The notes beneath the pieces were generated by a model. That model was not told the origin of the DNA and made no database searches. It saw nothing but the letters and a program-made list of their open reading frames with translations. From a virus: a stretch of DNA of 64,000 nt. The stretch lies in UHGV virus genome UHGV-0034108; one strand, 5' to 3'. A program made the translations under genes and the position numbers. Of the stretch, positions 1 to 64,000 are shown one piece after another. The first letter of the stretch is position 1, and every line of letters starts with the position of its first letter.

Positions 1-953
1 TTAAATGTCTCCAACGTAAGATCATATTTGCAGAGAATTGTCTCAAGTTTAGACATTGAGACAAAGACGGGATCTGCTGGAAGATTCAGAACTCGTGCTA
101 CAAAATCTTGTGCAAGTTTTCTATCTTCATTGCTGGTAAATGGCACGCGCTCTATCCGTGAGGAAATTAATCTGCGCACAACCTTAGGGAATTGAGTTCT
201 ACGACTATTTATGTTATTTACCAGTGATGTATATCTTATAACCTCATTCCAGACAGCCATTGTACCGGGAAATTCTATCCAATTACATTGATTTATGACA
301 TTAAGCTGTATTATGAAGTTATTCATATTACGTTTGAAATCAGACCTGGAAGTCGCAGTTAAATATGCTAACCACAACACATCAAGAGTGAGCTTGTTAT
401 TCCCTGTAACATTTAATGAACTTACTGGAATACATGGTTTATTTAAGGAACCTTTAAGCAGTAATGGATAGTTTCCTTTAGAATCATCTGGCCATATAAC
501 AGTTGTACATCGCCTTACAACTACCGCGTCAGAAGTTACAATGTTTGGAAATATCTTAGCCGCAAGTTCAAACATCTGTCCTTCCGTATGGTCTTGTATA
601 TCTGTGAAAATACATTTATTGGATGGAAATATGATCAACCCCTCCGCATAAGTTCTGTGTTTGAAATTCGAACTTAGCTCAAAAACATTAAAGTCTCCTG
701 TATCTTCATTTCTTTTGATGTTGTAATGAGCCTTCAAATCTTCAATTGGAATACTACAGTCAGTCGCGACATAGATATCTGAACCTTCGGCAGGGCTTAT
801 GGTATTGTCCAATAATGTACCGGATTTGAGTAGGTCAAATACATCAACATTAATACAATAGTCAGGGACCTTCCTACGTGTATTGTAATTTATAAATATG
901 TCGTAATCATAGTATTTTACGCCATCAATCTCAAAATAAGCTTTTGTCTTCAT
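1..953 (-). CDS. Hypothetical protein, truncated by the window start. The start codon is at 951-953; the C-terminus lies beyond position 1.
   Basis: Open minus-strand frame from ATG at 951-953 (MKTKAYFEIDGVKYYDYD...) to the window edge with no stop. It is co-oriented with and tightly packed against the downstream gene. No recognisable motif. Confidence 0.5.
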   Translation of the reverse strand, partial: MKTKAYFEIDGVKYYDYDIFINYNTRRKVPDYCINVDVFDLLKSGTLLDNTISPAEGSDIYVATDCSIPIEDLKAHYNIKRNEDTGDFNVFELSSNFKHRTYAEGLIIFPSNKCIFTDIQDHTEGQMFELAAKIFPNIVTSDAVVVRRCTTVIWPDDSKGNYPLLLKGSLNKPCIPVSSLNVTGNNKLTLDVLWLAYLTATSRSDFKRNMNNFIIQLNVINQCNWIEFPGTMAVWNEVIRYTSLVNNINSRRTQFPKVVRRLISSRIERVPFTSNEDRKLAQDFVARVLNLPADPVFVSMSKLETILCKYDLTLETF

Positions 954-954
954 G

Positions 955-2001
955 CTAATTTCTCCCAAGAATGTCAAGTAAGTCGTTTGGCCCATCCGTT
1001 CTTATGTACGATGGAACTGTAGCCTGCCGTGCCTGATAATCGAGTATTTCACAGAGCAGGGTTTGCCATCCTTTGTAGGAATAGGTACGTTCTCCGACAG
1101 AGAAGGTAAAACCGTCAAACTGAGATGGGTCTGTCTGGTCATAGACATACGTCACCGGCACTTTGTCTGTTCGGCTTATGTCTGTAAACAAGTACGGAAG
1201 TATGGTGTATGACTTGTAGTCCTCATCTTTGTCCATTACAATCCGCATTACATCCGAATACAGTTTTGCCTGTATGTAATAGGCAAGACGTACAAAGTTC
1301 TCCTTGAAGTTCCATGCGGGATCGCCACTGGTTTTAAGGTCAACAAGCTGAATTGTCTTAGCTTCATGATCAACTTTTATCAAGTCAGGCATAATCTTTA
1401 CCGGAATGGTTTGCCCAGAAGGAAGTGTGTAATCTACGACATACTGAGCTTGATAAATATACTCTACAGTATCGCTGCTTTTTGTACCAAACAGGGTTTT
1501 TAGGTATGAGTCGTTTCTGAAGATGGTCATCATGGAGAAAGCATCAGACCACTCATCTTCTGTCACAATAGTTTTTCCGGAACGTCTTACAAGATAATAA
1601 TCTGCATATTCTACGAGATGTCTGTACTTTGCGTCGTATCCCCAGTTAGGATAATATTGGCATGTTTCAGTTGCAGTAGTTATCTCCTTACTTGTGAGTG
1701 TTTCAAAGCAAGGTGCTGTACAGGTTGAGACTAATGTGTCCAGAACCCTCCTTTCAGCATCAGGAACAGTTCGATCAAAAACAGCGTATTTTGACTTGGT
1801 GGCTTTACTTCCCTGTGTTAGCATGCAGTCGAACAAGGATCCAAATGTCATTGCTGCTGTCGGCTTTTGCTTTTCATCCAATGTAGCAATGGCAGCAAAA
1901 CCGGTTTTTGCATATTTCGCAATCTTGGAATAAGACCATGCGGGATAATCGTGATAATCCTGGTCAGCGAGCTTTAAAGAATAATCTTTTAATGATTTCA
2001 T
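955..2001 (-). CDS. PD-(D/E)XK superfamily nuclease (putative recombination exonuclease, Cas4/RecB/YqaJ-like)
   Basis: 348 aa. The stretch MPDLIKVDHEAKTIQLVDLKTSG fits the PD...(D/E)xK catalytic signature. The N-terminal region (AWSYSKIAKYAKTGFAAIA) resembles the phage YqaJ-type exonuclease N-terminus. It sits in the replication module. Confidence 0.5.
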   Translation of the reverse strand: MKSLKDYSLKLADQDYHDYPAWSYSKIAKYAKTGFAAIATLDEKQKPTAAMTFGSLFDCMLTQGSKATKSKYAVFDRTVPDAERRVLDTLVSTCTAPCFETLTSKEITTATETCQYYPNWGYDAKYRHLVEYADYYLVRRSGKTIVTEDEWSDAFSMMTIFRNDSYLKTLFGTKSSDTVEYIYQAQYVVDYTLPSGQTIPVKIMPDLIKVDHEAKTIQLVDLKTSGDPAWNFKENFVRLAYYIQAKLYSDVMRIVMDKDEDYKSYTILPYLFTDISRTDKVPVTYVYDQTDPSQFDGFTFSVGERTYSYKGWQTLLCEILDYQARQATVPSYIRTDGPNDLLDILGRN

Positions 2002-2010
2002 GATAGTTAA

Positions 2011-2081
2011 CTAAAAAAGTAAGGGAGAATCTATGGGTAAACTAATGACAAACAACATCGCTATAGATGATTCTCCCTTAC
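2011..2081 (-). promoter_or_regulatory. Intergenic hairpin (13-bp perfect stem, long loop) followed by a U-run on the minus strand. Possible attenuator or partial terminator.
   Basis: gtaagggagaatc at 2019-2031 is the exact reverse complement of gattctcccttac at 2069-2081. On the minus strand the stem is followed by a TTTTTT run (plus-strand 2012-2017). Confidence 0.4.
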
Positions 2082-2160
2082 TTATGATTATACTTATGTC
2101 CTCTAAATGTTTTTCTTACTGCAAATATAACAAAAAAGTTAGTATAATATAACAAATGTG

Positions 2161-3216
2161 TTACTTATTGCAGAAAATGTTGTCGAACAACATAGGAGCT
2201 TCTATGTATTTGGGTTTAACTGCTATCGCAGAATGCAGAAGTGGCATAAATTGACTTATCTTATCAAGACTACATGCATTGGATAATGGAAGATAACTTC
2301 CAGATTTATCTACTCCCAAGAAAGAAGCTATAAAATCCTGCATCATATTCCAGTCTTTTGGCTGTATAACACGATTCCGGAAACAGCTCACTGGTGTAGT
2401 TGATTCCACAAAACAAATCTGTCGCATTACATGCCTAAATTTTTCTGAATTTGCTTTGTAAAAATTATCCTTCATGTGTAACAGCAGGCAAAGAGTTGCC
2501 GGATAATCATTCCAATCACTGCCAAGTACTGACTGTTCAAACATGGCTTTATCCCTCATATTATACCAAACGGTTAAGGTATCCGGACAAATTACAGTTG
2601 TCGGCTTTCTTTCTACCTTAGATTCAGTTACGCACTTCATCATAAAGTATCGGTCTGCAAGTGCATCGTTGTAGATTTCCACATAGGGTATGAAATCACA
2701 CACCATACGTTTTTCGATACAGTTGCCAAGTACAGTAAACTGCCTTAGTTTCAAAAACTCGTCAACTACGTCATAGGTGATTTGTGGCGGTATCTCAGTA
2801 TGAGTCCTATAATTTACATTATTTAGTGTAAACAAGTACAACTTATTGTTTTGTACTGCTGCAACATCAAAATATAGCGTTACCTTATCATCTATGAAAT
2901 CTGGAATGACTATAGTATCGGCAGTGTCTTTGGAAAGTACTATCTTGTAGCCGCTATGTCTTAACAAGTCTCTTGGAATACTACATTCCGGGCATACATA
3001 AAGGCGTTGATTCTTCATCTGTTCAGAACCTTTTACGTAAAAACGGAGATTATCATATTCTGAACATTTCGAAAATGAGATAAAGGCAGCTTTATTTTTG
3101 TACTTTCTTCCACTTCGTCGCCATACCTGAATGTTACGCAATCTCATATCCATTGCTGTATAAAAGAGAAAGCCTTCGTACACAGCATCAAACTTTTGAT
3201 ATATACAGTTCATCAT
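2161..3216 (-). CDS. Hypothetical protein (351 aa), translationally coupled to the upstream MoxR-like ATPase gene
   Basis: Long ORF. Its start overlaps the stop of 3213..4487 by 4 nt (ATGA-type coupling). No recognisable motif. Confidence 0.65.
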   Translation of the reverse strand: MMNCIYQKFDAVYEGFLFYTAMDMRLRNIQVWRRSGRKYKNKAAFISFSKCSEYDNLRFYVKGSEQMKNQRLYVCPECSIPRDLLRHSGYKIVLSKDTADTIVIPDFIDDKVTLYFDVAAVQNNKLYLFTLNNVNYRTHTEIPPQITYDVVDEFLKLRQFTVLGNCIEKRMVCDFIPYVEIYNDALADRYFMMKCVTESKVERKPTTVICPDTLTVWYNMRDKAMFEQSVLGSDWNDYPATLCLLLHMKDNFYKANSEKFRHVMRQICFVESTTPVSCFRNRVIQPKDWNMMQDFIASFLGVDKSGSYLPLSNACSLDKISQFMPLLHSAIAVKPKYIEAPMLFDNIFCNK

Positions 3217-4487
3217 GACAATATCTTTGCTATTTTTGGTTCGAACAGAAGCTTATTAGTCTGACTCTTGTGCTTTGATGTTATCGTCTTTATCATGTGA
3301 TAATACAGGTCCTGATTGAAGAGTCGCTTTCCGCCATTCTCCTCGTTGTCTATGAAATCAAGTATCCTATCCTTGACTTTCGCTATAGGCGTTTGCTCCT
3401 TGGAATCAAGCCAGGCATTGACAAAGTTTACGAACCTGCGTTCAAGAAGTGAGGATATGTCTGCTCTGTACTGCTTATCCCCATCATACATGGCATTCTC
3501 AAGAATGGGACGTACTTCATCCCAAGGTTTGAGTAGCATATCTTTTGGCTGTATGAGAAGGTGCATCTTGTTTCTTATGAAGGAAGAGAACATCTGAGAG
3601 AATCGTCCATTGTCGTCATGGAAACAGCCTCTGGATATGGACGAGATAAATGCAAGATTCTGCTTGTCATCCCAATCCTTAATTCCGGAAATCATATTCG
3701 CAAACATGACGAAAGACCTCGGGTTGCATATTCTGTTTCCTTCCTCGTCGGCTTGAAACAACTCGTTTGAATATGACAGAACGAAGTTAATGCAACGACC
3801 ATCTATGCCCTCCGACTCTGCCCACTGTGCCCATGCATCCTGAGACCAATCTATGCTGAAGTTCATAAATCTCGTTGCCTGTGCCTCATCCAGAGATGAT
3901 ACGTTGTTCGTGCCGTCATCAGGATTACTGGTAAGGACGATTGTTGTTTTCTTCGGAAGGGACCAGGATATGTACTTCTGTTCAAGTACAAGGTCCATTA
4001 CCGCCTGAAGAAGTTGGGAATTTGCCCTGCTCCAGTCATCAAGAAGAACGACAGTTCCGTTATCTGTATATTCTGGAACCCAAGCAGGCTTGGCATAGGA
4101 CATACGGGTCTTTCCGGTCTGTCTTACGGCAATGGATTTATCCATGCCGTTAATCTGCTTATCTGTAAGCCACGTAGTTCCGGGAAGAACATGTACTTTT
4201 ACTGTGCCGTCCTTTTCCTTTATACGACGTGCCGTCTGGCATTCGTATTCTGTCTGTGGAAATCCCAGAAGGTCTCCACTCTCGTCAAGCTGTGAAAGGT
4301 TGAGTTTAACAAAACCCATCTCACGCTTCTCCGCGATCTGCCTTACGATTGAGGTCTTTCCTATTCCCGCTGAAGCTTCAAGTGATATGGCAATCGGAGT
4401 CACTCCAGTTTCTTGGAGTCTGATGTTGTTGTCGATGGTGTAGTTGAGGAGGTTATCCACCTCGGTCATTGATACTGTGTTTGTCAT
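3213..4487 (-). CDS. MoxR-like AAA+ ATPase (AAA_5/dynein-related subfamily)
   Basis: Walker A EASAGIGKTSIV. Walker B VVLLDDWSRA. Sensor-like LTSNP. Domain order typical of MoxR ATPases. Adjacent to a vWA protein. Confidence 0.8.
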   Translation of the reverse strand: MTNTVSMTEVDNLLNYTIDNNIRLQETGVTPIAISLEASAGIGKTSIVRQIAEKREMGFVKLNLSQLDESGDLLGFPQTEYECQTARRIKEKDGTVKVHVLPGTTWLTDKQINGMDKSIAVRQTGKTRMSYAKPAWVPEYTDNGTVVLLDDWSRANSQLLQAVMDLVLEQKYISWSLPKKTTIVLTSNPDDGTNNVSSLDEAQATRFMNFSIDWSQDAWAQWAESEGIDGRCINFVLSYSNELFQADEEGNRICNPRSFVMFANMISGIKDWDDKQNLAFISSISRGCFHDDNGRFSQMFSSFIRNKMHLLIQPKDMLLKPWDEVRPILENAMYDGDKQYRADISSLLERRFVNFVNAWLDSKEQTPIAKVKDRILDFIDNEENGGKRLFNQDLYYHMIKTITSKHKSQTNKLLFEPKIAKILS

Positions 4488-4512
4488 AATAGATTAATGC
4501 TTATATAGTTTG

Positions 4513-5754
4513 CTATTGTTTCTTTGGAATGAAGACTACAGAACATCCATTTACCATATATTTTTTTCTGTCCTTCTGATCTCCTTTAGAAGATATTACC
4601 CATAAAGTCTCCTTTGGGGTATTGCTTGGTATGGTAGCATATCCGTCTGTAAAGTAGACAAGTACATCATACTTCTTTATGTTCTGTCTGTACATGTCAA
4701 TAACAGGTTGAAATGATGTTCCGCCCGTCCCATGCAGTTTTAGATTTGGTTTTCCCCGGTAGTAATATTCATGCTGTATTGCAGCATCGCACTCGACAAC
4801 ATGAAAATCGGCATAATCGTTAAGAGTCTTTAACTGTCCAAAGAACTCAAGATATTCCTGCATCGAAACTGAACCGGAAGTGTCAATTGCTACGAGGATG
4901 AGAGACTTTCGTTGCTTTCGTGTACCTGCTGCATCCGGAAATCGTTTGGACAGACGCTTGTTAGATTTCCTCAGCATCTCACTGAACGCATTGCCTAAAT
5001 ACCGTCTACAATATTTCTTCCAGTTAGTTACAGGTTTGGGTCTCTTGCGTTCACGAATTGCCTGAATGATACCTGTCATCTCTCCCGGTAGTGTACCACA
5101 GCCTTTTTCTGTCTCGTCAGCTGCTGCAAGAAGCAAGTCCTCAACCTGTTGTTTCAAGGTTTCCACTTCCTGTTCTGTATCTCCGTCTGGCCATCCAGAA
5201 TGATCATCAAAAGTCTCAGATCCTATCTGATCCGGTTCTGTGACATGTTCCGACTGATCTTGCTCGGTATCTTCATCATCAAAGTCGTCAAACTGCTTAT
5301 TCTGCGCTGCTTTTTTCTTGGCAGAATTTTCCAATTCTCTTTCTTTAAGTAATCTGTAATACTCTCGTGCGCCCAACTGAGGTCTCCAACCATATTTTGA
5401 TGGTATGAGGACAGGAAGTGTTCCCAGTTGTGATACGTCTATATAGCAGTTTACCTCAAGATCCGCAGCAATATTCTTCAGCTTCTGTTCGTGATATGTT
5501 TCATTCTTATCCTCCCATAATGTAAAGTGATTGAATGCGAGGTGCAGAACCTCGTGTTTCAGTAGTTCCAGTACAGCAGCATCAGGAAGCGGGTTTATGA
5601 AGTCCGGATTATATACAAGACGAAACACATTTCCTGATTGTGTAACACCGATGGTGTCAAGATTTTTTGACGGGTACCTCTCCATGGCGGAGAGCAATAT
5701 CCCATAATACGGTTCCCTCATCGAGAACAGCATACAGAGTTTTTCAAAGTCCAT
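4513..5754 (-). CDS. vWA-domain protein with an N-terminal HExxH metallopeptidase-like domain (DUF2201-like); partner of the MoxR ATPase
   Basis: HEVLH motif (LLKHEVLHLAFNH) in the N-terminal domain, then an acidic linker. A C-terminal vWA domain follows, with the MIDAS motif DTSGS (LILVAIDTSGSVS) plus downstream TGGT and FTDG elements. Confidence 0.75.
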   Translation of the reverse strand: MDFEKLCMLFSMREPYYGILLSAMERYPSKNLDTIGVTQSGNVFRLVYNPDFINPLPDAAVLELLKHEVLHLAFNHFTLWEDKNETYHEQKLKNIAADLEVNCYIDVSQLGTLPVLIPSKYGWRPQLGAREYYRLLKERELENSAKKKAAQNKQFDDFDDEDTEQDQSEHVTEPDQIGSETFDDHSGWPDGDTEQEVETLKQQVEDLLLAAADETEKGCGTLPGEMTGIIQAIRERKRPKPVTNWKKYCRRYLGNAFSEMLRKSNKRLSKRFPDAAGTRKQRKSLILVAIDTSGSVSMQEYLEFFGQLKTLNDYADFHVVECDAAIQHEYYYRGKPNLKLHGTGGTSFQPVIDMYRQNIKKYDVLVYFTDGYATIPSNTPKETLWVISSKGDQKDRKKYMVNGCSVVFIPKKQ

Positions 5755-5760
5755 GATTAT

Positions 5761-6780
5761 TTATCTTTGTGATTTCCAGATTTCAACAAGTTTCCCCTTT
5801 CCGAGCTTTTTTACCAAATCACTCGGGTCCTTGCATTGAAGTTCAGATGGTATGCAGACATTACGTAATTTTGGATAGAGTGCCATAAGTTTCCTGGCAT
5901 TATCCTGACCCGGATTATCGTGTTCATGACTAAAATCATTGTCATACCAGATATACACTCTCTTAAATCCATCAAAAACCTGTTTCATGACTTGTGGTTT
6001 AGGAAGATAACCTTCCCCCTGTAGTGACATTGCTGGAATGCCCAAATTATACCACAGGCACATGGCATCCTTTCTTGATGATGTGATGATGACTGCTCTG
6101 TTTGACTTTATTTTAGCAAATGCAAATGCCTGTCTCCAGAGATCCCAGACGGAAGCATCATGTTTCGACAACCACTTCATTGTAGTCGAATAAGGCTGGT
6201 ACAGCTTGATGCTTTCCGTTCCGTCTTTCCATTCGAAATAGGCATAGGCATACTTATCCATAGGTACAGTAACCGTTCTCGACTTTCCATCCTCAAGTTT
6301 TGTAAAGAAGGCATGAGATATGGGAAATACATTGCACCATTTGGCAAACTTCTCGGATATTCCGTAAGATTTCCAAAATTCCACATCCCAATCTTTCCAC
6401 TCACGTATTTTTACCTTTATTGTAGAATTGCCGGTGAGATGTATTTTACCCTTGTATTTTCGTATCAGACTTGCCCGTGGTATTTGATTTTCCGTATCGA
6501 GCTTTATCTTCAACAGGGCTTCCTTGTACGTAACATGCCATAGTTTAGCAAGAAGCGATATTGCACTGCCGCTTTCCCCGGTGCCGAAATCTTTCCAAAA
6601 GACGACGCCGCCCCTCTCCTGCATAGAGAAAGAAGGGCGCTCGTCATCTTCACGCAACGGTGATCGACACGTACACGGAAAGCAGTCTATACCAACATAA
6701 CGACGGATTATATCTTTATCGGATAGTGATATGTCGTCGCGTGTTATGGAAAGACTGCTTCTTTTTGTAGATGTAATCAT
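5761..6780 (-). CDS. DnaG-like DNA primase (divergent zinc-binding and Toprim-like regions)
   Basis: CFPCTCRSPLREDDERPSFSM...GESGSAISLL resembles the DnaG CHC2 zinc-finger block (CPFH.E.TPSF...G.G.AI.F). The second Cys pair is missing. A Toprim-like DxD motif is present (YIWYDNDFSHEHD). Overlaps the SSB-like gene by 4 nt. Confidence 0.55.
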   Translation of the reverse strand: MITSTKRSSLSITRDDISLSDKDIIRRYVGIDCFPCTCRSPLREDDERPSFSMQERGGVVFWKDFGTGESGSAISLLAKLWHVTYKEALLKIKLDTENQIPRASLIRKYKGKIHLTGNSTIKVKIREWKDWDVEFWKSYGISEKFAKWCNVFPISHAFFTKLEDGKSRTVTVPMDKYAYAYFEWKDGTESIKLYQPYSTTMKWLSKHDASVWDLWRQAFAFAKIKSNRAVIITSSRKDAMCLWYNLGIPAMSLQGEGYLPKPQVMKQVFDGFKRVYIWYDNDFSHEHDNPGQDNARKLMALYPKLRNVCIPSELQCKDPSDLVKKLGKGKLVEIWKSQR

Positions 6781-7739
6781 TGTGCAAACGGAAGATCATC
6801 GTCATCCTCAATGTAATTACCCTCATCGTCAAACATTGTCTTCGGCTGCGCAACATCCGTAGCTGTCTCCTTATATTCCCTTACAGGAAGAGAACTGTAA
6901 GTATATTCACCACGGATAGTCTTGCCGGCAGCACGCCTGTCTGCAACAGATGCCACGAACTTGTCAATGAGTGTCCTTGCGCGTGTATACTCACCTGTAT
7001 TTCTGTCGACAGGCATTCCATTCCCGATGTATCCTGAGTTAAGGAATGACTGATATGTCTTGTTGTCATCGGTCGTCATGACTCCGAGCACTACTTTCAC
7101 TCTGTTGTCAGGCTGAAGTGCAAGATATTCGGCAATTTCAGACACATCGCCATCGCAAATCTTTCCCCAGTCATCTACAGTAAGTCGTCCCGGATTCTTT
7201 GATGGAGTCCATCCGTTCTTTGTCCTGTCAAATATCTGAAGAGGAGTGATGTTGAGGTACTTGAAAAGGAAGCTTACAAGCTCTTCCTCTCCGATATGGC
7301 AGGCTTTGTACGGCGTGCTGATATTTGCAGGCTGTCCATTCTTGTAGATTGGGACTTTTCCTGCCTTGAACTCCTCCTTCGTCACCCACGCGGTACGACC
7401 ATAGCAGTCAATCACCTTGCACTTGTCGCCAGCCGCATTGGTCTGTACTCCTTTCTGGCACCAGAAGTCAAGAGACACTACCGGTTTCTCGTCAAGATCC
7501 TGAATCTGAACCAGAAGCCTTACCCTTGTCGACTGCGTTTCACGTCCATCAGGAAGTGTCTTTGTAAGGATATAGTTCGGCTCTGCGGCATCTTCTGGGA
7601 TATTCCAACCGAATTTGCGGAGTTTGGCGTTGTCGGGATTGACTGCCAAGACATTGATGGAGGCAACTCCTACATACTTTCTGATGTCCAAGAACTCGCC
7701 GTTTGCGGCTTCTTTGCTTGCATTTACGTTTTCAATCAT
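6777..7739 (-). CDS. Putative ssDNA-binding protein with an SSB-like acidic C-terminal tail
   Basis: The C-terminus ...DDEGNYIEDDDDLPFAQ resembles the SSB C-terminal interaction tail (DDDIPF). Located between the primase and helicase genes. The N-terminal domain was not independently verified as an OB fold. Confidence 0.5.
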   Translation of the reverse strand: MIENVNASKEAANGEFLDIRKYVGVASINVLAVNPDNAKLRKFGWNIPEDAAEPNYILTKTLPDGRETQSTRVRLLVQIQDLDEKPVVSLDFWCQKGVQTNAAGDKCKVIDCYGRTAWVTKEEFKAGKVPIYKNGQPANISTPYKACHIGEEELVSFLFKYLNITPLQIFDRTKNGWTPSKNPGRLTVDDWGKICDGDVSEIAEYLALQPDNRVKVVLGVMTTDDNKTYQSFLNSGYIGNGMPVDRNTGEYTRARTLIDKFVASVADRRAAGKTIRGEYTYSSLPVREYKETATDVAQPKTMFDDEGNYIEDDDDLPFAQ

Positions 7740-7763
7740 AGCTGTAAAAAATTAATAATGTTT

Positions 7764-8123
7764 TTATTGTTGTTTTTCGTCTTTTGTGAGGAGTTCGGGA
7801 TTTTCGAATGGAGGCATTGCCACTTGATGATATTCCTTTTCCTTTCCTTTGCATCGAAGTTCCCAAATGTCTTCTGGTTCTTCACCGTCCTCCTGAAGTA
7901 TAACAAGCACATTCGGGTGTCTTGAAGCAACAGTTTCTACTTCATTAGTAAGGTCATAATATTTTCCTTCAATACATCCGTAACTGATAAGATCCAGAAT
8001 GTCTCCTTTATACTTCGAGCTTTCTACAAGGTCTTCCTGAAATGCTTTTATTGCCTTTGGAGTACCTTCGGCTGTAAGTGAGTAGTTTGTACAGTAGCTC
8101 ATGGTAGTATCTCCTATTTCCAC
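7764..8123 (-). CDS. Hypothetical protein (119 aa)
   Basis: ORF in the co-oriented operon. Its start overlaps the end of 8114..8596. Confidence 0.55.
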   Translation of the reverse strand: MEIGDTTMSYCTNYSLTAEGTPKAIKAFQEDLVESSKYKGDILDLISYGCIEGKYYDLTNEVETVASRHPNVLVILQEDGEEPEDIWELRCKGKEKEYHQVAMPPFENPELLTKDEKQQ

Positions 8124-8596
8124 TCCTCAGGCTCATCTCCCCAATCGTCGTCATCATCATTTATCTCCTGTGATTCTGACGTCTCCCACTCGGATGTCTC
8201 TGCTTCAGGTTTAGATTCAGATGCTGTCTCAGGTTCAGCGGCCTCCTCCTCTGAAGTTTCTTCTTCTGTGTCTTCTTCATTGTTTTCCGGGAAGATTGTA
8301 TCGACAACCTTCTCCTCTACAGGTTCCTTTTCGGCTTCCTCAACAGCCTTGTTTGCAGTTTCTTCCGCAACGGGTGTTTTCGGTTCATCTGTAAAGCATA
8401 CCATGGTTTTGTATGCGGAAATCTGCCCTTCCTGCATTCTCAGCAGTTTCTCAAGGTCGGCTTTCTCCTTGTCAGCAAGTGCCTTGTACTTCGCATCAAC
8501 CTTTTCGATTTCCTGCTTCGTAATCTCCATTGCCTTTGTTGAGGATGCAATGATCGTGTTGATCTCTTTGATAAGTTTTTTATTGTCTGTAATCAT
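8114..8596 (-). CDS. Highly acidic coiled-coil protein (160 aa); possible DNA-mimic or regulatory protein
   Basis: The N-terminal heptad-like segment is rich in K/E. The C-terminal 70 aa are about half D/E (…EEDTEEETSEEEAAEPE…DDDDDWGDEPEEWK). Confidence 0.6.
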   Translation of the reverse strand: MITDNKKLIKEINTIIASSTKAMEITKQEIEKVDAKYKALADKEKADLEKLLRMQEGQISAYKTMVCFTDEPKTPVAEETANKAVEEAEKEPVEEKVVDTIFPENNEEDTEEETSEEEAAEPETASESKPEAETSEWETSESQEINDDDDDWGDEPEEWK

Positions 8597-8626
8597 AATG
8601 TTGGTTGTAATAATTAAATGAAACGA

Positions 8627-9718
8627 TTATAATTTATAATGTGATATGTAAATATCAGGTATATTAGCAGTTACGCCATTAAGGAAGCTGTCGTCCTTGG
8701 TTCCGTCAAATACAGGAATCCATATTACCGGATTTTTACTTCTCATAATGCGTCCGATGCTCTGAACAGTGATTCGTTCAGTTCCTCCGAGCTGGGTTAT
8801 TACACCGTGTTCGATGTCTACCAGATTCTGTCCTTCGATAAGTTTTCCCACTACAAAGAGAGAGTTTATCTCCTTACTGTTGAACTTTTCAAGAAGTTTT
8901 GCCGATGTTGGAGTCTTGGATGTGAATGCCCTTTCCTTACATAGAGATTCAGCCTGCTTTATGGATGCACAGAAACAGAGGAATCTCCTGTTCTTATTCT
9001 GAAGTCCATTGCATATATATCGTACGGCATCCTCCTTAATTTCTCCAAGGAAATGTTTTCTTGCAACTCCGGCACTGAACATCTTTAGTTTGTTCATCTT
9101 CGTTGGATTGTCATTAAAGGCAGCTTTGGCTTCTTTCACTTTCTGTTCAAGAATGTCGTACATTCCCTTTGCAGACAATGACATCCCTCTGTACCAGTAC
9201 CTGCGACGAACTCTATCAATGCTGATATGACAGACATTAACCTTCGGCATTGGAAGAAAGCCATTCCGGATAGCATGTTCAAGTGTAATTACAGATTTTT
9301 GAAAGTGTCCATAAGCATTTTCCAGAGCTGCTTTCTCATCGTCTGTAATGACAGCACCAAGTGCCAAGACATAGTTTCCTGATACGGTACGGCAAATTTC
9401 TCTGCGTATGTCTGTATCTACATGCGGCGCTTCATCAAATACCAAAAGGCCCCACGAGGTGTTTTCATATTTCTTGAAGGAAGCATAGCATGCAATCTCG
9501 ACCCCATAAGGGCTGACATCGAACTTTTCAAACTCAGTAATCCAGTTGGCAATATTGTTCTGTTCCGGAACGAGAATCAGGCAAGTGGTGCCGGGATTGT
9601 TTCTCAGGAAGTTCAAAGCCACCTGACTTTTTCCGACACCGGTTGCCCATTGACAGATAACCCTGCGTTCACGTTCAAGAACACGTGCAACGCTATTCTG
9701 TAGTTCCTGTCTCGTCAT
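8627..9718 (-). CDS. Superfamily-2 (DEAD/DEAH-like) helicase
   Basis: Walker A QWATGVGKSQVAL. Motif II LVFDEAPHV. C-terminal motif VI-like QSIGRIMRS. Confidence 0.75.
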   Translation of the reverse strand: MTRQELQNSVARVLERERRVICQWATGVGKSQVALNFLRNNPGTTCLILVPEQNNIANWITEFEKFDVSPYGVEIACYASFKKYENTSWGLLVFDEAPHVDTDIRREICRTVSGNYVLALGAVITDDEKAALENAYGHFQKSVITLEHAIRNGFLPMPKVNVCHISIDRVRRRYWYRGMSLSAKGMYDILEQKVKEAKAAFNDNPTKMNKLKMFSAGVARKHFLGEIKEDAVRYICNGLQNKNRRFLCFCASIKQAESLCKERAFTSKTPTSAKLLEKFNSKEINSLFVVGKLIEGQNLVDIEHGVITQLGGTERITVQSIGRIMRSKNPVIWIPVFDGTKDDSFLNGVTANIPDIYISHYKL

Positions 9719-10526
9719 CGTTGAGGAATATCTGTGACAGGTCCATCTTCAGGTTGTTGTTTTCATCAGACTCGCCAACTACAAACTGTTTTCCCCGAAG
9801 ATGAGCCGGTCGTGCTTCTCGTAATGTACCATCACCGCCGGCAAAGGAGACGATAGTCTTGTTCTTCTCGCGGTAAATGAATCCTATCGCATCAGCCTCA
9901 CCACAGATGATGTCAGCAAGCTTACCTGCAAGGTCTACCGAATACTCTGTAGATTCCTGATTGTTGAGGTTCACCTGTCTGTCCTTCACATGGCAGACGA
10001 GGATGAGAGTTTCACACATCGGAGGCATGAACATGTGTATCACCTCTTTCAGTGCGTTTCTAAGATAGAGATAGCCGCCGCCATTCGGCAATTGACGTAC
10101 ATCAGCCTTTGGATCTGGAACAGGCTTGCCGTCAACGAGAATGAGATTTCCGTTTCTGTCTCGTTTCAAACCCCACTTTGCACCCATCTGAGTATTTCTG
10201 TAAAGCTGTGCGGCATAAGACAGACACATCTCCTCAAGCCTTGTGGCATTATCTATGGTGATGAACCTGTATGGACGCTTGCCGGTCTTCTTTATCTCTT
10301 CGTTTATCTTTGCCCGAATCGCAAAGATATCCGCTACGTTTCTCGCATCGACGGACATAACCTCAAGAGAACGATAACCATCTTCAAGGTCAATGATGAG
10401 ATTACTGTCAAGCGATGCAACGGCACTTGACTTTCCCGATTTCGGTCTACCAAAGAGAACCAATAATCTCGGATTATAAGTCTGTGCCTTTCTTCTTTCT
10501 GTAGGCAATGTAATTTCTTTTGGCAT
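9693..10526 (-). CDS. RecA-fold ATPase, Sak4/AAA_24-like (phage recombination/replication ATPase)
   Basis: Walker A LVLFGRPKSGKSS. Hydrophobic strand with acidic end, LILVCHVKD. Size and organisation typical of phage Sak4-like proteins. Confidence 0.6.
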   Translation of the reverse strand: MPKEITLPTERRKAQTYNPRLLVLFGRPKSGKSSAVASLDSNLIIDLEDGYRSLEVMSVDARNVADIFAIRAKINEEIKKTGKRPYRFITIDNATRLEEMCLSYAAQLYRNTQMGAKWGLKRDRNGNLILVDGKPVPDPKADVRQLPNGGGYLYLRNALKEVIHMFMPPMCETLILVCHVKDRQVNLNNQESTEYSVDLAGKLADIICGEADAIGFIYREKNKTIVSFAGGDGTLREARPAHLRGKQFVVGESDENNNLKMDLSQIFLNDDETGTTE

Positions 10527-10529
10527 AAT

Positions 10530-11786
10530 TTATTTGTTTAGAATTTTGTTAATCAATGCAAGCAGCATCAATGACCCGCTCTTTCTTTGTTGACGATAAG
10601 ACTTTATGTCTTTTGCTCTTTGGTAATACTTCGCTACACCGTTTATGTCATCCGGTCTTGGCAGTTCTTCAAAGTCACAGACGGCACCGTCAAAGAACAG
10701 TGGGCATACACCGCCCATTTCTCCATTCCTGTTTGCTATGACATACAGGAATCTTCCGTAGTTACGAAGTCCCTGCCCGGTCTCGTCCTGAATCTTATAT
10801 CCAAGCCAGGCTGGTAGACCGAACTTTGACGGGTCAAAAAGACCAAGAACTATATCGGCATCTCTTGAAGTGTACTTCGAATCGGAGAGACCGGCTGCTG
10901 ACGGGAGCATCTTCTTCTGCTTTATCGCTTCCAGACCCTCCGTTTCAGACGCCTGTTGCTGTATCGCCACGCAGGTGTAGTTGAACCTGTTTCGGAGATA
11001 CTTCACGAAATATTCGCTCATTTTGTCAACGGCATCTTTCGTTCTGAATCCCTGCTCCTTATCCAAGAGGCTGACATGATCGATGAGGACAATCTTATAA
11101 TGATTCGGGTCATCCTGCACATAGGAGTCGAATACCTCAACTTCCTTTCCGGCAAGTCCGTTGGACTTCATCTTGTGGGTCGTGTACTTGCCAACCGATT
11201 TCGCGTATTTCTCGCACACGCGAAGTATCCCAGTCGGGTTGGTGTCCTCTGTTTCAAACTGCACGCAACTCTCGAAGAACCGGATGCGCTCCTGATATTT
11301 CTCGCTCCTCAGTTTTTCCAGCGCCTCTTCCGGAACCGGATAGTCGCTGGATGTTGAGCGAAGATCGGACGGTGACAGTCTTATACCGTCAAGGGAATAC
11401 AGCAGATGCGAGAGATACCTCTCTATCACCTTCTGCACAGCCTCCTCAAGGGCAAAGTATATGATGTGAACAGAGCATTTTTCCGGATATTCAAAAGCAT
11501 AATCCAGAACTGTGTACAGATACAGAAAGTTAGCGAGGTTCGTCTTACCAACTTTTTGGTTTGCTGTGCAGACGACATATTGTCCCTGTTCTATGCCCGG
11601 AAACTCGTTTCTGAATCTCTCGAACGGAAGAGGAATACAGTTGGTGCCACCGTGGAGCACATTGTTTCTCCTTTCCTCAAGATTGTCAAGTACTCCGGCG
11701 ACGGAGCTTATGTCGTTTACGACCATCGCGTACTCCTCGAACTCCTCGTCGGTAATTCCGAGCGTAGTGTTATATCCCTCTATCAT
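10530..11786 (-). CDS. DnaB-like replicative helicase (C-terminal RecA-like domain)
   Basis: Walker A CTANQKVGKTNLA. H2-like IVLIDHVSLL. Q-rich H3 (CVAIQQQASE). H4-like DADIVLGLFDPSKF. Confidence 0.75.
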   Translation of the reverse strand: MIEGYNTTLGITDEEFEEYAMVVNDISSVAGVLDNLEERRNNVLHGGTNCIPLPFERFRNEFPGIEQGQYVVCTANQKVGKTNLANFLYLYTVLDYAFEYPEKCSVHIIYFALEEAVQKVIERYLSHLLYSLDGIRLSPSDLRSTSSDYPVPEEALEKLRSEKYQERIRFFESCVQFETEDTNPTGILRVCEKYAKSVGKYTTHKMKSNGLAGKEVEVFDSYVQDDPNHYKIVLIDHVSLLDKEQGFRTKDAVDKMSEYFVKYLRNRFNYTCVAIQQQASETEGLEAIKQKKMLPSAAGLSDSKYTSRDADIVLGLFDPSKFGLPAWLGYKIQDETGQGLRNYGRFLYVIANRNGEMGGVCPLFFDGAVCDFEELPRPDDINGVAKYYQRAKDIKSYRQQRKSGSLMLLALINKILNK

Positions 11787-12301
11787 ACGACCTCCCCGAA
11801 CTCGTTGAGCGAAATCTCGTTCTCGTCGGCATCGGGAACCCCGATGTCATCCGAAGTGAGATAGTCAGCGAATACGGACTTGTAGGTGTAGGCTATCCGT
11901 CCGTCCTTTCCGACCATCTTCTCCTGCTTGAAGATAAAGTACTTGAGCAGCATCATATATTTGCAGCTGCCTTCGAACTGTGCGAGGTATCTACGACCTG
12001 CACGGAGGCACTGTTCTATAGTATAGTTGTCCCCGAGCTTGTAATACTTCCAGATGAACTCCAGTCGCTTTTGAATATTGGGGACAGAGTCTCGCCATGG
12101 CCATTTCCCATCCTTCTCCCCTGCTGGCCAGAGTTTCCTGAGACCAGTGGCTACGGCTTCGAGAAAGGCCATTCCTCCCTGAGGTTGTTGGACAACCTCA
12201 AGGGCATCGGTGAACCCGCGTATGTAGGCGCACCGTTCAGAGGTGCCGTCGGCATATACAGCCGACGCCCTCCTGATGATTTCACTTCTTGTTATTTCCA
12301 T
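11783..12301 (-). CDS. Hypothetical protein (172 aa)
   Basis: ORF coupled to the helicase gene by a 4-nt overlap. Confidence 0.6.
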   Translation of the reverse strand: MEITRSEIIRRASAVYADGTSERCAYIRGFTDALEVVQQPQGGMAFLEAVATGLRKLWPAGEKDGKWPWRDSVPNIQKRLEFIWKYYKLGDNYTIEQCLRAGRRYLAQFEGSCKYMMLLKYFIFKQEKMVGKDGRIAYTYKSVFADYLTSDDIGVPDADENEISLNEFGEVV

Positions 12302-12372
12302 GATTCTTCCATTTGCGTTCCAAAGGTATGGAAACCAACTGAAAAAACAATGATGTTTCTTGGTTTTTAGAT

Positions 12373-12537
12373 TTTATTCACTTCGGCAACATAGTAAGTG
12401 TAGTCGGGGTCGTTCTCATTCCTGTTCATGATGTCGGCATACCCCGTTGCATCCTTCTCGCTGTCGGTGGCGAACGCCACTATTGACAGCGCCGGCTTGT
12501 TTTCGTAGCCTTTAATTACAAGAAACTTTGTCATTTT
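12373..12537 (-). CDS. Small hypothetical protein (about 54 aa), not in the ORF track
   Basis: Found by reading the 230-bp gap by hand. ATG at 12535-12537 (minus strand) gives MTKFLVIKGYENKPALSIVAFATDSEKDATGYADIMNRNENDPDYTYYVAEVNKI with a stop near 12373. It fills an otherwise empty gap in the operon. Confidence 0.35.
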
Positions 12538-12869
12538 TTAATGATTTTTAAGATTATACCTGTATTTCTGTAGCTTCTTCCAAGCCTTATACAGATGTCC
12601 AGTGATACATTTTTCCGGAGATATTTCCTGTAAATCTTTCCGGTGTCAGTCATACGAAGTACGAAGCAAGCACCGGAGCGACTGATGAAGATTTCTCGAC
12701 GAACTCCATCAAGATCTTCCCACAGGAATCCGGTTCGCTCTCCGCCTATGGTACAGCCACGGACATCTGAATAGACTTTCCCGTCAAAAGTATATGATGC
12801 CGGTAAAGCGGGAATGGCCGAAACTTCCTCGGCTTCGGTCATTCTCTTTATATCATCAAGTGTCAGCAT
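12531..12869 (-). CDS. Hypothetical protein (112 aa)
   Basis: Co-oriented ORF, coupled to the upstream gene. Confidence 0.55.
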   Translation of the reverse strand: MLTLDDIKRMTEAEEVSAIPALPASYTFDGKVYSDVRGCTIGGERTGFLWEDLDGVRREIFISRSGACFVLRMTDTGKIYRKYLRKNVSLDICIRLGRSYRNTGIILKIIKK

Positions 12870-13249
12870 ATCGGATAAGACCGTTTGTCATCCGGAAGCA
12901 TTGTAGTTCCGATACACTGTCTGTCAAGTGGCAGGACGATGTCATACTGCTTGTCCTTGAGTGTACTGTCGATGACGTTGAACTTCTTGCCGTCGTCAGA
13001 TACGGAGCGGAAGAATCCTGACTTCCATCTGGAAATACCATCTGCTGTAATGTTGGCGCACATTACAGGAACACCGACTGAAGTCTCGTCGGATAGAATG
13101 GTATACGTATGTGTGTCATAAATCACTGACGCATCTCCCTCTTGTGAGAGAGTCACGTTACTGAAGAACTTGACTGCTGTCTTTGCAGAATCTTCCGCGT
13201 AAATCTTGCCAACACGGACTTTGATTTTCTTTTCTACGATTGTGTGCAT
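12863..13249 (-). CDS. Hypothetical protein (128 aa)
   Basis: Co-oriented ORF. Confidence 0.55.
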   Translation of the reverse strand: MHTIVEKKIKVRVGKIYAEDSAKTAVKFFSNVTLSQEGDASVIYDTHTYTILSDETSVGVPVMCANITADGISRWKSGFFRSVSDDGKKFNVIDSTLKDKQYDIVLPLDRQCIGTTMLPDDKRSYPIC

Positions 13250-13270
13250 TTGTAAATTGATTTAAGTTAT

Positions 13271-13534
13271 TTATATCGCCTGAATGAACAGGTCAATGTC
13301 TTGTATTCTCAATCCAAGCCGTTGGGCAATTTCATCCGCCTGCTCGATGTCATCGTTGGAACCGGAGCGAAGCAGCTCCCTGACTGTGCTCTCTCCGGTT
13401 CCGAGAAGCCGTGCATAACGGCGACGAAGTCCGATGTGATACATGCGATGGAAAAGTAGTTCGACACGGGTATCTGTAATGCAATAGACCGCGTGTTCAA
13501 AATTGTATAATCCACGAAGGATTTTTCTAATCAT
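13271..13534 (-). CDS. Small protein with a helix-turn-helix-like C-terminal half; start probably at the internal Met (MIRKILRG...)
   Basis: RRYARLLGTGESTVRELLRSG resembles an HTH DNA-binding motif. The longer ORF start (13618) would overlap the upstream gene by 92 nt. The Met at 13532-13534 overlaps its stop by only 8 nt. Confidence 0.45.
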   Translation of the reverse strand: MIRKILRGLYNFEHAVYCITDTRVELLFHRMYHIGLRRRYARLLGTGESTVRELLRSGSNDDIEQADEIAQRLGLRIQDIDLFIQAI

Positions 13535-13889
13535 TTTCCTTCTCATAATTTTCAAGATAGTAGGCAATGTTAAACAAGGTTTGAGCATAGAGAATTTCAC
13601 AGTTGTTATCAACTGCAATCCACCACGGTGTTGTGTCTATATATTTATCAAGTTCATCTTCAGGCAGAGGACGATCATTGATACATACCTCAAGACAATT
13701 TCCGACCACTCGGATGGCAAAGACTTGATATTCTAAGATATCCATGCTGCTTGGGGACGTGTACATGGCAGCATACGGGGAATCAAGTTCTCGTGTCACT
13801 GTCTTGAAGTAACCACGCTCGTTGGCATGACTGCGCACAAAGGACACTATGTCCTCATGCGCCTGGGAAAAATCAGGTGTTCTAATCAT
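13527..13889 (-). CDS. Hypothetical protein (120 aa)
   Basis: Co-oriented ORF. Confidence 0.55.
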   Translation of the reverse strand: MIRTPDFSQAHEDIVSFVRSHANERGYFKTVTRELDSPYAAMYTSPSSMDILEYQVFAIRVVGNCLEVCINDRPLPEDELDKYIDTTPWWIAVDNNCEILYAQTLFNIAYYLENYEKEND

Positions 13890-14022
13890 AATTTTGTTGT
13901 TTAAGAATCGAAGAAAAAAGATGACGTTTGCTTTAACCGCAAGGCAGAACGCTCAGCAAGATGTGACAGAATGTCACGGATACGGTTTACTGGTCTCCGA
14001 AGCCACGAAGAGGCCGTCATCA

Positions 14023-14046
14023 TTTCGGAGGAAGGGAGGATACTCA
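14023..14046 (-). promoter_or_regulatory. Perfect 10-bp stem with 4-nt loop hairpin in an intergenic gap (RNA stability or termination element without a U-tract)
   Basis: aagggaggat-actc-atcctccctt at 14023-14046. Confidence 0.4.
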
Positions 14047-14059
14047 TCCTCCCTTAAAG

Positions 14060-14275
14060 TTAAAAGGCAATGTGCATCTCATCGCGTGTGGTGTCAAACC
14101 ACGTGATGCTGTTTTCGCGGGAAAGCAGATGCCTGCGTGTATAGTCCATAAAAGTGAACACATTGTCAAACACGGCAGTTGTGTCGTAATGTTTCTCGTC
14201 CTTGATCTTGTTGAATTCCTCAAGAGTCAGGACATCTCCAACAGATACCTCATCATTCATAGTCTTACAATACAT
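14060..14275 (-). CDS. Hypothetical small protein (71 aa)
   Basis: Co-oriented ORF. Confidence 0.45.
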   Translation of the reverse strand: MYCKTMNDEVSVGDVLTLEEFNKIKDEKHYDTTAVFDNVFTFMDYTRRHLLSRENSITWFDTTRDEMHIAF

Positions 14276-14396
14276 TTTCTTGTGGTGAATCCTTTTATGT
14301 CAGCTCTCTGACTTGCATCAAGGGTTGCCATTGCAGACTCAAGGTCCTTGGCAACTATGAGAACTTTCTTGTGATTGAAGAAGCGGAATGTGAATA

Positions 14397-14960
14397 TCAT
14401 AAGTCTGTATCGTTTTCAATCTGGGCAAGCGCCCCATTTGCCATATCGTAATAGACCACAGCAATTGACCCTTCGGTAGGACTGCCTGCGGCAATGCACA
14501 TGGTTATAGCTCCACCTTCAGCCAGCCAATGTGCGAGCCAGTCTACGCGACGAGTCCAGACTCCATAGATTTCTATTCCGCAACCGTCACTATATGAATC
14601 CTTAAAATCCCTGTTGATGACTACTGACTCACCATATTTCAATGTATATCTGTCCACCAAAGTATTAAACTCTGATTTAAGGATATGCCATCGGAGCTGA
14701 CGCTCACATACTACAGTGACTTGATATATATTATCAAGACCATAGGTATCCATAAGCAAAGTGACATCGTGACCGGCAAACTTCCCCCGCAAGACTGGAC
14801 CGGAGTCTGTCTCAGCCATAGAGAAACCCTTGCTCTGCATCTGTGAGATGAAGTCTCTCTTTGTACCGTCAATGGGGACGCCCATGAAGTGCATGTGACT
14901 CTGGGCAAAGCCCGCGATGCCTATCGACACCGCGAGCAAAAAGATAATTAAGCGTTTCAT
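14397..14960 (-). CDS. Secreted/exported protein (187 aa) with an N-terminal signal peptide; moron-like accessory gene
   Basis: N-terminus MKRLIIFLLAVSIGIAGFAQS is positive n-region, hydrophobic h-region, then an AxA-like cleavage site (FAQ|S). Confidence 0.65.
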   Translation of the reverse strand: MKRLIIFLLAVSIGIAGFAQSHMHFMGVPIDGTKRDFISQMQSKGFSMAETDSGPVLRGKFAGHDVTLLMDTYGLDNIYQVTVVCERQLRWHILKSEFNTLVDRYTLKYGESVVINRDFKDSYSDGCGIEIYGVWTRRVDWLAHWLAEGGAITMCIAAGSPTEGSIAVVYYDMANGALAQIENDTDL

Positions 14961-14968
14961 TTTATGAT

Positions 14969-15310
14969 TTATTTTATTCTAAGTGTTGCCTTTGCCACGT
15001 TGAGGCATCCAATCAATGTAGTTATACCTACTTCCCTAAAATAGACGGGTTCTGGATATATGTCCTCATTATTCGTAATGAAGAAGATATTGCCTGTAGG
15101 ATGCAGCTCGATTGCGGCAAGTTTCTCATCACGATACCCATCATCAGATGTCTGCCTCGGTATCTGTATTGCCAAATCATGCTCATCCGGAATTGAAATT
15201 ACATGATTTTCTGCCTTTTCAAGCAGTTCGTGCATCTCACTCCAGACTGCGTCCTGGATCTCATTACAGATCTGGAAATACTCATTTACCATTGTTTCAA
15301 TAGTCTTCAT
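14969..15310 (-). CDS. Hypothetical protein (113 aa)
   Basis: Co-oriented ORF. Confidence 0.55.
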   Translation of the reverse strand: MKTIETMVNEYFQICNEIQDAVWSEMHELLEKAENHVISIPDEHDLAIQIPRQTSDDGYRDEKLAAIELHPTGNIFFITNNEDIYPEPVYFREVGITTLIGCLNVAKATLRIK

Positions 15311-15323
15311 GATATTATATTTA

Positions 15324-16352
15324 ATGATTACGCAATGTTATACCTAAACTCGTTTTTATAAGCCAAGGCAGCGACCACGAGCCTATCAAAGAGTTTGTCT
15401 CCGAATGTCCTGCGGTTGAACTTGTAGCAGAACTCGTTCAGATAGCTTTGAAGGTAGTCGGGTCTGATGTCGTGATAGACGTCCAGCAGGAGCCGTTTTG
15501 CGTTGCTGATTGCGATATGAACCCACGGGAGTAGCTTACCGACCTGCTTTGGCTCTATGACCTGATGCACGTGTTTACTTACGAGTGACTTTATATTTGT
15601 ATATGACGTTGAATCGTCAGAAGTTATGGTTGAACTTGGATTGACATACATCCTCACCTTTCCGTCAATGGTTTCCGACTTGAGATCGTTGATGACGAGC
15701 ATCTTGATGTGCTTGACTGCGGTAGGCTTGTCGGAGGTTTTCTTCTGAGTCCCATCGGAGGTCTCGGCCAGGACGAGGACCGCAGTTTTCTTCTGGCTTC
15801 CGCGCCCGCGTTTCTGCGGCTCGTCCTTCTTGCCCTCAGGGGTCTCGGTGGAGAAGAACCCCTCGTCCATCTCCACTATCCCACACACCTGGTATTGCGC
15901 GTCCCGCTTGCCCATGATACTCCGAAGCTTATGAAGCATCGCCCAGATTGGCATATAGTTCTTGTGACCCAGCTGACGCTGGAGCTCCGATGCGGAGAAA
16001 CTCTTCCGCGTCGAGGTGAGCAGGTGCATCGCCGTGAACCAGTACATCAGTGGCAGTTGGCTGCCGTGCATTACCGTATTCGCCTTCAGGCTCTGGCGGT
16101 AATGGCAGCCCTTGCACTCGAAGCATTTCTTATCCTTCTTCCAATAGTGCTCCGTGCAGCCACACTTTGGACAGACAACGCCCTGCTTCTCCCTGTATTC
16201 CCTAAGCTTGTTCTCGCAGCTTTCCTCATTGGGAAACTCCTGCATAAAGTCTATAAGTTTCATTGTATCTTCGTTTGTTGGGACAAAGATACTGTTCGAC
16301 TGTGCAAAAACGCTGCGCAAGTTATGACTTAGGTATAACATTAATTATTCAT
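15324..16352 (-). mobile_element. IS1595-family insertion sequence, about 1.0 kb (inner boundaries 15334 and 16342 are firm; outer boundaries approximate)
   Basis: aatgttatacctaa at 15334-15347 is the perfect reverse complement of ttaggtataacatt at 16329-16342. The repeat extends imperfectly outward to about 24 bp. It brackets a single transposase gene. No clean target-site duplication was seen. Confidence 0.6.
15328..16263 (-). CDS. IS1595-family (ISXO2-like) DDE transposase
   Basis: N-terminal zinc ribbon MKLIDFMQEFPNEESCENKLREYREKQGVVCPKCGC...CFECKGC, typical of IS1595 transposases. The middle segment ...KRGRGSQKKTAVLVLAETSDG... matches the ISXO2-like DDE domain. The start was placed at the internal Met (16261-16263); the upstream 26 codons overlap the terminal inverted repeat. 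Confidence 0.8.
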   Translation of the reverse strand: MKLIDFMQEFPNEESCENKLREYREKQGVVCPKCGCTEHYWKKDKKCFECKGCHYRQSLKANTVMHGSQLPLMYWFTAMHLLTSTRKSFSASELQRQLGHKNYMPIWAMLHKLRSIMGKRDAQYQVCGIVEMDEGFFSTETPEGKKDEPQKRGRGSQKKTAVLVLAETSDGTQKKTSDKPTAVKHIKMLVINDLKSETIDGKVRMYVNPSSTITSDDSTSYTNIKSLVSKHVHQVIEPKQVGKLLPWVHIAISNAKRLLLDVYHDIRPDYLQSYLNEFCYKFNRRTFGDKLFDRLVVAALAYKNEFRYNIA

Positions 16353-17220
16353 AATTTTTATTTGTTTCGACCGAGGATTCTCATCCTCACGCACTATGCC
16401 TGACGACTTTTTATACTCGCATAGTCGAGTTACCCTTGCTTTTTCCTGAGAGAAATATTATATTATTATAATATTTATCTCCCTTTAAAGAAATATAAAA
16501 CTTTCTGTATAAGGAGGGGTCTGGGGAACCACCGGAAATCAAATCCCCCGGAAATCTCAAAAATCCGGGGAATTTCATTCCTGATGAGAGAAAGGACGAG
16601 GAGCGGAAACCTACCAGGGAAGAGACAGTCTACCTCTCGAACAGAAGAAAGACCAAAGCTATTTCTCTTGGTCCTTCAAGAAAGCCTTGAAAGCTTTTAA
16701 CTCTGACTTCTTCACGGGATAAAGAAACCCCATAAAGCAAACCAGAACAAGTCTTTCCTCAGGCTTTTTAGTATTTGATTTTTCCATGGCAGAATCAAAG
16801 AGCTAAAAATCAAGAAGTTAAGAATCAGACTCACGCACGTGTATACGCACGCGCGAGGAAACCCGAGCCGGAAAGAGAAACTCCAAAACCGAGCGGCGAC
16901 CGGTAAGCAATAGTTAAATGCGCCGGGCCCTTGGAGTCGGACTTTCGCGGAAAGGGCATAGAAATGGCCTTCTCAGCCGTTTTTTCTCTTCGGACGATAA
17001 CTTATATGTCTGAGAAAAGATAATGGCTCAGAGGGGCATTTCTGAGGAAAGTCTATTTCTGACTAAAAAATCAAGGCGGAAATTCAAGTCAGAAATAGGC
17101 TATGGCAGTCGAATCAAACCTCAACAAGCCGTTGGGAGCAGGTTAAAGTCCATAAGAAAAACTTATGGATAAAGCCCGACTTTGGTAGTCAGTTGGGTCA
17201 GATTCGACTGCCAGTTGGGT

Positions 17221-17250
17221 CAGTCAAGGAACAAAAAAGAGAGGCCCGAA
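17221..17250 (-). terminator. Rho-independent terminator (minus strand) downstream of gene 17261..17614
   Basis: On the minus strand the sequence reads GAGGGGCC-TTCG-GGCCTCTC followed by TTTTTTGTT. Confidence 0.7.
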
Positions 17251-17260
17251 GGCCCCTCGA

Positions 17261-17614
17261 TTATCCGCGGAACTCGCGCTTGTCTCCGTGGCAGAGAAGA
17301 TGTTTCGGGGCACCCGAAGTCACTTCGCCTGTCTCCTCATCTGTGTAGAAACCGACGCGGAACTCAAAGTTCTCGATAGGCTCTCCGACCTTTGCGAGGT
17401 CCTCTGCCGTCGCCTCATTGCGAGGCCAGAGGTCTGTTTCAACAATTCTACCGTCTGGCGCAGTGGCACGGACGTGGACGAGGACGCAAGTTTCCTCGTT
17501 TAGCTTTGCTGTCTTGGTGCTGAAGGATGTGTTCACGAATCCGCATGCCGGGAAATACAACTGAGCGTCATAATCCTGATAACGCTCGTTTTCTTTGAAC
17601 TGTACGTTTGTCAT
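17261..17614 (-). CDS. Hypothetical protein (117 aa), first gene of the minus-strand module
   Basis: ORF with coding-like composition. Followed by a strong intrinsic terminator. Preceded on the minus strand by a 5' UTR GC hairpin (cggggg-cccat-cccccg). Confidence 0.6.
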   Translation of the reverse strand: MTNVQFKENERYQDYDAQLYFPACGFVNTSFSTKTAKLNEETCVLVHVRATAPDGRIVETDLWPRNEATAEDLAKVGEPIENFEFRVGFYTDEETGEVTSGAPKHLLCHGDKREFRG

Positions 17615-17881
17615 AGCTTTAACTTTTTAAATGTGACCACGGGGGCCCATCCCCCGCGTATATGTTGAGGGTGGGGGTGGGGAGGTGTACCTCTCGCACG
17701 TACAAGTGTGGCGGGTATGTCAAATTTTAAGTATTGCCCGTACATACAAGAGGGGTAGTAGTTTTTTTCTGCAAACCAAGTGGTGTGTGGGGTGGGAGTT
17801 TCTCCCGGCTTGCGTATTTAGATAAAGTTCATTAACTTTGTCCCGAAGCCTCGGGTTGTTCAGTTGTTCCAATAGGGCCAA

Positions 17882-18094
17882 TTGAATGTAATCAGATATT
17901 CGACATTGTATATGATTGAGTTGATATTTAAGATAATAGGATATATATTCATAGCTTGCGTTGTGTGCATTGCTTTGTGGAAGTTGGTGCTTCTGATAAT
18001 AGCCTTTTTCACATCAGGCGTATGGTTGTGGTTGCTTGCAGTAGGCGGTGGTTTGACAGTGTTGGGTTTAATATTCGATTATTTTTCGAAATGA
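17882..18094 (+). CDS. Small membrane protein (70 aa, 2 predicted TM helices), paralog of the next gene
   Basis: Hydrophobic segments IIGYIFIACVVCIALWKLVLLIIAFF and GVWLWLLAVGGGLTVLGLIF. Its stop overlaps the next start (ATGA). Confidence 0.6.
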   Translation: MNVIRYSTLYMIELIFKIIGYIFIACVVCIALWKLVLLIIAFFTSGVWLWLLAVGGGLTVLGLIFDYFSK

Positions 18095-18255
18095 AAGATG
18101 GTAATGGCTTGTGCACTATGGCGATATTGCTGCTGATTGCGATGGTAGTGTGGTCGATAATAGCATTTATTGACTTTATAATCTCCGGAGGGTGGCGGTG
18201 GCTTCTCGTTATCTTCGGAGTCCTTTTGCTTCTTGCGTTTATCCGTACAGAGTAG
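18091..18255 (+). CDS. Small membrane protein (about 54 aa), tandem paralog; start at ATG 18091 rather than the extended ORF-track start
   Basis: MKDGNGLCTMAILLLIAMVVWSIIAFIDFIISGGWRWLLVIFGVLLLLAF. Shares the G.W.WLL... motif with the preceding protein. Confidence 0.5.
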   Translation: MKDGNGLCTMAILLLIAMVVWSIIAFIDFIISGGWRWLLVIFGVLLLLAFIRTE

Positions 18256-18380
18256 CGGCAATTTTCTTGACAACTCTTGTTTTTGTGGCGGAGACAAAGT
18301 ATCTTTGTCAAACAAAGTAATGAAGAGCATGCTCTCAATAGCACTATTGAGACTCTGTTCAAAGGCTCGGGCAAGCGATT

Positions 18381-18420
18381 TTACTTTAGAAGTGATACGA
18401 GTTGCCGCTTGTATCACTTT
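18381..18420 (+). terminator. Rho-independent terminator after the two small membrane-protein genes
   Basis: AGTGATACGAG-ttgccg-CTTGTATCACT (11-bp stem with one G-U pair) followed by TTTTTGTCTTT. Confidence 0.65.
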
Positions 18421-18548
18421 TTGTCTTTAATTATCCTGTCTCCACGTGTCTGTTATATTTTTATAAGTGCCTCCAGCATATACAGACATTCTTGGATGTA
18501 TTGGTAAGTGAACTGGTAACAATATGTAACCGTTTCGCTTTTATCAGT

Positions 18549-18577
18549 TTTGTGTGTCGAAAATTTTTCTATGTTTG
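18549..18577 (+). promoter_or_regulatory. Bacteroidota-type promoter (TTTG, 17-nt spacer, TATGTTTG) upstream of gene 18595
   Basis: TATGTTTG at 18570-18577 matches the Bacteroides -7 consensus TAnnTTTG. TTTG lies at 18549-18552. The spacer is slightly short. Confidence 0.4.
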
Positions 18578-18594
18578 CCACAAAAAAATGAATT

Positions 18595-20157
18595 ATGGCT
18601 GATATTAAAGAACTTGCAGAAAGGCTGTTGCAGCTCGGATACACGAAAGACAATCTTTATATTGATGGTGGTGATACTAACGATGGTGGTTATTATGGTG
18701 GTGAGCTTGCACCTGCTGTTGTTAAGCCTAAACCTGTGGTGGTTAATCTTAGAACATCGAGAGTTAGTAAAGATTTTCCTATAAGTCACTCTGCTTTAGA
18801 TCATACAGGAACTCCAAATGAGGAATCTTCTTTCTTAATAAGCAAAGGTTGGGATAGCACATACAATTTATTGACTAATAATTGCAGTGATTATACATGT
18901 AGGTTTCTTGAGGATGCTCTTGGTATATCGTTAACGAATGGTATAACAACGCCTGGTAAACTGCGCAGAGCTATGGCTAAGTCTCCAAATCTGTTGGATA
19001 CATTTAAAACGCCGGATGGTGTTTCAACTATACAGAAAATACAAATACCGTGGTACGATTACAGAAAAGCCTTAGAAGCACAACGGCAGAGGGATTTGTA
19101 TGATTATGAACAAAATGTAAAAAAGAGTCAGGGCGAACAAGTTGCTAAGTATGGCGTTAATAAACGGATTGACAAATTAAACAAAGAACATCCGAAACTT
19201 CAATATTATATAGATAGCGACGGGAATGTCATAAGGCATGAAAATCAATATGTGTATCCTTCTTCCAAGCCTTATGCACACGGTGGTCTGCTGCGCAGAT
19301 TTGACGGCGGGGGACAAAAGGAAACAGCAGAAGTGCTTCCAGAAGTTGTTGTAACTCCATACGGAAATTATGTTAACTATACCGGTGAGGAAACGACGGT
19401 TCCATCCATTTCTGATTTCTTTGATGCTAAAGCTAATGCGGCAAGGGTTAATGCAGTTGGTAATATGTTGAATACAAAACATCCTGTGGTTCCTGCGGTC
19501 CCGAATGCCTTGGCCAGAAACCTGCTTGTACGTTTCGGCGTTTCCGATGAAAGAGCGGCTGGACTTCTCGGCTATGATAAGCATCCGCATACTTGTATAG
19601 CTACAACTACATCGCAATATAATGATCCGGAAGCTTTTGTTCCCGGTAACATTACATTTGATAAAAACAGGACTGGTTTCGTTCAGGTAGGTGATTATGA
19701 TTATATTCCTGGAGATCTTGTGAATCTTTATTATAAAGGTACTCCTTTTCACTCAACAATGGTTACGGGTGTTACAAAGAGTCCTCTTGGTCCAGAATAC
19801 GGATCGCCTATGTTGACATATTCTAATGGCGGAGTTGATGTTCCGGGGGAAGAAACCCACATGCGATATAATATGAATAATCTGTATGACGATGGGGATG
19901 ATGAGACTCCGGACTTTGGACTTATGCCTGGAAATGTAGGAATAGGTCAATACAAAGTATTCAGATATGTGGGTAGTCCCAGCAGGAAGATTGATTGGGG
20001 TCGTGAATACAACTCAAAGTACGGATATACAGTGGATGAGAAAGGTAATGCTGTTGAGCCTCGTGATAAAATGTACGATTTGTTGGCAAAGATGCAACAG
20101 TATGGATACAAGTTTGAGAAAACTTCGGATGGCAAGCTTAGGGTAGTTCGTAAATGA
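18595..20157 (+). CDS. Large protein (520 aa) with a possible C-terminal papain-like (NlpC/P60/CHAP-type) Cys/His peptidase region. Candidate lysin or virion-associated hydrolase.
   Basis: Gly-rich N-terminus. Contains an RRFDGGG motif also found in protein 43816..45801. Candidate nucleophile HPHTCIATT, with His about 60 aa downstream (TPFHSTMVTG). The assignment is speculative. Confidence 0.7.
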   Translation: MADIKELAERLLQLGYTKDNLYIDGGDTNDGGYYGGELAPAVVKPKPVVVNLRTSRVSKDFPISHSALDHTGTPNEESSFLISKGWDSTYNLLTNNCSDYTCRFLEDALGISLTNGITTPGKLRRAMAKSPNLLDTFKTPDGVSTIQKIQIPWYDYRKALEAQRQRDLYDYEQNVKKSQGEQVAKYGVNKRIDKLNKEHPKLQYYIDSDGNVIRHENQYVYPSSKPYAHGGLLRRFDGGGQKETAEVLPEVVVTPYGNYVNYTGEETTVPSISDFFDAKANAARVNAVGNMLNTKHPVVPAVPNALARNLLVRFGVSDERAAGLLGYDKHPHTCIATTTSQYNDPEAFVPGNITFDKNRTGFVQVGDYDYIPGDLVNLYYKGTPFHSTMVTGVTKSPLGPEYGSPMLTYSNGGVDVPGEETHMRYNMNNLYDDGDDETPDFGLMPGNVGIGQYKVFRYVGSPSRKIDWGREYNSKYGYTVDEKGNAVEPRDKMYDLLAKMQQYGYKFEKTSDGKLRVVRK

Positions 20158-20761
20158 CAGTTACCTTTCTGAATGCTCCCTGTGAAATCATCTTGTCGTA
20201 TATCTGAGCGTCTATAAGCGAGAACGGAAAGACAAACAACGGCTCATGGTAGCATTCGTGAATGCCTGCGGTTGTCTTCAGTTGTATTTCGCCAGAGATG
20301 TCAGACTTTATTATCTCCGCGTCATTATATATAAGGGAGTATCGGCATTCTTCACTCCCGCTTTTAATGCGACCAAAAGCAAATCCGCCATTCGTTTTAT
20401 ATAGGTCACATGAACCATAGTTGACCGTCAGGTTTGATGCTGAGTTCTTGCATGCCTTCCTTACGACGACTGACTTTGTGAAGTCACGTTTGAGAAGCAC
20501 TGTGTCTTTCTTCGAATGCTCCATTAACCGGCATTGCTCAGCCGCTTCCGGACATACGAATTGACCTATTGTGTAGTTCAGAAGGTTCAGTGTTCTTATT
20601 GTCACCCTCTCGTAGACGGAAAGATTTTCACCGTTCTCTATCTTTTCCTGTGATTTGTATTGACCGTATATGACGTATATGAACCCGTTGACGATTGTGA
20701 TTATCAGAGTTGCTACAATCATTGCCGGAAGCATTTTCGCAATTAGTTTTCGGTTTTTCAT
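20138..20761 (-). CDS. Membrane-anchored protein (207 aa; N-terminal TM anchor, 6-Cys extracytoplasmic domain) encoded antisense to neighbouring genes
   Basis: MKNRKLIAKMLPAMIVATLIITIVNGFIYVIY is a type II signal-anchor-like segment. The 3' end overlaps the convergent gene 18595..20157 by 20 bp. Confidence 0.6.
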   Translation of the reverse strand: MKNRKLIAKMLPAMIVATLIITIVNGFIYVIYGQYKSQEKIENGENLSVYERVTIRTLNLLNYTIGQFVCPEAAEQCRLMEHSKKDTVLLKRDFTKSVVVRKACKNSASNLTVNYGSCDLYKTNGGFAFGRIKSGSEECRYSLIYNDAEIIKSDISGEIQLKTTAGIHECYHEPLFVFPFSLIDAQIYDKMISQGAFRKVTVIYELP

Positions 20762-21564
20762 CTTGTTTTTTGAGAGATTACTCTCGCGCGTGATTAAAGT
20801 TTTGAAAGTAAAAAGTCTAAAAAATTAAGACTTGTTATGTTTTATTGTCTTGTTAATGATGTTTAGCCGGAGGCAGGTGGGGTGAAGGTGGTTGAGCTTC
20901 TTGAGCAATCTTCTCCCCCTCCCACGAAGCCGGTATTTTCTCCGGCATGGCAGGATTAGAAGATTACCGGTGACAGGCTGTCGTGCTTCCTGGTGTGAAG
21001 TATGGTCCCGCCTCCCTCGTTCCGTCACAGTGCCAGTACGGACTTCCCGAGATTAGCGATCTGGACATCGCCCGCTGGACCCTCTCAGGAACGGCAGGGT
21101 CTCACGCCTGTCGTCTTCTCCGGGTTTTGGTTCTCCAGCTGCCCCTCAACAGAGTCTTTTAAACTACTGCCGACCTTAAGGTCTGACCTACGGCTTTTTC
21201 AGATGTTTCGAGTGGCTACGCATTTCTGCGGACGAGCTACATCACGTTTGCTTTTGATTCGGTGACAGCGCTGTGTGTTCCGCACTACAGGCCTTTGCTT
21301 TCTCTGTCACCGTCGAACGAAAAAATCCGCCCGCAAGTTTCCTCGTCTCCGAGAAATAGCCACTCGAACTTGCAGGCGGATTATATATGGAGTTGCAATC
21401 CATAGTCCTATTTTGTACTGCAAGAGTGGGCTACCAAAAGCAGCACAACAAAGGTATGGATTATTGTTGAAAACTGCAACACTATTCACATAAATTTTCA
21501 TATTTTTCTTCTTTTTCTGTCTTTAATACAGCAAATGAAACAAAAAAGTTTTCTATATAACAAG

Positions 21565-21600
21565 TTTGTTTTGTTTATTGATAATAAACCACTATATTTG
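21565..21600 (+). promoter_or_regulatory. Bacteroidota-type promoter: TTTG (21570-21573), 19-nt spacer, TATATTTG (21593-21600)
   Basis: Matches the -33 TTTG / -7 TAnnTTTG consensus with the canonical spacer. Confidence 0.5.
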
Positions 21601-21623
21601 TCGCAACAAAAACACTTATAGCC

Positions 21624-21764
21624 ATGAGGATGTATACCAGAGCTTTCAATAAGATGAGCGAACTTAACAAATTCGTAAATGAGAATGGAATCCAGAAAGA
21701 CAACATAGTCAGTATCTTTCAATCAGTCGACGAGACATACCTCCTTGTATATTATGGCGAGTAG
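21624..21764 (+). CDS. Small hypothetical protein (46 aa), not in the ORF track
   Basis: ATG at 21624 lies 24 nt downstream of the promoter -7 box. Translation: MRMYTRAFNKMSELNKFVNENGIQKDNIVSIFQSVDETYLLVYYGE. Confidence 0.35.
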   Translation: MRMYTRAFNKMSELNKFVNENGIQKDNIVSIFQSVDETYLLVYYGE

Positions 21765-21987
21765 TTCTGAACTTACAATAGAGGAGTACAATGAGCCTGT
21801 GTACTACTGTCGTGACTGTCATTCGCTGAAGGTTATCATAAATGAGGGTCTTGCGAATGACGAGTGGGACGGGTCGTACTGCGGTGACTGCGGTTCTGCC
21901 AATATCGGTGAGTGTTGTTTCGGCGAGTGGCTTGACGTTGAGGAGGCTAATGCTGAGCGTGCGAGGGTTAGGGAATGGAACAGATAA
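21754..21987 (+). CDS. Small zinc-ribbon protein (two CxxC pairs)
   Basis: YYCRDCHSL...YCGDCGS. The ORF-track start at 21745 is a TTG; the ATG at 21754 is preferred. Confidence 0.55.
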   Translation: MASSSELTIEEYNEPVYYCRDCHSLKVIINEGLANDEWDGSYCGDCGSANIGECCFGEWLDVEEANAERARVREWNR

Positions 21988-22403
21988 CGAGGATTGATGG
22001 GAGGATTTACTATGGTACGGAACAGTGCATGTCAGTCGATGACGCCTATTCAAGATTTCGTGATGACTATCACCGCTCTCTCGGACGAGAAAAGAGTAAC
22101 AGACTGGACAGGCTTGGGCAGCGTAGGGAGAGGATACACGGTTTCGGTTTCGTGTTCTCCGGAGATGTACCCGGTCTGGAAAGGTTTGGTTGCCGGGGAC
22201 GTTACAGGTGCAGACTCATGGGTCTCGTCGGAATCAGTTACGTGAGGGGGGTTGGTATATGGGACTATTCGGATGTTGGAGATGCAGAATTTGAGGAGTG
22301 GTTGGACTGGATATTCTCACGAGGAAACACGTCTCTTGTTACAACAGGTATTCGTGATAAGGTAGGAAGAACAAACAAAAGAAAAAATACAAGATATAGA
22401 TAA
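21975..22403 (+). CDS. Hypothetical protein (142 aa, Arg-rich)
   Basis: Co-oriented ORF. The alternative nested frame 21994..22245 was rejected. Confidence 0.45.
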   Translation: MEQITRIDGRIYYGTEQCMSVDDAYSRFRDDYHRSLGREKSNRLDRLGQRRERIHGFGFVFSGDVPGLERFGCRGRYRCRLMGLVGISYVRGVGIWDYSDVGDAEFEEWLDWIFSRGNTSLVTTGIRDKVGRTNKRKNTRYR

Positions 22404-22424
22404 ACCAACTAATATTTAAATGCA

Positions 22425-22772
22425 ATGGAAGAAAAGAAACAACCAGTAATGAAGCCGGTACAGCCGACTAAGAAGCTCACTTACGAGGAACTCAATCAGG
22501 CAGCGAGTGAACTGCACACACAGTATCAGAAGCTTGCTCAGGAGTACCAGAAAGTGGTGGCAGCACTCAACAACAGGCAGTTTGACTACATGTCATTCTT
22601 GCTTCAGATGCTTTTCAAGGTTATGGAGCACCCGGAGATGTATACTCAGGAGTTCGTAAAATGGGCATCGTCTAATATCGAGGAGTCCTTGAAGGGGTTT
22701 GCTCAGAGTATCACGTCTGCATCTGAGGATGGATGCAAACCTGAAGAGGGGCCTTTGAATGAAGCCGAATAA
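22425..22772 (+). CDS. Hypothetical protein (115 aa)
   Basis: Co-oriented ORF with a start soon after the previous stop. Confidence 0.6.
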   Translation: MEEKKQPVMKPVQPTKKLTYEELNQAASELHTQYQKLAQEYQKVVAALNNRQFDYMSFLLQMLFKVMEHPEMYTQEFVKWASSNIEESLKGFAQSITSASEDGCKPEEGPLNEAE

Positions 22773-23172
22773 TGTCTTTCTCGTGCCGTGTACGGAGAAC
22801 TCGTTCTACAGATCGTGGATCGAGTTCTTAACTCCGTACCACAAACTCACGGCACGTGAGAAGGATGTTGCCGCGAGGTTGTTGATGCAGTATTTCCGGT
22901 TCAGAGACAATGTGCCTGATGATGATGTACTCCGCGAATTGATGTGGTCAAAGAAATCAAGGACGGACATTATGTCATCTCTCGGAATGTCACAAGCTCA
23001 TTTCCAGATGATACTCACAAAGTTGAAGACAGCCGGTTTCTTAAAGGATGGCAACATTAATCCGCGTTTCCTTCCGCATAAGGTGCAGGGGGATTCGCGG
23101 TTTATGCTTAAGGTTGTGTTTGACTGGTCATCTGAGAAAAATCCTATAAGGCATGGGGAGGAGAAAGCTTGA
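22759..23172 (+). CDS. Hypothetical protein (137 aa)
   Basis: Co-oriented ORF overlapping the previous stop. Confidence 0.6.
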   Translation: MKPNNVFLVPCTENSFYRSWIEFLTPYHKLTAREKDVAARLLMQYFRFRDNVPDDDVLRELMWSKKSRTDIMSSLGMSQAHFQMILTKLKTAGFLKDGNINPRFLPHKVQGDSRFMLKVVFDWSSEKNPIRHGEEKA

Positions 23173-23620
23173 GGACGGGGATATCTTATTGGTGTCGAAG
23201 AATCTTGGAGTTCCGGTAGAAGAAGTACGCAGGATTGTACACTCGTTCTTTGATGATATTGGCTCAAAGGCACGACGGCTTCCGTTTGCCGATACAAGCA
23301 GGATACATAGGAGGAAATCATTTGACAAGTATTTGTTTGCCGTGAACATTCCCTGTATCGGACGTATTGGTCCTGTGTATAGCCGTTACTTAAAGTGGCT
23401 TGAGAACGAATCCGGAATGTCAGGCCAGGAGCTGCGTAAAGCACATCAAAGGAGACTGACAAAGGATGAGGTTGAATCACTTGCAGCTGATATACTCTCC
23501 GGAAGAATGCCTGATATGCCTGAAAGAAAAAAAGGAAATGAAGTTTATAGGCGGATATGGCTTGTGGATGCGGACGGAAAACGCTTGGCACGACAAGTCT
23601 TTCCAAAAAAGCTTAGGTAA
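23153..23620 (+). CDS. Hypothetical protein (155 aa)
   Basis: Co-oriented ORF. Confidence 0.6.
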   Translation: MGRRKLEDGDILLVSKNLGVPVEEVRRIVHSFFDDIGSKARRLPFADTSRIHRRKSFDKYLFAVNIPCIGRIGPVYSRYLKWLENESGMSGQELRKAHQRRLTKDEVESLAADILSGRMPDMPERKKGNEVYRRIWLVDADGKRLARQVFPKKLR

Positions 23621-23649
23621 TGTTTAAGTAATGTTTAAGTAATGTTTAA
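23617..23649 (+). repeat. Perfect 3 x 11-bp tandem repeat (GTAATGTTTAA)3 spanning a stop/start junction
   Basis: gtaatgtttaa gtaatgtttaa gtaatgtttaa. Creates three ATGs (23620, 23631, 23642). The first two are followed by TAA after two codons. Confidence 0.9.
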
Positions 23650-24040
23650 GATTAAGAAGGTAAGGCCGTTGTTCACCGGAATCGTGACCACGGCGAAAAA
23701 GTATGTCGGAGAAGTGAAGACTTCCGGTGGTCTTCTTCTCGACACGACACGAATGGAGGGAAGCCTCAACCCATATCAGACGGTAGTGTCTGTTGGTGCG
23801 ATGTGCAAGGATGTAAAGCCTGGGGATGTTGTGAAGTTGAACTTCAAGCGATATGCGAAGGCTAATCATGCTCCGGGAGCTATTGACGAGGCTCAGAACA
23901 AACAATTCGATAACCTGTCTATAGTGTACGAGATACCGATGATAGACATTGATGGGCAGGAGTGCTTATTCCTACAGTCCAATGATATAGAATATGTGGT
24001 TGAGGATTATGATGTTGACGAGGGTGGACTTTTGCAATAA
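23642..24040 (+). CDS. Hypothetical protein (132 aa). Weak resemblance to GroES/gp31-like co-chaperonin beta-barrel proteins.
   Basis: MFKIKKVRPLFTGIVTTAKKY...GEVKTSGGLLLD...KPGDVVKLNF follows the GroES-like pattern (RPL.DRV.V...G....G.VL..G). Low certainty. Confidence 0.55.
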   Translation: MFKIKKVRPLFTGIVTTAKKYVGEVKTSGGLLLDTTRMEGSLNPYQTVVSVGAMCKDVKPGDVVKLNFKRYAKANHAPGAIDEAQNKQFDNLSIVYEIPMIDIDGQECLFLQSNDIEYVVEDYDVDEGGLLQ

Positions 24041-24056
24041 TTAAAACACTTATTAT

Positions 24057-24266
24057 ATGGCAACTCAAAAGATTAGCGCAGATGAGCGCAGGTGGCGTGC
24101 TGAAGAGGACGCAAACACCATGGCAAGGTATGAAGAGATAATGTCAGACAAGGCACGTAGGTCTGCTGCCGTGAAGATGGCACAGTCAAAGGCTACTGAC
24201 CTCAACAAACGTGCTGCTGCCATGAACCGTGTCGCAGGTATGAAGCCTTCAACAAAGAAGAAGTAG
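24057..24266 (+). CDS. Small basic protein (69 aa)
   Basis: Co-oriented ORF. Lys/Arg/Ala-rich. Confidence 0.45.
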   Translation: MATQKISADERRWRAEEDANTMARYEEIMSDKARRSAAVKMAQSKATDLNKRAAAMNRVAGMKPSTKKK

Positions 24267-24267
24267 T

Positions 24268-24813
24268 ATGAAATTAATAGAGTTCGATGGTGTTGATTTC
24301 AAGGTAGCGGACGAGGCTTTCCTTATACGTCCCATACGTGAGTTGTTTCAGAGGGACGGAACAAAGAAGAAGGAAGATTTCTGGAGGCAGATGTCTTACT
24401 TGTGGTTCATGTGTGATCCGAGGAGTACCTATATGTATATCACAGATCAGGATAAGCGTGCCGCTGAGATAAAGAAGACAGAAGGTTTCGATGATGACTG
24501 GGAACCTGATGAACTTCTTCTGGACGCTATGGATGCCTACAGGAGACAGACAACTACTACTGCCTCCGTCCTGCTTGAAGGCATGCGTAAGGGAATTGAC
24601 AAGCTTGTAATGTTCTTCAATGACTTTGACCTTTTCGCTCTCGACAAGAACGACAGGCCCATATATCAGGTGAGTACAATGACAGGTGCGCTAAAGCAGA
24701 TACCGGACTTGGCCAAGGCTCTTGCAGATGCTGAAAAGGCTCTTGCAAAGGATTTCGTGGAGGATGATAAGGCACGCGGTGGACTCGAAAAATCAGTTGC
24801 GGAGGATTGGTAA
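24268..24813 (+). CDS. Hypothetical protein (181 aa)
   Basis: Co-oriented ORF adjacent to the terminase gene. Function not recognisable. Confidence 0.6.
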   Translation: MKLIEFDGVDFKVADEAFLIRPIRELFQRDGTKKKEDFWRQMSYLWFMCDPRSTYMYITDQDKRAAEIKKTEGFDDDWEPDELLLDAMDAYRRQTTTTASVLLEGMRKGIDKLVMFFNDFDLFALDKNDRPIYQVSTMTGALKQIPDLAKALADAEKALAKDFVEDDKARGGLEKSVAEDW

Positions 24814-25376
24814 TGGAATATAAATCTGTAAAAGACTTTAGTGTAAACACACTTGAGATTGGTGGTTTAGTCGGGGCATTCTCAGCCTTGCATCTCCCAT
24901 TTGGTAAGGACTGCGGTTCCATTGCCGGGACTTTTTGCGAAACAGATGAGCGGGGGCAGTTGACATATTCTGCATTCATCACCCCTTCCGATGGTGACAT
25001 GAGTCTTCTTGAGAAACTTCGTTCACACGGTGATGAACATGCTAAGGTACTTCGTGGTATTATGGTGTGGTGCGAGATTAATGCACCGCGTTACTGGTGG
25101 CAGGAGATGGCTACATACAGGATAGGCTCGGAGCAGCTCAGTTCAGAGTCCACGATGCACATACAGGGGAAGGGACTGTCTCAAGACGAGCTTATTGAGA
25201 TGAAAGAAAACCTGCCTGAGGGTTTCATGCAGAAACGTATCTGGATGTTCTCGTATCAAACTCTTGGAAGGATTTACCGTCAAAGGAAGAATCATAGACT
25301 TCCGCAGTGGTGGTCATTTTGCGACTGGATACAGTCACTCCCATATTCGGAACTTATTATAGGAGCAGAGAAATAG
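24807..25376 (+). CDS. Hypothetical protein (189 aa)
   Basis: Co-oriented ORF immediately upstream of the terminase large subunit. It could be the small-subunit partner, but no motif supports that. Confidence 0.55.
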   Translation: MVMEYKSVKDFSVNTLEIGGLVGAFSALHLPFGKDCGSIAGTFCETDERGQLTYSAFITPSDGDMSLLEKLRSHGDEHAKVLRGIMVWCEINAPRYWWQEMATYRIGSEQLSSESTMHIQGKGLSQDELIEMKENLPEGFMQKRIWMFSYQTLGRIYRQRKNHRLPQWWSFCDWIQSLPYSELIIGAEK

Positions 25377-27641
25377 GTGACTGACACTGTAATCATACCA
25401 ACCAATGAATATCAGACTCCGATAACGAAGGAACTGCTTGATATGTACCCGGATGAGGTGCAGGAGCAGTTCCTTGAGTTCGTCGATACAGTACCTCTTA
25501 TAAAATACATGATAGGCACTGACAGGAAGCGTGCCCGTGATTTGGCGAGGGATTCTAAGGGCAGGATTATAGTGGATATAACTCATCCCCATATATTGGA
25601 GGATATGGATTACTTCCGTCCAGCTGCAAAGTTCTTTCAGGAGAACAAATGTTATACTTTGCTTCAGCCGAACTCCAATTCCAAGAGTGAGTTTGGTAAA
25701 TGGCTTTCTGAAGAATTTAGACGTTGCCGTGAGGGTTATGTCCGTGAATCTGATGGCGAGTGGGTCACTGGGCAGATGTATTGGTTTCTCAACTACTGTC
25801 CGATAATGCTGAACAGACTTGCTCCAGGGACTGATATATATGTTAGGATTGAGGAGTTTCCAGATTTCTGGGAAGGTATCTATTACAGATTTCATTACAT
25901 AGATCAGGCTCGTCATTCCGGAAAACACTGTATGGAGCTTGCTCGCAGAGGTTGCGGGAAAAGCTACTCACTCGCATCACTTATGTCACATAACCTCATA
26001 CTTGGGGAAAACGAGGTAGCCAAATCGCGTGTTACGACTGTTTTGACGGCAGGTACAAAGGAGTACCTTGCGGATAAGGACGGTACGTTCACGAAATTTT
26101 CACCGATGATTGACTTCTGTGCTAATAACACATTCTTTCCAAGGCTGATGCTGAAGCGCTCTCCTTCCGAGATGATATGGAGGATGGGTTACAAGAATAG
26201 CAATAAGAATGAACTCGGTTCTCTCAATTCAGTGATGGGACTTTCCGTAAAAGATGATGAGGGAAAGATTAGAGGAAAACGAGGATATATCTTGTTTGAG
26301 GAGATGGGTAACTACGCAAACTTCAAGGAGGTGTGGGATAACGTGCGCGACTCTGTAAAGGAAGGAAGTCATGTGTTCAGCCTTTTATACGCTGTAGGTA
26401 CTGCTGGTGATGACGAGTCTGACTTCTCCGGTGTCCGTACAATTCTTTATAATCCTTCAGCGTATGAGGTCTATGCACTTGTAAATGTTTATGATAAAGT
26501 AGGCAAGGGTACAAACAAGTTTGCATATTTCTTTCCATCATATATATCAAGAGCCGGATGCATGGATAAGGATGGAAACTCAGATGTCGTGAAGGCACTC
26601 TTCGAGATACTCATGGAGCGGTGGATGGTAAAGCAGGGTGGAGATGCCAAGTCACTCTTGTCAAGAATAGCACAGATGCCTATCACACCGGCTGAGGCAA
26701 TCCTCAAGGTGAAGTCTAACTTCTTTCCTGTGACAATGCTTACAGAAAGATTGAGGCAGCTCGACCAGGACCCGCACGCCTACGATGACGTGTATGTCGG
26801 GACTCTTATTGAGGTGAATGGTAAGGTTGAGTTTCGAGCAACGGATGATGTTCCTATAAGGCAATGGCAGGTGGACAATACTAATCAGGGTGCTCTTGAG
26901 ATATACGAGATGCCTGCATCCGGACATATACCAAGCAACAGGTATATAGCAAGTCTCGACCCTGTTGATAATGATCAGGCTGAATCCACATCATTTTCCA
27001 GTTGCTTTGTGTTCGATCTGTTCACTGATAGGATAGTCGCTGAATACACAGGACGAATGCCATTTGCGGATGATAATTTTGAAATGGCAAGACTGATGTG
27101 CTTGTTTTACAATGCAACCATACTTGTTGAGGCCAATAAGAAAGGCTACTATGCGTATTTTGCAAAGAAGCATTGTACCTGGCTGCTTGCGGACTGTCCT
27201 GAATATTTACGAGATAGGCAGCTTGTGAAGTATTCGATGTTTGGATCTGCACAGAAGGGTGTGACAGTTAATGCTCCTATAATTGGGTTTGCTAATGGGC
27301 TGATACGTGACTGGCTGTGCAAGACAACAGCTGTTGAGGTTAAAGATGAGCATGGTCAGATTACAATCCAGCAAATACCTAATCTTTACAGACTTCGCAA
27401 CAGGGCACTTATTGAGGAGTTGATAGGCTACTCGGCAGAAAAGAATACAGACCGTGTACGTTCTCTTGCCCAGCTTATGCTGTACAGGGAGCAGTTTATA
27501 ATTCTGTATGGCGGTTCACCTGAATCAGGTGATGTGTCGAATGATGATGTTTCGTCTGATGAGTTCTTTGATCGTGACTGGAAAAGACAGACAGGATCTT
27601 ATAACGATTTTTATGAGTACATGAAGCAGTTTTTCAAATGA
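25377..27641 (+). CDS. terL: Terminase large subunit
   Basis: Walker A MELARRGCGKSYS. Walker B-like RGYILFEEMGNY. C-terminal RNase H-like nuclease motifs IASLDPVDND and ILVEANKKG. Length 754 aa. Confidence 0.85.
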   Translation: MTDTVIIPTNEYQTPITKELLDMYPDEVQEQFLEFVDTVPLIKYMIGTDRKRARDLARDSKGRIIVDITHPHILEDMDYFRPAAKFFQENKCYTLLQPNSNSKSEFGKWLSEEFRRCREGYVRESDGEWVTGQMYWFLNYCPIMLNRLAPGTDIYVRIEEFPDFWEGIYYRFHYIDQARHSGKHCMELARRGCGKSYSLASLMSHNLILGENEVAKSRVTTVLTAGTKEYLADKDGTFTKFSPMIDFCANNTFFPRLMLKRSPSEMIWRMGYKNSNKNELGSLNSVMGLSVKDDEGKIRGKRGYILFEEMGNYANFKEVWDNVRDSVKEGSHVFSLLYAVGTAGDDESDFSGVRTILYNPSAYEVYALVNVYDKVGKGTNKFAYFFPSYISRAGCMDKDGNSDVVKALFEILMERWMVKQGGDAKSLLSRIAQMPITPAEAILKVKSNFFPVTMLTERLRQLDQDPHAYDDVYVGTLIEVNGKVEFRATDDVPIRQWQVDNTNQGALEIYEMPASGHIPSNRYIASLDPVDNDQAESTSFSSCFVFDLFTDRIVAEYTGRMPFADDNFEMARLMCLFYNATILVEANKKGYYAYFAKKHCTWLLADCPEYLRDRQLVKYSMFGSAQKGVTVNAPIIGFANGLIRDWLCKTTAVEVKDEHGQITIQQIPNLYRLRNRALIEELIGYSAEKNTDRVRSLAQLMLYREQFIILYGGSPESGDVSNDDVSSDEFFDRDWKRQTGSYNDFYEYMKQFFK

Positions 27642-28009
27642 TTAATAAGTATCTAAATAAGAAGACGGAGATTGATGGTCGAGTGTTTGACTCACGCAAG
27701 GAGGCTAAATACTATTTGTACTTGAAGCAGTGTGCAGCGGATGGGTCTATCAGTGACCTGCGTATGCAAGTTCCGTATGAACTTGTACCGGCAGTGTGGG
27801 AGGAGCAGGTTGTACATCTGAAGACAAAGGACAAGATTGTTAGACGGCAAGTGCAGAAGCCTATAACGTATGTGGCTGATTTTGTGTATGTTGATAACAT
27901 TACGGGGAAGACTATAGTAACCGATGTGAAAGGTTTCAGGACCAAGGAGTATTACCTCAAGAAAAAGATGATGAGGGCACTTCTTGGCATTTCTATAACC
28001 GAAGTATGA
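27638..28009 (+). CDS. DUF1064-like PD-(D/E)XK protein (putative resolvase/nuclease)
   Basis: N-terminus KKTEIDGRVFDSRKEAKYYLYL matches the DUF1064 pattern. YVADFVYVD...IVTDVKG fits a D...(D/E)xK active site. Overlaps the terminase stop by 4 nt. Confidence 0.55.
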   Translation: MINKYLNKKTEIDGRVFDSRKEAKYYLYLKQCAADGSISDLRMQVPYELVPAVWEEQVVHLKTKDKIVRRQVQKPITYVADFVYVDNITGKTIVTDVKGFRTKEYYLKKKMMRALLGISITEV

Positions 28010-28068
28010 TATTATAAGTCTTGTTAGTAAAACAAAGTGTTTTAGTTAAAATAAATAAAATTGTTAGT

Positions 28069-28105
28069 TACCGCCAAGTGAATCACTTATGGCGGTTTTT
28101 TGTTT
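28069..28105 (+). terminator. Rho-independent terminator
   Basis: CCGCCAAGTG-aat-CACTTATGGCGG followed by TTTTTTGTTTT. Confidence 0.7.
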
Positions 28106-28125
28106 TACATATATAGGTATTTTTG
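28096..28125 (+). promoter_or_regulatory. Bacteroidota-type promoter: TTTG, about 18-nt spacer, TATTTTTG (28118-28125)
   Basis: -7 box TAnnTTTG at 28118-28125. The ORF-track start at 28123 lies inside the -7 box, so the real start is the ATG at 28153. Confidence 0.45.
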
Positions 28126-28152
28126 CCGCAAACAAATAAATGGAGAATTAAA

Positions 28153-29295
28153 ATGGATGAATTAGGATTTGATATCGGGGGACTTCTCTCAGAGGAGGAA
28201 GCCGAGCAGCTCTTTGAGGAACAGGCGGCTGCTGAGAAAGAAGGTACGCCTGAAGAAACAAATAAAGAAAAACCCGCTGAGGAAGCTGAGGAAACCGAAG
28301 CTCCGGAGGAAGTAGGCGAGGAAGATAATAAAGAAGACGGGAGCAATGCCGCCGTTCAAGAGGGCGACGGTTCTTCTCCAAGCATTTATTCTTCCATTGC
28401 CAGCGCTTTGAAGAATGACGGCATATTCCCCGACTTCGACGATGACGAACTTGGTTCCGTGCAGTCGCCAGAAGACTTCGCTGAACTTTTTGAAAAGGCC
28501 ATCACGTCCAAGCTTGACGAAAGGCAAAGACGTATAGATGCCGCACTTGGTAATGGTGTTGCTCCAGACACGGTGAAGATGTATGAGCAGACATTACAGT
28601 ATCTCGGTTCTATAAATGAGGAAGTGCTTTCTGCTGAAGGTCAGGACGGTGAGGACTTGCGTAGGCAACTTATTTACAATGATCTTATCAACCGTGGTTA
28701 TTCTGATGAGAAAGCCCGCAAGGAAGTTGATAAGTCATTCAAGTCCGGCAGTGATGTTGAGGATGCAAAGGATGCACTCGAATCACTTAATGACTTCTAT
28801 GGAAATGGCTACAAAAAAGTTCAGGAAGATGCCAAGAAGCAGGCTGAAGAATTTCGTGCTGCCCAGAAGAAGCAGACAGAAGATTTCAAAAAGTTGGTGC
28901 TCGATGACGATGTGAAGATAGGTGATGTCAGTCTCGACAAGACAACTAAGCAGCGTGTATTCGATGCGGTCTCCAAGCCTGTCTTTAAGGACAAGGACAC
29001 CGGGAAGCTTCTAACAGCGGTACAGAAATTCCAGAAGGAGCAGCCTCTTGAGTTTTTGAAGCAACTCGGAATGTGGTATGTCCTCACAGATGGTGGGAAG
29101 AGCATGGACGGATTCACAAAGGAGCAAGTTCGTAAGGAAAAGAACAGAGCAATCAAGGAACTTGGACGAAAGATAAACACATCGTCCATCGGTCGTGATG
29201 GCTCGCTCAGATACGTTTCCGGCAGCGATGGTGGATCTGGAGATCCGATACTGTCAGATGGTTGGAAAGTAGGCTGGGGTGACACGAACATTTAA
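28153..29295 (+). CDS. Acidic, coiled-coil-rich protein (380 aa); scaffolding-like
   Basis: Extremely acidic N-terminus (EEEAEQLFEEQAAAEKEGTPEETNKEKPAEEAEETEAPEEVGEEDNKEDG), then charged helical segments. Placed immediately upstream of the capsid candidate. Confidence 0.55.
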   Translation: MDELGFDIGGLLSEEEAEQLFEEQAAAEKEGTPEETNKEKPAEEAEETEAPEEVGEEDNKEDGSNAAVQEGDGSSPSIYSSIASALKNDGIFPDFDDDELGSVQSPEDFAELFEKAITSKLDERQRRIDAALGNGVAPDTVKMYEQTLQYLGSINEEVLSAEGQDGEDLRRQLIYNDLINRGYSDEKARKEVDKSFKSGSDVEDAKDALESLNDFYGNGYKKVQEDAKKQAEEFRAAQKKQTEDFKKLVLDDDVKIGDVSLDKTTKQRVFDAVSKPVFKDKDTGKLLTAVQKFQKEQPLEFLKQLGMWYVLTDGGKSMDGFTKEQVRKEKNRAIKELGRKINTSSIGRDGSLRYVSGSDGGSGDPILSDGWKVGWGDTNI

Positions 29296-29319
29296 GTTTA
29301 ACTCAAAATTTTTAGAACT

Positions 29320-30849
29320 ATGCCAGGACGCATAAGCAACAATCAAATGGTTGGCGTTACTGCGTGGAAAGGTACGGTCACAAAGGACAATCACCTTTAC
29401 GGACTGTTCCGCACTAACCCGCAGATGGCCAGCGACGTAATGACTGTCCTCATGAGCAGCATGCATCTTCCAACGCTCGACACATACCTCTCAAAGGAGG
29501 TTCCGGTGCGCGAATACGAGGATGATTCAGAACTGTTCTGGGACGTGGTAGCTTCCTCAAGAAGGAATATTCCTCTTGTTGAGGCAAGGACAATGAGCGG
29601 AGAGACTGTCACTGCCGGTAAGGGCAATATCGGACAGAACTTCGAGCCTTTCTATCTGGTATTCCCGACAGACTGGTTTGCTCTCGGTGAGGTGCTCTGG
29701 GGTGAACTCAATGAGGTATACCCTATGATCGTAAAGGAAGAGGGGCGCCAGGAAGGGACGAACACTGTATATCTCGTTGAGATGTTCGGTGCCGATGGGG
29801 CAAAGGGTATTCCTGCTAAACAGCTTCTTGCTGGAAGGAAATTCAGTTGGGCATACGCTCCTGTAGAGGAGAACTTTTCACGTAAAGTCGGTGATGTAAG
29901 GTTCTCAACGCCGGTTTCTATGCGCGGCGATTGGCAGCGCGTCCGTCTTCAGCACAAGGTTGGCGGCAAGGAACTCGGAAAGAGGCTTGCTGCAAACATT
30001 CCTGTATCAAGGGAGGTCAACGGCAAGACCGAGACTGCCATTGCATCAAGGTGGATGCTCGCTGTTACATGGAAGATTGAGGAGACGTGGAACGAGTACA
30101 AGAATAACGCACTTGACCGTGGTGTATCAACCAGGATGGAGAATGGCGAGTATTCTAACTTCGGACTTTCCGGTCTTGCAAACAGGCAGGGTTCAGGATT
30201 CCGTCAGCAGCAGGCGGCAGGAAACCAGACATACTACACTAAATTCCGGATTGGTCTTATTGAGGATGCCCTCTATGGTATCTCGGCAGGAAAGCTGGAC
30301 TTCAGCAAGAGGAAGTTCGTAATCCGCACTGGAGAACGTGGAGCAATGCTGTTCAGCAAGGAGGCTAAGAAGGAGATGTCAGGTTGGATTCCACTTTATG
30401 GAGGTACAAGCAATGTTCCTTACATCAAGAGCGGAGCTTCAACAGATTTCGCTCCTAACGGAGTCTCTGTTACTGACCTTCAGATAACTAAATGGATTTC
30501 GTCTAACGGACTTGAAGCAACCATCATGATTGATTCAAGCAAGGACGATCTTCAGACTAACAAAATCATGCACCCACTTGGTGGTCCTGCGGAGTCATAT
30601 CGTTTCGATATCTTCTACGCATCTGACGAGGAGCAGCCAAACGTGCAGAAATGTATGGTCAAAGGTCAGCCAGAGTTGCGTGGATATCAGTGGGGTCCGT
30701 TTGCTAATCCGTTCACGGGAGAGATGAACAATGCTTCAGCTTCCTTTGATGAGGATGCGGCAATTGTACATTACAAGGCTACACTTGGTCTTGTGATTTA
30801 CGACCCGACAAGGTGTATATCACTTATACCTGCAATACTTCAGGCTTAA
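29320..30849 (+). CDS. Capsid morphogenesis protein, 509 aa. Major capsid protein candidate; portal not excluded.
   Basis: Its size matches crAss-like major capsid proteins (about 500 aa). It follows the scaffold-like gene. No diagnostic motif was seen. Confidence 0.65.
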   Translation: MPGRISNNQMVGVTAWKGTVTKDNHLYGLFRTNPQMASDVMTVLMSSMHLPTLDTYLSKEVPVREYEDDSELFWDVVASSRRNIPLVEARTMSGETVTAGKGNIGQNFEPFYLVFPTDWFALGEVLWGELNEVYPMIVKEEGRQEGTNTVYLVEMFGADGAKGIPAKQLLAGRKFSWAYAPVEENFSRKVGDVRFSTPVSMRGDWQRVRLQHKVGGKELGKRLAANIPVSREVNGKTETAIASRWMLAVTWKIEETWNEYKNNALDRGVSTRMENGEYSNFGLSGLANRQGSGFRQQQAAGNQTYYTKFRIGLIEDALYGISAGKLDFSKRKFVIRTGERGAMLFSKEAKKEMSGWIPLYGGTSNVPYIKSGASTDFAPNGVSVTDLQITKWISSNGLEATIMIDSSKDDLQTNKIMHPLGGPAESYRFDIFYASDEEQPNVQKCMVKGQPELRGYQWGPFANPFTGEMNNASASFDEDAAIVHYKATLGLVIYDPTRCISLIPAILQA

Positions 30850-30873
30850 AACAGTTAAAAAGGAGAAGATAAA

Positions 30874-31782
30874 ATGGAAAAGAAAACTGAAACAAGAAAA
30901 AAGACTGATGAAACAATGACTGGAGCAATGGTAAATCCGCTGCGTAACGAAAGGATCTATGTACGCTTTGTCGCCAAAGACAACGGTCTCCCAAAGGGGC
31001 ACGTACTCTCTGGCGGCAAGGCGGATGGAGCCTTTACGAGCCTGTGTGTTCCTGTGCTCCGTTCTACCGGTTCATATAAGAATGTGCTGACAAACGAGGA
31101 GAAGGACTTCCTTGAGGAGGCTCTCGGACTTGACTACAATGCACTTTCAGTATATAAGAAGGAGAATAACTATTGGGATAGTTACAGTGTCTCACTCAGC
31201 AAGGAAGGGATACACCTTGATTTGTCTGACCCGGAGGATTTCATAAAGTATAAGGTTCTTCTTGCTAACAGTGATATTGTGGCGCCTTCAGTAAAGGAGC
31301 GTATAGAACGACCGAAGGTGACGTACCAGTTTGAGATTGTGCGTGACAATGAAGAGGCTGCGCTTGAGAACTCCAAGATGGATGCTACGATGTCTTCATA
31401 CAAAGAGTTTGGCAAAATCGAAAGTGATACTGATACTATGCGTGTGCTTGTTGAGCTTCTCGATGGCAGACCGTATGCGGCCAATACTAAGCCGGAGTTC
31501 CTTCGTGCGAGAATAAACACTCTCATACAGGCTGATCCTAAGAAGTTCCTGGCATCAATTACCGACCCTCTGCTCCATATAAAGGTCGTAATACGTAGGT
31601 CACAGGAACTTGGGAAAGTTGTTAAGAGAGGTGATTACTATTACCTTGCATCTGATGGATCTCCGCTTTGTGATGGTAATGAGAATCCAACTCTTCCGGT
31701 TGCTGCCCGTTTCCTCAACATGCCTGCACATCAGGATATCAAGTTCATACTCGAAAGCGAGGTTGACAAGAACAGAATTTAG
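30874..31782 (+). CDS. Hypothetical structural-module protein (302 aa)
   Basis: Co-oriented ORF in the head gene cluster. Confidence 0.65.
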   Translation: MEKKTETRKKTDETMTGAMVNPLRNERIYVRFVAKDNGLPKGHVLSGGKADGAFTSLCVPVLRSTGSYKNVLTNEEKDFLEEALGLDYNALSVYKKENNYWDSYSVSLSKEGIHLDLSDPEDFIKYKVLLANSDIVAPSVKERIERPKVTYQFEIVRDNEEAALENSKMDATMSSYKEFGKIESDTDTMRVLVELLDGRPYAANTKPEFLRARINTLIQADPKKFLASITDPLLHIKVVIRRSQELGKVVKRGDYYYLASDGSPLCDGNENPTLPVAARFLNMPAHQDIKFILESEVDKNRI

Positions 31783-31784
31783 TC

Positions 31785-32498
31785 ATGAAGAATGTAACGG
31801 AATGGATGCAGGCCTTTAACCTGCTGTACAACAACATAGCAAGTGACAAGGCTCCAGGCCTTGAGCCGTATGAGATAAGCCGGTTTCTCACTGATGCACA
31901 GAATGCAGTAGTAGTTGCTCTTTATAGGGGTACTCTTGGTGCTGCCTTCGAATCAAATGAGGAAGTGACTGCATATCTCGACACGCTTGTTATGCAGTGC
32001 AGTGGGAAAAAGATATCGCAAGAGGAGATGTCGCCTGTGCTTTCTCAGCTTAGGATTGACGAGCACTCCACCATTTTCGAACTGGATCAGACTAATGGGG
32101 ATGTTCTTTTCCGTACATGGGAAGGATGCAAAATCGCCTCATCTTGCGGCGACATTTTAGTTCCGGTCATTCCTGTGACACAGGATGAGTACTGGAGGAC
32201 AGTGCGCGATCCGTTCAAGAAGCAGAATGACAGACGTGTGTTAAGACTCTCCTATGCTTCTGCCTCTACAGCAGAGGACTTCTCCGTAATTAAGTATTCT
32301 GAACTTGTCAGCGATGCTGAGATAAAGTCATATTCAGTTCGTTATATCAGAAGACCGTCTCCGATAATACTTGAGACACCTCCTACTGGATTGTCTATTG
32401 ATGGCCAATCAACAGTGATGACCTGTATTCTTCCTGAACCACTTCATCAGACTATACTTGCCGAGGCAGTTAAGATGGCCAAGGCAATCTGGAATTAA
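31785..32498 (+). CDS. Hypothetical structural-module protein (237 aa)
   Basis: Co-oriented ORF in the head gene cluster. Confidence 0.65.
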   Translation: MKNVTEWMQAFNLLYNNIASDKAPGLEPYEISRFLTDAQNAVVVALYRGTLGAAFESNEEVTAYLDTLVMQCSGKKISQEEMSPVLSQLRIDEHSTIFELDQTNGDVLFRTWEGCKIASSCGDILVPVIPVTQDEYWRTVRDPFKKQNDRRVLRLSYASASTAEDFSVIKYSELVSDAEIKSYSVRYIRRPSPIILETPPTGLSIDGQSTVMTCILPEPLHQTILAEAVKMAKAIWN

Positions 32499-32527
32499 TA
32501 GAAAAACAAACAAAAACAGTTTCCGAT

Positions 32528-33499
32528 ATGAGAAATTTCAACACAAACCAGACACGCCACTTCTACACGGACAAGATTACCGTTGATGGAGTGACCACTT
32601 CAGTAGAAGTCGAGTCGGTAAAGCCTGAGGCAACGGCAGATGCAGTTGCTCTGTTCTTCAAGGGGACCAATGCCGACGGACTTGCTTATCGTTCAGACCT
32701 CGTGCCTATTGACAAGATCGTCAGTCTCAAAAAGACTCCGGCATCGGCAATGGCTACGCCGCTCATGAAACACACAATCACAATCAACACCGGTGAGTTT
32801 ACGGATGTCGCTGCGCTTGCAGGGAAGCTCCTGAAGCTTAACATAACTGTGCATCAGGTGTTTGATTATGATGACTCCAACAGCATCACGTTTACTGTCG
32901 AGCACAAGGTTGCAGCTAAAGAGACAGCAGCGAACTTCTACAAAGCATTCGCTGATGCAATCACGGCTGCAATGCCTAAGCCGGATTCAAAGTATCCGTA
33001 TTTCACAGTTGAGTCTTCAGCAGCTGGTCTCGTTCTTACTGAGGCTCCTCAGAAATATGTTCGCGGAAAGCTTACCGGTGAGCCTGTACACTTCTCAGTG
33101 TCATTCGGTATTGCACAGGCATCTTACCTTGACGATGCCGATGTAGCATGGGGAGTTGACACAGTTGAGAAATCAGACAAGACAGTTCCTGCGAACTATG
33201 TTCTTGCAGACCTCGAATACTTTGCATTTGGTGAGCGTGGAGATTACTTCCGTGGTAATAATTGGCCAAACAACGTTGAGCCTACCTATGCCATTAATCC
33301 AAATAGCACTGAGGCGTATTCAGTTCTGACAATTGAATACTACTGGGCAGGTAATGCGGAGAATGTGCAGAAGTCACCGAGACTTATACAGGTTGCAGCT
33401 GTAGATGTTGATGCAATGTACAACAAGATTGTAGCATTGCTTCCGCCTACAAATGCCGGTGTGACTAAAGCGATTGCCGATGCTAAGCTTGGCGCGTAG
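32528..33499 (+). CDS. Capsid-associated protein (323 aa); auxiliary/decoration or alternative major capsid protein candidate
   Basis: Followed directly by a hairpin and T-run terminator, which suggests a highly expressed structural gene. Confidence 0.65.
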   Translation: MRNFNTNQTRHFYTDKITVDGVTTSVEVESVKPEATADAVALFFKGTNADGLAYRSDLVPIDKIVSLKKTPASAMATPLMKHTITINTGEFTDVAALAGKLLKLNITVHQVFDYDDSNSITFTVEHKVAAKETAANFYKAFADAITAAMPKPDSKYPYFTVESSAAGLVLTEAPQKYVRGKLTGEPVHFSVSFGIAQASYLDDADVAWGVDTVEKSDKTVPANYVLADLEYFAFGERGDYFRGNNWPNNVEPTYAINPNSTEAYSVLTIEYYWAGNAENVQKSPRLIQVAAVDVDAMYNKIVALLPPTNAGVTKAIADAKLGA

Positions 33500-33536
33500 T
33501 CAAACTATAAGTAAAATATTTACATTCTTTAACAAA

Positions 33537-33580
33537 GGGGGTTGGGTCTGTGAATCCGACCCCTTTTCTTTTTACATTTG
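33537..33580 (+). terminator. Putative rho-independent terminator
   Basis: GGGGGTTGGGTC-tgtgaatcc-GACCCC followed by TTTTCTTTTT. The stem is modest. Confidence 0.45.
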
Positions 33581-33596
33581 GGCAAAATAAGAAGAT

Positions 33597-34220
33597 ATGG
33601 TTATTTTTAGTGAACTTGCCCTTAGTGAAGACGGTAGCCGTCTTTCAGTTGAATGTTCGGTTAGAGACCTGAGCATTTATGATGGGATGTATATAAAGAG
33701 CATAGCTGTTGAGCATTATGCAAATGCTCAGGTATCTGGTGAACCGAGTGAAAAGGCAATTCGTATATTCGACAATACAGATGTTGACAAGGTTGACAAG
33801 ACTGCAAAATCTGTTCGAACTTATCTTGATGCATCAGATGCTCGTGTAAAAACTATGTTTGGATTGTCATCATTTTCAGGAGGTCTCTTCTATATTATAG
33901 TCGAGTGTGATGGCGATCTTGGAGCTGCTGTGGCAGGTCTCCCATGCGGGTATGATGAGACACGTGATACTTGTGTTATCCTGGATTGGTGCCTTCTGTA
34001 TAAAATAGGCATGAATTACATTGCGGAAATGAATTGCAGATGCCATTCGGAATGTCGTGACCTTTCAGGCTTTGACGGCTTTGTGATATTGTGGCACTCG
34101 ATACGTGTTGCATCAGAGTCCAAAGATCTGACGATGCTAAAGACGTTGTGGAAGAAGTTCACGAGAATTGTTGGGACAGGTGGGAAACATATTTCAAGTA
34201 ACTGCGGTTGCGGTAAATGA
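33597..34220 (+). CDS. Cys-rich hypothetical virion protein (207 aa)
   Basis: Co-oriented ORF. Multiple Cys residues (CGYDETRDTC...CRCHSEC...NCGCGK). Preceded by a TACATTTG -7-like box at 33581-33588. Confidence 0.6.
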   Translation: MVIFSELALSEDGSRLSVECSVRDLSIYDGMYIKSIAVEHYANAQVSGEPSEKAIRIFDNTDVDKVDKTAKSVRTYLDASDARVKTMFGLSSFSGGLFYIIVECDGDLGAAVAGLPCGYDETRDTCVILDWCLLYKIGMNYIAEMNCRCHSECRDLSGFDGFVILWHSIRVASESKDLTMLKTLWKKFTRIVGTGGKHISSNCGCGK

Positions 34221-34227
34221 TTTGATT

Positions 34228-34584
34228 ATGGTTGAGGTTCTTGATAGCGATAAGGTGCTCGATTATCTTTCGGGCTATTTTGAAAGATTGGCGAAGGCTG
34301 GTAGTGTACCACCAACTACGTCAATGGACTTTGTACGGTATCTCTTCCTTGTTGACTTTGTCGATACTATGTATGGATTCATGACTGAGGCTGATTATGC
34401 TGAAGTTGAGACACTACTTTCGGAGTTGTTCAGCAAGGGACATTGCTTGCTTTCGTATCCTGTGTTTTGTTCACGTCGTATATCTATTGGAAAAGCAGAA
34501 CTGTCCGATACTGGAAACCTGAGAATCACCGAGGATGTATCAGAATTGAGAATTACAGAAGATGAAAATTTGAGAGGAGTTTAG
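34228..34584 (+). CDS. Hypothetical protein (118 aa from ATG 34228)
   Basis: In-frame ATG immediately after the previous stop. The ORF-track start at 34168 overlaps the upstream gene. Confidence 0.5.
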   Translation: MVEVLDSDKVLDYLSGYFERLAKAGSVPPTTSMDFVRYLFLVDFVDTMYGFMTEADYAEVETLLSELFSKGHCLLSYPVFCSRRISIGKAELSDTGNLRITEDVSELRITEDENLRGV

Positions 34585-34586
34585 AT

Positions 34587-35333
34587 ATGGCAACGTTCAG
34601 AGAAATGGTATATATGGTGTTAGGACTTTTAAAAGAGAGGTCTGATGACGCATACTACACCGAGGAGCATGTTCTCTTTCTCATATCGAGGATGCGTTCT
34701 GTCCTTCTCGAAAAAAAATATAGAGGATCAAGGAATACTACGTTTGTTCCGATGTCATCGGAGAATATGCAGACATTGTGTCTTGATCTTGAAGCTGCGG
34801 ATTTCTCCGGTAGATGTAATGGAGCTTGGCTGAAATCTGTTCAGAAGATTCCAGATATGCTTATGACTGACATTCTATATGCCAATACCATAAGCGACAT
34901 GCTTCCAACTCAGGTTACATTTGTTGACGAGAGGCGGATGCAATATGTCGGTCACAATCCATGGCTTTTGAATATAATATACTGTGCCCGCTCAAAGGAT
35001 GGTCATCTTTATTTCCGCAGTGGAAATCCGCAATTCATGTTTCTGGAGAAGGTTATTACTACAGGTGTATTCTCAAATCCTGAAGAAGCATCTGCCCTTG
35101 AGTGTACTGTTGACGGAAATAGCCTTGAGTGTGATGTTCTTGATAGAAGATTTCCGCTTGAAGATTCTCTTGTACCGCAGTGTATCGAGCTTGTAGTTCA
35201 GGAATTGACAGGATCGCGATATGCACCGGAGGATAAGATAAATGACGCTAAGGATAATCTTGGTGAGGTGAAGATGACGCAGCCTACAGCGTCTGCAACA
35301 CAAAAAGCAAGGACAGATGAAACTGGCGCTTAA
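34587..35333 (+). CDS. Hypothetical structural-module protein (248 aa)
   Basis: Co-oriented ORF. Confidence 0.6.
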   Translation: MATFREMVYMVLGLLKERSDDAYYTEEHVLFLISRMRSVLLEKKYRGSRNTTFVPMSSENMQTLCLDLEAADFSGRCNGAWLKSVQKIPDMLMTDILYANTISDMLPTQVTFVDERRMQYVGHNPWLLNIIYCARSKDGHLYFRSGNPQFMFLEKVITTGVFSNPEEASALECTVDGNSLECDVLDRRFPLEDSLVPQCIELVVQELTGSRYAPEDKINDAKDNLGEVKMTQPTASATQKARTDETGA

Positions 35334-35775
35334 TGGACAGGGACATTACACCGACTTTTCTGGTGGATATGACCTTTATTTAAGAAGGTCACGAAGCGGT
35401 AAATGTGTTGACCGTGTAACTTACTGTAGGGTGGTTCGTGAATATTGTAAATTACTTGCTGACAGGCTTATTGAGTGTGGAATTGTTGACCTTCCAAAGG
35501 AGCTTGGGACGATTGCGGCAGTTACGATAACACGAAAACCGCAGTATCGGGGAAAGAAATTTATTGGATATGGGAAGATGGACTGGGATGCCGGTCATTA
35601 TGATGGTGTATTGAAAACCTTTGGCGTAGCATATCTCCCCAAGCATGGTAGAAATGCCAATCTTAGATGTCTTGGTTTCGTTGCGAACAGAAGGCTTTTT
35701 GGAAACCTGAAGGAGAGAAGTTTATCTGATAATTGTGTATGGACACCGCTTGAATTTAACGATGAAATGATATGA
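35317..35775 (+). CDS. Hypothetical protein (152 aa)
   Basis: Co-oriented ORF overlapping the previous gene by 17 nt. Confidence 0.55.
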   Translation: MKLALNGQGHYTDFSGGYDLYLRRSRSGKCVDRVTYCRVVREYCKLLADRLIECGIVDLPKELGTIAAVTITRKPQYRGKKFIGYGKMDWDAGHYDGVLKTFGVAYLPKHGRNANLRCLGFVANRRLFGNLKERSLSDNCVWTPLEFNDEMI

Positions 35776-36464
35776 TACAGACTACGAATATAAGGAGAAT
35801 ACTTGACAGGATAATGCGGCATCCTATGCTGCGGGACATCCCGTTTGAGACTGCTGTGGAGTATACGGTAGATTTTATTTCACTGCTTGGCACGCCGGCA
35901 TTGTATGAGGAGAAAACAGCAATTGTAAACATAAAAGAGTGGCGTGGCCAATTGCCATGTGACTTCGTGAATATGATCCAAGTTCGTGTAGCATCACGAG
36001 GCGGGAAAGGTCTTGTGTATAGGTATTCTGGAAGTTCGTTTCATCTGTCACCAGACAAGTCTCCATTGGATGGGATGGAACTCACATACAAGATACAGGG
36101 CCTTGTCATCTTTACATCTACAAAAGATACGGATATTGAGATTGCGTATAGGGCATTTGCGGTTGATGATGAGGGTTATCCTCTGTTGCCGGATAATACA
36201 AGCTTTCTTCGGGGGCTTGAGAACTATATTAAGCTACAGTGGTTCACTGTACTTTATGATATGGGAAAGATACCACAGGCTGTCATGCAGAACACACAGC
36301 AGGAATACGCATGGGCAGTCGGAGATGCACAGAGTGAGTTTTCAAGGCTGTCGCTCGATGAGGCTGAGACTCTGTTCAACTCGTTCAAGACATTGTTACC
36401 AAGGAATGATGAGCATTGGCGTGGCTTCTTTACCAATGGTGCAAAGGAAATATGGAAACATTAG
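35772..36464 (+). CDS. Hypothetical structural-module protein (230 aa)
   Basis: Co-oriented ORF with a 4-nt overlap. Confidence 0.6.
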   Translation: MIQTTNIRRILDRIMRHPMLRDIPFETAVEYTVDFISLLGTPALYEEKTAIVNIKEWRGQLPCDFVNMIQVRVASRGGKGLVYRYSGSSFHLSPDKSPLDGMELTYKIQGLVIFTSTKDTDIEIAYRAFAVDDEGYPLLPDNTSFLRGLENYIKLQWFTVLYDMGKIPQAVMQNTQQEYAWAVGDAQSEFSRLSLDEAETLFNSFKTLLPRNDEHWRGFFTNGAKEIWKH

Positions 36465-36467
36465 GAT

Positions 36468-39400
36468 ATGAAACAGAAGGAGTTCATACTTATAAATAAG
36501 GGAATGCGCAGGGATTTGTCCGTGTCGAAGGCTGGAGAATCCTCGGCTTACGAGAATCGTAATGTGAGGATTACCGCAACCGATAAGGACACCCTGCTTT
36601 CAGTTACTAACGAGCGGGGAAACCGTAATGCGGGTGTTGTCTTTGAGGGTGTCCTTGTTGGTTATGGTGTGCTTAACGAGTTTGTAATTCTTTTTACAGA
36701 AGATAATGGTATAAGTCGGATATACCGTGCAGAACTCTATGATGATACCTTCCGTACAATTCTCATATTCTCAGGAAAACTTGGATTCAGTGTAGACTAC
36801 CCTATTGAAACTCTTGTTGACTATGAGACTGAGGATGTTCAAAAGATATACTGGCTTGATGGAAAACATGTGTTGAGGTTCTTGAATTTCTCGGATAGCA
36901 GTTTGAAAAAACACTTGGTATCTGGAGATTTGTATGATAATCCGGTATTTGATTTCGCAGAAGATATAACTTGGTTTGACAGTGACAGGCCATCTTCCAG
37001 TGCTCCATTTGTAACTATAACAAAAGACAGCGGTGGAAATTCTCGTGCAAACGGAGTGGCACAGTATTTTATGACATATTATAATAAGAATGGACAACAG
37101 ACTGGTATAATATGGTCATCTCCACTTATATATCTTTCACCGGATGGTAGAGGCGGCGCCGCAGATGGTTCGAACAGCAATAGAGTTACTATTAATGCTT
37201 CGGAGATTGACAATACATTTGATTATGCAAGACTTTACATGATTGTACGGACATCGCTTGATGGTCAGACAACAGGATATATTGTAGGTGAGTCTTCAGT
37301 TTCAGAAGGAAAGGCTGTATTTGTAGATGATGGTTCTCATCTTGAAACAGCAGATCCTGCCTCCTTTATCTTCCTTGGTGGAAGTGGTGTTATAGCCGGG
37401 ACGATGACACAGAAAGATGGCACACTATTCCTTGGAAATCTCACGTCAATAGGAAAAACCGGAACGCAAAAAATAGAGGACGCAATAAAAGATACTGCTT
37501 TTTATTTAGCTGGAGACAAGTTTAAGTTCGGAAAAGACTGGGAAAGCGCCATAGTATCCTTTGTGTACAGTTCATCAAAAGTCAATAACGATAAGAAATG
37601 TCATATTCCGTATGTCTTAGCGGATGGTTATTATCCGTATGAAAGCCAGCTAAAATACACTAATGCTCAAATAAGTACATTCAAGGGCGGTGAGAAATAT
37701 AGGTTTGCACTTAGGTTTATCAAGGGTAATGGAACGATGTCAAAACCATTTTGGATTGGAGACCGTGTAAATCCGTACTATCCTAAGATGAGAAGTGACG
37801 ATTATGTGTCACGTGCTATAGCCGAATGTATTGTTCCAGATGCTGTCATTCAGGCTGCATCAGCCGCAGGGTATGTCAGTGCGCAGCTTATGGTTGCACA
37901 GGCGACATATGCCGACAGGTCAGTCAAGGCACAGGGAATAGTCAGTCCGACGATGTTTAACCTCTTTCGTCGTACTTCCGGTTTGACTTATGCGCAGTCA
38001 TCATGGATGTATAGGATGCGTGGCGGAGATTGTCCGTCACGGCATCTTAGCACTCTTGCACGTTCAGACAGCCAGTATGCAGAGATGCAATGCGCCTGGT
38101 GGCCTGACAGTTCTAATGTTCCGTCTGCCTTGTATTGCACTGACTCTTCTGGGAAATTTGTTACAACCCCATACGGCTACACTGAATTTACAGCATTGAG
38201 GATTATCGTAATGATTGAAGCACGTAAGGCTGGTGGCAAGATGGCATGGGTACGTTTCTATGCAAAATATTATAGGAACGTTGATGATGTCGAGGCAGCT
38301 AAAACGTATGAATATATGCTTACACCTGGTGCGTGGTGGGGATGGCGTCAGTTGAAGGATAAGATAGTTGCTAACTGGCTTTCTGCATACGAGTCTGCGG
38401 ACGTCCCAGCTGAATACAGAGTTACTGCCGGTTTTATGTACTCGAAACTTGATGAGGCCATGGGTAAGGCAACGAACTTTAAGCCGTATACTCTTACATA
38501 TGCCAACCCAAGCGAGGATGGTAAGATACTTCTTGACTTTACAACACGCGATGCTTCTAAATTGTATGCAAAACTTAACCGTGAGTATTACTTTGTTGAT
38601 GAGAATATTGTCACATTAAACTCTCCGGAAATTTCTTACGAAGCAGTATCTCTTGACAGGAACAGTGGTCTCAAGTTCCGTATAGTTGGAGTGGCAAGGA
38701 TGACTGCAAACATCAGTGACTTTTCTGTAAATGTAACAGATGGTGAGTATCCTTCTGGACCTAAGATGCCGTGCCTATTGTCTAATGTAAATGTAACAGA
38801 CAAATGTAATGGTTTGAGTGCACGGCCTCTGATAGCAGAATATGGATACAGAAAAGTGGACGAGAATCAGTATGAGCAAGTTCATGCACCATATGCGTAC
38901 ATGGCATATATGTGGCAGAAGACAGGTAGTGTACCTGCCTTTGGCACAGACAATACGCAATGGTCAAAACTGTCGAATAAGCTTGTTGCTAACTTGCGTT
39001 ACTCACATTGGACTATATACAACGACTATAAGAATGGCAGCTGGGATGTCAGCCCTTCTGATGTACGTCAACTGACAGGTTTAGGTGCTAAGCTTTATGA
39101 AATGAAGCTCGGTTCAAATACTGTAACGTATTCTGCGGATATAGATGAGCTTGTGACAATGCCGGATAATACAGATTATCCTATCTTCTTTTCATTGCAG
39201 GAGGCTGCCAAAGGACAGCAGTTTCAGATTAGCAGTGCAAAGAATGTCAACGATCCTGTACATCTCACATACAAGTCAGATGCTCATGCTGTAATAAGTC
39301 TTCCAGACGATGATGGAAAGGCGACAATACTTCCTTATATGCGCGAGACTGAGCGCTTTAGTTTAGATGACGTAGTAGGTGATGGTCCCTATGCTCCGTG

Positions 39401-41249
39401 GATTGGGGAATCGTCGCTTAGCGGAAGAACTCTTATATACCGTGAAGTTGACTCAAACGAAGAACATGTGAGTAACTTGTCATACGGTTCTTATGGTCCG
39501 TTTAAAAAACTATCTGAAACCACATCATCAGGTATTGTCATCATGAGAGCTTCTCTTGCTGATATGGGAAGTTCTGCCGTATCTGATTTCAATAGGATGA
39601 TTTCATATGTTGAAAAGTCCTATTCTGGCAGAAGCGTTTATGCTTTCTTGAAAGATACAGAGGGTTCTATCCTTCTTGTTGATATATCAGGCACAAAGAC
39701 TGCCGCTGTGAACGTAACATTAAATAGAAATCCTGTTCTTAACCTGCTTTTGATTAAGTTCGTGTCCGCAATGGCAATGTCATCTATACGTTTAGTCTTT
39801 TATGATGAATCAGGGCAGAAAACACATGACGTCACTGAGACAGTCATAGGAACAGGTATGGACTACACGTTTAAGGAGAAGCCGTCAAAGTTAGGAAACT
39901 TCTCTAAGGTTGGATTTGTAGTATCATTTGCAGCTACTTATACATCTACAGATGGAAGCACTTCGCATGTTGTTCCAAATCTTGATAAGACTGGTAATGA
40001 TGACAGGTTAATGGCTGGCAACAATGCATTTTCAATAACAAATTATGCTGAATACATAGTTGTAGATGGACTTTACATAAATCCAGAAACTAATACAAAG
40101 GAGATTAAGTTTGCAGATGTCAGCTCATCTCCAGTACGATTCTATACCCTTGATGAAAAGCACAAGATGACATATTCCGGACGATATTCTCCGAAATACA
40201 AATCACCACTACAGTCTAAGTTCTCGCTTTCAGATAAGAAACTGCTTACAAACGACTGCCCATATCTATATATAGGAGAGCTTTATCACGATTTCGATTC
40301 TGAGGTTGAGAATAAGCCAGAGCTTGATACACGCTATGGTGGCATATCAGAAAGTGCTGTTGAGGGGAATACTTTCATTGAGGCGGGTTCAAGAACTCTT
40401 CTTACAGAGAGTGAAGACAGAGACTCGTATGCAGAGACAGAGCTTGACTGTTCAGCACTTTATGATTATATATATAATGAAAGTAACTTGCAGTCCTCAG
40501 ATTTCAAATTACCCATTGAGTTGTCAGGCAATACAGGCATTGCAGAAACGATAGCACTTCGTACACTTAATGCAATAAGTATTTCAGATATATTGCCAAC
40601 ATCAACCAATAAGTGTTCCGGCTTGTCAATCAAGCAGGATGAAGACGGAACTTGGAAGAGCGTGATTGACGGTATGCCCGCCGCTCGTGTGGAGCTTTTA
40701 GCAGAAGACCCGACATATACTGTCGCAATATTGAGAAATGGTTATGCAAGACGTGGGAAGTGGGAGAAGTACATCAATAAATATGGGGTACTTCAGTCAA
40801 CTCATACTGAAAGAGACAGCCGTTATAAGAAGATGCGTTGCGGATATGCAAATGGACTTCCTACAAGACGTATGAGAATCATTGGGTATGACCTTATGAT
40901 ATGTTCCGACATAGATACTCTGAAGGGGAAGTCCTGCACCTGGGGTGTTGGCGATACGAGAATTAATTACAACACTGCAACACTCGTGTCTCCGTTGGGT
41001 ACTGCCCTTGTTTTGCCTCAGCCGAAGAAATATAATGTAACACGCGATGGTCGTTTTTCAAGCCGGTCAAGTAAGGATCTTGTAGAACTTTTCATAGGCC
41101 TGTATCATTTTGAAGGTGGGCAATGGAAACTTGCAAGCAATATAGTACAGGTTAGGGGTAGAGTTTCCGACAATACAAAGATATGGGAATTTGATAAGGG
41201 AAATATAGTACAGACTGCAATACAAAAAGAAAAGACTTCTACTGTTTAG
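36468..41249 (+). CDS. Giant virion/tail protein (1593 aa), comparable in size and position to crAss-like tail muzzle/fibre proteins
   Basis: Uninterrupted 4.8-kb ORF in the tail gene block. Composition is Ser/Thr/Gly/Asn-rich, beta-rich-looking. Confidence 0.8.
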   Translation: MKQKEFILINKGMRRDLSVSKAGESSAYENRNVRITATDKDTLLSVTNERGNRNAGVVFEGVLVGYGVLNEFVILFTEDNGISRIYRAELYDDTFRTILIFSGKLGFSVDYPIETLVDYETEDVQKIYWLDGKHVLRFLNFSDSSLKKHLVSGDLYDNPVFDFAEDITWFDSDRPSSSAPFVTITKDSGGNSRANGVAQYFMTYYNKNGQQTGIIWSSPLIYLSPDGRGGAADGSNSNRVTINASEIDNTFDYARLYMIVRTSLDGQTTGYIVGESSVSEGKAVFVDDGSHLETADPASFIFLGGSGVIAGTMTQKDGTLFLGNLTSIGKTGTQKIEDAIKDTAFYLAGDKFKFGKDWESAIVSFVYSSSKVNNDKKCHIPYVLADGYYPYESQLKYTNAQISTFKGGEKYRFALRFIKGNGTMSKPFWIGDRVNPYYPKMRSDDYVSRAIAECIVPDAVIQAASAAGYVSAQLMVAQATYADRSVKAQGIVSPTMFNLFRRTSGLTYAQSSWMYRMRGGDCPSRHLSTLARSDSQYAEMQCAWWPDSSNVPSALYCTDSSGKFVTTPYGYTEFTALRIIVMIEARKAGGKMAWVRFYAKYYRNVDDVEAAKTYEYMLTPGAWWGWRQLKDKIVANWLSAYESADVPAEYRVTAGFMYSKLDEAMGKATNFKPYTLTYANPSEDGKILLDFTTRDASKLYAKLNREYYFVDENIVTLNSPEISYEAVSLDRNSGLKFRIVGVARMTANISDFSVNVTDGEYPSGPKMPCLLSNVNVTDKCNGLSARPLIAEYGYRKVDENQYEQVHAPYAYMAYMWQKTGSVPAFGTDNTQWSKLSNKLVANLRYSHWTIYNDYKNGSWDVSPSDVRQLTGLGAKLYEMKLGSNTVTYSADIDELVTMPDNTDYPIFFSLQEAAKGQQFQISSAKNVNDPVHLTYKSDAHAVISLPDDDGKATILPYMRETERFSLDDVVGDGPYAPWIGESSLSGRTLIYREVDSNEEHVSNLSYGSYGPFKKLSETTSSGIVIMRASLADMGSSAVSDFNRMISYVEKSYSGRSVYAFLKDTEGSILLVDISGTKTAAVNVTLNRNPVLNLLLIKFVSAMAMSSIRLVFYDESGQKTHDVTETVIGTGMDYTFKEKPSKLGNFSKVGFVVSFAATYTSTDGSTSHVVPNLDKTGNDDRLMAGNNAFSITNYAEYIVVDGLYINPETNTKEIKFADVSSSPVRFYTLDEKHKMTYSGRYSPKYKSPLQSKFSLSDKKLLTNDCPYLYIGELYHDFDSEVENKPELDTRYGGISESAVEGNTFIEAGSRTLLTESEDRDSYAETELDCSALYDYIYNESNLQSSDFKLPIELSGNTGIAETIALRTLNAISISDILPTSTNKCSGLSIKQDEDGTWKSVIDGMPAARVELLAEDPTYTVAILRNGYARRGKWEKYINKYGVLQSTHTERDSRYKKMRCGYANGLPTRRMRIIGYDLMICSDIDTLKGKSCTWGVGDTRINYNTATLVSPLGTALVLPQPKKYNVTRDGRFSSRSSKDLVELFIGLYHFEGGQWKLASNIVQVRGRVSDNTKIWEFDKGNIVQTAIQKEKTSTV

Positions 41250-41349
41250 AAATCGACGCTTGCCACATCTTTAAGACGTGCACAGCTCCATGCTAAAATC
41301 AGACAGAAGTCAGTAATGCAAAGGTAATGATAATTTTTATAATGACAAT

Positions 41350-42969
41350 ATGACGCAGAAAGAATTAGTCGAACTGATAGTTGCTGACGTGAACTCACAA
41401 TCGAGTCTCGTCACTGCATCCGTGTCTCGTTCTGGGAAGCTTGTCCTAACTGCAAAGAAATCAGGACCGTATACAGGACTAAAGTCGGCTTGTGTTCTTG
41501 ATGGTGACAGAAGCCTGTCTTCTGGTAATTTCTCAAGTGGAGAGACGGAAAAGAAACTTGTACTTGTCGGAAATCAGGGTGATACTTATTTTCAGAGATG
41601 GGATGGAGTGAAGACGCTTGCTGCCGGTTCTGAGGATGAGAATCAGGTCGTTGATGTGGCATCAGTAATGCTTGAGACCCACATCAATATTGACGGTCGT
41701 ACAGATTTGGATAGAGGCTCGACTAAGCTTGCAAGCATAAACTGGAGTTCATTTGGAAAACTTAACTATGTGTATTCGCAATCGAATAGCTTTTTCTCTG
41801 GAATAGACTTCGATGAATCTTTGAACCTTGATTCTTATCCATCATCCATAGCATGGTCATTGACAAAGAATGCAGGTGCGGAGATTGACGAATGGACTCA
41901 TATTATTCTATCATCAACTCTTGCTCTTGATGGTGACAAGGGAGATGTGACTGCTTTAAGGAGATTTCAGAATAGTATATTAGCTTTCCAGCCGAAGGGG
42001 ATATCCGAGATTCTGTTCAACTCCAGGACACAACTCAGTACACAAGATGGTGTTCCGGTTGAGATAGGAAATTCAGGAAAGGTTGACGGTAAGAGGTATG
42101 TTACCGGGAAGTATGGTGTTACTAACAAGTGGTCCATTGCCGAAGGAAAATCGGCATTGTACTTTGTTGACAATATAAACAAGGCGTTCTGTTCGTTAAA
42201 TGGGGGTGGAGTAGACAATCTGTCTGAGAAACTCGGATTCGGCGCATGGTTTAGAAGTCTAAACAAAACAGAAGCTTGGACTCCTAAAAACTTTGGTAAT
42301 GTCCTTTCATTCTATGATAGGATCAATTCTGATATTTACCTTGTGCGCTCAGATCTTGATGGCGATGCTCCGTGTCTTGTGTACAGCGAAACTCTTGGTG
42401 CGTTTTCAAGTTTCTATGACTATGGTTCGATTCCTATGATGACTAATGTAGGCGATAGGTTCATTTCTTTCGCAAAACATGGTTTGTGGTTTCAGAATGA
42501 AGGCTTGTATTGTAATTTCTTCGGTAATCAGTATCCATGGTGGGTTACGTATCGTGTAACTCCTGATCCTTATGGGGATAAGATATGGACTAACATTGAT
42601 TATCGTGCAGATGCTTACATGGTTCTTGATAAAGACGGTAGTTCCGTTGTAGGAGAAGGTCATCTCCTCGATGGTGGTGACTTTGCAGAGGAGCCTGGGA
42701 TATATATGCCTGATGAGACGTTTGATCAGATAAAGGTATGGAATGAATATCAGCAGACATCGAACATAGCGACATCATCAATAAAGAAATTCCGTACATG
42801 GAGACTCGCTATACCAAGGGCGATTGTAACTGATACAAATAAGTACGGTCTTGATAGAATAAGGAATCCTTGGGTTAATCTGAGACTTCTTAGAACTTAT
42901 GGGGGGGATGCGGAGGAAAACCGAGACCTTATGCAACTTCACGATGTCACTGTTAAATACTTTGAATGA
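41350..42969 (+). CDS. Tail/virion structural protein (539 aa)
   Basis: Co-oriented ORF in the tail block. Confidence 0.7.
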   Translation: MTQKELVELIVADVNSQSSLVTASVSRSGKLVLTAKKSGPYTGLKSACVLDGDRSLSSGNFSSGETEKKLVLVGNQGDTYFQRWDGVKTLAAGSEDENQVVDVASVMLETHINIDGRTDLDRGSTKLASINWSSFGKLNYVYSQSNSFFSGIDFDESLNLDSYPSSIAWSLTKNAGAEIDEWTHIILSSTLALDGDKGDVTALRRFQNSILAFQPKGISEILFNSRTQLSTQDGVPVEIGNSGKVDGKRYVTGKYGVTNKWSIAEGKSALYFVDNINKAFCSLNGGGVDNLSEKLGFGAWFRSLNKTEAWTPKNFGNVLSFYDRINSDIYLVRSDLDGDAPCLVYSETLGAFSSFYDYGSIPMMTNVGDRFISFAKHGLWFQNEGLYCNFFGNQYPWWVTYRVTPDPYGDKIWTNIDYRADAYMVLDKDGSSVVGEGHLLDGGDFAEEPGIYMPDETFDQIKVWNEYQQTSNIATSSIKKFRTWRLAIPRAIVTDTNKYGLDRIRNPWVNLRLLRTYGGDAEENRDLMQLHDVTVKYFE

Positions 42970-42970
42970 T

Positions 42971-43810
42971 ATGCCAACTAATGATGAAATATATGGAGCG
43001 ATAAAGCAAGCTCAGACTTACGGAGGGAACAGTTTCTTTTCGCAGATGCGTAATGCAGGAGCTGGACTTAAAGCTCTGAACGGTATGAAAGATAGCCTTA
43101 CTGATGAGCAGATGGCTAAGTATGGTTCAGGTCTGAAAGCTAAGATGGCACAGGGTGCAGTCGGTGCTGCCGGTTCTGTGCTTGGTGGACTGTCATCAAT
43201 TGTAGGAATCTCAAAAGACATGGCAAGTCTTGGGGATACATCTGCCAAGGAGAATATGATTGACAGCATGAACTCCATGGGACGAAATGATTACGGCTCG
43301 TTTGACCAGATAACATCTGATTATGGTGGTCTTCAAAATATGCAGCCAGATCTCGATTATGATACTATACGAGGTGGTAGCACAGGTGAGAGGATAGGAG
43401 GTACAATATCGTCGACACTTGCCGGAGCAGCAGCAGGAGCACAGGTTGGAGGCGTTTGGGGAGCAGTCGGTGGAGCTGTACTTGGACTGGGTGCTGGTAT
43501 AGGAAGTTGGTTGACAGGAAATGCAAAGGCGAAGACTAAGCAGTCAATACTGCAATCGCAAACTAACACTGCACGCGAGATTGCAGACACAAGATTGGCC
43601 ACAGCAGTTGACTCTCTTGTGGAAAAGAATTATATGAATGACTATGCTAATAGGGCAGCTGCTGGTGGAAGGATAGAACGTAAAGCTACAAGTATGCGGG
43701 CATTTGCTGATGCTATTATGAATAGGCAAAGGGTTAGTGACAGAACACACTCAGCCGGGATAGTCAGACGACACGGTGAAGGAGGAACGATAATAAGAAT
43801 AAAACGATAA
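42971..43810 (+). CDS. Gly/Ala-rich protein (about 279 aa) with glycine-zipper-like hydrophobic segments; putative membrane-active ejection protein
   Basis: GAVGAAGSVLGGLSSIVGIS and AGAAAGAQVGGVWGAVGGAVLGLGAGIGSWL. Start taken at ATG 42971, just after the previous stop. Confidence 0.6.
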   Translation: MPTNDEIYGAIKQAQTYGGNSFFSQMRNAGAGLKALNGMKDSLTDEQMAKYGSGLKAKMAQGAVGAAGSVLGGLSSIVGISKDMASLGDTSAKENMIDSMNSMGRNDYGSFDQITSDYGGLQNMQPDLDYDTIRGGSTGERIGGTISSTLAGAAAGAQVGGVWGAVGGAVLGLGAGIGSWLTGNAKAKTKQSILQSQTNTAREIADTRLATAVDSLVEKNYMNDYANRAAAGGRIERKATSMRAFADAIMNRQRVSDRTHSAGIVRRHGEGGTIIRIKR

Positions 43811-43815
43811 CAGAT

Positions 43816-45801
43816 ATGGGAAAGTTTGATACACACGGAGGGTATTTCTCTCCACAAGGTTATCTGAGAGTAAATGAAGGGGGATCTCATGATGAGAATC
43901 CGAATGGCGGTGTTCAGCTTGGCGTTGACAACCAAGGAATACCGAACATGCTTGAGGAGAACGAGCCGGTATATGATGATTTTGTTTATTCAGACAACAT
44001 CAGAGCTGATGCAGAAATGTTAAGGAAACACCATATTCCGGAAAAATTTTCCGGAAAGTTATTTTCGGAGATTGCAGACAGTTTTGTTGATGAAGCAGCT
44101 GAAAGACCAAATGATCCTGTGTCTAACAATGGACTCAACGCGATGCTTGTTCGTCTTGCCGATGCACAGGAAGAACAGAAACAGCTTCAACAGCAGAAGG
44201 AACTTGAGGAAGAGCTGTCAAAGCTGTCTCCGGAAGAACTTGATGCCTTGGAAAAAATGCTTGCACAGCAAGGGGCAGAGCAGGAGCAACATGTGTCTCC
44301 GGAAGAAGCTGCTATGATGCAGGAGCAGCAGGATGTTCAGCAACAACAGATGGCGCAACAACAGCAGATGCCCATTATGGCTAATGGCGGTTTCATACGC
44401 AGATTTGGTGACGGAACACCGGGTACAGTTGTTTCGGAAGATGGATTACTTCCTGAAGGAACGACTATGCCTTTTAATGTCAATCCGGAAACAGGTACTG
44501 TAAGTGGTGGTACTCTAATGCGTGTAAATCCGGAAACAGGAGAACTTGTTGATGACATCGAGCCGGCTCATGTGGTTGCTTTTCCCGGTAAGTCGCAGGC
44601 TTGGGTGGATGCGGAGGTCGGTCCGAGGAGTATAAAGAAGAAGGTTGCGGAGGGTACAGGACAATTTGTCCGTGATGCCTATGATGTGTTCAATGAGGTG
44701 AAGACTCCATTCTATTTCGTTCCCGGGATAGGTACTGCTCTGTCGGTGGCTGATGGTATTCATGGAGCGGCTACTGGTGATCCAGTTGAGGTAGGTCTTG
44801 CCTTGGCTCGGTTTGCTCCTAAAGGCAGCAAGGGTCTGGCCTCCGCAGTCAGAAATGCAGAAGCGGCAGGTGAAGGCACACAGGCTGTAACTGATGCTGC
44901 AAAAAAGAAAATGAAGCCTTGGGTTAAGAAGATGCTGATAGGGCTTGGTGTCCATACCGGATTGAGTGCTGCGGCTGCTGGTGGCTGGAAGGCCTATGAC
45001 ATCTGGGGTAATGCTCCGTCTAATGAGGTAAAACCGGAGTATCAGATAGATAGCGCTCTCAATGATTATGCACAAGGAGGAGTAGTAAATAAATTTGATG
45101 GTGGCGGATTTACTACATTACCAAGATATGCAGGTATGCTTATGAATGGTGCGATGGGACTATATAATGCTTTTCAGAAACCTGACAATTATTCAGTTCC
45201 AACATACAAACCGGTTTTACCTTCTGGGAGGTTGAATCTTACCAATCCTGTATATAATCCGGTAGATGAGGAGCGTACACTCAATGCAGTGCTTGCACAG
45301 AATGTCGGTGATCGGAGAGCTGTGATGAATGCAGGCCTTGGACCTTCTGCAACCGCTACGCTTCTTGCAACTGGATATAATGCTGGAAAAAATATTGGCA
45401 CAGCAAGGCTTGAGACTTCGGCTGCAAACAATGATAGGAGAAACGCCATTATTGCACAGAGAAATACAAATGCCGCTAATCAGGCACAGTTCCAATCCCA
45501 ACTTGCTGCGCAGAGAGCACAAGTGATGAATCAAGCACAGTTGCAGAACATGCAGAATATGTTAATGATGCAGAGACTGAATAATGCTGCTGAGGGGGAA
45601 AAATATACTGCACTGTCTGGAAACATAGCTGCCATGTCAAAAGACCTTGCTGGAATAGGAAAAGAAAATTTCGCAATGAAAAGTATTTCAGATAATCCGT
45701 ATTTCAGTTATTCGGTAAATCCTGATGGCTCAATTACATTCACACCGAAGCAGCAAAATACCACACGCTGTGGCGGATTTATTAAACGATATAAGAAGTA
45801 A
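43816..45801 (+). CDS. Virion protein (661 aa) with Gln/Glu-rich low-complexity region and two FDGGG-type motifs
   Basis: ANGGFIRRFGDGTPG and QGGVVNKFDGGGFTT. Motif shared with protein 18595..20157. Confidence 0.7.
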   Translation: MGKFDTHGGYFSPQGYLRVNEGGSHDENPNGGVQLGVDNQGIPNMLEENEPVYDDFVYSDNIRADAEMLRKHHIPEKFSGKLFSEIADSFVDEAAERPNDPVSNNGLNAMLVRLADAQEEQKQLQQQKELEEELSKLSPEELDALEKMLAQQGAEQEQHVSPEEAAMMQEQQDVQQQQMAQQQQMPIMANGGFIRRFGDGTPGTVVSEDGLLPEGTTMPFNVNPETGTVSGGTLMRVNPETGELVDDIEPAHVVAFPGKSQAWVDAEVGPRSIKKKVAEGTGQFVRDAYDVFNEVKTPFYFVPGIGTALSVADGIHGAATGDPVEVGLALARFAPKGSKGLASAVRNAEAAGEGTQAVTDAAKKKMKPWVKKMLIGLGVHTGLSAAAAGGWKAYDIWGNAPSNEVKPEYQIDSALNDYAQGGVVNKFDGGGFTTLPRYAGMLMNGAMGLYNAFQKPDNYSVPTYKPVLPSGRLNLTNPVYNPVDEERTLNAVLAQNVGDRRAVMNAGLGPSATATLLATGYNAGKNIGTARLETSAANNDRRNAIIAQRNTNAANQAQFQSQLAAQRAQVMNQAQLQNMQNMLMMQRLNNAAEGEKYTALSGNIAAMSKDLAGIGKENFAMKSISDNPYFSYSVNPDGSITFTPKQQNTTRCGGFIKRYKK

Positions 45802-45806
45802 ACGAT

Positions 45807-48086
45807 ATGGCAAAGTTTTTAGTAACAAGCGGCTCCACATTTGAGCCTTTCTCATATGACGAGCTTGTGAAGCCTGTAATTCTTGCACAAGAGGCACACA
45901 ATAAGACTCAGGATGCTTATGACCAATTGAGTCTTGAGACAAGTGCTTTACAAAGATATATTACAGATAAGCCGGACGATGCTGATGCCAAACAACTTTA
46001 TGACAATTACATGTCAAAGTTGAATACTTTGCAGAACAATCTGTGGAGTAATGGACTAGGTGCTCAGACTAAACGTGACTTATCGGCAGCAAAAACAGCT
46101 TATGCAAGCGATATAGCAAGGCTTCAAAAGGCAATCACTGCAAGACAGGAACGTAGTAAGGCTTACTGGGACATGAAACATCAGCATCCTGACCTTATTA
46201 TGGGGGCAGATCCCGGAGCAAGTGGTCTCGACAATTATCTTGGTAACGATAATTATGGCGCAGATTACTACAGCTACAGTGGAGATCAGCTGAGGCTGGA
46301 AGTTGCAGCTGATACTAAGGCTCTTGCTGGTGACATGGTTAGGAGTCTCGGATATGATAGGAAGAGTATTCCGGGTTACATCACTCGTATAGAGCAGACT
46401 GGATTCACAAGTGAAGAAGTTGCAAATGCGTATAATGCTGTAAAGGAGTCATATAATTCCGGAGATAGGTCATTTGAGAATCTTACGGAGCCAGAGAAAT
46501 TGCTTGCAAATACGCTTGCATCACACATTGATGCGACTGGAGCATATAAAAATGTTAGCGATTCTGAATTTGGGCGTCTGCTTGATTATGGCAGGGCAGG
46601 ACTTTCTCAAGCAATAGGTAAGATTGATAGAAAAGATTTCAGCGATAAGGTATGGGACTGGAGTATGCAGAGGCGTCTTGCCCAAATGAAGGCACCAAAA
46701 AGTAGTGGTAAAACAGAGACTGTAAGAACTCCGTATAGTTTTAACTCCCAAATGGTAAATTTCAAGACGGCAGGTTATGACAAACTTTCGAAGTCATTGA
46801 AAGGAGAATATAAGGCATATGAGGGTGGAGTTAAAATGCTTAAAGATGCAAATGGGGACTATACTGAAGTGTTTGATCCTTGGCAGATGGCGCAGATTGT
46901 GTTTAATCCGGGTGTAAGACAAGCAGCTCGCCGTGAATTTGGCGGTCTTGATGTGGCACTTCCTGGCAACAAAACAGGAAAGCTCGGTGAGCAGACAGGT
47001 CATATTGTCGATAGAAACGGAAAGGAGTGGGAGCTGAAGACACGTGACCTCTCAGATAAGGTATGCGACAGTCTCGGATTGCCTCATGGGAGTATCGGTA
47101 TTTATAGTAATGACCACTTGCAGGAGGGCATGACAAAGAGGTTCAATGAATACAAGATGGATTACGATAAACATGTTGCAGCTTATAAGGAGGCAAATCC
47201 TGACATGGATTTCGATGACATAGCTATAAGTCCAAAAAAAGAACGTGAACTCCGTGAGAAGTATGGTATAGACGCAGGCATAGATTCTTCAGATATTATG
47301 TCTGTTGTTATGACAAAGGAGAATGTTTCAGAACGTACTCCGTCAACATTAGTAAGTACGGATTCCGGTGATGATTATGCGCGAGAGAACTTTGGACGAT
47401 CACTTATAAGTTCGTTTCATAAGGCATCCTCTAACGGTACAGTATCAAAGGGTTCTCCATATGCTTTCTATCGCGTCGGGGAAGGCGGCATAGTTACGGA
47501 TCAGAAGGGGGTTACGGGTAGTAAGAAAGTATTTGGAGACAAGCCAGACCCTAAAACTATTACAGATATTATTGCTCTTCCTGAAGATATTGCAGCAGGA
47601 GCTGGACAGGGCAGACCTCAATTGCGTTTCTCAACCACGGCATCTAAAGGCATGTGGGCAACCGATGCCTCAATGTTCGGAAGTCAGGTATGGTCAGCTC
47701 TCAAGACTCCCCTTTATAATTCAGGTAGGTTCGCCGGATACACAACGTGTGATGTTGTTGATTATCTGATGATGCCATTGAAGCATCCTGATAGAATACT
47801 TCAAATGAGCGATAACATGTCGTCACAATGGGCTATGGGGATGTATGCGCTTCTGAATGATGCCTTTGGTTATCCGGAAGGACCTGTGGTGTATGAAGCA
47901 GATGGTACTCCAAATATGGTAACAGGAAAGGACATTGTCAGAAATCCTGAATTAAGGAGTGAACTCTATGATATGGCAGTACAGTATATAAACATAGCAC
48001 TTCGTGCAGCGAGGGATGAGAACAGCAGCAATCATCCACAGAACACAAGTAATAGCTCGACCAAGCCATCTACGTATATGGAATAG
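45807..48086 (+). CDS. Large virion protein (759 aa); cargo/ejection candidate
   Basis: Co-oriented ORF between tail genes and the giant proteins. Confidence 0.7.
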   Translation: MAKFLVTSGSTFEPFSYDELVKPVILAQEAHNKTQDAYDQLSLETSALQRYITDKPDDADAKQLYDNYMSKLNTLQNNLWSNGLGAQTKRDLSAAKTAYASDIARLQKAITARQERSKAYWDMKHQHPDLIMGADPGASGLDNYLGNDNYGADYYSYSGDQLRLEVAADTKALAGDMVRSLGYDRKSIPGYITRIEQTGFTSEEVANAYNAVKESYNSGDRSFENLTEPEKLLANTLASHIDATGAYKNVSDSEFGRLLDYGRAGLSQAIGKIDRKDFSDKVWDWSMQRRLAQMKAPKSSGKTETVRTPYSFNSQMVNFKTAGYDKLSKSLKGEYKAYEGGVKMLKDANGDYTEVFDPWQMAQIVFNPGVRQAARREFGGLDVALPGNKTGKLGEQTGHIVDRNGKEWELKTRDLSDKVCDSLGLPHGSIGIYSNDHLQEGMTKRFNEYKMDYDKHVAAYKEANPDMDFDDIAISPKKERELREKYGIDAGIDSSDIMSVVMTKENVSERTPSTLVSTDSGDDYARENFGRSLISSFHKASSNGTVSKGSPYAFYRVGEGGIVTDQKGVTGSKKVFGDKPDPKTITDIIALPEDIAAGAGQGRPQLRFSTTASKGMWATDASMFGSQVWSALKTPLYNSGRFAGYTTCDVVDYLMMPLKHPDRILQMSDNMSSQWAMGMYALLNDAFGYPEGPVVYEADGTPNMVTGKDIVRNPELRSELYDMAVQYINIALRAARDENSSNHPQNTSNSSTKPSTYME

Positions 48087-48135
48087 ACTTGTACTAATGG
48101 CAATTTATCAGTAAATTTGAAGAAACAAAAACTAT

Positions 48136-51100
48136 ATGGAAACCAAAGAGATACACAGTATTCTTGATAGTTATCAGACAGGAATGGCTCAGCCGGATGA
48201 GGATGTGCAGATTGAAGTTGGCGGAACTGCGCTTGAACAGCAGGCACCAGAACAGGAGGAGATTGCACAACCATCGTTCTATCAAAGAATGAGGCAAGGA
48301 ATAAGGACTAATCCTACAGTATCGGAGGACTACACCGAACAAGCGCTTGCATCGGGGTTCGGGACATCTAAATATGATACTGCTTATACTCCTGCAACTG
48401 ACGTTGAGCACAACAGGGCGCTTGGTCAGTCGTGGTTCGCTAAAGTCGGTACTGGTCTTGCAAAAGGTGGTGTCACTGCCCTGTCGACATTGATAAATAC
48501 AACCGCAGGTACTCTGTGGGGTGTAGGTTCTGGACTTTACGAACTTGCAGCAGATACAAACGGCAACGGTCGTAGCTTCATGGATACTCTTGATGCTGGT
48601 GTTAATAATTGGATATCTGAGCAGACTGTGAAGCTTCAGAATTGGAGTGAGGAGTTTTTCCCGAATTACAGGACACAGGAGGAGCGGGCTGATAAGTATC
48701 AGAAGGAGTGGTATAAACATATATATACAGGAAACTTCATCGGTGATTCTATATTGAAGAACTTCGGATTCACGATTGGTGCTATGGGCGGTGGTATGGC
48801 ATGGTCGAAGCTTCTTAGTAAGGCGATGAGCCGAAGACTTGCAGGAAACATAATGAAGGGTGTTGTTGCTGCTGCGGATGGGGATGAAGCGGCAACAGCA
48901 GAGCTGACACGTGCGTTGGAAGCTTTAAAGCGTGGTACAGTCGTCGGTGTAGATGCAAGTAAACTTTCCGGCAACATGCTGAAAGCAGCACGCCAACTGA
49001 ACAGAGCGGAAGCACGACTGCAACTTTACGGAGCGACAATATCTGCAATGGGAGAAGGAACAGTCGAGGGACTTATGGCTAAGGATGAGTTTCTTCAGGA
49101 ACAGAACACACGGATAGAACAGCAGTTCGCAGATGAGTATGCTGCTGCTGAACAGACAGTGCTTGCATCTGGTAATCCTGAGTTTGTCCGAAAGAGACTT
49201 TATATTCAGCCGGATGGAAGTCTTGAGCCGAGATTGGTTCTTACACCAAGAGGTGAGGAGGAACGCGACAGGTTAAGGCAGGAAGCTGCTGATAAGTATT
49301 CTGACCTCACACGATTTGCAGAAGAACAGGGAGAAAGGCTTGCATCTACAACATATCTTCTTAATCTTCCGATACTGACAGTATCCAATGTTATTCAGTT
49401 TGGTAGGCTTTTCTCCGGAGGATGGAAAACGAACAGGGCTAATGCTGTTCGTGGTAGAATGACTATCAATGGTGATGAGATTACAGGAGCATACAGACCG
49501 AAAGGTTCTGTGTGGGGAAGAACCATACTGAACTCACTGAAGGTAGCCGGGACAGAGAGTGCGGAGGAGATGCTTCAGGGAGTGGCATCGAGCGGTACGA
49601 AAGAGGTGGCGCGTCATAGACTGTCATCGTTCAATGATATGGGTTATGACGACGAGGCAACACATTCAGTCCGTTCATGGTTTTCAGATATGTATTCTGG
49701 TGGTGTGGAATACCTCGCTGATCCAAAGAACTGGCAGGAGGGATTTCTCGGTGCTCTGACTGGTTTGTTCGGGATACCGGGGAGGAAATGGCATGGTGGA
49801 ATACCTGAAGCTCTCAGAGATGCACGTGATGCCACGCGCTCATCCAAGGAAGCTGCGGACGCCTTGAACGCACGTGTGAACTCCAAGGAGTTTCAGGATC
49901 TGTGGAGAGGGTACATAAGGCATCTCAAGTTTGACAATGACATGGGGCGTGCCACGGCTGAGGATAACCAATATGCTTGGCATACTGCGAATGACGCACA
50001 GCTCATCAGTGATGTGATGATGTTCGCTGATGCAGGCAGGCTTGACGACCTTGATCAGCTTGTGTCTCATTATGGAAGTATTTTAGAAGCATCAGATGTA
50101 CAAGGAATACGCGAGATGCTGAAAGGAGATGGCAAGGCAGCAGATGACTTTGTGAAGAATGCGTCTGATATTGATATTGCCATGCGTGTGAAAAAGCAGG
50201 CAGATAAGATAAAGGAAACCATACATGAGTACAAAGATATGTATGATGCCTTATCAGCTCGTGCACCTATGGGAGCATCTGACGAGTTTCTTAGGGAACT
50301 TGTGTTTACGGCACAGCAGGTAAAAGCATTTGACAGACGCTTTCTTCAGATGTTAGGCGAAACGCTGACCGCGATTGATCCTTTCCTTGAGGCTATATCT
50401 TCTGTAAATACAGAGACAGGCGAGGCATTGACAGAGGAGGAATCAAAACAAAGGTATGAGGCTCTGCGCAATAATTACGAGAGGATATTTGCAGGAACTC
50501 TTATTCCGGTAAATCTTCCGAAAAATATGCAAAAAAGTATAGACGACTCTCTGAATCTACTTGACGAGACGACTAAAGACGATGCTGAATTGCATACGAA
50601 AATTACTGACATGAGGAAACTGGCGGATGATAGACGTAATTTTTATGAGAAGTTACGCACATTGCAGGAACCAAAGGCTCAGGAGAGATTTGAAGAGGAG
50701 GCCGTTACTCAGGAAAGGGTTGACGATGCTGCTGATGAGGCGGCGATTCAACAGGAGACAAATGAGCTTGATACTCTCGATAAGGTCAAGGAGTCATATT
50801 TCAAAATCATCAATGCTAAGGAACGTGCTCAGTATGCTGATGATCTGCGTAGGGTTGAGGACAGTAATCCGAGTGTGAAGAAGTTTCTTGAAATAAAGAG
50901 AAAATACGATGCATTTAGGAAGTATATCGAATCCAATCCTATAACGTCACCGGATATTACGGTAAATTATGCGATGACGTATGGTCTTGTAGATGATCTG
51001 TTGAGGAACGCAAAGAATCCAGAAGACTTCGATACACTTCCAGATTACATGTTCCCGAGTGAGGAGAACTTTGACAGTAGAAATACATCCATACTTGGAC

Positions 51101-53835
51101 TGAAAAGCCCTACAGCATATAAGAATGCTATAGCTGCTGTGCGGCAGTCGATGCAAGAGTTCCTTCAACTCGAAAGTGATACAGAAACAAGAAATACTAT
51201 AAGTCCGACACCGCTTGAGTTTACTCCTGCACCGGAAACGGTCTCTGAACCTACGGGACGTGATGCGGCACAACCGGGAAGCCTCGTTCCTACCCCTGAA
51301 CCTGAAAGAAAGGATGATAGTAGTATTGAGAAGCCGGAAGTATCTGTTACGTTCACAGGAAAAGCTGGGGACGAGAGAACAGCAACATATACGCTTAATA
51401 AAAATGGCAACGGTTTTGAGGCGGGTGTGAAAGAAGGCTCTAATAAACTTACCGTAGATGTGGCGGATATGATTGATGCAGGGCTTTCCGAAGGTGATTT
51501 CCTTGTAGTAGAGGGACTTAATGAGTCAGAATTTGAAAACGGAACTTTTGCTCTTGATACTGTAAATGTCGATAAAGATGGAGATGTTACTCTCAATGGA
51601 ACGATTAATGGGAAAACTGCCGGAATACTTGGCAGTAGAGGATCAGACACTAAGTCTGTTCTGAGAGCTATAGCACCGGAATTGGCTAAAGCTCTTGGAG
51701 TATCTGAAACTACCGAAACTGAAAGTTCTGAATCAGAGGAAGCAGAAGAAGATACACAGGTAGAATCAGAAGTAACTAAGGCTGAAGCTGGAGCTGCTGA
51801 GGCTGCCGCTTATGGTATGGTTCCAGATGTTCCGCAGAGTATGCAGGATGAGAGGTTGACTCCGAATGGGATACACTACCAGACTCCTTACTACAGAACC
51901 AGTGTTCCGGAAATTAGTACGACGGAGGCAAGGAAAGCAAGGGAAGCCATGAAAAATAGCTATTGGGATGCAAGAAGCAAGGCTGACTTGTCAGACTTTG
52001 TTCTTTCACATCCTGAGTATGCTCCTGTATGGAATGCTCTCGAACAGCGCGGGGCATTTAGGTACACAGCTACAAAACTGCGTGTCGGTGATGAGATACT
52101 GCTTGCCATAGATCCGACGTTTCCGAAGTATAAAGGTGAAGACCAGATACTTGTCTGTACGAGAGATTCAGATGGTAAGTTACAGGTGCTGAACACCCTA
52201 TCTTACCAAGGTAATCAGTACTTTGGCCTATACGCTCTGCGTGACAGAGTAAAGGCTGAATACGATAAATTCAGTAAAACAAACCCTAATGGTATATTCG
52301 TCTTCAGCAAGAAATCAAGAGTTTGGGGTCTACGTGGAGGCCTCATTGATTATGACTATTCGGGAAAGACTGAGAATGCAGTGAGCCAAATGGCTGGGCA
52401 TGAGGACGGTTCTGTAGTTTTCCTCAATCGTGAGATGTCGCCTGTTACCGTTGTAGGTGATGGCAGTTTGGCGGAAAATAACAGTGGAGTTCTTCAGAAT
52501 ATTATTGATAAATCAAAGCAAGCCGAGAAGGGTGACAAGGAAAAGAAAACCAGAGTAGGAACTCTTTACTTCCTCTCGCAGACTGGTAGAGGTGCTGTTC
52601 CTATTGCACTGAATGTCCGTCATTTTAACGAGGAGAATATGGAGACTGATACTCCGATATTCCAGAAGATAAGGGAGTCCATATCAAGGATTGCGGATAT
52701 TGTACGTGGAGTTGATATGATGCCTACAGTCCGTGAGTTCAATGACGTAGTTACCGAGCCTGTACTTAATACTGAGGGGAAACCTGTTCTTGATGAAAAT
52801 GGAAAGGAGACGACAAGAGAGAATACAGAAAAAGTTACGAGGACGGAAACTTGGGAGGAGTTTGGCGAACGTCAGAAAGTACAGATAGAGGAACAGAATA
52901 AAAAACTTCACGATGAACTCAAGACCCTACGTCAGGAACTTGACATCCATAAGTGGTTCTTTAATATCGAGGAGGTGAATGTCAAGAACGACGATGGCAC
53001 TACCGGAACGATGGTTGCTCTCCGAGTGAATAACGGAGCAGCCGCAGCTAAGGCGGGAGAACAGCAGAAGTCTTACCTCATCAGACCTAATCAGGCAACT
53101 GACAATCAGATGTTGAAGTTCTTTGCTAAACTTGATTGTACTGTTGATGTTAGGTTGCAGACGCCTAAGAAAGGAATTCAGGAGGCAGGGACTGCTGCTG
53201 ATATCGCAGCTGAAGCAGAGGCGCTTAGTGTTTTCAAAAATAGAGTGTCAGAACTTTTTAACGAGGGCGTTCTAACCACGAATGCAAGAACGTTGCATCC
53301 GAAGGGTACTGACTTCTACTTTGATGCGTGGGATGATACACAGCAGGAATTTAGACCTTTGACGACAGCTCAAGTTATGCTTCGTAAGGAGCAGGATAGG
53401 CAGGAAGTTGAGGAACAACAGATTGCAGAGAAGAATAATAGCGTTCCTGTAATTCCAGAGGGTGTTGAGAGTGTTGAGGAGATATTGAATGGTGATAAGG
53501 TAAATGCTTCTGATTATATACCAGATGATAGCTTGCTTTTTGGCGATGAATCTCAAAGTGGAGATGGTGCGGATATTGCAGGTATTCTGAATCAAAATTC
53601 TGAACGTGATGGTTATGCTAAAACTTCAGAAGAGTCAAAACATACTAATCCAGGAAAAACCGAATCTGAGCATAAATCTGAAGCAGATAGACAACTTGAC
53701 GAGATTATCACAAAGACTTATGACGAACTTGATGCAGCTGATAAGAAGTATCTTGAGAAGATGGGATATTCAGAGGAAACATATAATGCTATGACTCCTG
53801 AAGTACGACGGAAATTGTGGATATGTATGTTTTAA
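48136..53835 (+). CDS. Giant protein (1899 aa) with long acidic/coiled-coil regions; ejected cargo or polymerase-associated subunit candidate
   Basis: Uninterrupted 5.7-kb ORF preceded by a TAAATTTG -7-like box (48112-48119). Sits immediately upstream of the RNA-polymerase-like giant ORF. Confidence 0.8.
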   Translation: METKEIHSILDSYQTGMAQPDEDVQIEVGGTALEQQAPEQEEIAQPSFYQRMRQGIRTNPTVSEDYTEQALASGFGTSKYDTAYTPATDVEHNRALGQSWFAKVGTGLAKGGVTALSTLINTTAGTLWGVGSGLYELAADTNGNGRSFMDTLDAGVNNWISEQTVKLQNWSEEFFPNYRTQEERADKYQKEWYKHIYTGNFIGDSILKNFGFTIGAMGGGMAWSKLLSKAMSRRLAGNIMKGVVAAADGDEAATAELTRALEALKRGTVVGVDASKLSGNMLKAARQLNRAEARLQLYGATISAMGEGTVEGLMAKDEFLQEQNTRIEQQFADEYAAAEQTVLASGNPEFVRKRLYIQPDGSLEPRLVLTPRGEEERDRLRQEAADKYSDLTRFAEEQGERLASTTYLLNLPILTVSNVIQFGRLFSGGWKTNRANAVRGRMTINGDEITGAYRPKGSVWGRTILNSLKVAGTESAEEMLQGVASSGTKEVARHRLSSFNDMGYDDEATHSVRSWFSDMYSGGVEYLADPKNWQEGFLGALTGLFGIPGRKWHGGIPEALRDARDATRSSKEAADALNARVNSKEFQDLWRGYIRHLKFDNDMGRATAEDNQYAWHTANDAQLISDVMMFADAGRLDDLDQLVSHYGSILEASDVQGIREMLKGDGKAADDFVKNASDIDIAMRVKKQADKIKETIHEYKDMYDALSARAPMGASDEFLRELVFTAQQVKAFDRRFLQMLGETLTAIDPFLEAISSVNTETGEALTEEESKQRYEALRNNYERIFAGTLIPVNLPKNMQKSIDDSLNLLDETTKDDAELHTKITDMRKLADDRRNFYEKLRTLQEPKAQERFEEEAVTQERVDDAADEAAIQQETNELDTLDKVKESYFKIINAKERAQYADDLRRVEDSNPSVKKFLEIKRKYDAFRKYIESNPITSPDITVNYAMTYGLVDDLLRNAKNPEDFDTLPDYMFPSEENFDSRNTSILGLKSPTAYKNAIAAVRQSMQEFLQLESDTETRNTISPTPLEFTPAPETVSEPTGRDAAQPGSLVPTPEPERKDDSSIEKPEVSVTFTGKAGDERTATYTLNKNGNGFEAGVKEGSNKLTVDVADMIDAGLSEGDFLVVEGLNESEFENGTFALDTVNVDKDGDVTLNGTINGKTAGILGSRGSDTKSVLRAIAPELAKALGVSETTETESSESEEAEEDTQVESEVTKAEAGAAEAAAYGMVPDVPQSMQDERLTPNGIHYQTPYYRTSVPEISTTEARKAREAMKNSYWDARSKADLSDFVLSHPEYAPVWNALEQRGAFRYTATKLRVGDEILLAIDPTFPKYKGEDQILVCTRDSDGKLQVLNTLSYQGNQYFGLYALRDRVKAEYDKFSKTNPNGIFVFSKKSRVWGLRGGLIDYDYSGKTENAVSQMAGHEDGSVVFLNREMSPVTVVGDGSLAENNSGVLQNIIDKSKQAEKGDKEKKTRVGTLYFLSQTGRGAVPIALNVRHFNEENMETDTPIFQKIRESISRIADIVRGVDMMPTVREFNDVVTEPVLNTEGKPVLDENGKETTRENTEKVTRTETWEEFGERQKVQIEEQNKKLHDELKTLRQELDIHKWFFNIEEVNVKNDDGTTGTMVALRVNNGAAAAKAGEQQKSYLIRPNQATDNQMLKFFAKLDCTVDVRLQTPKKGIQEAGTAADIAAEAEALSVFKNRVSELFNEGVLTTNARTLHPKGTDFYFDAWDDTQQEFRPLTTAQVMLRKEQDRQEVEEQQIAEKNNSVPVIPEGVESVEEILNGDKVNASDYIPDDSLLFGDESQSGDGADIAGILNQNSERDGYAKTSEESKHTNPGKTESEHKSEADRQLDEIITKTYDELDAADKKYLEKMGYSEETYNAMTPEVRRKLWICMF

Positions 53836-54025
53836 AGTTTTAAATTATTCAAAAAAATGTCATTTACTGTTTTCATGTACATATACAAAGTTTGCTTCTA
53901 AAAAATTAGGTATAAAACTTCTATAAGTAGTATATATTGCCATATAAACATACGGACAATATACTATATTCTTTACTTTTTATAACAGAAATATTTATAA
54001 CTGCCGAGCGAATGCTTTGCGTAAG

Positions 54026-54033
54026 TATATTTG
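54026..54033 (+). promoter_or_regulatory. TATATTTG -7-like box in the 220-bp AT-rich spacer upstream of the giant RNA-polymerase ORF
   Basis: Matches the TAnnTTTG consensus. No canonical -33 TTTG at the right spacing. Confidence 0.3.
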
Positions 54034-54056
54034 TGCGTTTATAAACAGATATATTT

Positions 54057-57000
54057 ATGTTAGAGGTTTGCCCGTCACCGGTTTCGTATCAGAACGACCC
54101 GCGTTTTCAGAAACTAATGGAGTCATACAAGGATAGGCATTATCCAGCTCATTTTGTGATGATGTCTATTATAGATTGTCGTGAATACTATGATTATGAT
54201 GAGGACTGGATTCCGGATACTCCAGCAGAGAAAGCTGTCCTCACGAAGTACATCAAATATCACATGCTTAATCATAAGCTATCACGGACTGATTCGAAGA
54301 TGGATCAGGAGCATTATGAAGCAATGTATGACACGCTATATACAAACTTTACACCTCAACAACTAAACAATAGACTTGAACTTTTAGCTACAACATTCAG
54401 ACAAGTTGTAGATCTGAAAGAAGCCACTGATGTAACTGAGCGTTCTCGTAAAGATATAATAATGGCACAATCTAATGAAAGAGGAAATGCCTATGTTAAT
54501 ATCATGCGAGAGGTGTTTGATTTAATAGCAAAGGCAGCTAATTCTGTTACAATGTTTCATCGTCTTGCAAAGGGCATACCTGTTGGAGATCCTCGCAGAA
54601 TAGAACTTGCTCATAAGGCTAATGAAATCGCAGATAAGGCTATGCAAATGATTGATTTCAAGGAGCAACTTGTTGCTCTTGCTGCTCCGAGAATTGGTGA
54701 GATGGAAGGGTTTGCTGTAAGTGTGAAAGATATGAACGTGTCTTTTGACGAACAGGCAGATGAGGAGAGCGAGACTTTGTCAGAAGAGGGAGAATCAGCG
54801 ACTGACGGACAGGATACTGAAGAAGGAATGAAGGGAGAAAGGTACACTGATTTTCGTGTCTTGAAACTTATGGAAACATTATCTCCGAGGTGCCGAAGAT
54901 TTCTATCCACGATACGCAGAACTGATGCAAATGGTCATTATACTGTTGACGATATGCAGATGCCACAATATGTAGGAGGTAGGCAGGCTGCCATAGTTCT
55001 CCGCAGGGCATTGGTAAACTCCACCCCAGAAACTTTTATGTCAGACTTGGAAACTGCTGCTGAGAGAAATTCGTGGGTGAACGAACTTATCCGTAGGCTC
55101 AAGGCTGAACCGGATATGCAGGCTCTTGTCTATTGTGACATGAAGAAGGCTGAAAGTACTTATGTGTACGACAACTTCGTCGATGGAAAGCTTCTTCCAA
55201 GGATTGCCAACTCGCGTTCAGCCGGGTTTGTCCTGATGAGGGAAGCTGGAAACAATATGACCGGAGGATGGGTGCTTGATGAAAAGTACAGTCTGTATGA
55301 GCCGGATGGGACAATCGTTTCAAGGGAAAAACTTCGTGACATCGGAAAAGAGTTTGATGCTGTTGTTACTCCAGATATTAAAGAGGAACTTAGATTTATA
55401 AACCTTGTTAAAGGCGGCGACAGATTCTCACAGAAATATGTATGGCAGCAGACTGTGAATGCTTATGGTCCGGACAGCACAGCTGTCAAGTATGGTGCTG
55501 AACCTCGTTATTTGGATTATCTTCTCCTCGAACCTGTTGATGCAATGAAGGAATTTCTGCGGAGACATCCTGAGCTTCCAGAAAAACTCGCTCTCTTTGC
55601 GAGAGGTGCCGGGTTTGACATCACTGCTAATGATATTCGCGTGAGTGCAGTGCAGGAGATGACACAGAAGAGTTGGGAACTTCTTAGGGGTTTTGAGCAC
55701 AGACACGACAAGAAGGACAAGAACAAGCTGATTCAGATAATCCGTGGACTAAACAGCATGATAGGATATGCTCAGGCTACATACGATTATTATGGCGTAA
55801 GGACTGGGCAATACCTGTATAATACAGCTACATCAGCTATGAAGCTGCTGAACTCGTGCATTGCTCTGTCTAAGTATAATGAAGTTGAAAATCGAGTGCT
55901 TAACGAGGGTAAGACACTTTCTGCATACAACAACGTTAATCTTCTTCATCAAGTTGTAGATGATCTTTCTAATAAGAAGGGACTTGAGGAAGACGATTAC
56001 AATAAGATGATGGAGGATAAGTATCTTCAGTTCGAAGGAATGTCTCTTGGTTATGGTGATAAAAGAAAGGCTACCGGATGGTTAAAGCGACTTATTCAGC
56101 CTAATCCTAATCCTGCTCTTGACCATTGGCGCTCAAATGTAAAAGTTATTGACTGCATTGGCTATAATCATGTCGAATATTCAAAGATGACAACATCGCA
56201 AAAGCTCATCAATGCAATGGCTATGTACTTTGAGTCACAGCAGTTCGATAATATGCCTGCTTTTGAGGTCCCGATACAGTCGGACTACACTACTGCGTAT
56301 AACTTCATCACTATGTATGGCATAAATTACGATGCATATGAACCAGCTGTAGTAGTAGAGTTGGAGCGTCTTACTAAGGAGGCAGGTGATGATGAAGAAA
56401 AGAAGAAGGAGATAAAAGACTGGTACGACAAGATGATTAAATCAGACCATACTGAACTTCATCTTGATTTTGTATATACTTTAAATGAGCACAAGTATGT
56501 CTCTCGTCTGGTGGATGCACTTGCAGACGAGGTTCTTATAGAACTTGAAAGAATTGATGCAATAGAGAAGCGAGTAGCCGCAAGGGGTGAATTGCTTACG
56601 GTCTATGAAAGACAAGGTAGGAAGTTCCAGATATTCCCGGAGTTCAACGATAATGGTTTCCGTAAGAAGTACAGTGAATTTGCCGATGCACAGGAAGCAA
56701 GAGATTTTGTATGTGACCAAATTGCTGAACAGTTGCGGAAGGTACTTGATGCGGATATAGCAAAGATTGAACAGGAGAAAGTATTACAGCATCCTGCAAT
56801 GAAGCAGATAAAGGACCCGAATGGTTCTGGTGAAAATATGTATGCAGAGAACGGAACATTTGCTGAACTTCCTGTTGGATCTCAGCAAATGCTTGTTGGC
56901 TTCTGCCTCAACACTTTCTATGCTCGTCAGCAGATGATAAAGATTTTCACAGGCGGAATGGAGCAGTTCAATGGTCTTCTCGACTATGAGAAAAGAAACA

Positions 57001-60000
57001 TGCTTCTGCATGCAACGCACTCCTCTCTTTATCCAAATGCGACTTGGAAGGGTAAGATGCCAGGTTGGAAGAATCCAAAGACCGGGCAGTTTGAGACCTT
57101 TGGTTCAAAACAGAATGTCGTCTATCTTGAAGATGACAAGGCTGTGTCTGCGGTGCTCGATGACATAAAGGAAATGCTTGGACAACTGAAGGCGGAGAAG
57201 GTGATAAGTGCGACACAATATGAGCAGATGATTGACGCATACTCTAACATCAAGGTGACTGACGGACAGGGATTCCGCACTCTTGATTCATATAGGGCAA
57301 TCATGATTCAGGCTGCACAATGGACTGATGAACTTGAAAGAGCCTATATTCGCATAAAGGATGGTATGCCTCAGCCGCAGGATATAAACAAGTTCATGCA
57401 CGGAATCAAGCCTGTATATACAGGCTATGAGACTGTAGCTCCATTCAAAGGTCAGAAGCCTGTCAGGTTAACGGTGCTTCATAAATATTCGGAGTGTGTT
57501 CTTCTTCCTGTTGAACTGGCAAAGTACTGTCTCAAGGCTAAGTCTGCACCTCTGATGGCATTTGATGAAGTACAGAAACGACTTGCAAAAGACGGTAAGA
57601 GGGTGGATATGTTCCTCATGCACAGTGGGGGAAAAGTCGGTGCGTTCTCTATCGTCAATCCGTTTGATAAGTATAAGACAACTGGAGAAAGAAAATATAA
57701 GACGGCAGATGAGATTGCTGATTGTATTTATAACAGCGTGACTTCAAGCCCGACAGCTATACATGAGTTCGATATGAACGGTTACGGAATAGCTGCATCT
57801 GTATCTCACGAAACTGCTGACGAGAAGATTTCTATGGCATCACAGGCTGAGAAAGTCGGAATGGCTAACATCTCGGATGGCGACACTGTAACCATACGCG
57901 GAAAGCAGATGAGTGCCCGCGATGCACGGGAGCTGTACTATCAGACCAAAGCTGCTGATACTATAGAGACGTATCAGAAATTGCGTGAGACATTCGTGAA
58001 CTCAGATGAACTTGATAAGATGTTCAGAGAGGAGATAGCACAGAAGGCGTACTCTCCAATGGAGATACAGTTTGCCCTTCAACATCTTTCAAATGGGCAA
58101 TGGGCTATGCCGTTGTTCGCTCCGAACATAGAGCATCAGGTGCAGGAACTGCTTGCATCTGTGATAAAGAAGCGTCTTACAAAGCCAAAGAACAAAGGAG
58201 CAAATATACTTCAAGCTACCGGTCTTGGTATGGATATAGACGCGAGTCCATTCGAGGGTAATGATACTCTGTCTGAAGAGGATAAGCTACGTGTTGTGTT
58301 TGAGGGTACAGGTGCTAACAAGAGAATAAAGTATGTTGAGGTTTTCATGCCGATTCATGACCGCAGACTTGCGATGTTTGCAGAGAAGAACGGAGGGATA
58401 AGTCCGGCTCGTTTGAGAAAACTCGTTGCTGATGGTACAATACCGGAATCAATGCTGGAGTTCGTAGCATATCGTACACCTTCAGATGCAGAACACTCCG
58501 TGATACCTTGTAGGGTAAAAGGCTTCACCGCGAATGTTGAAGGTGCTACACTTGAGATGCCGAAGGAGATAATGGTGATGACTGGTCACGACTATGATGG
58601 TGACAAGATGAGATGTCATTTTAAGAACTTCCGCGTTGTTGATAAAAATGATGATGATACAAACTTCAGTGATGTAGACTACCTGCGCATGGTTCTTGGC
58701 CAAATGGATGTAGAGAACAGCAGGTTTATGAAATGTGTTGTTTATGAGTATGATTATGATAGATCTCCGCTTGAGAACTCCCCTGCTGCAAGAAACAACG
58801 CAAGGGTAGAGATATTCTTCTCGCAGCTTACATCTCCAGAAGGCTCACGCAGAGTTCTCATTCCTGGTGGATGCGATGAAACGAAAATCATTGCGAAGTC
58901 TATGTTCCTCACAAGAGCTGCCTCAGACGACAGGGTGAAGGATGTCATTGCAGATGTTCTTCAATCTCAAGGTATGTCTGAACGAGATGCTCGTTTGGCA
59001 GTAAGGAACTCTTCATCTCTGTATGATACTCTTGTTAGACGTGATGACGGGCAGTTGTCAGATATAATGAAGGCGGTTAATGGATACGAGACCCCTTATT
59101 CGCTGAAGCACTCTGTAGACTCCTTCGAGTATATCATGGGTGGTGCTGAGATGATAGGTATATATGCTATGTACAATTCAGCATTTCAGATGTTCCAACG
59201 TCTTAACCTGAACTATAATACTATAAATTCAAAGGGGGAGGAATATGATGTATCTCTTCTCGGACATAAATACGGACATCTTTTCGATATTAAGAACCAC
59301 AGAGGAAGGCTTGCATCGCTTGGTCTTGCAAGGCTTCTGAATGCTGCTGTCGATAATGGAAAGGATCCTGTACTTGGATATTTGCATCAGTCACCGGAAA
59401 TGGCGAAGCTTACTGTGTTTATGCTTGCGGCAGGATCTACTGAGGAGGAGGTTCATCTCGTGATGAACCAGCCGGCTGTGATTGAGTTGACTAACCGGCT
59501 AAAGTCTAAAGAGTCTTTGGGAATGCACACTGAAGTGCAAGATTTGCTTCAGGAGATTGCAGGGACAGGACTTGATAGTAACAGTAAGACGCCGATGACT
59601 GATACAAGGTATTACTACAAGCCTCTCGATATTGTATCTAAGATGACGAGAGATGACTTTACAGGAAATCTCGGAAAGACATTTGGTGAGATTCTTATTG
59701 GAAGTGACGAGGATGCAATAAGGCAGCAGGCTGCTGTGCTTCAGTTCCTTCATCATATTAATAGTGCAGCAAACGATATTGCGGACTTTGTGAGGTACAC
59801 GAGACCCGAATCTGCAAGCGGAGCTATAGGAACGACAGTTGCGAATATAATATCAAAGGAAATAGCTCTCAATGAGTTCAGAGCAAAAATAGAAAACAAG
59901 AATTATACTACTATAACCGGAATGCAGGATGTACTTGCAAAACGAAATGTAGAGGCAGGATGGGAGTCATCATACCTTAATGGAGTTATAGGCAACAAGC

Positions 60001-63000
60001 TTCCGGAAGTGGTGGCGTTGAACGCATTGATGATTGACAGTGCCAGAGATATGTTCTTGCCGTTCTTCCCTCAAGCAAGACAGTCGTGGGTAGATGTAGC
60101 TACCAAAGTCGCAAAGCTGTATGATTACAGAACGGTATCTGAGGATTTGCTGAAGAAGATTATGAACGATATGATTCTTTGGAAACTTCTTTCTGACAGA
60201 CAATTTACGACCGGAGATCCACAGGTGGAGCAGAAGAGAGTTATCGTTGATGTACCTAAAGACCTGCGTGACCTCAAGGCAAGGATAGAAACAGCGCACA
60301 AGAATCCGGGTACTGATCCGGCTGCTGAAGCGCTGTACGGTAATGCGTTCCTCAATAAGTTTAGGTTGGTATCTCCGGAAGAGGAAAAGAATCCACGTTT
60401 GATGTTTATCATGGACGGTGCCCCTGCTGAGGGTTCTCGTGATATGATAACTTCATCATGGGGACAGATGCTTCGGTTGAAAGACGAGAAGATAAACCAG
60501 CTTGCTGTAGATTTGTTCAAATACAATATATACACAAACGGCTTTGCATACGGTATGTATGAGTTCGCGCATTTTGCTCCTATGAATGTGCTTCAACGTA
60601 CTATGGAGTATGTACCTGCATTGAGGAGGATGCTCAAGTCGAACTGGCGTAACGATGCTGATACTGTGAACTTCATCAATCAGTATATCATGAATCACTG
60701 GGGCGAGGAAAGACTCGTCCAGAAAGTACAGTCAAGCAGTCTGAAGATTCTCGGAAAGACTGATGAGGGTGGTGATGAACGACTGATGTTGTCTCCGGCA
60801 AATGACAAGAGTGTACTTGAAGCGATAGGAAATCAGATGTATCTCGTTGTGACAAGACCGGGAAGTAAATCAAAGAATGGCAGAGGAAGCAAGACTGTGC
60901 AGACTTTGTATCGTGTTGAGGCGGGAACAGCAGAAGCTCCTATAATTCTTACGAAGGCGGCTAAGCTTGGAGGTATGACAAGAAGGCGACAGGTGACAAG
61001 ACAGTATAATCCTACCGTTGACTATCATTTCGTTCAGGCTGTCACTCCAGGAAATGACTCTGCTTGGGGAGTACTCAATGACCTTGAATTGCGTGAGGCA
61101 CAGGCACTTCCTCCTTCTGAAGCAGATATAGACCGTATCACTTCCTCTGATGAGACTGCAAAGATAGCCGAATACAAGGCAGGTTTCAAACTTGATCCGC
61201 TTTCAATCTTTGGACCTGCAATGAAGCCGAAGGAGCAGAGGCAGGCACAGGAGAAGGCAGCAAAGGTGACAAGAAGTGACTCGCAGATAGAGAGGCTTGC
61301 AAAGCTTTCTGGAAATGTGGAACAGAAACAGACTGAGACCACTGAAGCGTCTGAGAATGATGGGAGGTTCGATCTTATGCCGGAGGAGAGGGATGATAGT
61401 ACTGTTCCTGTTGGCTTCGGAGACTTCTTCGGTTTCGGAGCAGGAGTTGACTCTGAAGCTCTTAAAGCAGCTGTTGTCAGATCTTCTGAAACTGATGCTG
61501 AGACTTCCGAATCGGAAGAGAAATTATCCAAAGAGGATACAGATAAATATAAGAATAACGGGCAGATGTTGAGTATAGTTCGCAGAGACGAGAAGGGAGA
61601 GTTCATCACAGAGGAAGTCCCTGCTACCCCGGATAATGTCCGTCTTTCAAGAAGACAGCGGACTTTTGTCGAGCTGAACGAGAAACTCGAACATATACTC
61701 AACAAGCATGGCGTTGGAATCGGAACTCTTTACAGTGCCGAGGCTCGTGTGCATTTTGGCGGTGTCGCTGACTTTGAGACTGCCGATGTCACCGCTGCCG
61801 GTCTCGTTGAACTGATAAGGATTGCCGAGGGCTACGAAGGTGAACAGGCTCTACCTGAGGAGTTCGCCCATGTTGCGCTTGAGATGCTCGGCCATGACCA
61901 TCCGCTTGTGAAAAGGCTTCTTGCTGCGATAGACTCAAGTGACGAGGCCTTGCAGGAGGCATACAACGGGCTGTATAATGAGTATGTCAAGATGTATGGC
62001 GAGGACAACAAGGCAAAGCTTGTATTGGAGGCAGCCGGAAAGCTCGTTGCCAAGCATCTCTTCCTTGAGCAGGAGATACAGACAAATGTCATAAAGAGAC
62101 TTGTCAGTCGTGTATGTGATGCAATAAAGGATTTCTTCCGTAAGTTCAGTCGTGACGAGGTTCAGAATGCCATCTTCGACGCAAACAGAATAGCATCTAA
62201 GATTGCGAGGGAGATGCTTGGAGGGCGACTTGCTGACGAAATGAGTCTTGAGAATATAGCTACACGTGACAAGCTCTTTAGTAAAGTTCAGAAAGACCTC
62301 ACAGGAAAGCAAGATGTGTTGTCGAAGCTTCTCAAGACAGAAACTAAGCGTCTTGCCATTCTGAAGAAACGTCTCGGATACGCTAACAAGGGAGCATCGC
62401 AGGCATCACTACAGGCAGCTGAAGCTCAGGTAACGAAGCTGAAGTCCGCTATTGATAATCATAAGACGGAAGAGGCTGTACTCTCATATTTGAATGATTC
62501 TCTTGACTTCCTTGCAAAGACGGAGAAGTCTCTTGATGATGCAGTGAACTCCGGAAGACCGATGAACTCTGTATGTCGAAAGCTCAACACCGTGCGCGAT
62601 ACTATATACAGTTATGCAAGGGCGATAGATGATGTACGTACAGCATTGAATGATGGTGAACTTACCGATACAACTGGGTTGGTTGATACTTTGGAGCAAG
62701 TATCTCTTGTTGTGTCAAGGTTCAATGATAAGTACACTAAACTCGCAAGAACATATTTCGAGGAGATGCTGTCAAGTGTTTATGGTGAACACGGAAAAAC
62801 GGTTGAGATTGGAAAGCACAAGGGGCAGGTTATCTCTATACATGATATGGCGAGGAAAGCAGACCGCGACATCTCATTTGCTTCACGATGGTTCTATGCT
62901 ATCGCTGACTGCAATGACTATGTGCTAAAGGCTGTTGATGATGTAGTTCGTGGTGCAAAGGTTCGTGCACGCAGAAAGGCACTTGAAGTTCGGCCAAGAA

Positions 63001-64000
63001 TCGAAGCTGCGATTGCAGACCTGCAACGTGCTACAGGTTCACGCGATCAGAGTTTTATGTTTGAAAGGGATAAGGATGGCAAACGTACTGGATTATACTT
63101 GAAACCTGAAATTGCGAAGAAACAGCTTACTCCTGCACAGTTCAAGTTTTATAGCGAGATGATGGCTATAAAGGCTGATGCTGACAAGTGTATCCCGTCG
63201 TCACTTTATCGTGAGGACCATCTGAATATGGTAATGCTACGTAAGTACACCTTTGATAAGATAAAAGATGCTGATGGTCTTGGTGATAAAGCTCTTGAAG
63301 CTTGGGAAGGAATCAAGAATATGGTGATGGACACATCTGATAATTTCGATCCGGAGAACCATGAGGTTGCTGTTGACTTCCAGGGTAATAGAATTGATAT
63401 GCTTCCAGTGAAGTTCGTCCTCAAAGGAAAGAATGAGAGTTTCGACGATATGACAGAGGACGTTGCTACATCAATGATGACTTATGCAGGAATGGCATAT
63501 GAGTATAATGAACTCAATGGTGTAGTTGCGATGCTTGAGAATGCGAAGTACATGGCTGCTGAGCGTGATGTTATTCAAAAGACTGGTAATAGAACGCAGC
63601 GTGAGTCCATAGAGACTGATGAAGCTGCGTTCCGTGAGCCGTTTACAAAGAAGGCTGCGAGGTTACATGCTCAGGCTGCACTTGAGGACTTCTTCTATAT
63701 GCACGTCTATGGACATCGTGCAGCAAATGAAGGCACCTTTGGAAACACAAGGATTTCGAAGAGAAAAGTTGTGGACACAATAAACAATGTTGTGTCGCTC
63801 TCACAAATGGCTCTTAATATACCACAGCGAATCTCGAATGTGACTACAGGTTTGATGCAGGTTGTCATCGAATCCGCGGGGCGAGAAGTATACAATACCA
63901 AAGATGCTGCATGGGCTTCTGCTGTTTACATGAAAGAGTCGGGAGATAGACTTGTTCAGACAGGAAAGACTGATTACGATAATAAGTTGTCCTTGTGGAT
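54057..64000 (+). CDS. Giant virion-type RNA polymerase (crAss-like vRNAP family), 3'-truncated by the window end (more than 3314 aa)
   Basis: ATG at 54057 preceded by an in-frame TAA at 54042. Frame is open to 64000. Residues about 1465-1520 read AYRTPSDAEHSVIPCRVKGF...MVMTGHDYDGDKM. This matches the beta-prime double-psi beta-barrel catalytic region R.PS.H..S....NADFDGDQM. The DYDGD codons are at 58590-58604. Confidence 0.85.
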   Translation, partial: MLEVCPSPVSYQNDPRFQKLMESYKDRHYPAHFVMMSIIDCREYYDYDEDWIPDTPAEKAVLTKYIKYHMLNHKLSRTDSKMDQEHYEAMYDTLYTNFTPQQLNNRLELLATTFRQVVDLKEATDVTERSRKDIIMAQSNERGNAYVNIMREVFDLIAKAANSVTMFHRLAKGIPVGDPRRIELAHKANEIADKAMQMIDFKEQLVALAAPRIGEMEGFAVSVKDMNVSFDEQADEESETLSEEGESATDGQDTEEGMKGERYTDFRVLKLMETLSPRCRRFLSTIRRTDANGHYTVDDMQMPQYVGGRQAAIVLRRALVNSTPETFMSDLETAAERNSWVNELIRRLKAEPDMQALVYCDMKKAESTYVYDNFVDGKLLPRIANSRSAGFVLMREAGNNMTGGWVLDEKYSLYEPDGTIVSREKLRDIGKEFDAVVTPDIKEELRFINLVKGGDRFSQKYVWQQTVNAYGPDSTAVKYGAEPRYLDYLLLEPVDAMKEFLRRHPELPEKLALFARGAGFDITANDIRVSAVQEMTQKSWELLRGFEHRHDKKDKNKLIQIIRGLNSMIGYAQATYDYYGVRTGQYLYNTATSAMKLLNSCIALSKYNEVENRVLNEGKTLSAYNNVNLLHQVVDDLSNKKGLEEDDYNKMMEDKYLQFEGMSLGYGDKRKATGWLKRLIQPNPNPALDHWRSNVKVIDCIGYNHVEYSKMTTSQKLINAMAMYFESQQFDNMPAFEVPIQSDYTTAYNFITMYGINYDAYEPAVVVELERLTKEAGDDEEKKKEIKDWYDKMIKSDHTELHLDFVYTLNEHKYVSRLVDALADEVLIELERIDAIEKRVAARGELLTVYERQGRKFQIFPEFNDNGFRKKYSEFADAQEARDFVCDQIAEQLRKVLDADIAKIEQEKVLQHPAMKQIKDPNGSGENMYAENGTFAELPVGSQQMLVGFCLNTFYARQQMIKIFTGGMEQFNGLLDYEKRNMLLHATHSSLYPNATWKGKMPGWKNPKTGQFETFGSKQNVVYLEDDKAVSAVLDDIKEMLGQLKAEKVISATQYEQMIDAYSNIKVTDGQGFRTLDSYRAIMIQAAQWTDELERAYIRIKDGMPQPQDINKFMHGIKPVYTGYETVAPFKGQKPVRLTVLHKYSECVLLPVELAKYCLKAKSAPLMAFDEVQKRLAKDGKRVDMFLMHSGGKVGAFSIVNPFDKYKTTGERKYKTADEIADCIYNSVTSSPTAIHEFDMNGYGIAASVSHETADEKISMASQAEKVGMANISDGDTVTIRGKQMSARDARELYYQTKAADTIETYQKLRETFVNSDELDKMFREEIAQKAYSPMEIQFALQHLSNGQWAMPLFAPNIEHQVQELLASVIKKRLTKPKNKGANILQATGLGMDIDASPFEGNDTLSEEDKLRVVFEGTGANKRIKYVEVFMPIHDRRLAMFAEKNGGISPARLRKLVADGTIPESMLEFVAYRTPSDAEHSVIPCRVKGFTANVEGATLEMPKEIMVMTGHDYDGDKMRCHFKNFRVVDKNDDDTNFSDVDYLRMVLGQMDVENSRFMKCVVYEYDYDRSPLENSPAARNNARVEIFFSQLTSPEGSRRVLIPGGCDETKIIAKSMFLTRAASDDRVKDVIADVLQSQGMSERDARLAVRNSSSLYDTLVRRDDGQLSDIMKAVNGYETPYSLKHSVDSFEYIMGGAEMIGIYAMYNSAFQMFQRLNLNYNTINSKGEEYDVSLLGHKYGHLFDIKNHRGRLASLGLARLLNAAVDNGKDPVLGYLHQSPEMAKLTVFMLAAGSTEEEVHLVMNQPAVIELTNRLKSKESLGMHTEVQDLLQEIAGTGLDSNSKTPMTDTRYYYKPLDIVSKMTRDDFTGNLGKTFGEILIGSDEDAIRQQAAVLQFLHHINSAANDIADFVRYTRPESASGAIGTTVANIISKEIALNEFRAKIENKNYTTITGMQDVLAKRNVEAGWESSYLNGVIGNKLPEVVALNALMIDSARDMFLPFFPQARQSWVDVATKVAKLYDYRTVSEDLLKKIMNDMILWKLLSDRQFTTGDPQVEQKRVIVDVPKDLRDLKARIETAHKNPGTDPAAEALYGNAFLNKFRLVSPEEEKNPRLMFIMDGAPAEGSRDMITSSWGQMLRLKDEKINQLAVDLFKYNIYTNGFAYGMYEFAHFAPMNVLQRTMEYVPALRRMLKSNWRNDADTVNFINQYIMNHWGEERLVQKVQSSSLKILGKTDEGGDERLMLSPANDKSVLEAIGNQMYLVVTRPGSKSKNGRGSKTVQTLYRVEAGTAEAPIILTKAAKLGGMTRRRQVTRQYNPTVDYHFVQAVTPGNDSAWGVLNDLELREAQALPPSEADIDRITSSDETAKIAEYKAGFKLDPLSIFGPAMKPKEQRQAQEKAAKVTRSDSQIERLAKLSGNVEQKQTETTEASENDGRFDLMPEERDDSTVPVGFGDFFGFGAGVDSEALKAAVVRSSETDAETSESEEKLSKEDTDKYKNNGQMLSIVRRDEKGEFITEEVPATPDNVRLSRRQRTFVELNEKLEHILNKHGVGIGTLYSAEARVHFGGVADFETADVTAAGLVELIRIAEGYEGEQALPEEFAHVALEMLGHDHPLVKRLLAAIDSSDEALQEAYNGLYNEYVKMYGEDNKAKLVLEAAGKLVAKHLFLEQEIQTNVIKRLVSRVCDAIKDFFRKFSRDEVQNAIFDANRIASKIAREMLGGRLADEMSLENIATRDKLFSKVQKDLTGKQDVLSKLLKTETKRLAILKKRLGYANKGASQASLQAAEAQVTKLKSAIDNHKTEEAVLSYLNDSLDFLAKTEKSLDDAVNSGRPMNSVCRKLNTVRDTIYSYARAIDDVRTALNDGELTDTTGLVDTLEQVSLVVSRFNDKYTKLARTYFEEMLSSVYGEHGKTVEIGKHKGQVISIHDMARKADRDISFASRWFYAIADCNDYVLKAVDDVVRGAKVRARRKALEVRPRIEAAIADLQRATGSRDQSFMFERDKDGKRTGLYLKPEIAKKQLTPAQFKFYSEMMAIKADADKCIPSSLYREDHLNMVMLRKYTFDKIKDADGLGDKALEAWEGIKNMVMDTSDNFDPENHEVAVDFQGNRIDMLPVKFVLKGKNESFDDMTEDVATSMMTYAGMAYEYNELNGVVAMLENAKYMAAERDVIQKTGNRTQRESIETDEAAFREPFTKKAARLHAQAALEDFFYMHVYGHRAANEGTFGNTRISKRKVVDTINNVVSLSQMALNIPQRISNVTTGLMQVVIESAGREVYNTKDAAWASAVYMKESGDRLVQTGKTDYDNKLSLW

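Follow-up and report, generated by a model that had tools for sequence, protein, structure and literature searches.

An intact IS1595-family insertion sequence in place of accessory DNA, beside a predicted Pistol ribozyme, in a crAss-like phage

Insertion sequences of the IS1595 family that carry no passenger genes are compact elements of about 0.7-1.1 kb, with a single transposase gene and terminal inverted repeats; a zinc-finger N-terminal domain is present in every subgroup but IS1016, and 8-bp target-site duplications are the rule (Siguier, Gagnevin & Chandler 2009; reviewed in PMC8101967). One member of the family, ISApl4 of Actinobacillus, is 712 bp long, has perfect 14-bp terminal repeats, is multicopy in its host and always shows 8-bp direct repeats (PMC12561309). 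In phages, by contrast, insertion sequences of any kind are rare: 92% of phages are without them (PMC3429520). Among gut phages, the IScream phages have an IS30 copy at each end of the prophage, apparently for integration and excision; one of the two copies is degenerate (PMC12823448). A further described system that is relevant here is the Pistol class of self-cleaving ribozymes (RF02679), whose RNAs are phage-associated (PMC4604425).

The locus that we describe lies in a 64,000-nt stretch of phage DNA, to which we refer as a whole as the window. Like the IS1595 family at large, the element in the window has one transposase gene, which encodes a zinc-finger N terminus and a DDE_Tnp_IS1595 C terminus, as well as a length of about 1 kb and inverted repeats, and 8-bp duplications are found in a 65%-identical relative and at one copy of the element itself. 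Unlike the family, the phage copy has no duplication, and the ends of the element begin ATGA. With ISApl4 the element shares its family, the perfect 14-bp terminal repeats and multicopy occurrence in a host, but it is 1029 bp long, belongs to Bacteroidales and has imperfect repeats of 24 bp. As in the IScream phages, a bacterial insertion sequence sits within a gut phage genome; in contrast to them, the crAss-like phage has a single IS1595 copy, which is internal and intact, and nothing points to integration. The neighbouring ribozyme agrees with the Pistol class over the full model, and in the literature examined we found no description of a crAss-like phage in which a Pistol heads a variable slot for cargo. 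The features on which the following discussion draws are these:

15324-16352, minus strand: complete IS1595-family insertion sequence, 1029 bp, its ends set by full-length copies (n = 13)
16329-16352: terminal inverted repeat on the transposase 5' side, ATGAATAATTAATGTTATACCTAA on the minus strand, from direct reading and the copies
15324-15347: terminal inverted repeat on the transposase 3' side, ATGATTACGCAATGTTATACCTAA on the plus strand, from direct reading and the copies
15328-16263, minus strand: transposase gene as read from the internal Met (311 codons and a stop)
16105-16173, minus strand: zinc-ribbon core with Cys31, Cys34, Cys50 and Cys53, invariant in 14 homologues
15865-15867 (D133), 15616-15618 (D216) and 15433-15435 (E277), minus strand: catalytic triad
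16284-16291, minus strand: TATCTTTG, a match to TAnnTTTG, 21 nt upstream of the internal Met
16366-16430, minus strand: predicted Pistol self-cleaving ribozyme (RF02679, 55.7 bits against a gathering score of 34.5), not part of the element
14969-15310, minus strand: phage gene of 113 aa, its start codon 13 nt past the element end and in the same direction as the transposase

The lone open reading frame (ORF) between the repeat arms (15328-16341, minus strand, 337 aa) holds the pattern FPNEESC...CPKCGC...CFECKGC. Its product matches DDE_Tnp_IS1595 (PF12762, 3.6e-25) and Zn_ribbon_IS1595 (PF12760, 5.6e-7; 29.9 bits against a cut-off of 25.4) in Pfam, as well as the NCBIfam IS1595-family transposase (NF033547, 207 bits against a cut-off of 75). 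When the transposase is aligned with 13 homologues that are 51-79% identical, the residues Cys31, Cys34, Cys50, Cys53, D133, D216, E277, K281 and R284 (numbered on the 311-aa form of the transposase) are invariant, and the constancy of the cysteines and of the D, D and E argues for an intact zinc ribbon and an intact DDE triad. The family claim of the original prediction is thus borne out by Pfam, by NCBIfam and by the cysteines and the triad, and, as judged from sequence, the element is a member of the IS1595 family in its protein, its architecture and its mobility. Relatives of the transposase number in the thousands, and its 90%-identity cluster (76 members) includes proteins of bacterial contigs. 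Given that the closest copy in a species-representative genome, among the matches listed, reaches only 79% protein identity, the element is probably an unnamed member of the family.

Where does the transposase begin? The ATG of the longest ORF (16339-16341) falls within the right terminal repeat, and an internal Met had been proposed as the true start. Both the homologues, which are 310-313 aa long and align starting at the internal Met (16263), and a promoter box inside the supposed N-terminal extension support that proposal. TAnnTTTG is the Bacteroidetes -7 promoter consensus, established for Bacteroides promoters. Of 16 homologous elements, 10 carry a TAnnTTTG box 24-32 nt ahead of the ATG, compared with a background rate in the window of 0.41 per kb per strand, and we regard TATCTTTG as the probable transposase promoter. 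The conservation of the box backs the internal start and indicates a Bacteroidota host. A sigma-70-type hybrid promoter spanning the element/flank junction (ATAACA-16-TATAAT) was also considered and rejected; such hybrids are as frequent as shuffling predicts, and the consensus is the wrong one for Bacteroidetes.

The ends of the element can be defined both from the window itself and from copies elsewhere. As predicted, there are perfect 14-bp terminal inverted repeats: AATGTTATACCTAA (15334-15347) is the perfect reverse complement of 16329-16342, both on direct reading and in the repeat listing. With mismatches allowed, the arms grow to 24 nt (15324-15347 and 16329-16352), complementary at 20 of the 24 positions, with the inner 14 perfect; the arm at 15324-15347 takes in the end of the transposase gene, its final codons and stop codon included. 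When 14800-16900 was resampled 2000 times with a first-order Markov model, 2 of the resamples contained a perfect inverted repeat whose arms were 14 nt or longer and separated by 700-1500 nt. At up to two mismatches, the 14-mer has four matches in the window (about 0.45 expected by chance), namely, the two exact termini and two weak matches with two mismatches. The weak matches (12/14 of the terminal-repeat core, at 53906-53919 and 54384-54397, minus strand) lie on the same strand 478 nt apart and are probably due to chance rather than an inverted pair. The outer coordinates first proposed, 15324 and 16352, coincide with the limits of homology in the 13 full-length copies that we treat as bacterial in context (12 in bacterial contexts and 1 from a GenBank metagenome contig): the shared sequence spans element positions 1-1029, nothing is shared outside, and the repeat at 16329-16352 has no substitution in any of the 13. 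All bacterial copies have an A preceding ATGAAT and a T following ATCAT, where the phage copy has T and T. Since these flanking bases are constant in the bacterial copies, the element may in fact be 1031 bp long, with 25-bp repeats.

The 13 copies are 98.7-99.4% identical to the phage copy over 1029 bp and occupy at least eight distinct bacterial gene contexts, with neighbours that include dUTPase, TonB, UxuA, PNPOx, GH39/GH97 and an IS110 transposase. By their record names, several Bacteroidales-type contigs with the element come from Hadza and Nepal gut assemblies, and a search of the JGI metagenomes with the element end returned two loci, both of them bacterial-type copies. That 13 copies end at the same two bases defines the ends and indicates that the element has recently been mobile; the same 1029 bp in at least eight bacterial contexts, together with its absence from related phages, upholds the earlier reading of a mobile copy rather than a domesticated gene. 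The phage copy differs from all of these by six private substitutions (two in the untranslated leader, two synonymous, Q173P and L244I; none in the repeats). None of the 13 bacterial-context full-length copies has them, and there is accordingly no sign among these copies of re-transposition out of the phage. Other mobile genes were seen next to members of this transposon family: an IS110-family transposase adjoins a copy in one bacterial contig (L100, 35-2189), and a TnpB gene (OrfB_IS605 / Cas12f-like) adjoins a member in an IMG/VR contig (L003, 5001-7409).

The phage copy lacks a target-site duplication. Its flanks, TAAAAATT and TAAATATA, agree at 6 of 8 positions in very AT-rich DNA. Of eight distinct bacterial loci at which the element is fully flanked, only L097 has an 8-bp duplication, a perfect one (TAATTTTA); one of the other seven was seen in four independent assemblies. 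Duplication lengths of 2, 4, 8 and 9 bp and shifted ends were tried on the bacterial copies, and the sole model to fit any of them has an 8-bp duplication and an element longer by one base pair at each end. The 65%-identical relative, with ends ATGATTATCCG, has at least seven copies in a nanopore-assembled Paludibacteraceae metagenome-assembled genome, and six copies show 8-bp AT-rich duplications, four of them perfect and two at 7/8. At the bacterial loci without a duplication, the flanks may have been scrambled by recombination or by short-read chimeras, or the 8-bp rule may be weaker for this element.

On the evidence of its proteins, the carrier is a crAss-like phage (Crassvirales): its large terminase is 59% identical to that of Bacteroides phage crAss001 over 94% of the length, PHROG matches include terminase, major head protein and virion proteins, and contigs with the locus measure 90-96 kb, as for a phage of about 94 kb and within the 90-100 kb expected of the group. 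Nearly all of the data come from metagenomes assembled from short reads. The exact phage transposase protein occurs in 41 index blocks, 38 of which have a longest contig of 50-200 kb, and the 24 contigs that were read have identical neighbours throughout. At least 24 phage contigs, drawn from different samples and from both ENA assemblies and Logan, share the same two junctions; the flanking 113-aa and 117-aa proteins retrieve the same arrangement as the transposase does; and every close relative read carries the insertion with the six phage-private substitutions. Some phage contigs (such as L093 and L110) break inside the element, as is expected when a sample holds other copies. The constancy of junctions and neighbours across contigs indicates an insertion fixed in an apparently clonal lineage, not a one-off mis-assembly.

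How unusual is this location? Searches of 50,697 deposited phage records (megablast with the element and flanks, and tblastn) found no close homologue of the transposase and only two fragments of 24% identity. This result agrees with the general rarity of insertion sequences in phages, on which the original prediction had remarked for lytic phages (lytic growth being an assumption there), and the two together make the location unusual, not unprecedented. In IMG/VR, neither the 113-aa flanking protein nor a 26-nt anchor internal to the ribozyme had a match, and the ribozyme anchor had none in the JGI metagenomes. IMG/VR contigs with 51-61% identical transposases were considered as possible further carriers; the neighbours there are a methylase, a TnpB, or an Mfa2 fimbrial protein with a HaeII restriction enzyme, and since these contigs share no genes with the phage, they give no evidence that other phages carry such elements.

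More distant relatives of the phage are informative as to what the element replaced. Four of them (L094, L095, L116 and L117) keep both flanks, have no insertion sequence and contain four different versions of the cargo, in keeping with the plasticity that had been suggested for the locus. In these relatives the slot extends from a conserved sequence ending in GGTCGAAACAAATAAAAATTA to the beginning of the next gene, and its contents range from a hairpin-rich spacer of about 130 nt to a 62-aa ORF with additional small ORFs. The slot ORFs of 62 aa and 69 aa (L116, 5277-5465; L117, 5278-5466 and 5628-5837) match no family, and L095 is without the 113-aa gene. The element stands in place of about 0.13-0.8 kb of intergenic and cargo DNA found in the relatives. 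The hairpin-plus-T-run sequences of their native region upstream of the 113-aa gene are missing in the window, where 17 nt separate the transposase stop from the next start codon. The element had been described as inserted in an accessory region; the slot for accessory genes is real, but resident DNA was replaced, so that this is not a simple insertion. Similarly, the alignment to insertion-less relatives that had been proposed for defining the target site gave neither an exact empty site nor a duplication, but it did establish the absence of the element there and the replacement of resident DNA. Searches through the flanking proteins found no exact empty site, as the close relatives all carry the element and the distant ones have other DNA.

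The hypervariable slot starts immediately past the predicted Pistol ribozyme. In the Rfam scan, the match is 65 nt long, covers positions 1-68 of the model and lies 13 nt upstream of the element. The four relatives without the insertion have the ribozyme as well (56.4 bits), and stem P3 shows a compensatory change from G:C to A:U between the window and these relatives. Cleavage at the conserved G-U step would start the downstream RNA 18 nt before the element.

Upstream of the ribozyme lies a stretch of about 800 nt (16431-17260, minus strand) with few ORFs, which by eye is about 90% or more identical among three related phages. This region had been called ORF-free; it does have few ORFs, but it is conserved and comes with the Pistol ribozyme and a conserved ORF of 42 aa. 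That ORF, MEKSNTKKPEERLVLVCFMGFLYPVKKSELKAFKAFLKDQEK (16659-16787, minus strand), is conserved in relatives and was called by one source (L112, 4829-4957). Its differences among relatives fall mostly at third codon positions and by eye look largely synonymous, and on this pattern it is likely a real small gene. A hairpin-plus-T-run terminator (17239-17258) follows the 117-aa gene, and the low-ORF region begins past it; hairpin motifs of the form CCGGAAAT/CCCCGGA are repeated at 16530-16586. Rfam yields no family besides Pistol for 16431-17260, and blastn of the upstream non-coding region against the 50,697 deposited phage records gave no match.

Two observations concern regions farther away. 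The apparently ORF-poor stretch at 53.8-64 kb is really a single ORF (54045-64000, plus strand), which is longer than 3300 codons and still open at the window end; the region looked non-coding because this ORF is missing from the ORF list. In addition, a DnaB-like helicase that is intact in the window (10530-11786, 418 aa) appears in L094 (9507-11878) as three called ORFs (246, 319 and 203 aa), of which the second has a weak match to a LAGLIDADG endonuclease; the interruption looks like an intein or an intron-type insertion.

In total, we consider it highly probable that the window holds an intact, recently mobile IS1595 element of Bacteroidales origin, which passed from a host chromosome into a crAss-like phage and is carried there as a passenger. 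The identity, ends and intactness of the element, its copies elsewhere, its absence in relatives and the DNA replacement were established directly; from them we infer an order of events, a transposase activity and a transcription pattern. The element would have moved from the chromosome of a Bacteroidales host into the phage during infection and would have landed in an AT-rich spacer just downstream of the Pistol ribozyme, at the head of the hypervariable accessory-gene slot. An adjacent deletion, simultaneous or later, would have taken out the resident spacer and cargo; such a deletion would explain the absent target-site duplication and would offset the 1-kb gain in genome length. Given that there is no duplication and that a T stands in place of an A at one flank, this insertion-plus-deletion history is a reconstruction. 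By analogy with the IS1595 family, we posit that the TAnnTTTG promoter would drive the 311-aa transposase, that its zinc-ribbon N terminus would bind the 24-bp terminal repeats and that the D133/D216/E277 site would cut the ends and join them to AT-rich targets, normally with 8-bp duplications. In the phage, the element would be a tolerated passenger that is vertically inherited. Based on the shared direction, the 17-nt gap and the replacement of the upstream hairpins, the 113-aa and 187-aa genes are probably read through from, or from upstream of, the element. In the sequences compared, there is no evidence of a benefit to the phage or of integration.

Could the element instead be a working module that the lineage has kept? 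It might drive or couple the downstream accessory genes, their native control region being lost, as an operon whose transcript the Pistol ribozyme trims 18 nt ahead of the element, or its transposase and its 1 kb of homology might serve as an integrase-free device by which the phage, through a cointegrate or as a carrier, joins the host chromosome at resident copies. Such a role would fit the presence of the insertion in every close relative read, its orientation along the 113-aa gene and position 13 nt from that gene's start, the deletion of the native hairpins and the intactness of the ORF and the repeats, and the mobilisation of gut phages through IS30 elements offers a precedent (PMC12823448). 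However, the flanking proteins are identical across contigs, so that the strain looks clonal and fixation needs no selection; six substitutions, two of them nonsynonymous, are too few to give a readable signal of selection. Moreover, no junction of phage, element and bacterium was seen, the phage-private changes are absent from the 13 bacterial copies, and the sigma-70-like promoter at the junction is no commoner than in shuffled sequence and differs from the Bacteroidetes consensus. We hold either form of co-option to be unlikely.

Still less probable is an assembly artefact, in which a multicopy bacterial insertion sequence was misthreaded into a phage contig. The element is indeed multicopy in the same kinds of samples, L093 and L110 break inside it, and several short bacterial contigs have flanks without a duplication, as chimeric joins would give. 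Against this stand the same two junctions in at least 24 contigs from different samples, in ENA assemblies and Logan alike, and the six phage substitutions, found in 0 of 13 bacterial-context full-length copies; in addition, the slot DNA of the relatives is absent here, which leaves no intact site for a false insertion to interrupt. We give equally little credence to domestication or decay, by which the transposase gene would have lost its mobility in every genome. The lack of a duplication at the phage copy and its one outermost flanking base unlike those of the bacterial copies would be in line with decay, but near-identical copies with identical ends in many bacterial contexts are not, and neither is a phage copy whose triad, zinc ribbon, repeats and promoter box are all intact; domestication of the element as a family is largely refuted. 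The preferred reading is thus that of an intact, recently mobile element of Bacteroidales origin that the phage carries as a passenger.

What does such a passenger mean for the biology of its carrier? The element is an ordinary one in an uncommon carrier, and it alters nothing in the knowledge of the IS1595 mechanism. For the crAss-like phages, the most abundant phage group of the human gut, an intact insertion sequence is a case for studying how much extra DNA is tolerated, all the more as the gain of the element was accompanied by a loss of resident cargo. The cargo slot downstream of a conserved Pistol gives this orphan ribozyme class a reproducible genomic context. Finally, the 99.4%-identical element in Bacteroidales-type contigs connects an uncultured crAss-like phage with a possible host in a way that can be tested.

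Follow-up and report, generated by a model that had tools for sequence, protein, structure and literature searches.

Analysis of a 64,000-nucleotide stretch of virus DNA (the window) suggests that a GC-rich block at 20870–21420 is most likely the gene for an elaborately folded non-coding RNA of ~580 nucleotides, read from the minus strand. The RNA would extend from ~21444 to ~20866 and probably represents an uncatalogued family of structured RNAs confined to one sub-clade of the Steigviridae-like crAss phages. Its extent is based on the block conserved in alignments A1–A4, on covariation and on the strand assignment. Our preferred interpretation is a new family of large non-coding RNAs in phages, whose 5′ module resembles an attenuator or forms a pseudoknot. 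The features that frame the RNA are as follows, with related loci denoted by L numbers.

20866–21444, minus strand: proposed RNA, ~580 nt, with the 5′ end inferred from the promoter and the 3′ end set at the last conserved helix
21477–21480, minus strand: −33-like element (GTTG; TTTG in L068 and L011), 19–20 nt upstream of the −7 box (spacing counted by hand from the sequence)
21449–21456, minus strand: candidate Bacteroidota sigma-A −7 box, TACCTTTG (consensus TAnnTTTG)
21593–21600, plus strand: divergent candidate sigma-A −7 box, TATATTTG, of the operon that runs from a 46-aa gene through the terminase large subunit
20804–20837, minus strand: weak AU-rich hairpin (AAGUCU/AGACUU) with a U-run behind it, a possible 3′ terminator found in the window's own lineage only
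20783–20800, minus strand: conserved box, ACUUUAAUCACGCGCGAG, 20–60 nt before the downstream start codon, whichever gene follows
20138–20761, minus strand: 207-aa ORF whose N-terminus, read from the sequence, resembles a membrane anchor

The block is 53.4% GC against 43.9% for the whole window, a shift of +2.7 SD that only 0.46% of equal-sized windows match, and it peaks at 58.5% GC (200-nt windows). A preliminary description had called it GC-rich, and the shift is significant once computed; the surroundings that it called AT-rich are only moderately so, the genome being 44% GC. Such a composition is expected of a stably folded RNA encoded in a genome of 44% GC. The same description noted short ORFs only, and we likewise found no credible one, the longest in the standard code measuring 87 aa. 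Six ORFs from the block (53–87 aa) gave no match in a Pfam scan. Substitutions in the block lack a 3-base periodicity, no reading frame is conserved across lineages, and indels are mostly not multiples of three (3/4, 10/10 and 12/15 in three comparisons). The block thus has neither the frame, the periodicity and the indel lengths nor the family match of a protein-coding gene or pseudogene, and it carries no coding signal. The absence of periodicity, the indels and the lack of a Pfam match speak against the gene remnant proposed earlier, and no relative shows a coding gene colinear with the block. A gene hidden by stop-codon reassignment was also rejected: no recoded frame opens in the block, and the phage uses the standard code, in which a single giant ORF runs from 54045 to the end of the window, so stop reassignment hides no gene here.

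The window encodes a terminase large subunit and a Crass_capsid protein and is closest to Bacteroides phage crAss001. As first described, the block lies between divergent genes, the 207-aa gene on the minus strand (20761→20138) and the 46-aa gene on the plus strand (from 21624). Among related Crassvirales contigs, no fewer than four diverged lineages carry it in the same syntenic slot, ahead of the small genes that lead up to the terminase gene, and it is ~95% identical where identity of the neighboring protein drops to 79%. At this position, homologues are 90–93% identical in L003, L047, L067 and L030, more diverged in L068, L070 and L071 (~80%, estimated by eye from the alignment), diverged in L011 and L106, and very diverged in L016. 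The slot is not always filled by this RNA. The element is absent from the close relatives L012, L014, L018, L111 and L113, and in related phages the same position is empty, holds one tRNA-Met gene (L019), which follows the same promoter type in the same orientation, or holds an array of 23 tRNAs (crAss001). Two further loci, L007 and L109, carry RNAs that we call type B; with filters off, models R1, R2 and R3 miss L007, and R1 and R3 miss L109/L110, giving no link between type B and the family.

Searches in larger collections returned little. The motif AGCCACTCN{4,10}CTGRAAAAGCCG, in one scan of each collection, recovered only two already known contigs in IMG/VR, one real match (L047) among 33 in JGI metagenomes, and none among 32 in 185,579 GTDB species genomes. 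None of 50,697 phage records matched the block by BLASTN. IMG/VR searches anchored on the 207-aa and 520-aa neighboring proteins came back empty, as did an exact-protein look-up of the 207-aa sequence. The conserved syntenic position and a motif found, in the JGI and GTDB scans, only on crAss-like contigs speak against the idea that the block is acquired cargo. An apparent genome terminus or assembly break at the start of L001 (window 21282), where L010 also ends, was discarded as a storage chunk boundary, as L030 spans it.

A canonical Bacteroidota sigma-A type promoter appears to be conserved in front of the RNA. Judged by sequence, such a promoter (TTTG-like element, 19–20 nt, TAccTTTG) lies ~60 nt upstream in every lineage. 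The TACCTTTG octamer is identical in four type A lineages and in L007, and L109/L110 carry TATATTTG. The Bacteroidota −7 consensus TAnnTTTG occupies positions −12 to −5 (PMC9723704), which places the inferred transcription start near 21444; host RNA polymerase would therefore begin ~5 nt past the TAccTTTG box. At the 3′ end, no consensus terminator structure was found across lineages between the RNA and the downstream ORF, and the transcript may reach ~20804, if the weak downstream hairpin terminates it, or run into the 207-aa gene.

Comparison of the homologues points to ~20 conserved helices kept by compensatory substitutions. Across the whole RNA, 95.5% of cells are paired over 125 pairs and 28 pairs have changed on both sides, against 11.3 ± 2.3 in column shuffles (0/500 reach 28) and 3–6 in slid controls. 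In the central domain, 96.4% of cells are paired and 18 of 29 pairs are doubly changed (5.7 ± 1.9 in shuffles, 0–3 in slid controls); these pair counts are inflated, because the alignments used to derive or fit the structures also served to test them, and the sample comprises four to six lineages, several closely related. The option of a structured RNA, one of three raised in the preliminary description, is strongly supported by these covarying helices.

The consensus energy, the one-sided changes and the distribution of G·U pairs agree in placing the RNA on the minus strand. Minus-strand sequences have folding z-scores of −2.6 to −3.1 (plus strand, −1.3); the consensus fold reaches −121.4 kcal/mol, compared with −95.0 kcal/mol on the plus strand, and the covariation term is 7.75 versus 2.93. 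In the minus-strand reading, one-sided changes run from U·G to U-A, G-C to G·U and G·U to A-U, and 101 cells hold G·U as against 17 with A·C. This strand-asymmetric G·U pattern argues for an RNA rather than a DNA element.

The 5′ portion of the RNA contains three elements that would act together.

21418–21435, minus strand: leader segment A, GGUAGCCCACUCUUGCAG, complementary to the P1 interior and to part of the P1 5′ arm
21324–21382, minus strand: hairpin P1, with a 15–16 bp basal stem, an internal loop CGAGUGGCUA, a 7-bp distal stem and a GAGA loop
21320–21325, minus strand: U-tract after P1, U6 here, U7–U11 in relatives and UUUUCUUUU in L011

P1, made up of helices 1 and 2 of the consensus structure, is the long hairpin reported previously. 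Its existence was confirmed, with arms at 21324–21339 and 21367–21382 (16 nt, 94% complementary, 27 nt apart); the coordinates first given (21334–21348 and 21385–21399) were off by 9–17 nt and the 36-nt loop was incorrect. The sole mismatch between the arms reads C·A on the plus strand and as a U·G wobble on the minus strand. P1 has a predicted energy of −32.5 kcal/mol in the window and of −17 to −37 kcal/mol across five lineages, in each of which the hairpin is followed by U6–U11 or a U-rich run. The U-tract completes the shape of a terminator; it can also pair with a conserved CUGRAAAAG at ~21201–21193, as helix 3, in which 98% of cells are paired with 0 double changes.

Equivalent pairings between leader and P1 interior are predicted, with unrelated sequences, in L011, L016, L007 and L109, bringing the total to six lineages. 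Against 1000 shuffles, the duplex is individually weak in the window (p ~0.07–0.1), and reaches p = 0.02 in L068, 0.065 in L011 and 0.03 in L016; no shuffle matched L007 (23-bp core duplex) or L109 (14 bp) in 1000. L011 and L106 differ in this pairing by a single compensatory change, A-U to G-C. The comparison indicates a conserved 5′ module in which a leader segment pairs into the interior of a stable hairpin that a U-tract follows. This module could be a pseudoknot that caps and stabilizes the RNA, or a terminator/antiterminator switch that gates transcription of the body. After read-through, the U-tract would be re-used as a helix strand with CUGRAAAAG, closing the 5′ domain. A terminator-shaped hairpin opening a stand-alone RNA gene would be an odd arrangement.

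Beyond the 5′ module, the body of the RNA is a multi-helix structure of ~450 nt that can be subdivided into three domains and a variable hairpin.

21190–21326, minus strand: 5′ domain, with the U-tract/A-tract helix, a hairpin CGGUGACAG/CUGUCACCG, a conserved CCGAAUCAAAAG, a GNRA-capped hairpin and the motif UAGCCACUCG (window coordinates converted from L002 by offset)
21152–21168, minus strand: variable hairpin, alignment columns 239–254
20993–21120, minus strand: central domain, three hairpins (four helices, one nested) with a conserved unpaired GACCAUACUU at the end
20866–20992, minus strand: 3′ domain, a long hairpin AAUCUUCU.../...AGAAGAUU and a C-rich strand
20866–20872 and 20940–20946: inverted repeat GCCGGAG/CTCCGGC, present, pairing not conserved
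20972–20978 and 21106–21112: inverted repeat GACAGGC/GCCTGTC, present, pairing not conserved

Model R2, built on the 5′ domain, matches the identical copy L002 at 5409–5545 with 154 bits, and helices 4, 6 and 9 of this domain show double changes. The variable hairpin is swapped wholesale in L003 (GUAGUUUAAAAGACUCU replaced by UCCCGAAUGUGACGGAU), is 25 nt longer in L068 and is absent in L011. Model R1, for the central domain, scores 148 bits in the window, 138 in L068, 103 in L011 and 36.6 in L016 (E ~1e-9). The C-rich strand of the 3′ domain pairs with GAGGGG at 21148–21143, closing the 3′ half of the molecule (helices 11, 19 and 20). A search of the rest of the window for a target of the conserved unpaired GGACCAUACUU gave chance-level matches only. 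The two short inverted repeats listed above had been pointed out before, and both are there, but neither is a conserved pairing. The long-range GACAGGC/GCCTGTC helix, proposed by RNAalifold from four close variants, was rejected since the L068 lineage alters one arm only and keeps a local hairpin in its place.

A rival reading takes the whole element to be a cis-acting 5′ UTR leader of the downstream membrane-protein gene. In that case the leader, P1 and the U-tract would serve as a transcription attenuator, with the 450-nt body acting as sensor or as expression platform, and the element would time or gate a swappable accessory gene. An ORF does lie directly downstream, on the same strand, in every lineage with a visible flank (the L016 and L068 contigs end earlier). 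No conserved terminator separates the two, so the RNA could be a 5′ UTR, and no TAnnTTTG box was found between 20762 and 20866. P1 with its U-tract has the classic terminator shape. The leader pairing, although mainly with the P1 interior, overlaps the P1 5′ arm in two lineages, the window's and L016 (not in L007), and minimum-energy folds switch between the terminator and the alternative state from lineage to lineage. Against this, the downstream ORF is not conserved, being 207 aa here and 86 aa, DUF4846, 93–105 aa or 183 aa in other lineages, and a homologue of the 207-aa protein is found in a bacterial setting that lacks the RNA (L008). Known riboswitches and attenuators have their sensor upstream of the terminator, but here the structured body comes after it. 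The conserved box at 20783–20800 and small GC hairpins before the ORF suggest that the ORF has separate control, and in the window's lineage a weak hairpin and U-run stand behind the RNA. On balance, we regard a leader function as less likely than a stand-alone RNA.

A DNA-level element is far less probable. The block could be imagined as a replication origin, a packaging site or a recombination or attachment site, its repeats serving as cruciforms or protein sites, and its location is suggestive: it sits ~4 kb upstream of the terminase gene, at a large non-coding boundary between a replication module (DnaB, SNF2, primase) and a structural module (terminase large subunit, major capsid protein), and contains many inverted repeats. 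However, pairing is maintained through G·U on one strand only, where the complement would have A·C mismatches, and whole hairpins are swapped with pairing kept, a pattern that RNAs typically show. Cumulative GC skew reaches its minimum elsewhere, at ~16–16.5 kb; the window holds no second copy of the block and no direct repeats or iterons; and an origin or packaging site, if essential, would hardly be missing from five close relatives. The recombination site suggested in the preliminary description has nothing in its favor. Least credible is a decayed coding gene or foreign DNA with no present function, to which the unusual composition, the bacterial homologues of the 207-aa neighbor and an IS1595-type transposase 5 kb away might point, but which fits poorly with a block more conserved than its flanking genes, compensatory, non-random substitutions, the lack of periodicity, frame conservation or Pfam match, the lack of a match in deposited phages, single-motif GTDB and JGI scans that found only crAss-like contigs, and a conserved promoter in front.

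A scan of the whole window with Rfam 15 at gathering thresholds returned only Pistol at 16366–16430 and none at the block, which matches no catalogued family. At E ≤ 10, the region 20600–21700 gave only snoRNA/miRNA noise of 13–15 bits, and five homologue loci gave nothing relevant at E ≤ 5. Membership of GOLLD, ROOL, OLE, HEARO, raiA, RNase P, tmRNA, 6S, group I/II introns or riboswitches, as defined in Rfam 15, was not found. Neither in the window nor in the loci that carry the RNA did ARAGORN detect a tRNA or tmRNA. Among ~36 nearby ORFs, neither Pfam nor PHROGs identified an RT, Cas, TnpB or IscB partner for a guide or template RNA. A literature search found no structured RNA family described in Crassvirales and nothing beyond a remark on phage phi14:2.

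ROOL and GOLLD RNAs often adjoin tRNA genes. The window has no tRNAs, and the slot holds tRNA-Met in L019 or 23 tRNAs in crAss001. In kind, the proposed RNA resembles ROOL and GOLLD: it is a large, multi-helix, covarying RNA of several hundred nucleotides, phage-borne, with neither a partner protein gene nor a known function. It differs from them in virus group and host phylum, belonging to Crassvirales, and in the terminator-shaped 5′ module that lies close to its promoter. Cryo-EM is reported to have shown that ROOL, GOLLD and OLE form RNA-only homo-oligomers (PMC12286853). The folded RNA might act alone, as an RNA-only or RNA-protein particle, as proposed for other large phage RNAs.

Among crAss-like phages, phi14:2 transcribes two long intergenic regions above most genes throughout infection, with no known function (bioRxiv 10.1101/2020.03.07.982082). 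These regions, g004–g005 and g005–g006, are, like the block, long ORF-free intergenic stretches of a Steigviridae crAss-like phage, and a gap of ~1.7 kb at 2904–4602 lacks current gene annotation. Unlike the block, they are not GC-enriched (18–35% GC). Model R1, which covers the central domain only, was run with filters off on phi14:2 (L105, NC_021806 1–9000) and gave a best score of 8.9 bits (E 0.47). Homology to the crAss001 tRNA array or to the phi14:2 long non-coding region was considered and none was found. Phage tRNA arrays do share with the block the character of stable-RNA genes in the same slot (in crAss001, 23 tRNAs upstream of the terminase operon), yet the proposed RNA is ~8 times longer than a tRNA.

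Attenuators based on intrinsic terminators share with the block a promoter, a short leader, a promoter-proximal GC-rich hairpin with U-tract, and an alternative leader pairing. In the block, by contrast, the leader pairs mainly with the hairpin interior or loop, in an H-type pseudoknot topology rather than an either/or switch, and neither a conserved regulated gene nor a recognizable sensor upstream of the terminator is present. The block also departs from riboswitch leaders in having no known aptamer, a large structure after the terminator and a downstream ORF that is not conserved.

On a more tentative note, the element could be the founding member of a Crassvirales-specific class of ornate RNAs. 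Such RNAs would combine a strong sigma-A promoter, a 5′ device that governs their synthesis or stability through leader pairing into the terminator loop and a recycled U-tract, and a function in trans during infection (as a scaffold or cage, a decoy of a host factor or defence, or a ribozyme), and would share their slot with type B RNA (L007/L109) or tRNAs; we hold this fuller picture possible, with the balance somewhat against it.

CrAss-like phages are described as including the most abundant human gut virus (bioRxiv 10.1101/2020.03.07.982082). The block offers a concrete test object, with a candidate promoter, putative ends and ~20 covarying helices, for synthesis, probing, imaging and metatranscriptome searches. 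Pairing of a terminator loop with the leader, and later of the terminator's U-tract with the body, could be a new form of coupling between termination and RNA folding. Practical impact is limited for now, since the family is rare and the case is built on sequence.

Three minor observations complete the description. A 12-nt long-range complementarity between 21357–21368 and 21207–21218 is invariant inside its own lineage and absent in L011. The transposase mentioned above is the sole mobile-element gene nearby. Finally, one lineage of the RNA was found on a contig that, judging by the name of its record, comes from a Hadza gut sample.

The GC-rich block at 20870–21420 is a conserved, minus-strand, non-coding and heavily base-paired element whose host-type promoter and leader/hairpin interaction are also conserved; within our searches it is limited to a few crAss-like phage lineages and is absent from Rfam. 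We rate the RNA it encodes as a new family among the large phage-borne structured non-coding RNAs. The phage and the position of the block are defined by the following genes:

955–12301, minus strand, genes including a DnaB-like helicase, an SNF2-type helicase, a primase-like protein and a PD-(D/E)XK nuclease
25377–27641, terminase large subunit, 754 aa (phrog_6681)
29320–30849, Crassvirus major capsid protein (PF23898)

By terminase sequence, the closest cultured phage is Bacteroides phage crAss001 (Steigviridae), at 59% identity. The gene contents on either side place the block where the replication module meets the structural module. Its immediate neighbors are a minus-strand 207-aa gene (20761→20138) and a plus-strand operon that begins with a 46-aa gene (21624) and extends as far as the terminase gene. 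Every lineage has the element at this site, directly upstream of the 46-aa gene and in divergent orientation to it.

The preliminary description singled out this block as GC-rich and ORF-poor, and both properties hold. Its GC content is 53.4% versus 43.9% for the whole window (+2.7 SD), a level reached by 0.46% of equal-length windows, with 200-nt windows inside it peaking at 58.5%; the longest ORF is 87 aa. The long-range hairpin described there exists as well, displaced by 9–17 nt from its reported position, with arms of 16 nt at 21324–21339 and 21367–21382 that are 94% complementary and 27 nt apart. Two short inverted repeats are present, and comparison with relatives shows that neither is a conserved pairing: for GACAGGC/GCCTGTC, the first arm becomes GUCGGAC in the related contig L068 with the second arm unchanged, and what persists is a local 7-bp hairpin. 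Three observations argue against coding: 3-base periodicity is absent from the substitutions (p = 0.25–0.88), 3/4, 10/10 and 12/15 indels are not multiples of three, and a Pfam scan of the block ORFs gave no match. Stop-codon reassignment is common in crAss-like phages; as a way of hiding a gene here it is rejected because one standard-code ORF extends from 54045 to the end of the window and the block gains no open frame under any alternative code.

A BLASTN search of the block against deposited phage genomes gave no match, and homologues were collected through exact-motif scans, contigs encoding the neighboring proteins, and terminase-anchored loci. In the window's own lineage, L002 is identical and L003/L004/L005/L006/L047, L030, and L067 are 90–93% identical. 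The NCBI metagenome-assembled contigs L068/L069/L070/L071 are clearly more diverged (~80% by reading of the alignment). L011, which equals L033, and L106–L108 form a further diverged lineage, in which the L106 record name points to a Hadza gut sample. L016 is very diverged and cut by the contig end, scoring 36.6 bits (E ~1e-9) with R1, a covariance model of the central domain. Among close relatives the block is ~95% identical versus 79% for the adjacent 207-aa protein. One motif scan each of a JGI metagenome collection and of GTDB (one genome per species, 185,579 species) found no copy beyond crAss-like contigs.

An RNAalifold consensus on a seven-sequence alignment contains 20 helices and 125 pairs. 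For the central domain, a hand-written structure was turned into model R1, and its matches were re-aligned and then counted.

Pair counts, as observed; in column shuffles; with the partner slid 1–3 columns (the alignments counted here also served to derive or fit the structures, and independent lineages are few)
Whole RNA, standard-pair cells: 95.5%; 90.3%; 39–49%
Whole RNA, pairs changed on both sides: 28; 11.3 ± 2.3; 3–6
Central domain, standard-pair cells: 96.4%; 80.7%; 33–47%
Central domain, pairs changed on both sides: 18/29; 5.7 ± 1.9; 0–3

None of 500 column shuffles of the whole RNA reached 28 doubly changed pairs. Compensation is directly visible in individual helices, where UUCCUGAGA/UCUCGGGAA of the window becomes UUCCAGAGA/UCUCUGGA(U) in L068, UUCGGGAAA/UUUCCCGAA in L011 and UUCCGGCA/UGCCGGAA in L016, and another helix changes from CGGUGACAG/CUGUCACCG to CGGCAGGG/CCCUGCCG in L068. 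In L003 an entirely different hairpin stands in place of a 17-nt one (21168→21152). These pair counts give strong support, short of proof, to a conserved structured RNA.

The minus strand is favored because the one-sided changes seen on it (U.G to U-A, G-C to G.U, and G.U to A-U) would give C.A mismatches on the plus strand. Consensus folding gives an energy of −121.4 kcal/mol on the minus strand and −95.0 on the plus strand, with covariation terms of 7.75 and 2.93, respectively, and the consensus structure holds 101 G.U cells versus 17 A.C cells. Folding of single sequences gives z-scores of −2.6, −2.85, and −3.07 for the minus strand, compared with −1.3 for the plus strand.

The RNA is preceded by a promoter and opens with a ~60-nt leader followed by hairpin P1:

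21593–21600, opposite in direction to the RNA promoter, second box TATATTTG, ahead of the 46-aa gene
21456→21449, minus strand, TAnnTTTG box TACCTTTG, a Bacteroidota sigma-A −7 box
21382→21324, minus strand, hairpin P1, with a basal stem of 15–16 bp, internal loop CGAGUGGCUA, a distal stem of 7 bp, and a GAGA loop

TTTG or GTTG stands 19–20 nt ahead of the TAnnTTTG box, and the octamer TACCTTTG is identical across the four lineages of this RNA type (those of the window, L068, L011, and L016) and in L007, with TATATTTG in L109/L110. The Bacteroidota sigma-A −7 box spans −12 to −5 (PMC9723704), which would place the transcription start near 21444. P1 has a predicted energy of −32.5 kcal/mol, and a U6–U11 tract follows it. 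Each lineage has a leader segment complementary to the P1 interior, and the sequences involved are unrelated from one lineage to the next:

Window, leader UAGCC(C)ACUC(UUGCAG), P1 interior (CUGCAAGUUC)GAGUGGCUA
L011, leader UCAGGAAGG, P1 interior CCUUCCUGA
L016, leader UAGGAGC, P1 interior GCUCCUA
L007, leader GACACCCGGGCCAAAACGAAAAC, P1 interior GUUUUCGUUUUGGCUUGGGUGUC, a 23-bp core duplex
L109, leader UAGCCAAGACACAC, P1 interior GUGUGUUUUGGCUA

Against 1000 leader shuffles, this duplex has p values of ~0.1 (window), 0.02 (L068), 0.065 (L011), and 0.03 (L016), and in L007 and in L109 no shuffle was as good. Between L011 and its close relative L106, a leader A to G and an interior U to C make a compensatory change from A-U to G-C. 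Leader, 5′ arm, interior, and 3′ arm follow one another as in an H-type pseudoknot. The leader pairing extends into the P1 5′ arm in the window and L016, as an antiterminator would. Nested minimum-energy prediction gives a fold with P1 for the window, L011, and L109 and one with the leader pairing for L007 and L016. This 5′ module may be a pseudoknot or a switch governing read-through or stability.

The body consists of a 5′ domain, a variable hairpin, and a 3′ half:

21326→21190, minus strand, 5′ domain (model R2)
21120→20993, minus strand, central three-hairpin domain, inside the 3′ half
20837→20804, minus strand, weak hairpin and U-run, in the window's lineage only
20800→20783, minus strand, conserved box ACUUUAAUCACGCGCGAG / ACTTTAATCACGCGCGAG, ahead of the start codon of each variable downstream ORF

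The U-tract is able to pair with a conserved CUGRAAAAG motif >100 nt downstream; in this helix (helix 3), 98% of cells are paired and no pair is changed on both sides. The 3′ half is closed by pairing of GAGGGG with a C-rich 3′ strand and also holds GACCAUACUU, which is conserved and unpaired, and a long terminal hairpin. Past 20866 the sequence is AT-rich, and no consensus structure was found in the 3′ flank across lineages. The box at 20783–20800 is no TAnnTTTG promoter; a small GC hairpin of variable sequence comes after it, and a loose copy with 3 mismatches is located at 16842–16855 (+). The box may serve as an operator or as a phage-specific promoter.

The downstream ORF varies by lineage (207 aa, 86 aa, DUF4846, 93–105 aa or 183 aa). 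The main rival reading, that the element is a long cis-acting leader of this swappable membrane-protein gene, is less likely in our view. The 5′ module resembles an intrinsic-terminator attenuator and differs from one in two respects: the conserved structure comes later than the terminator, and no particular ORF is conserved downstream. A folded RNA of ~580 nt would, in our preferred reading, act on its own. A homologue of the 207-aa protein (L008 5363–5941, 76% identical) lies on a bacterial-looking contig that lacks the RNA and carries bacterial housekeeping-type genes (PmbA/TldD, FKBP, glycosyltransferase, TrkA), which suggests that the phage acquired this accessory gene from a host.

A second RNA type occupies the same slot in L007 (~300–1150) and L109/L110 (~2240–2790, minus strand) as a GC-rich, ORF-free element with a body of 450–650 nt. 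It has the promoter type and the leader/P1/U-tract module in common with the first type, along with the short motifs GGAAAAUGGG, GGGGAAGAAUC, and GGUCAGAC. L007 and L109/L110 are 74.5% identical over 110 nt; models R1, R2, and R3 (a further domain model) found no match on L007, nor R1 and R3 on L109/L110. A 170-aa ORF placed on the L007 element by the gene caller is probably spurious.

Rfam 15 and ARAGORN gave no match on the block and its homologues. Among known RNAs, the large ornate ROOL and GOLLD come closest in kind, with a similar size, phage carriage, and lack of known function. ROOL and GOLLD often lie near tRNA genes. The block RNA fails the covariance-model membership test, which excludes it from both families. 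The sole crAss-specific precedent we found is a remark on phage phi14:2, in which two long intergenic regions are reported to be transcribed at higher levels than most genes (bioRxiv 10.1101/2020.03.07.982082). The same preprint reports that the host RNA polymerase reads middle and late genes. Model R1 found no homologue in phi14:2 or crAss001.

Gene order is kept and the element absent in L012, L014, and L018, where a converging gene with a terminator fills the slot, and in L111 and L113, where there is a spacer of 120–235 nt only. L019 carries a tRNA-Met(CAT) gene in the slot (4444–4516, minus strand) behind a TAGTATCTTTG promoter of the same type as that of the RNA, and the corresponding region of crAss001 (L104 1683–5807) contains 23 tRNA genes in an array. 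Stable-RNA genes in general appear to use this slot.

Elsewhere in these genomes, the terminase large-subunit gene of the IMG/VR relative L001 has two ~1.0–1.2 kb insertions (4648–5706 and 6694–7883) that are absent from the window; in L114 (6574–8417) the terminase ORF is 1090 aa long and has weak LAGLIDADG and Hom_end matches, and a 'group I intron endonuclease' adjoins the terminase gene of crAss001. This suggests that the gene carries inteins, or introns with homing endonucleases, in relatives. Downstream of the structural genes lie two giant plus-strand ORFs, 48136–53835 (1899 aa) and 54045–64000 (>3318 aa, past the window end), whose size and position recall the large virion-packaged proteins, including the RNA polymerase, that have been reported in crAss-like phages (bioRxiv 10.1101/2020.03.07.982082).

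A Pistol self-cleaving ribozyme (RF02679) is found at 16366–16430 on the minus strand (55.7 bits, E 2e-7; gathering score 34.5). An IS1595-type DDE transposase ORF (15328–16341, minus strand; PF12762 on the identical L002 gene, and phrog_25593) has its start codon 25 nt downstream, and the ribozyme is therefore predicted within the transposase 5′ UTR. Between the ribozyme and a 117-aa gene, ~830 nt (16431–17260) contain no ORF of at least 90 aa. The end of this stretch overlaps a region of 50–57% GC (17100–17600), the window's cumulative GC-skew minimum lies just ahead of it (~16–16.5 kb), and it is 88% conserved in an IMG/VR relative (L010 56–1277); it may contain an origin or a further RNA.
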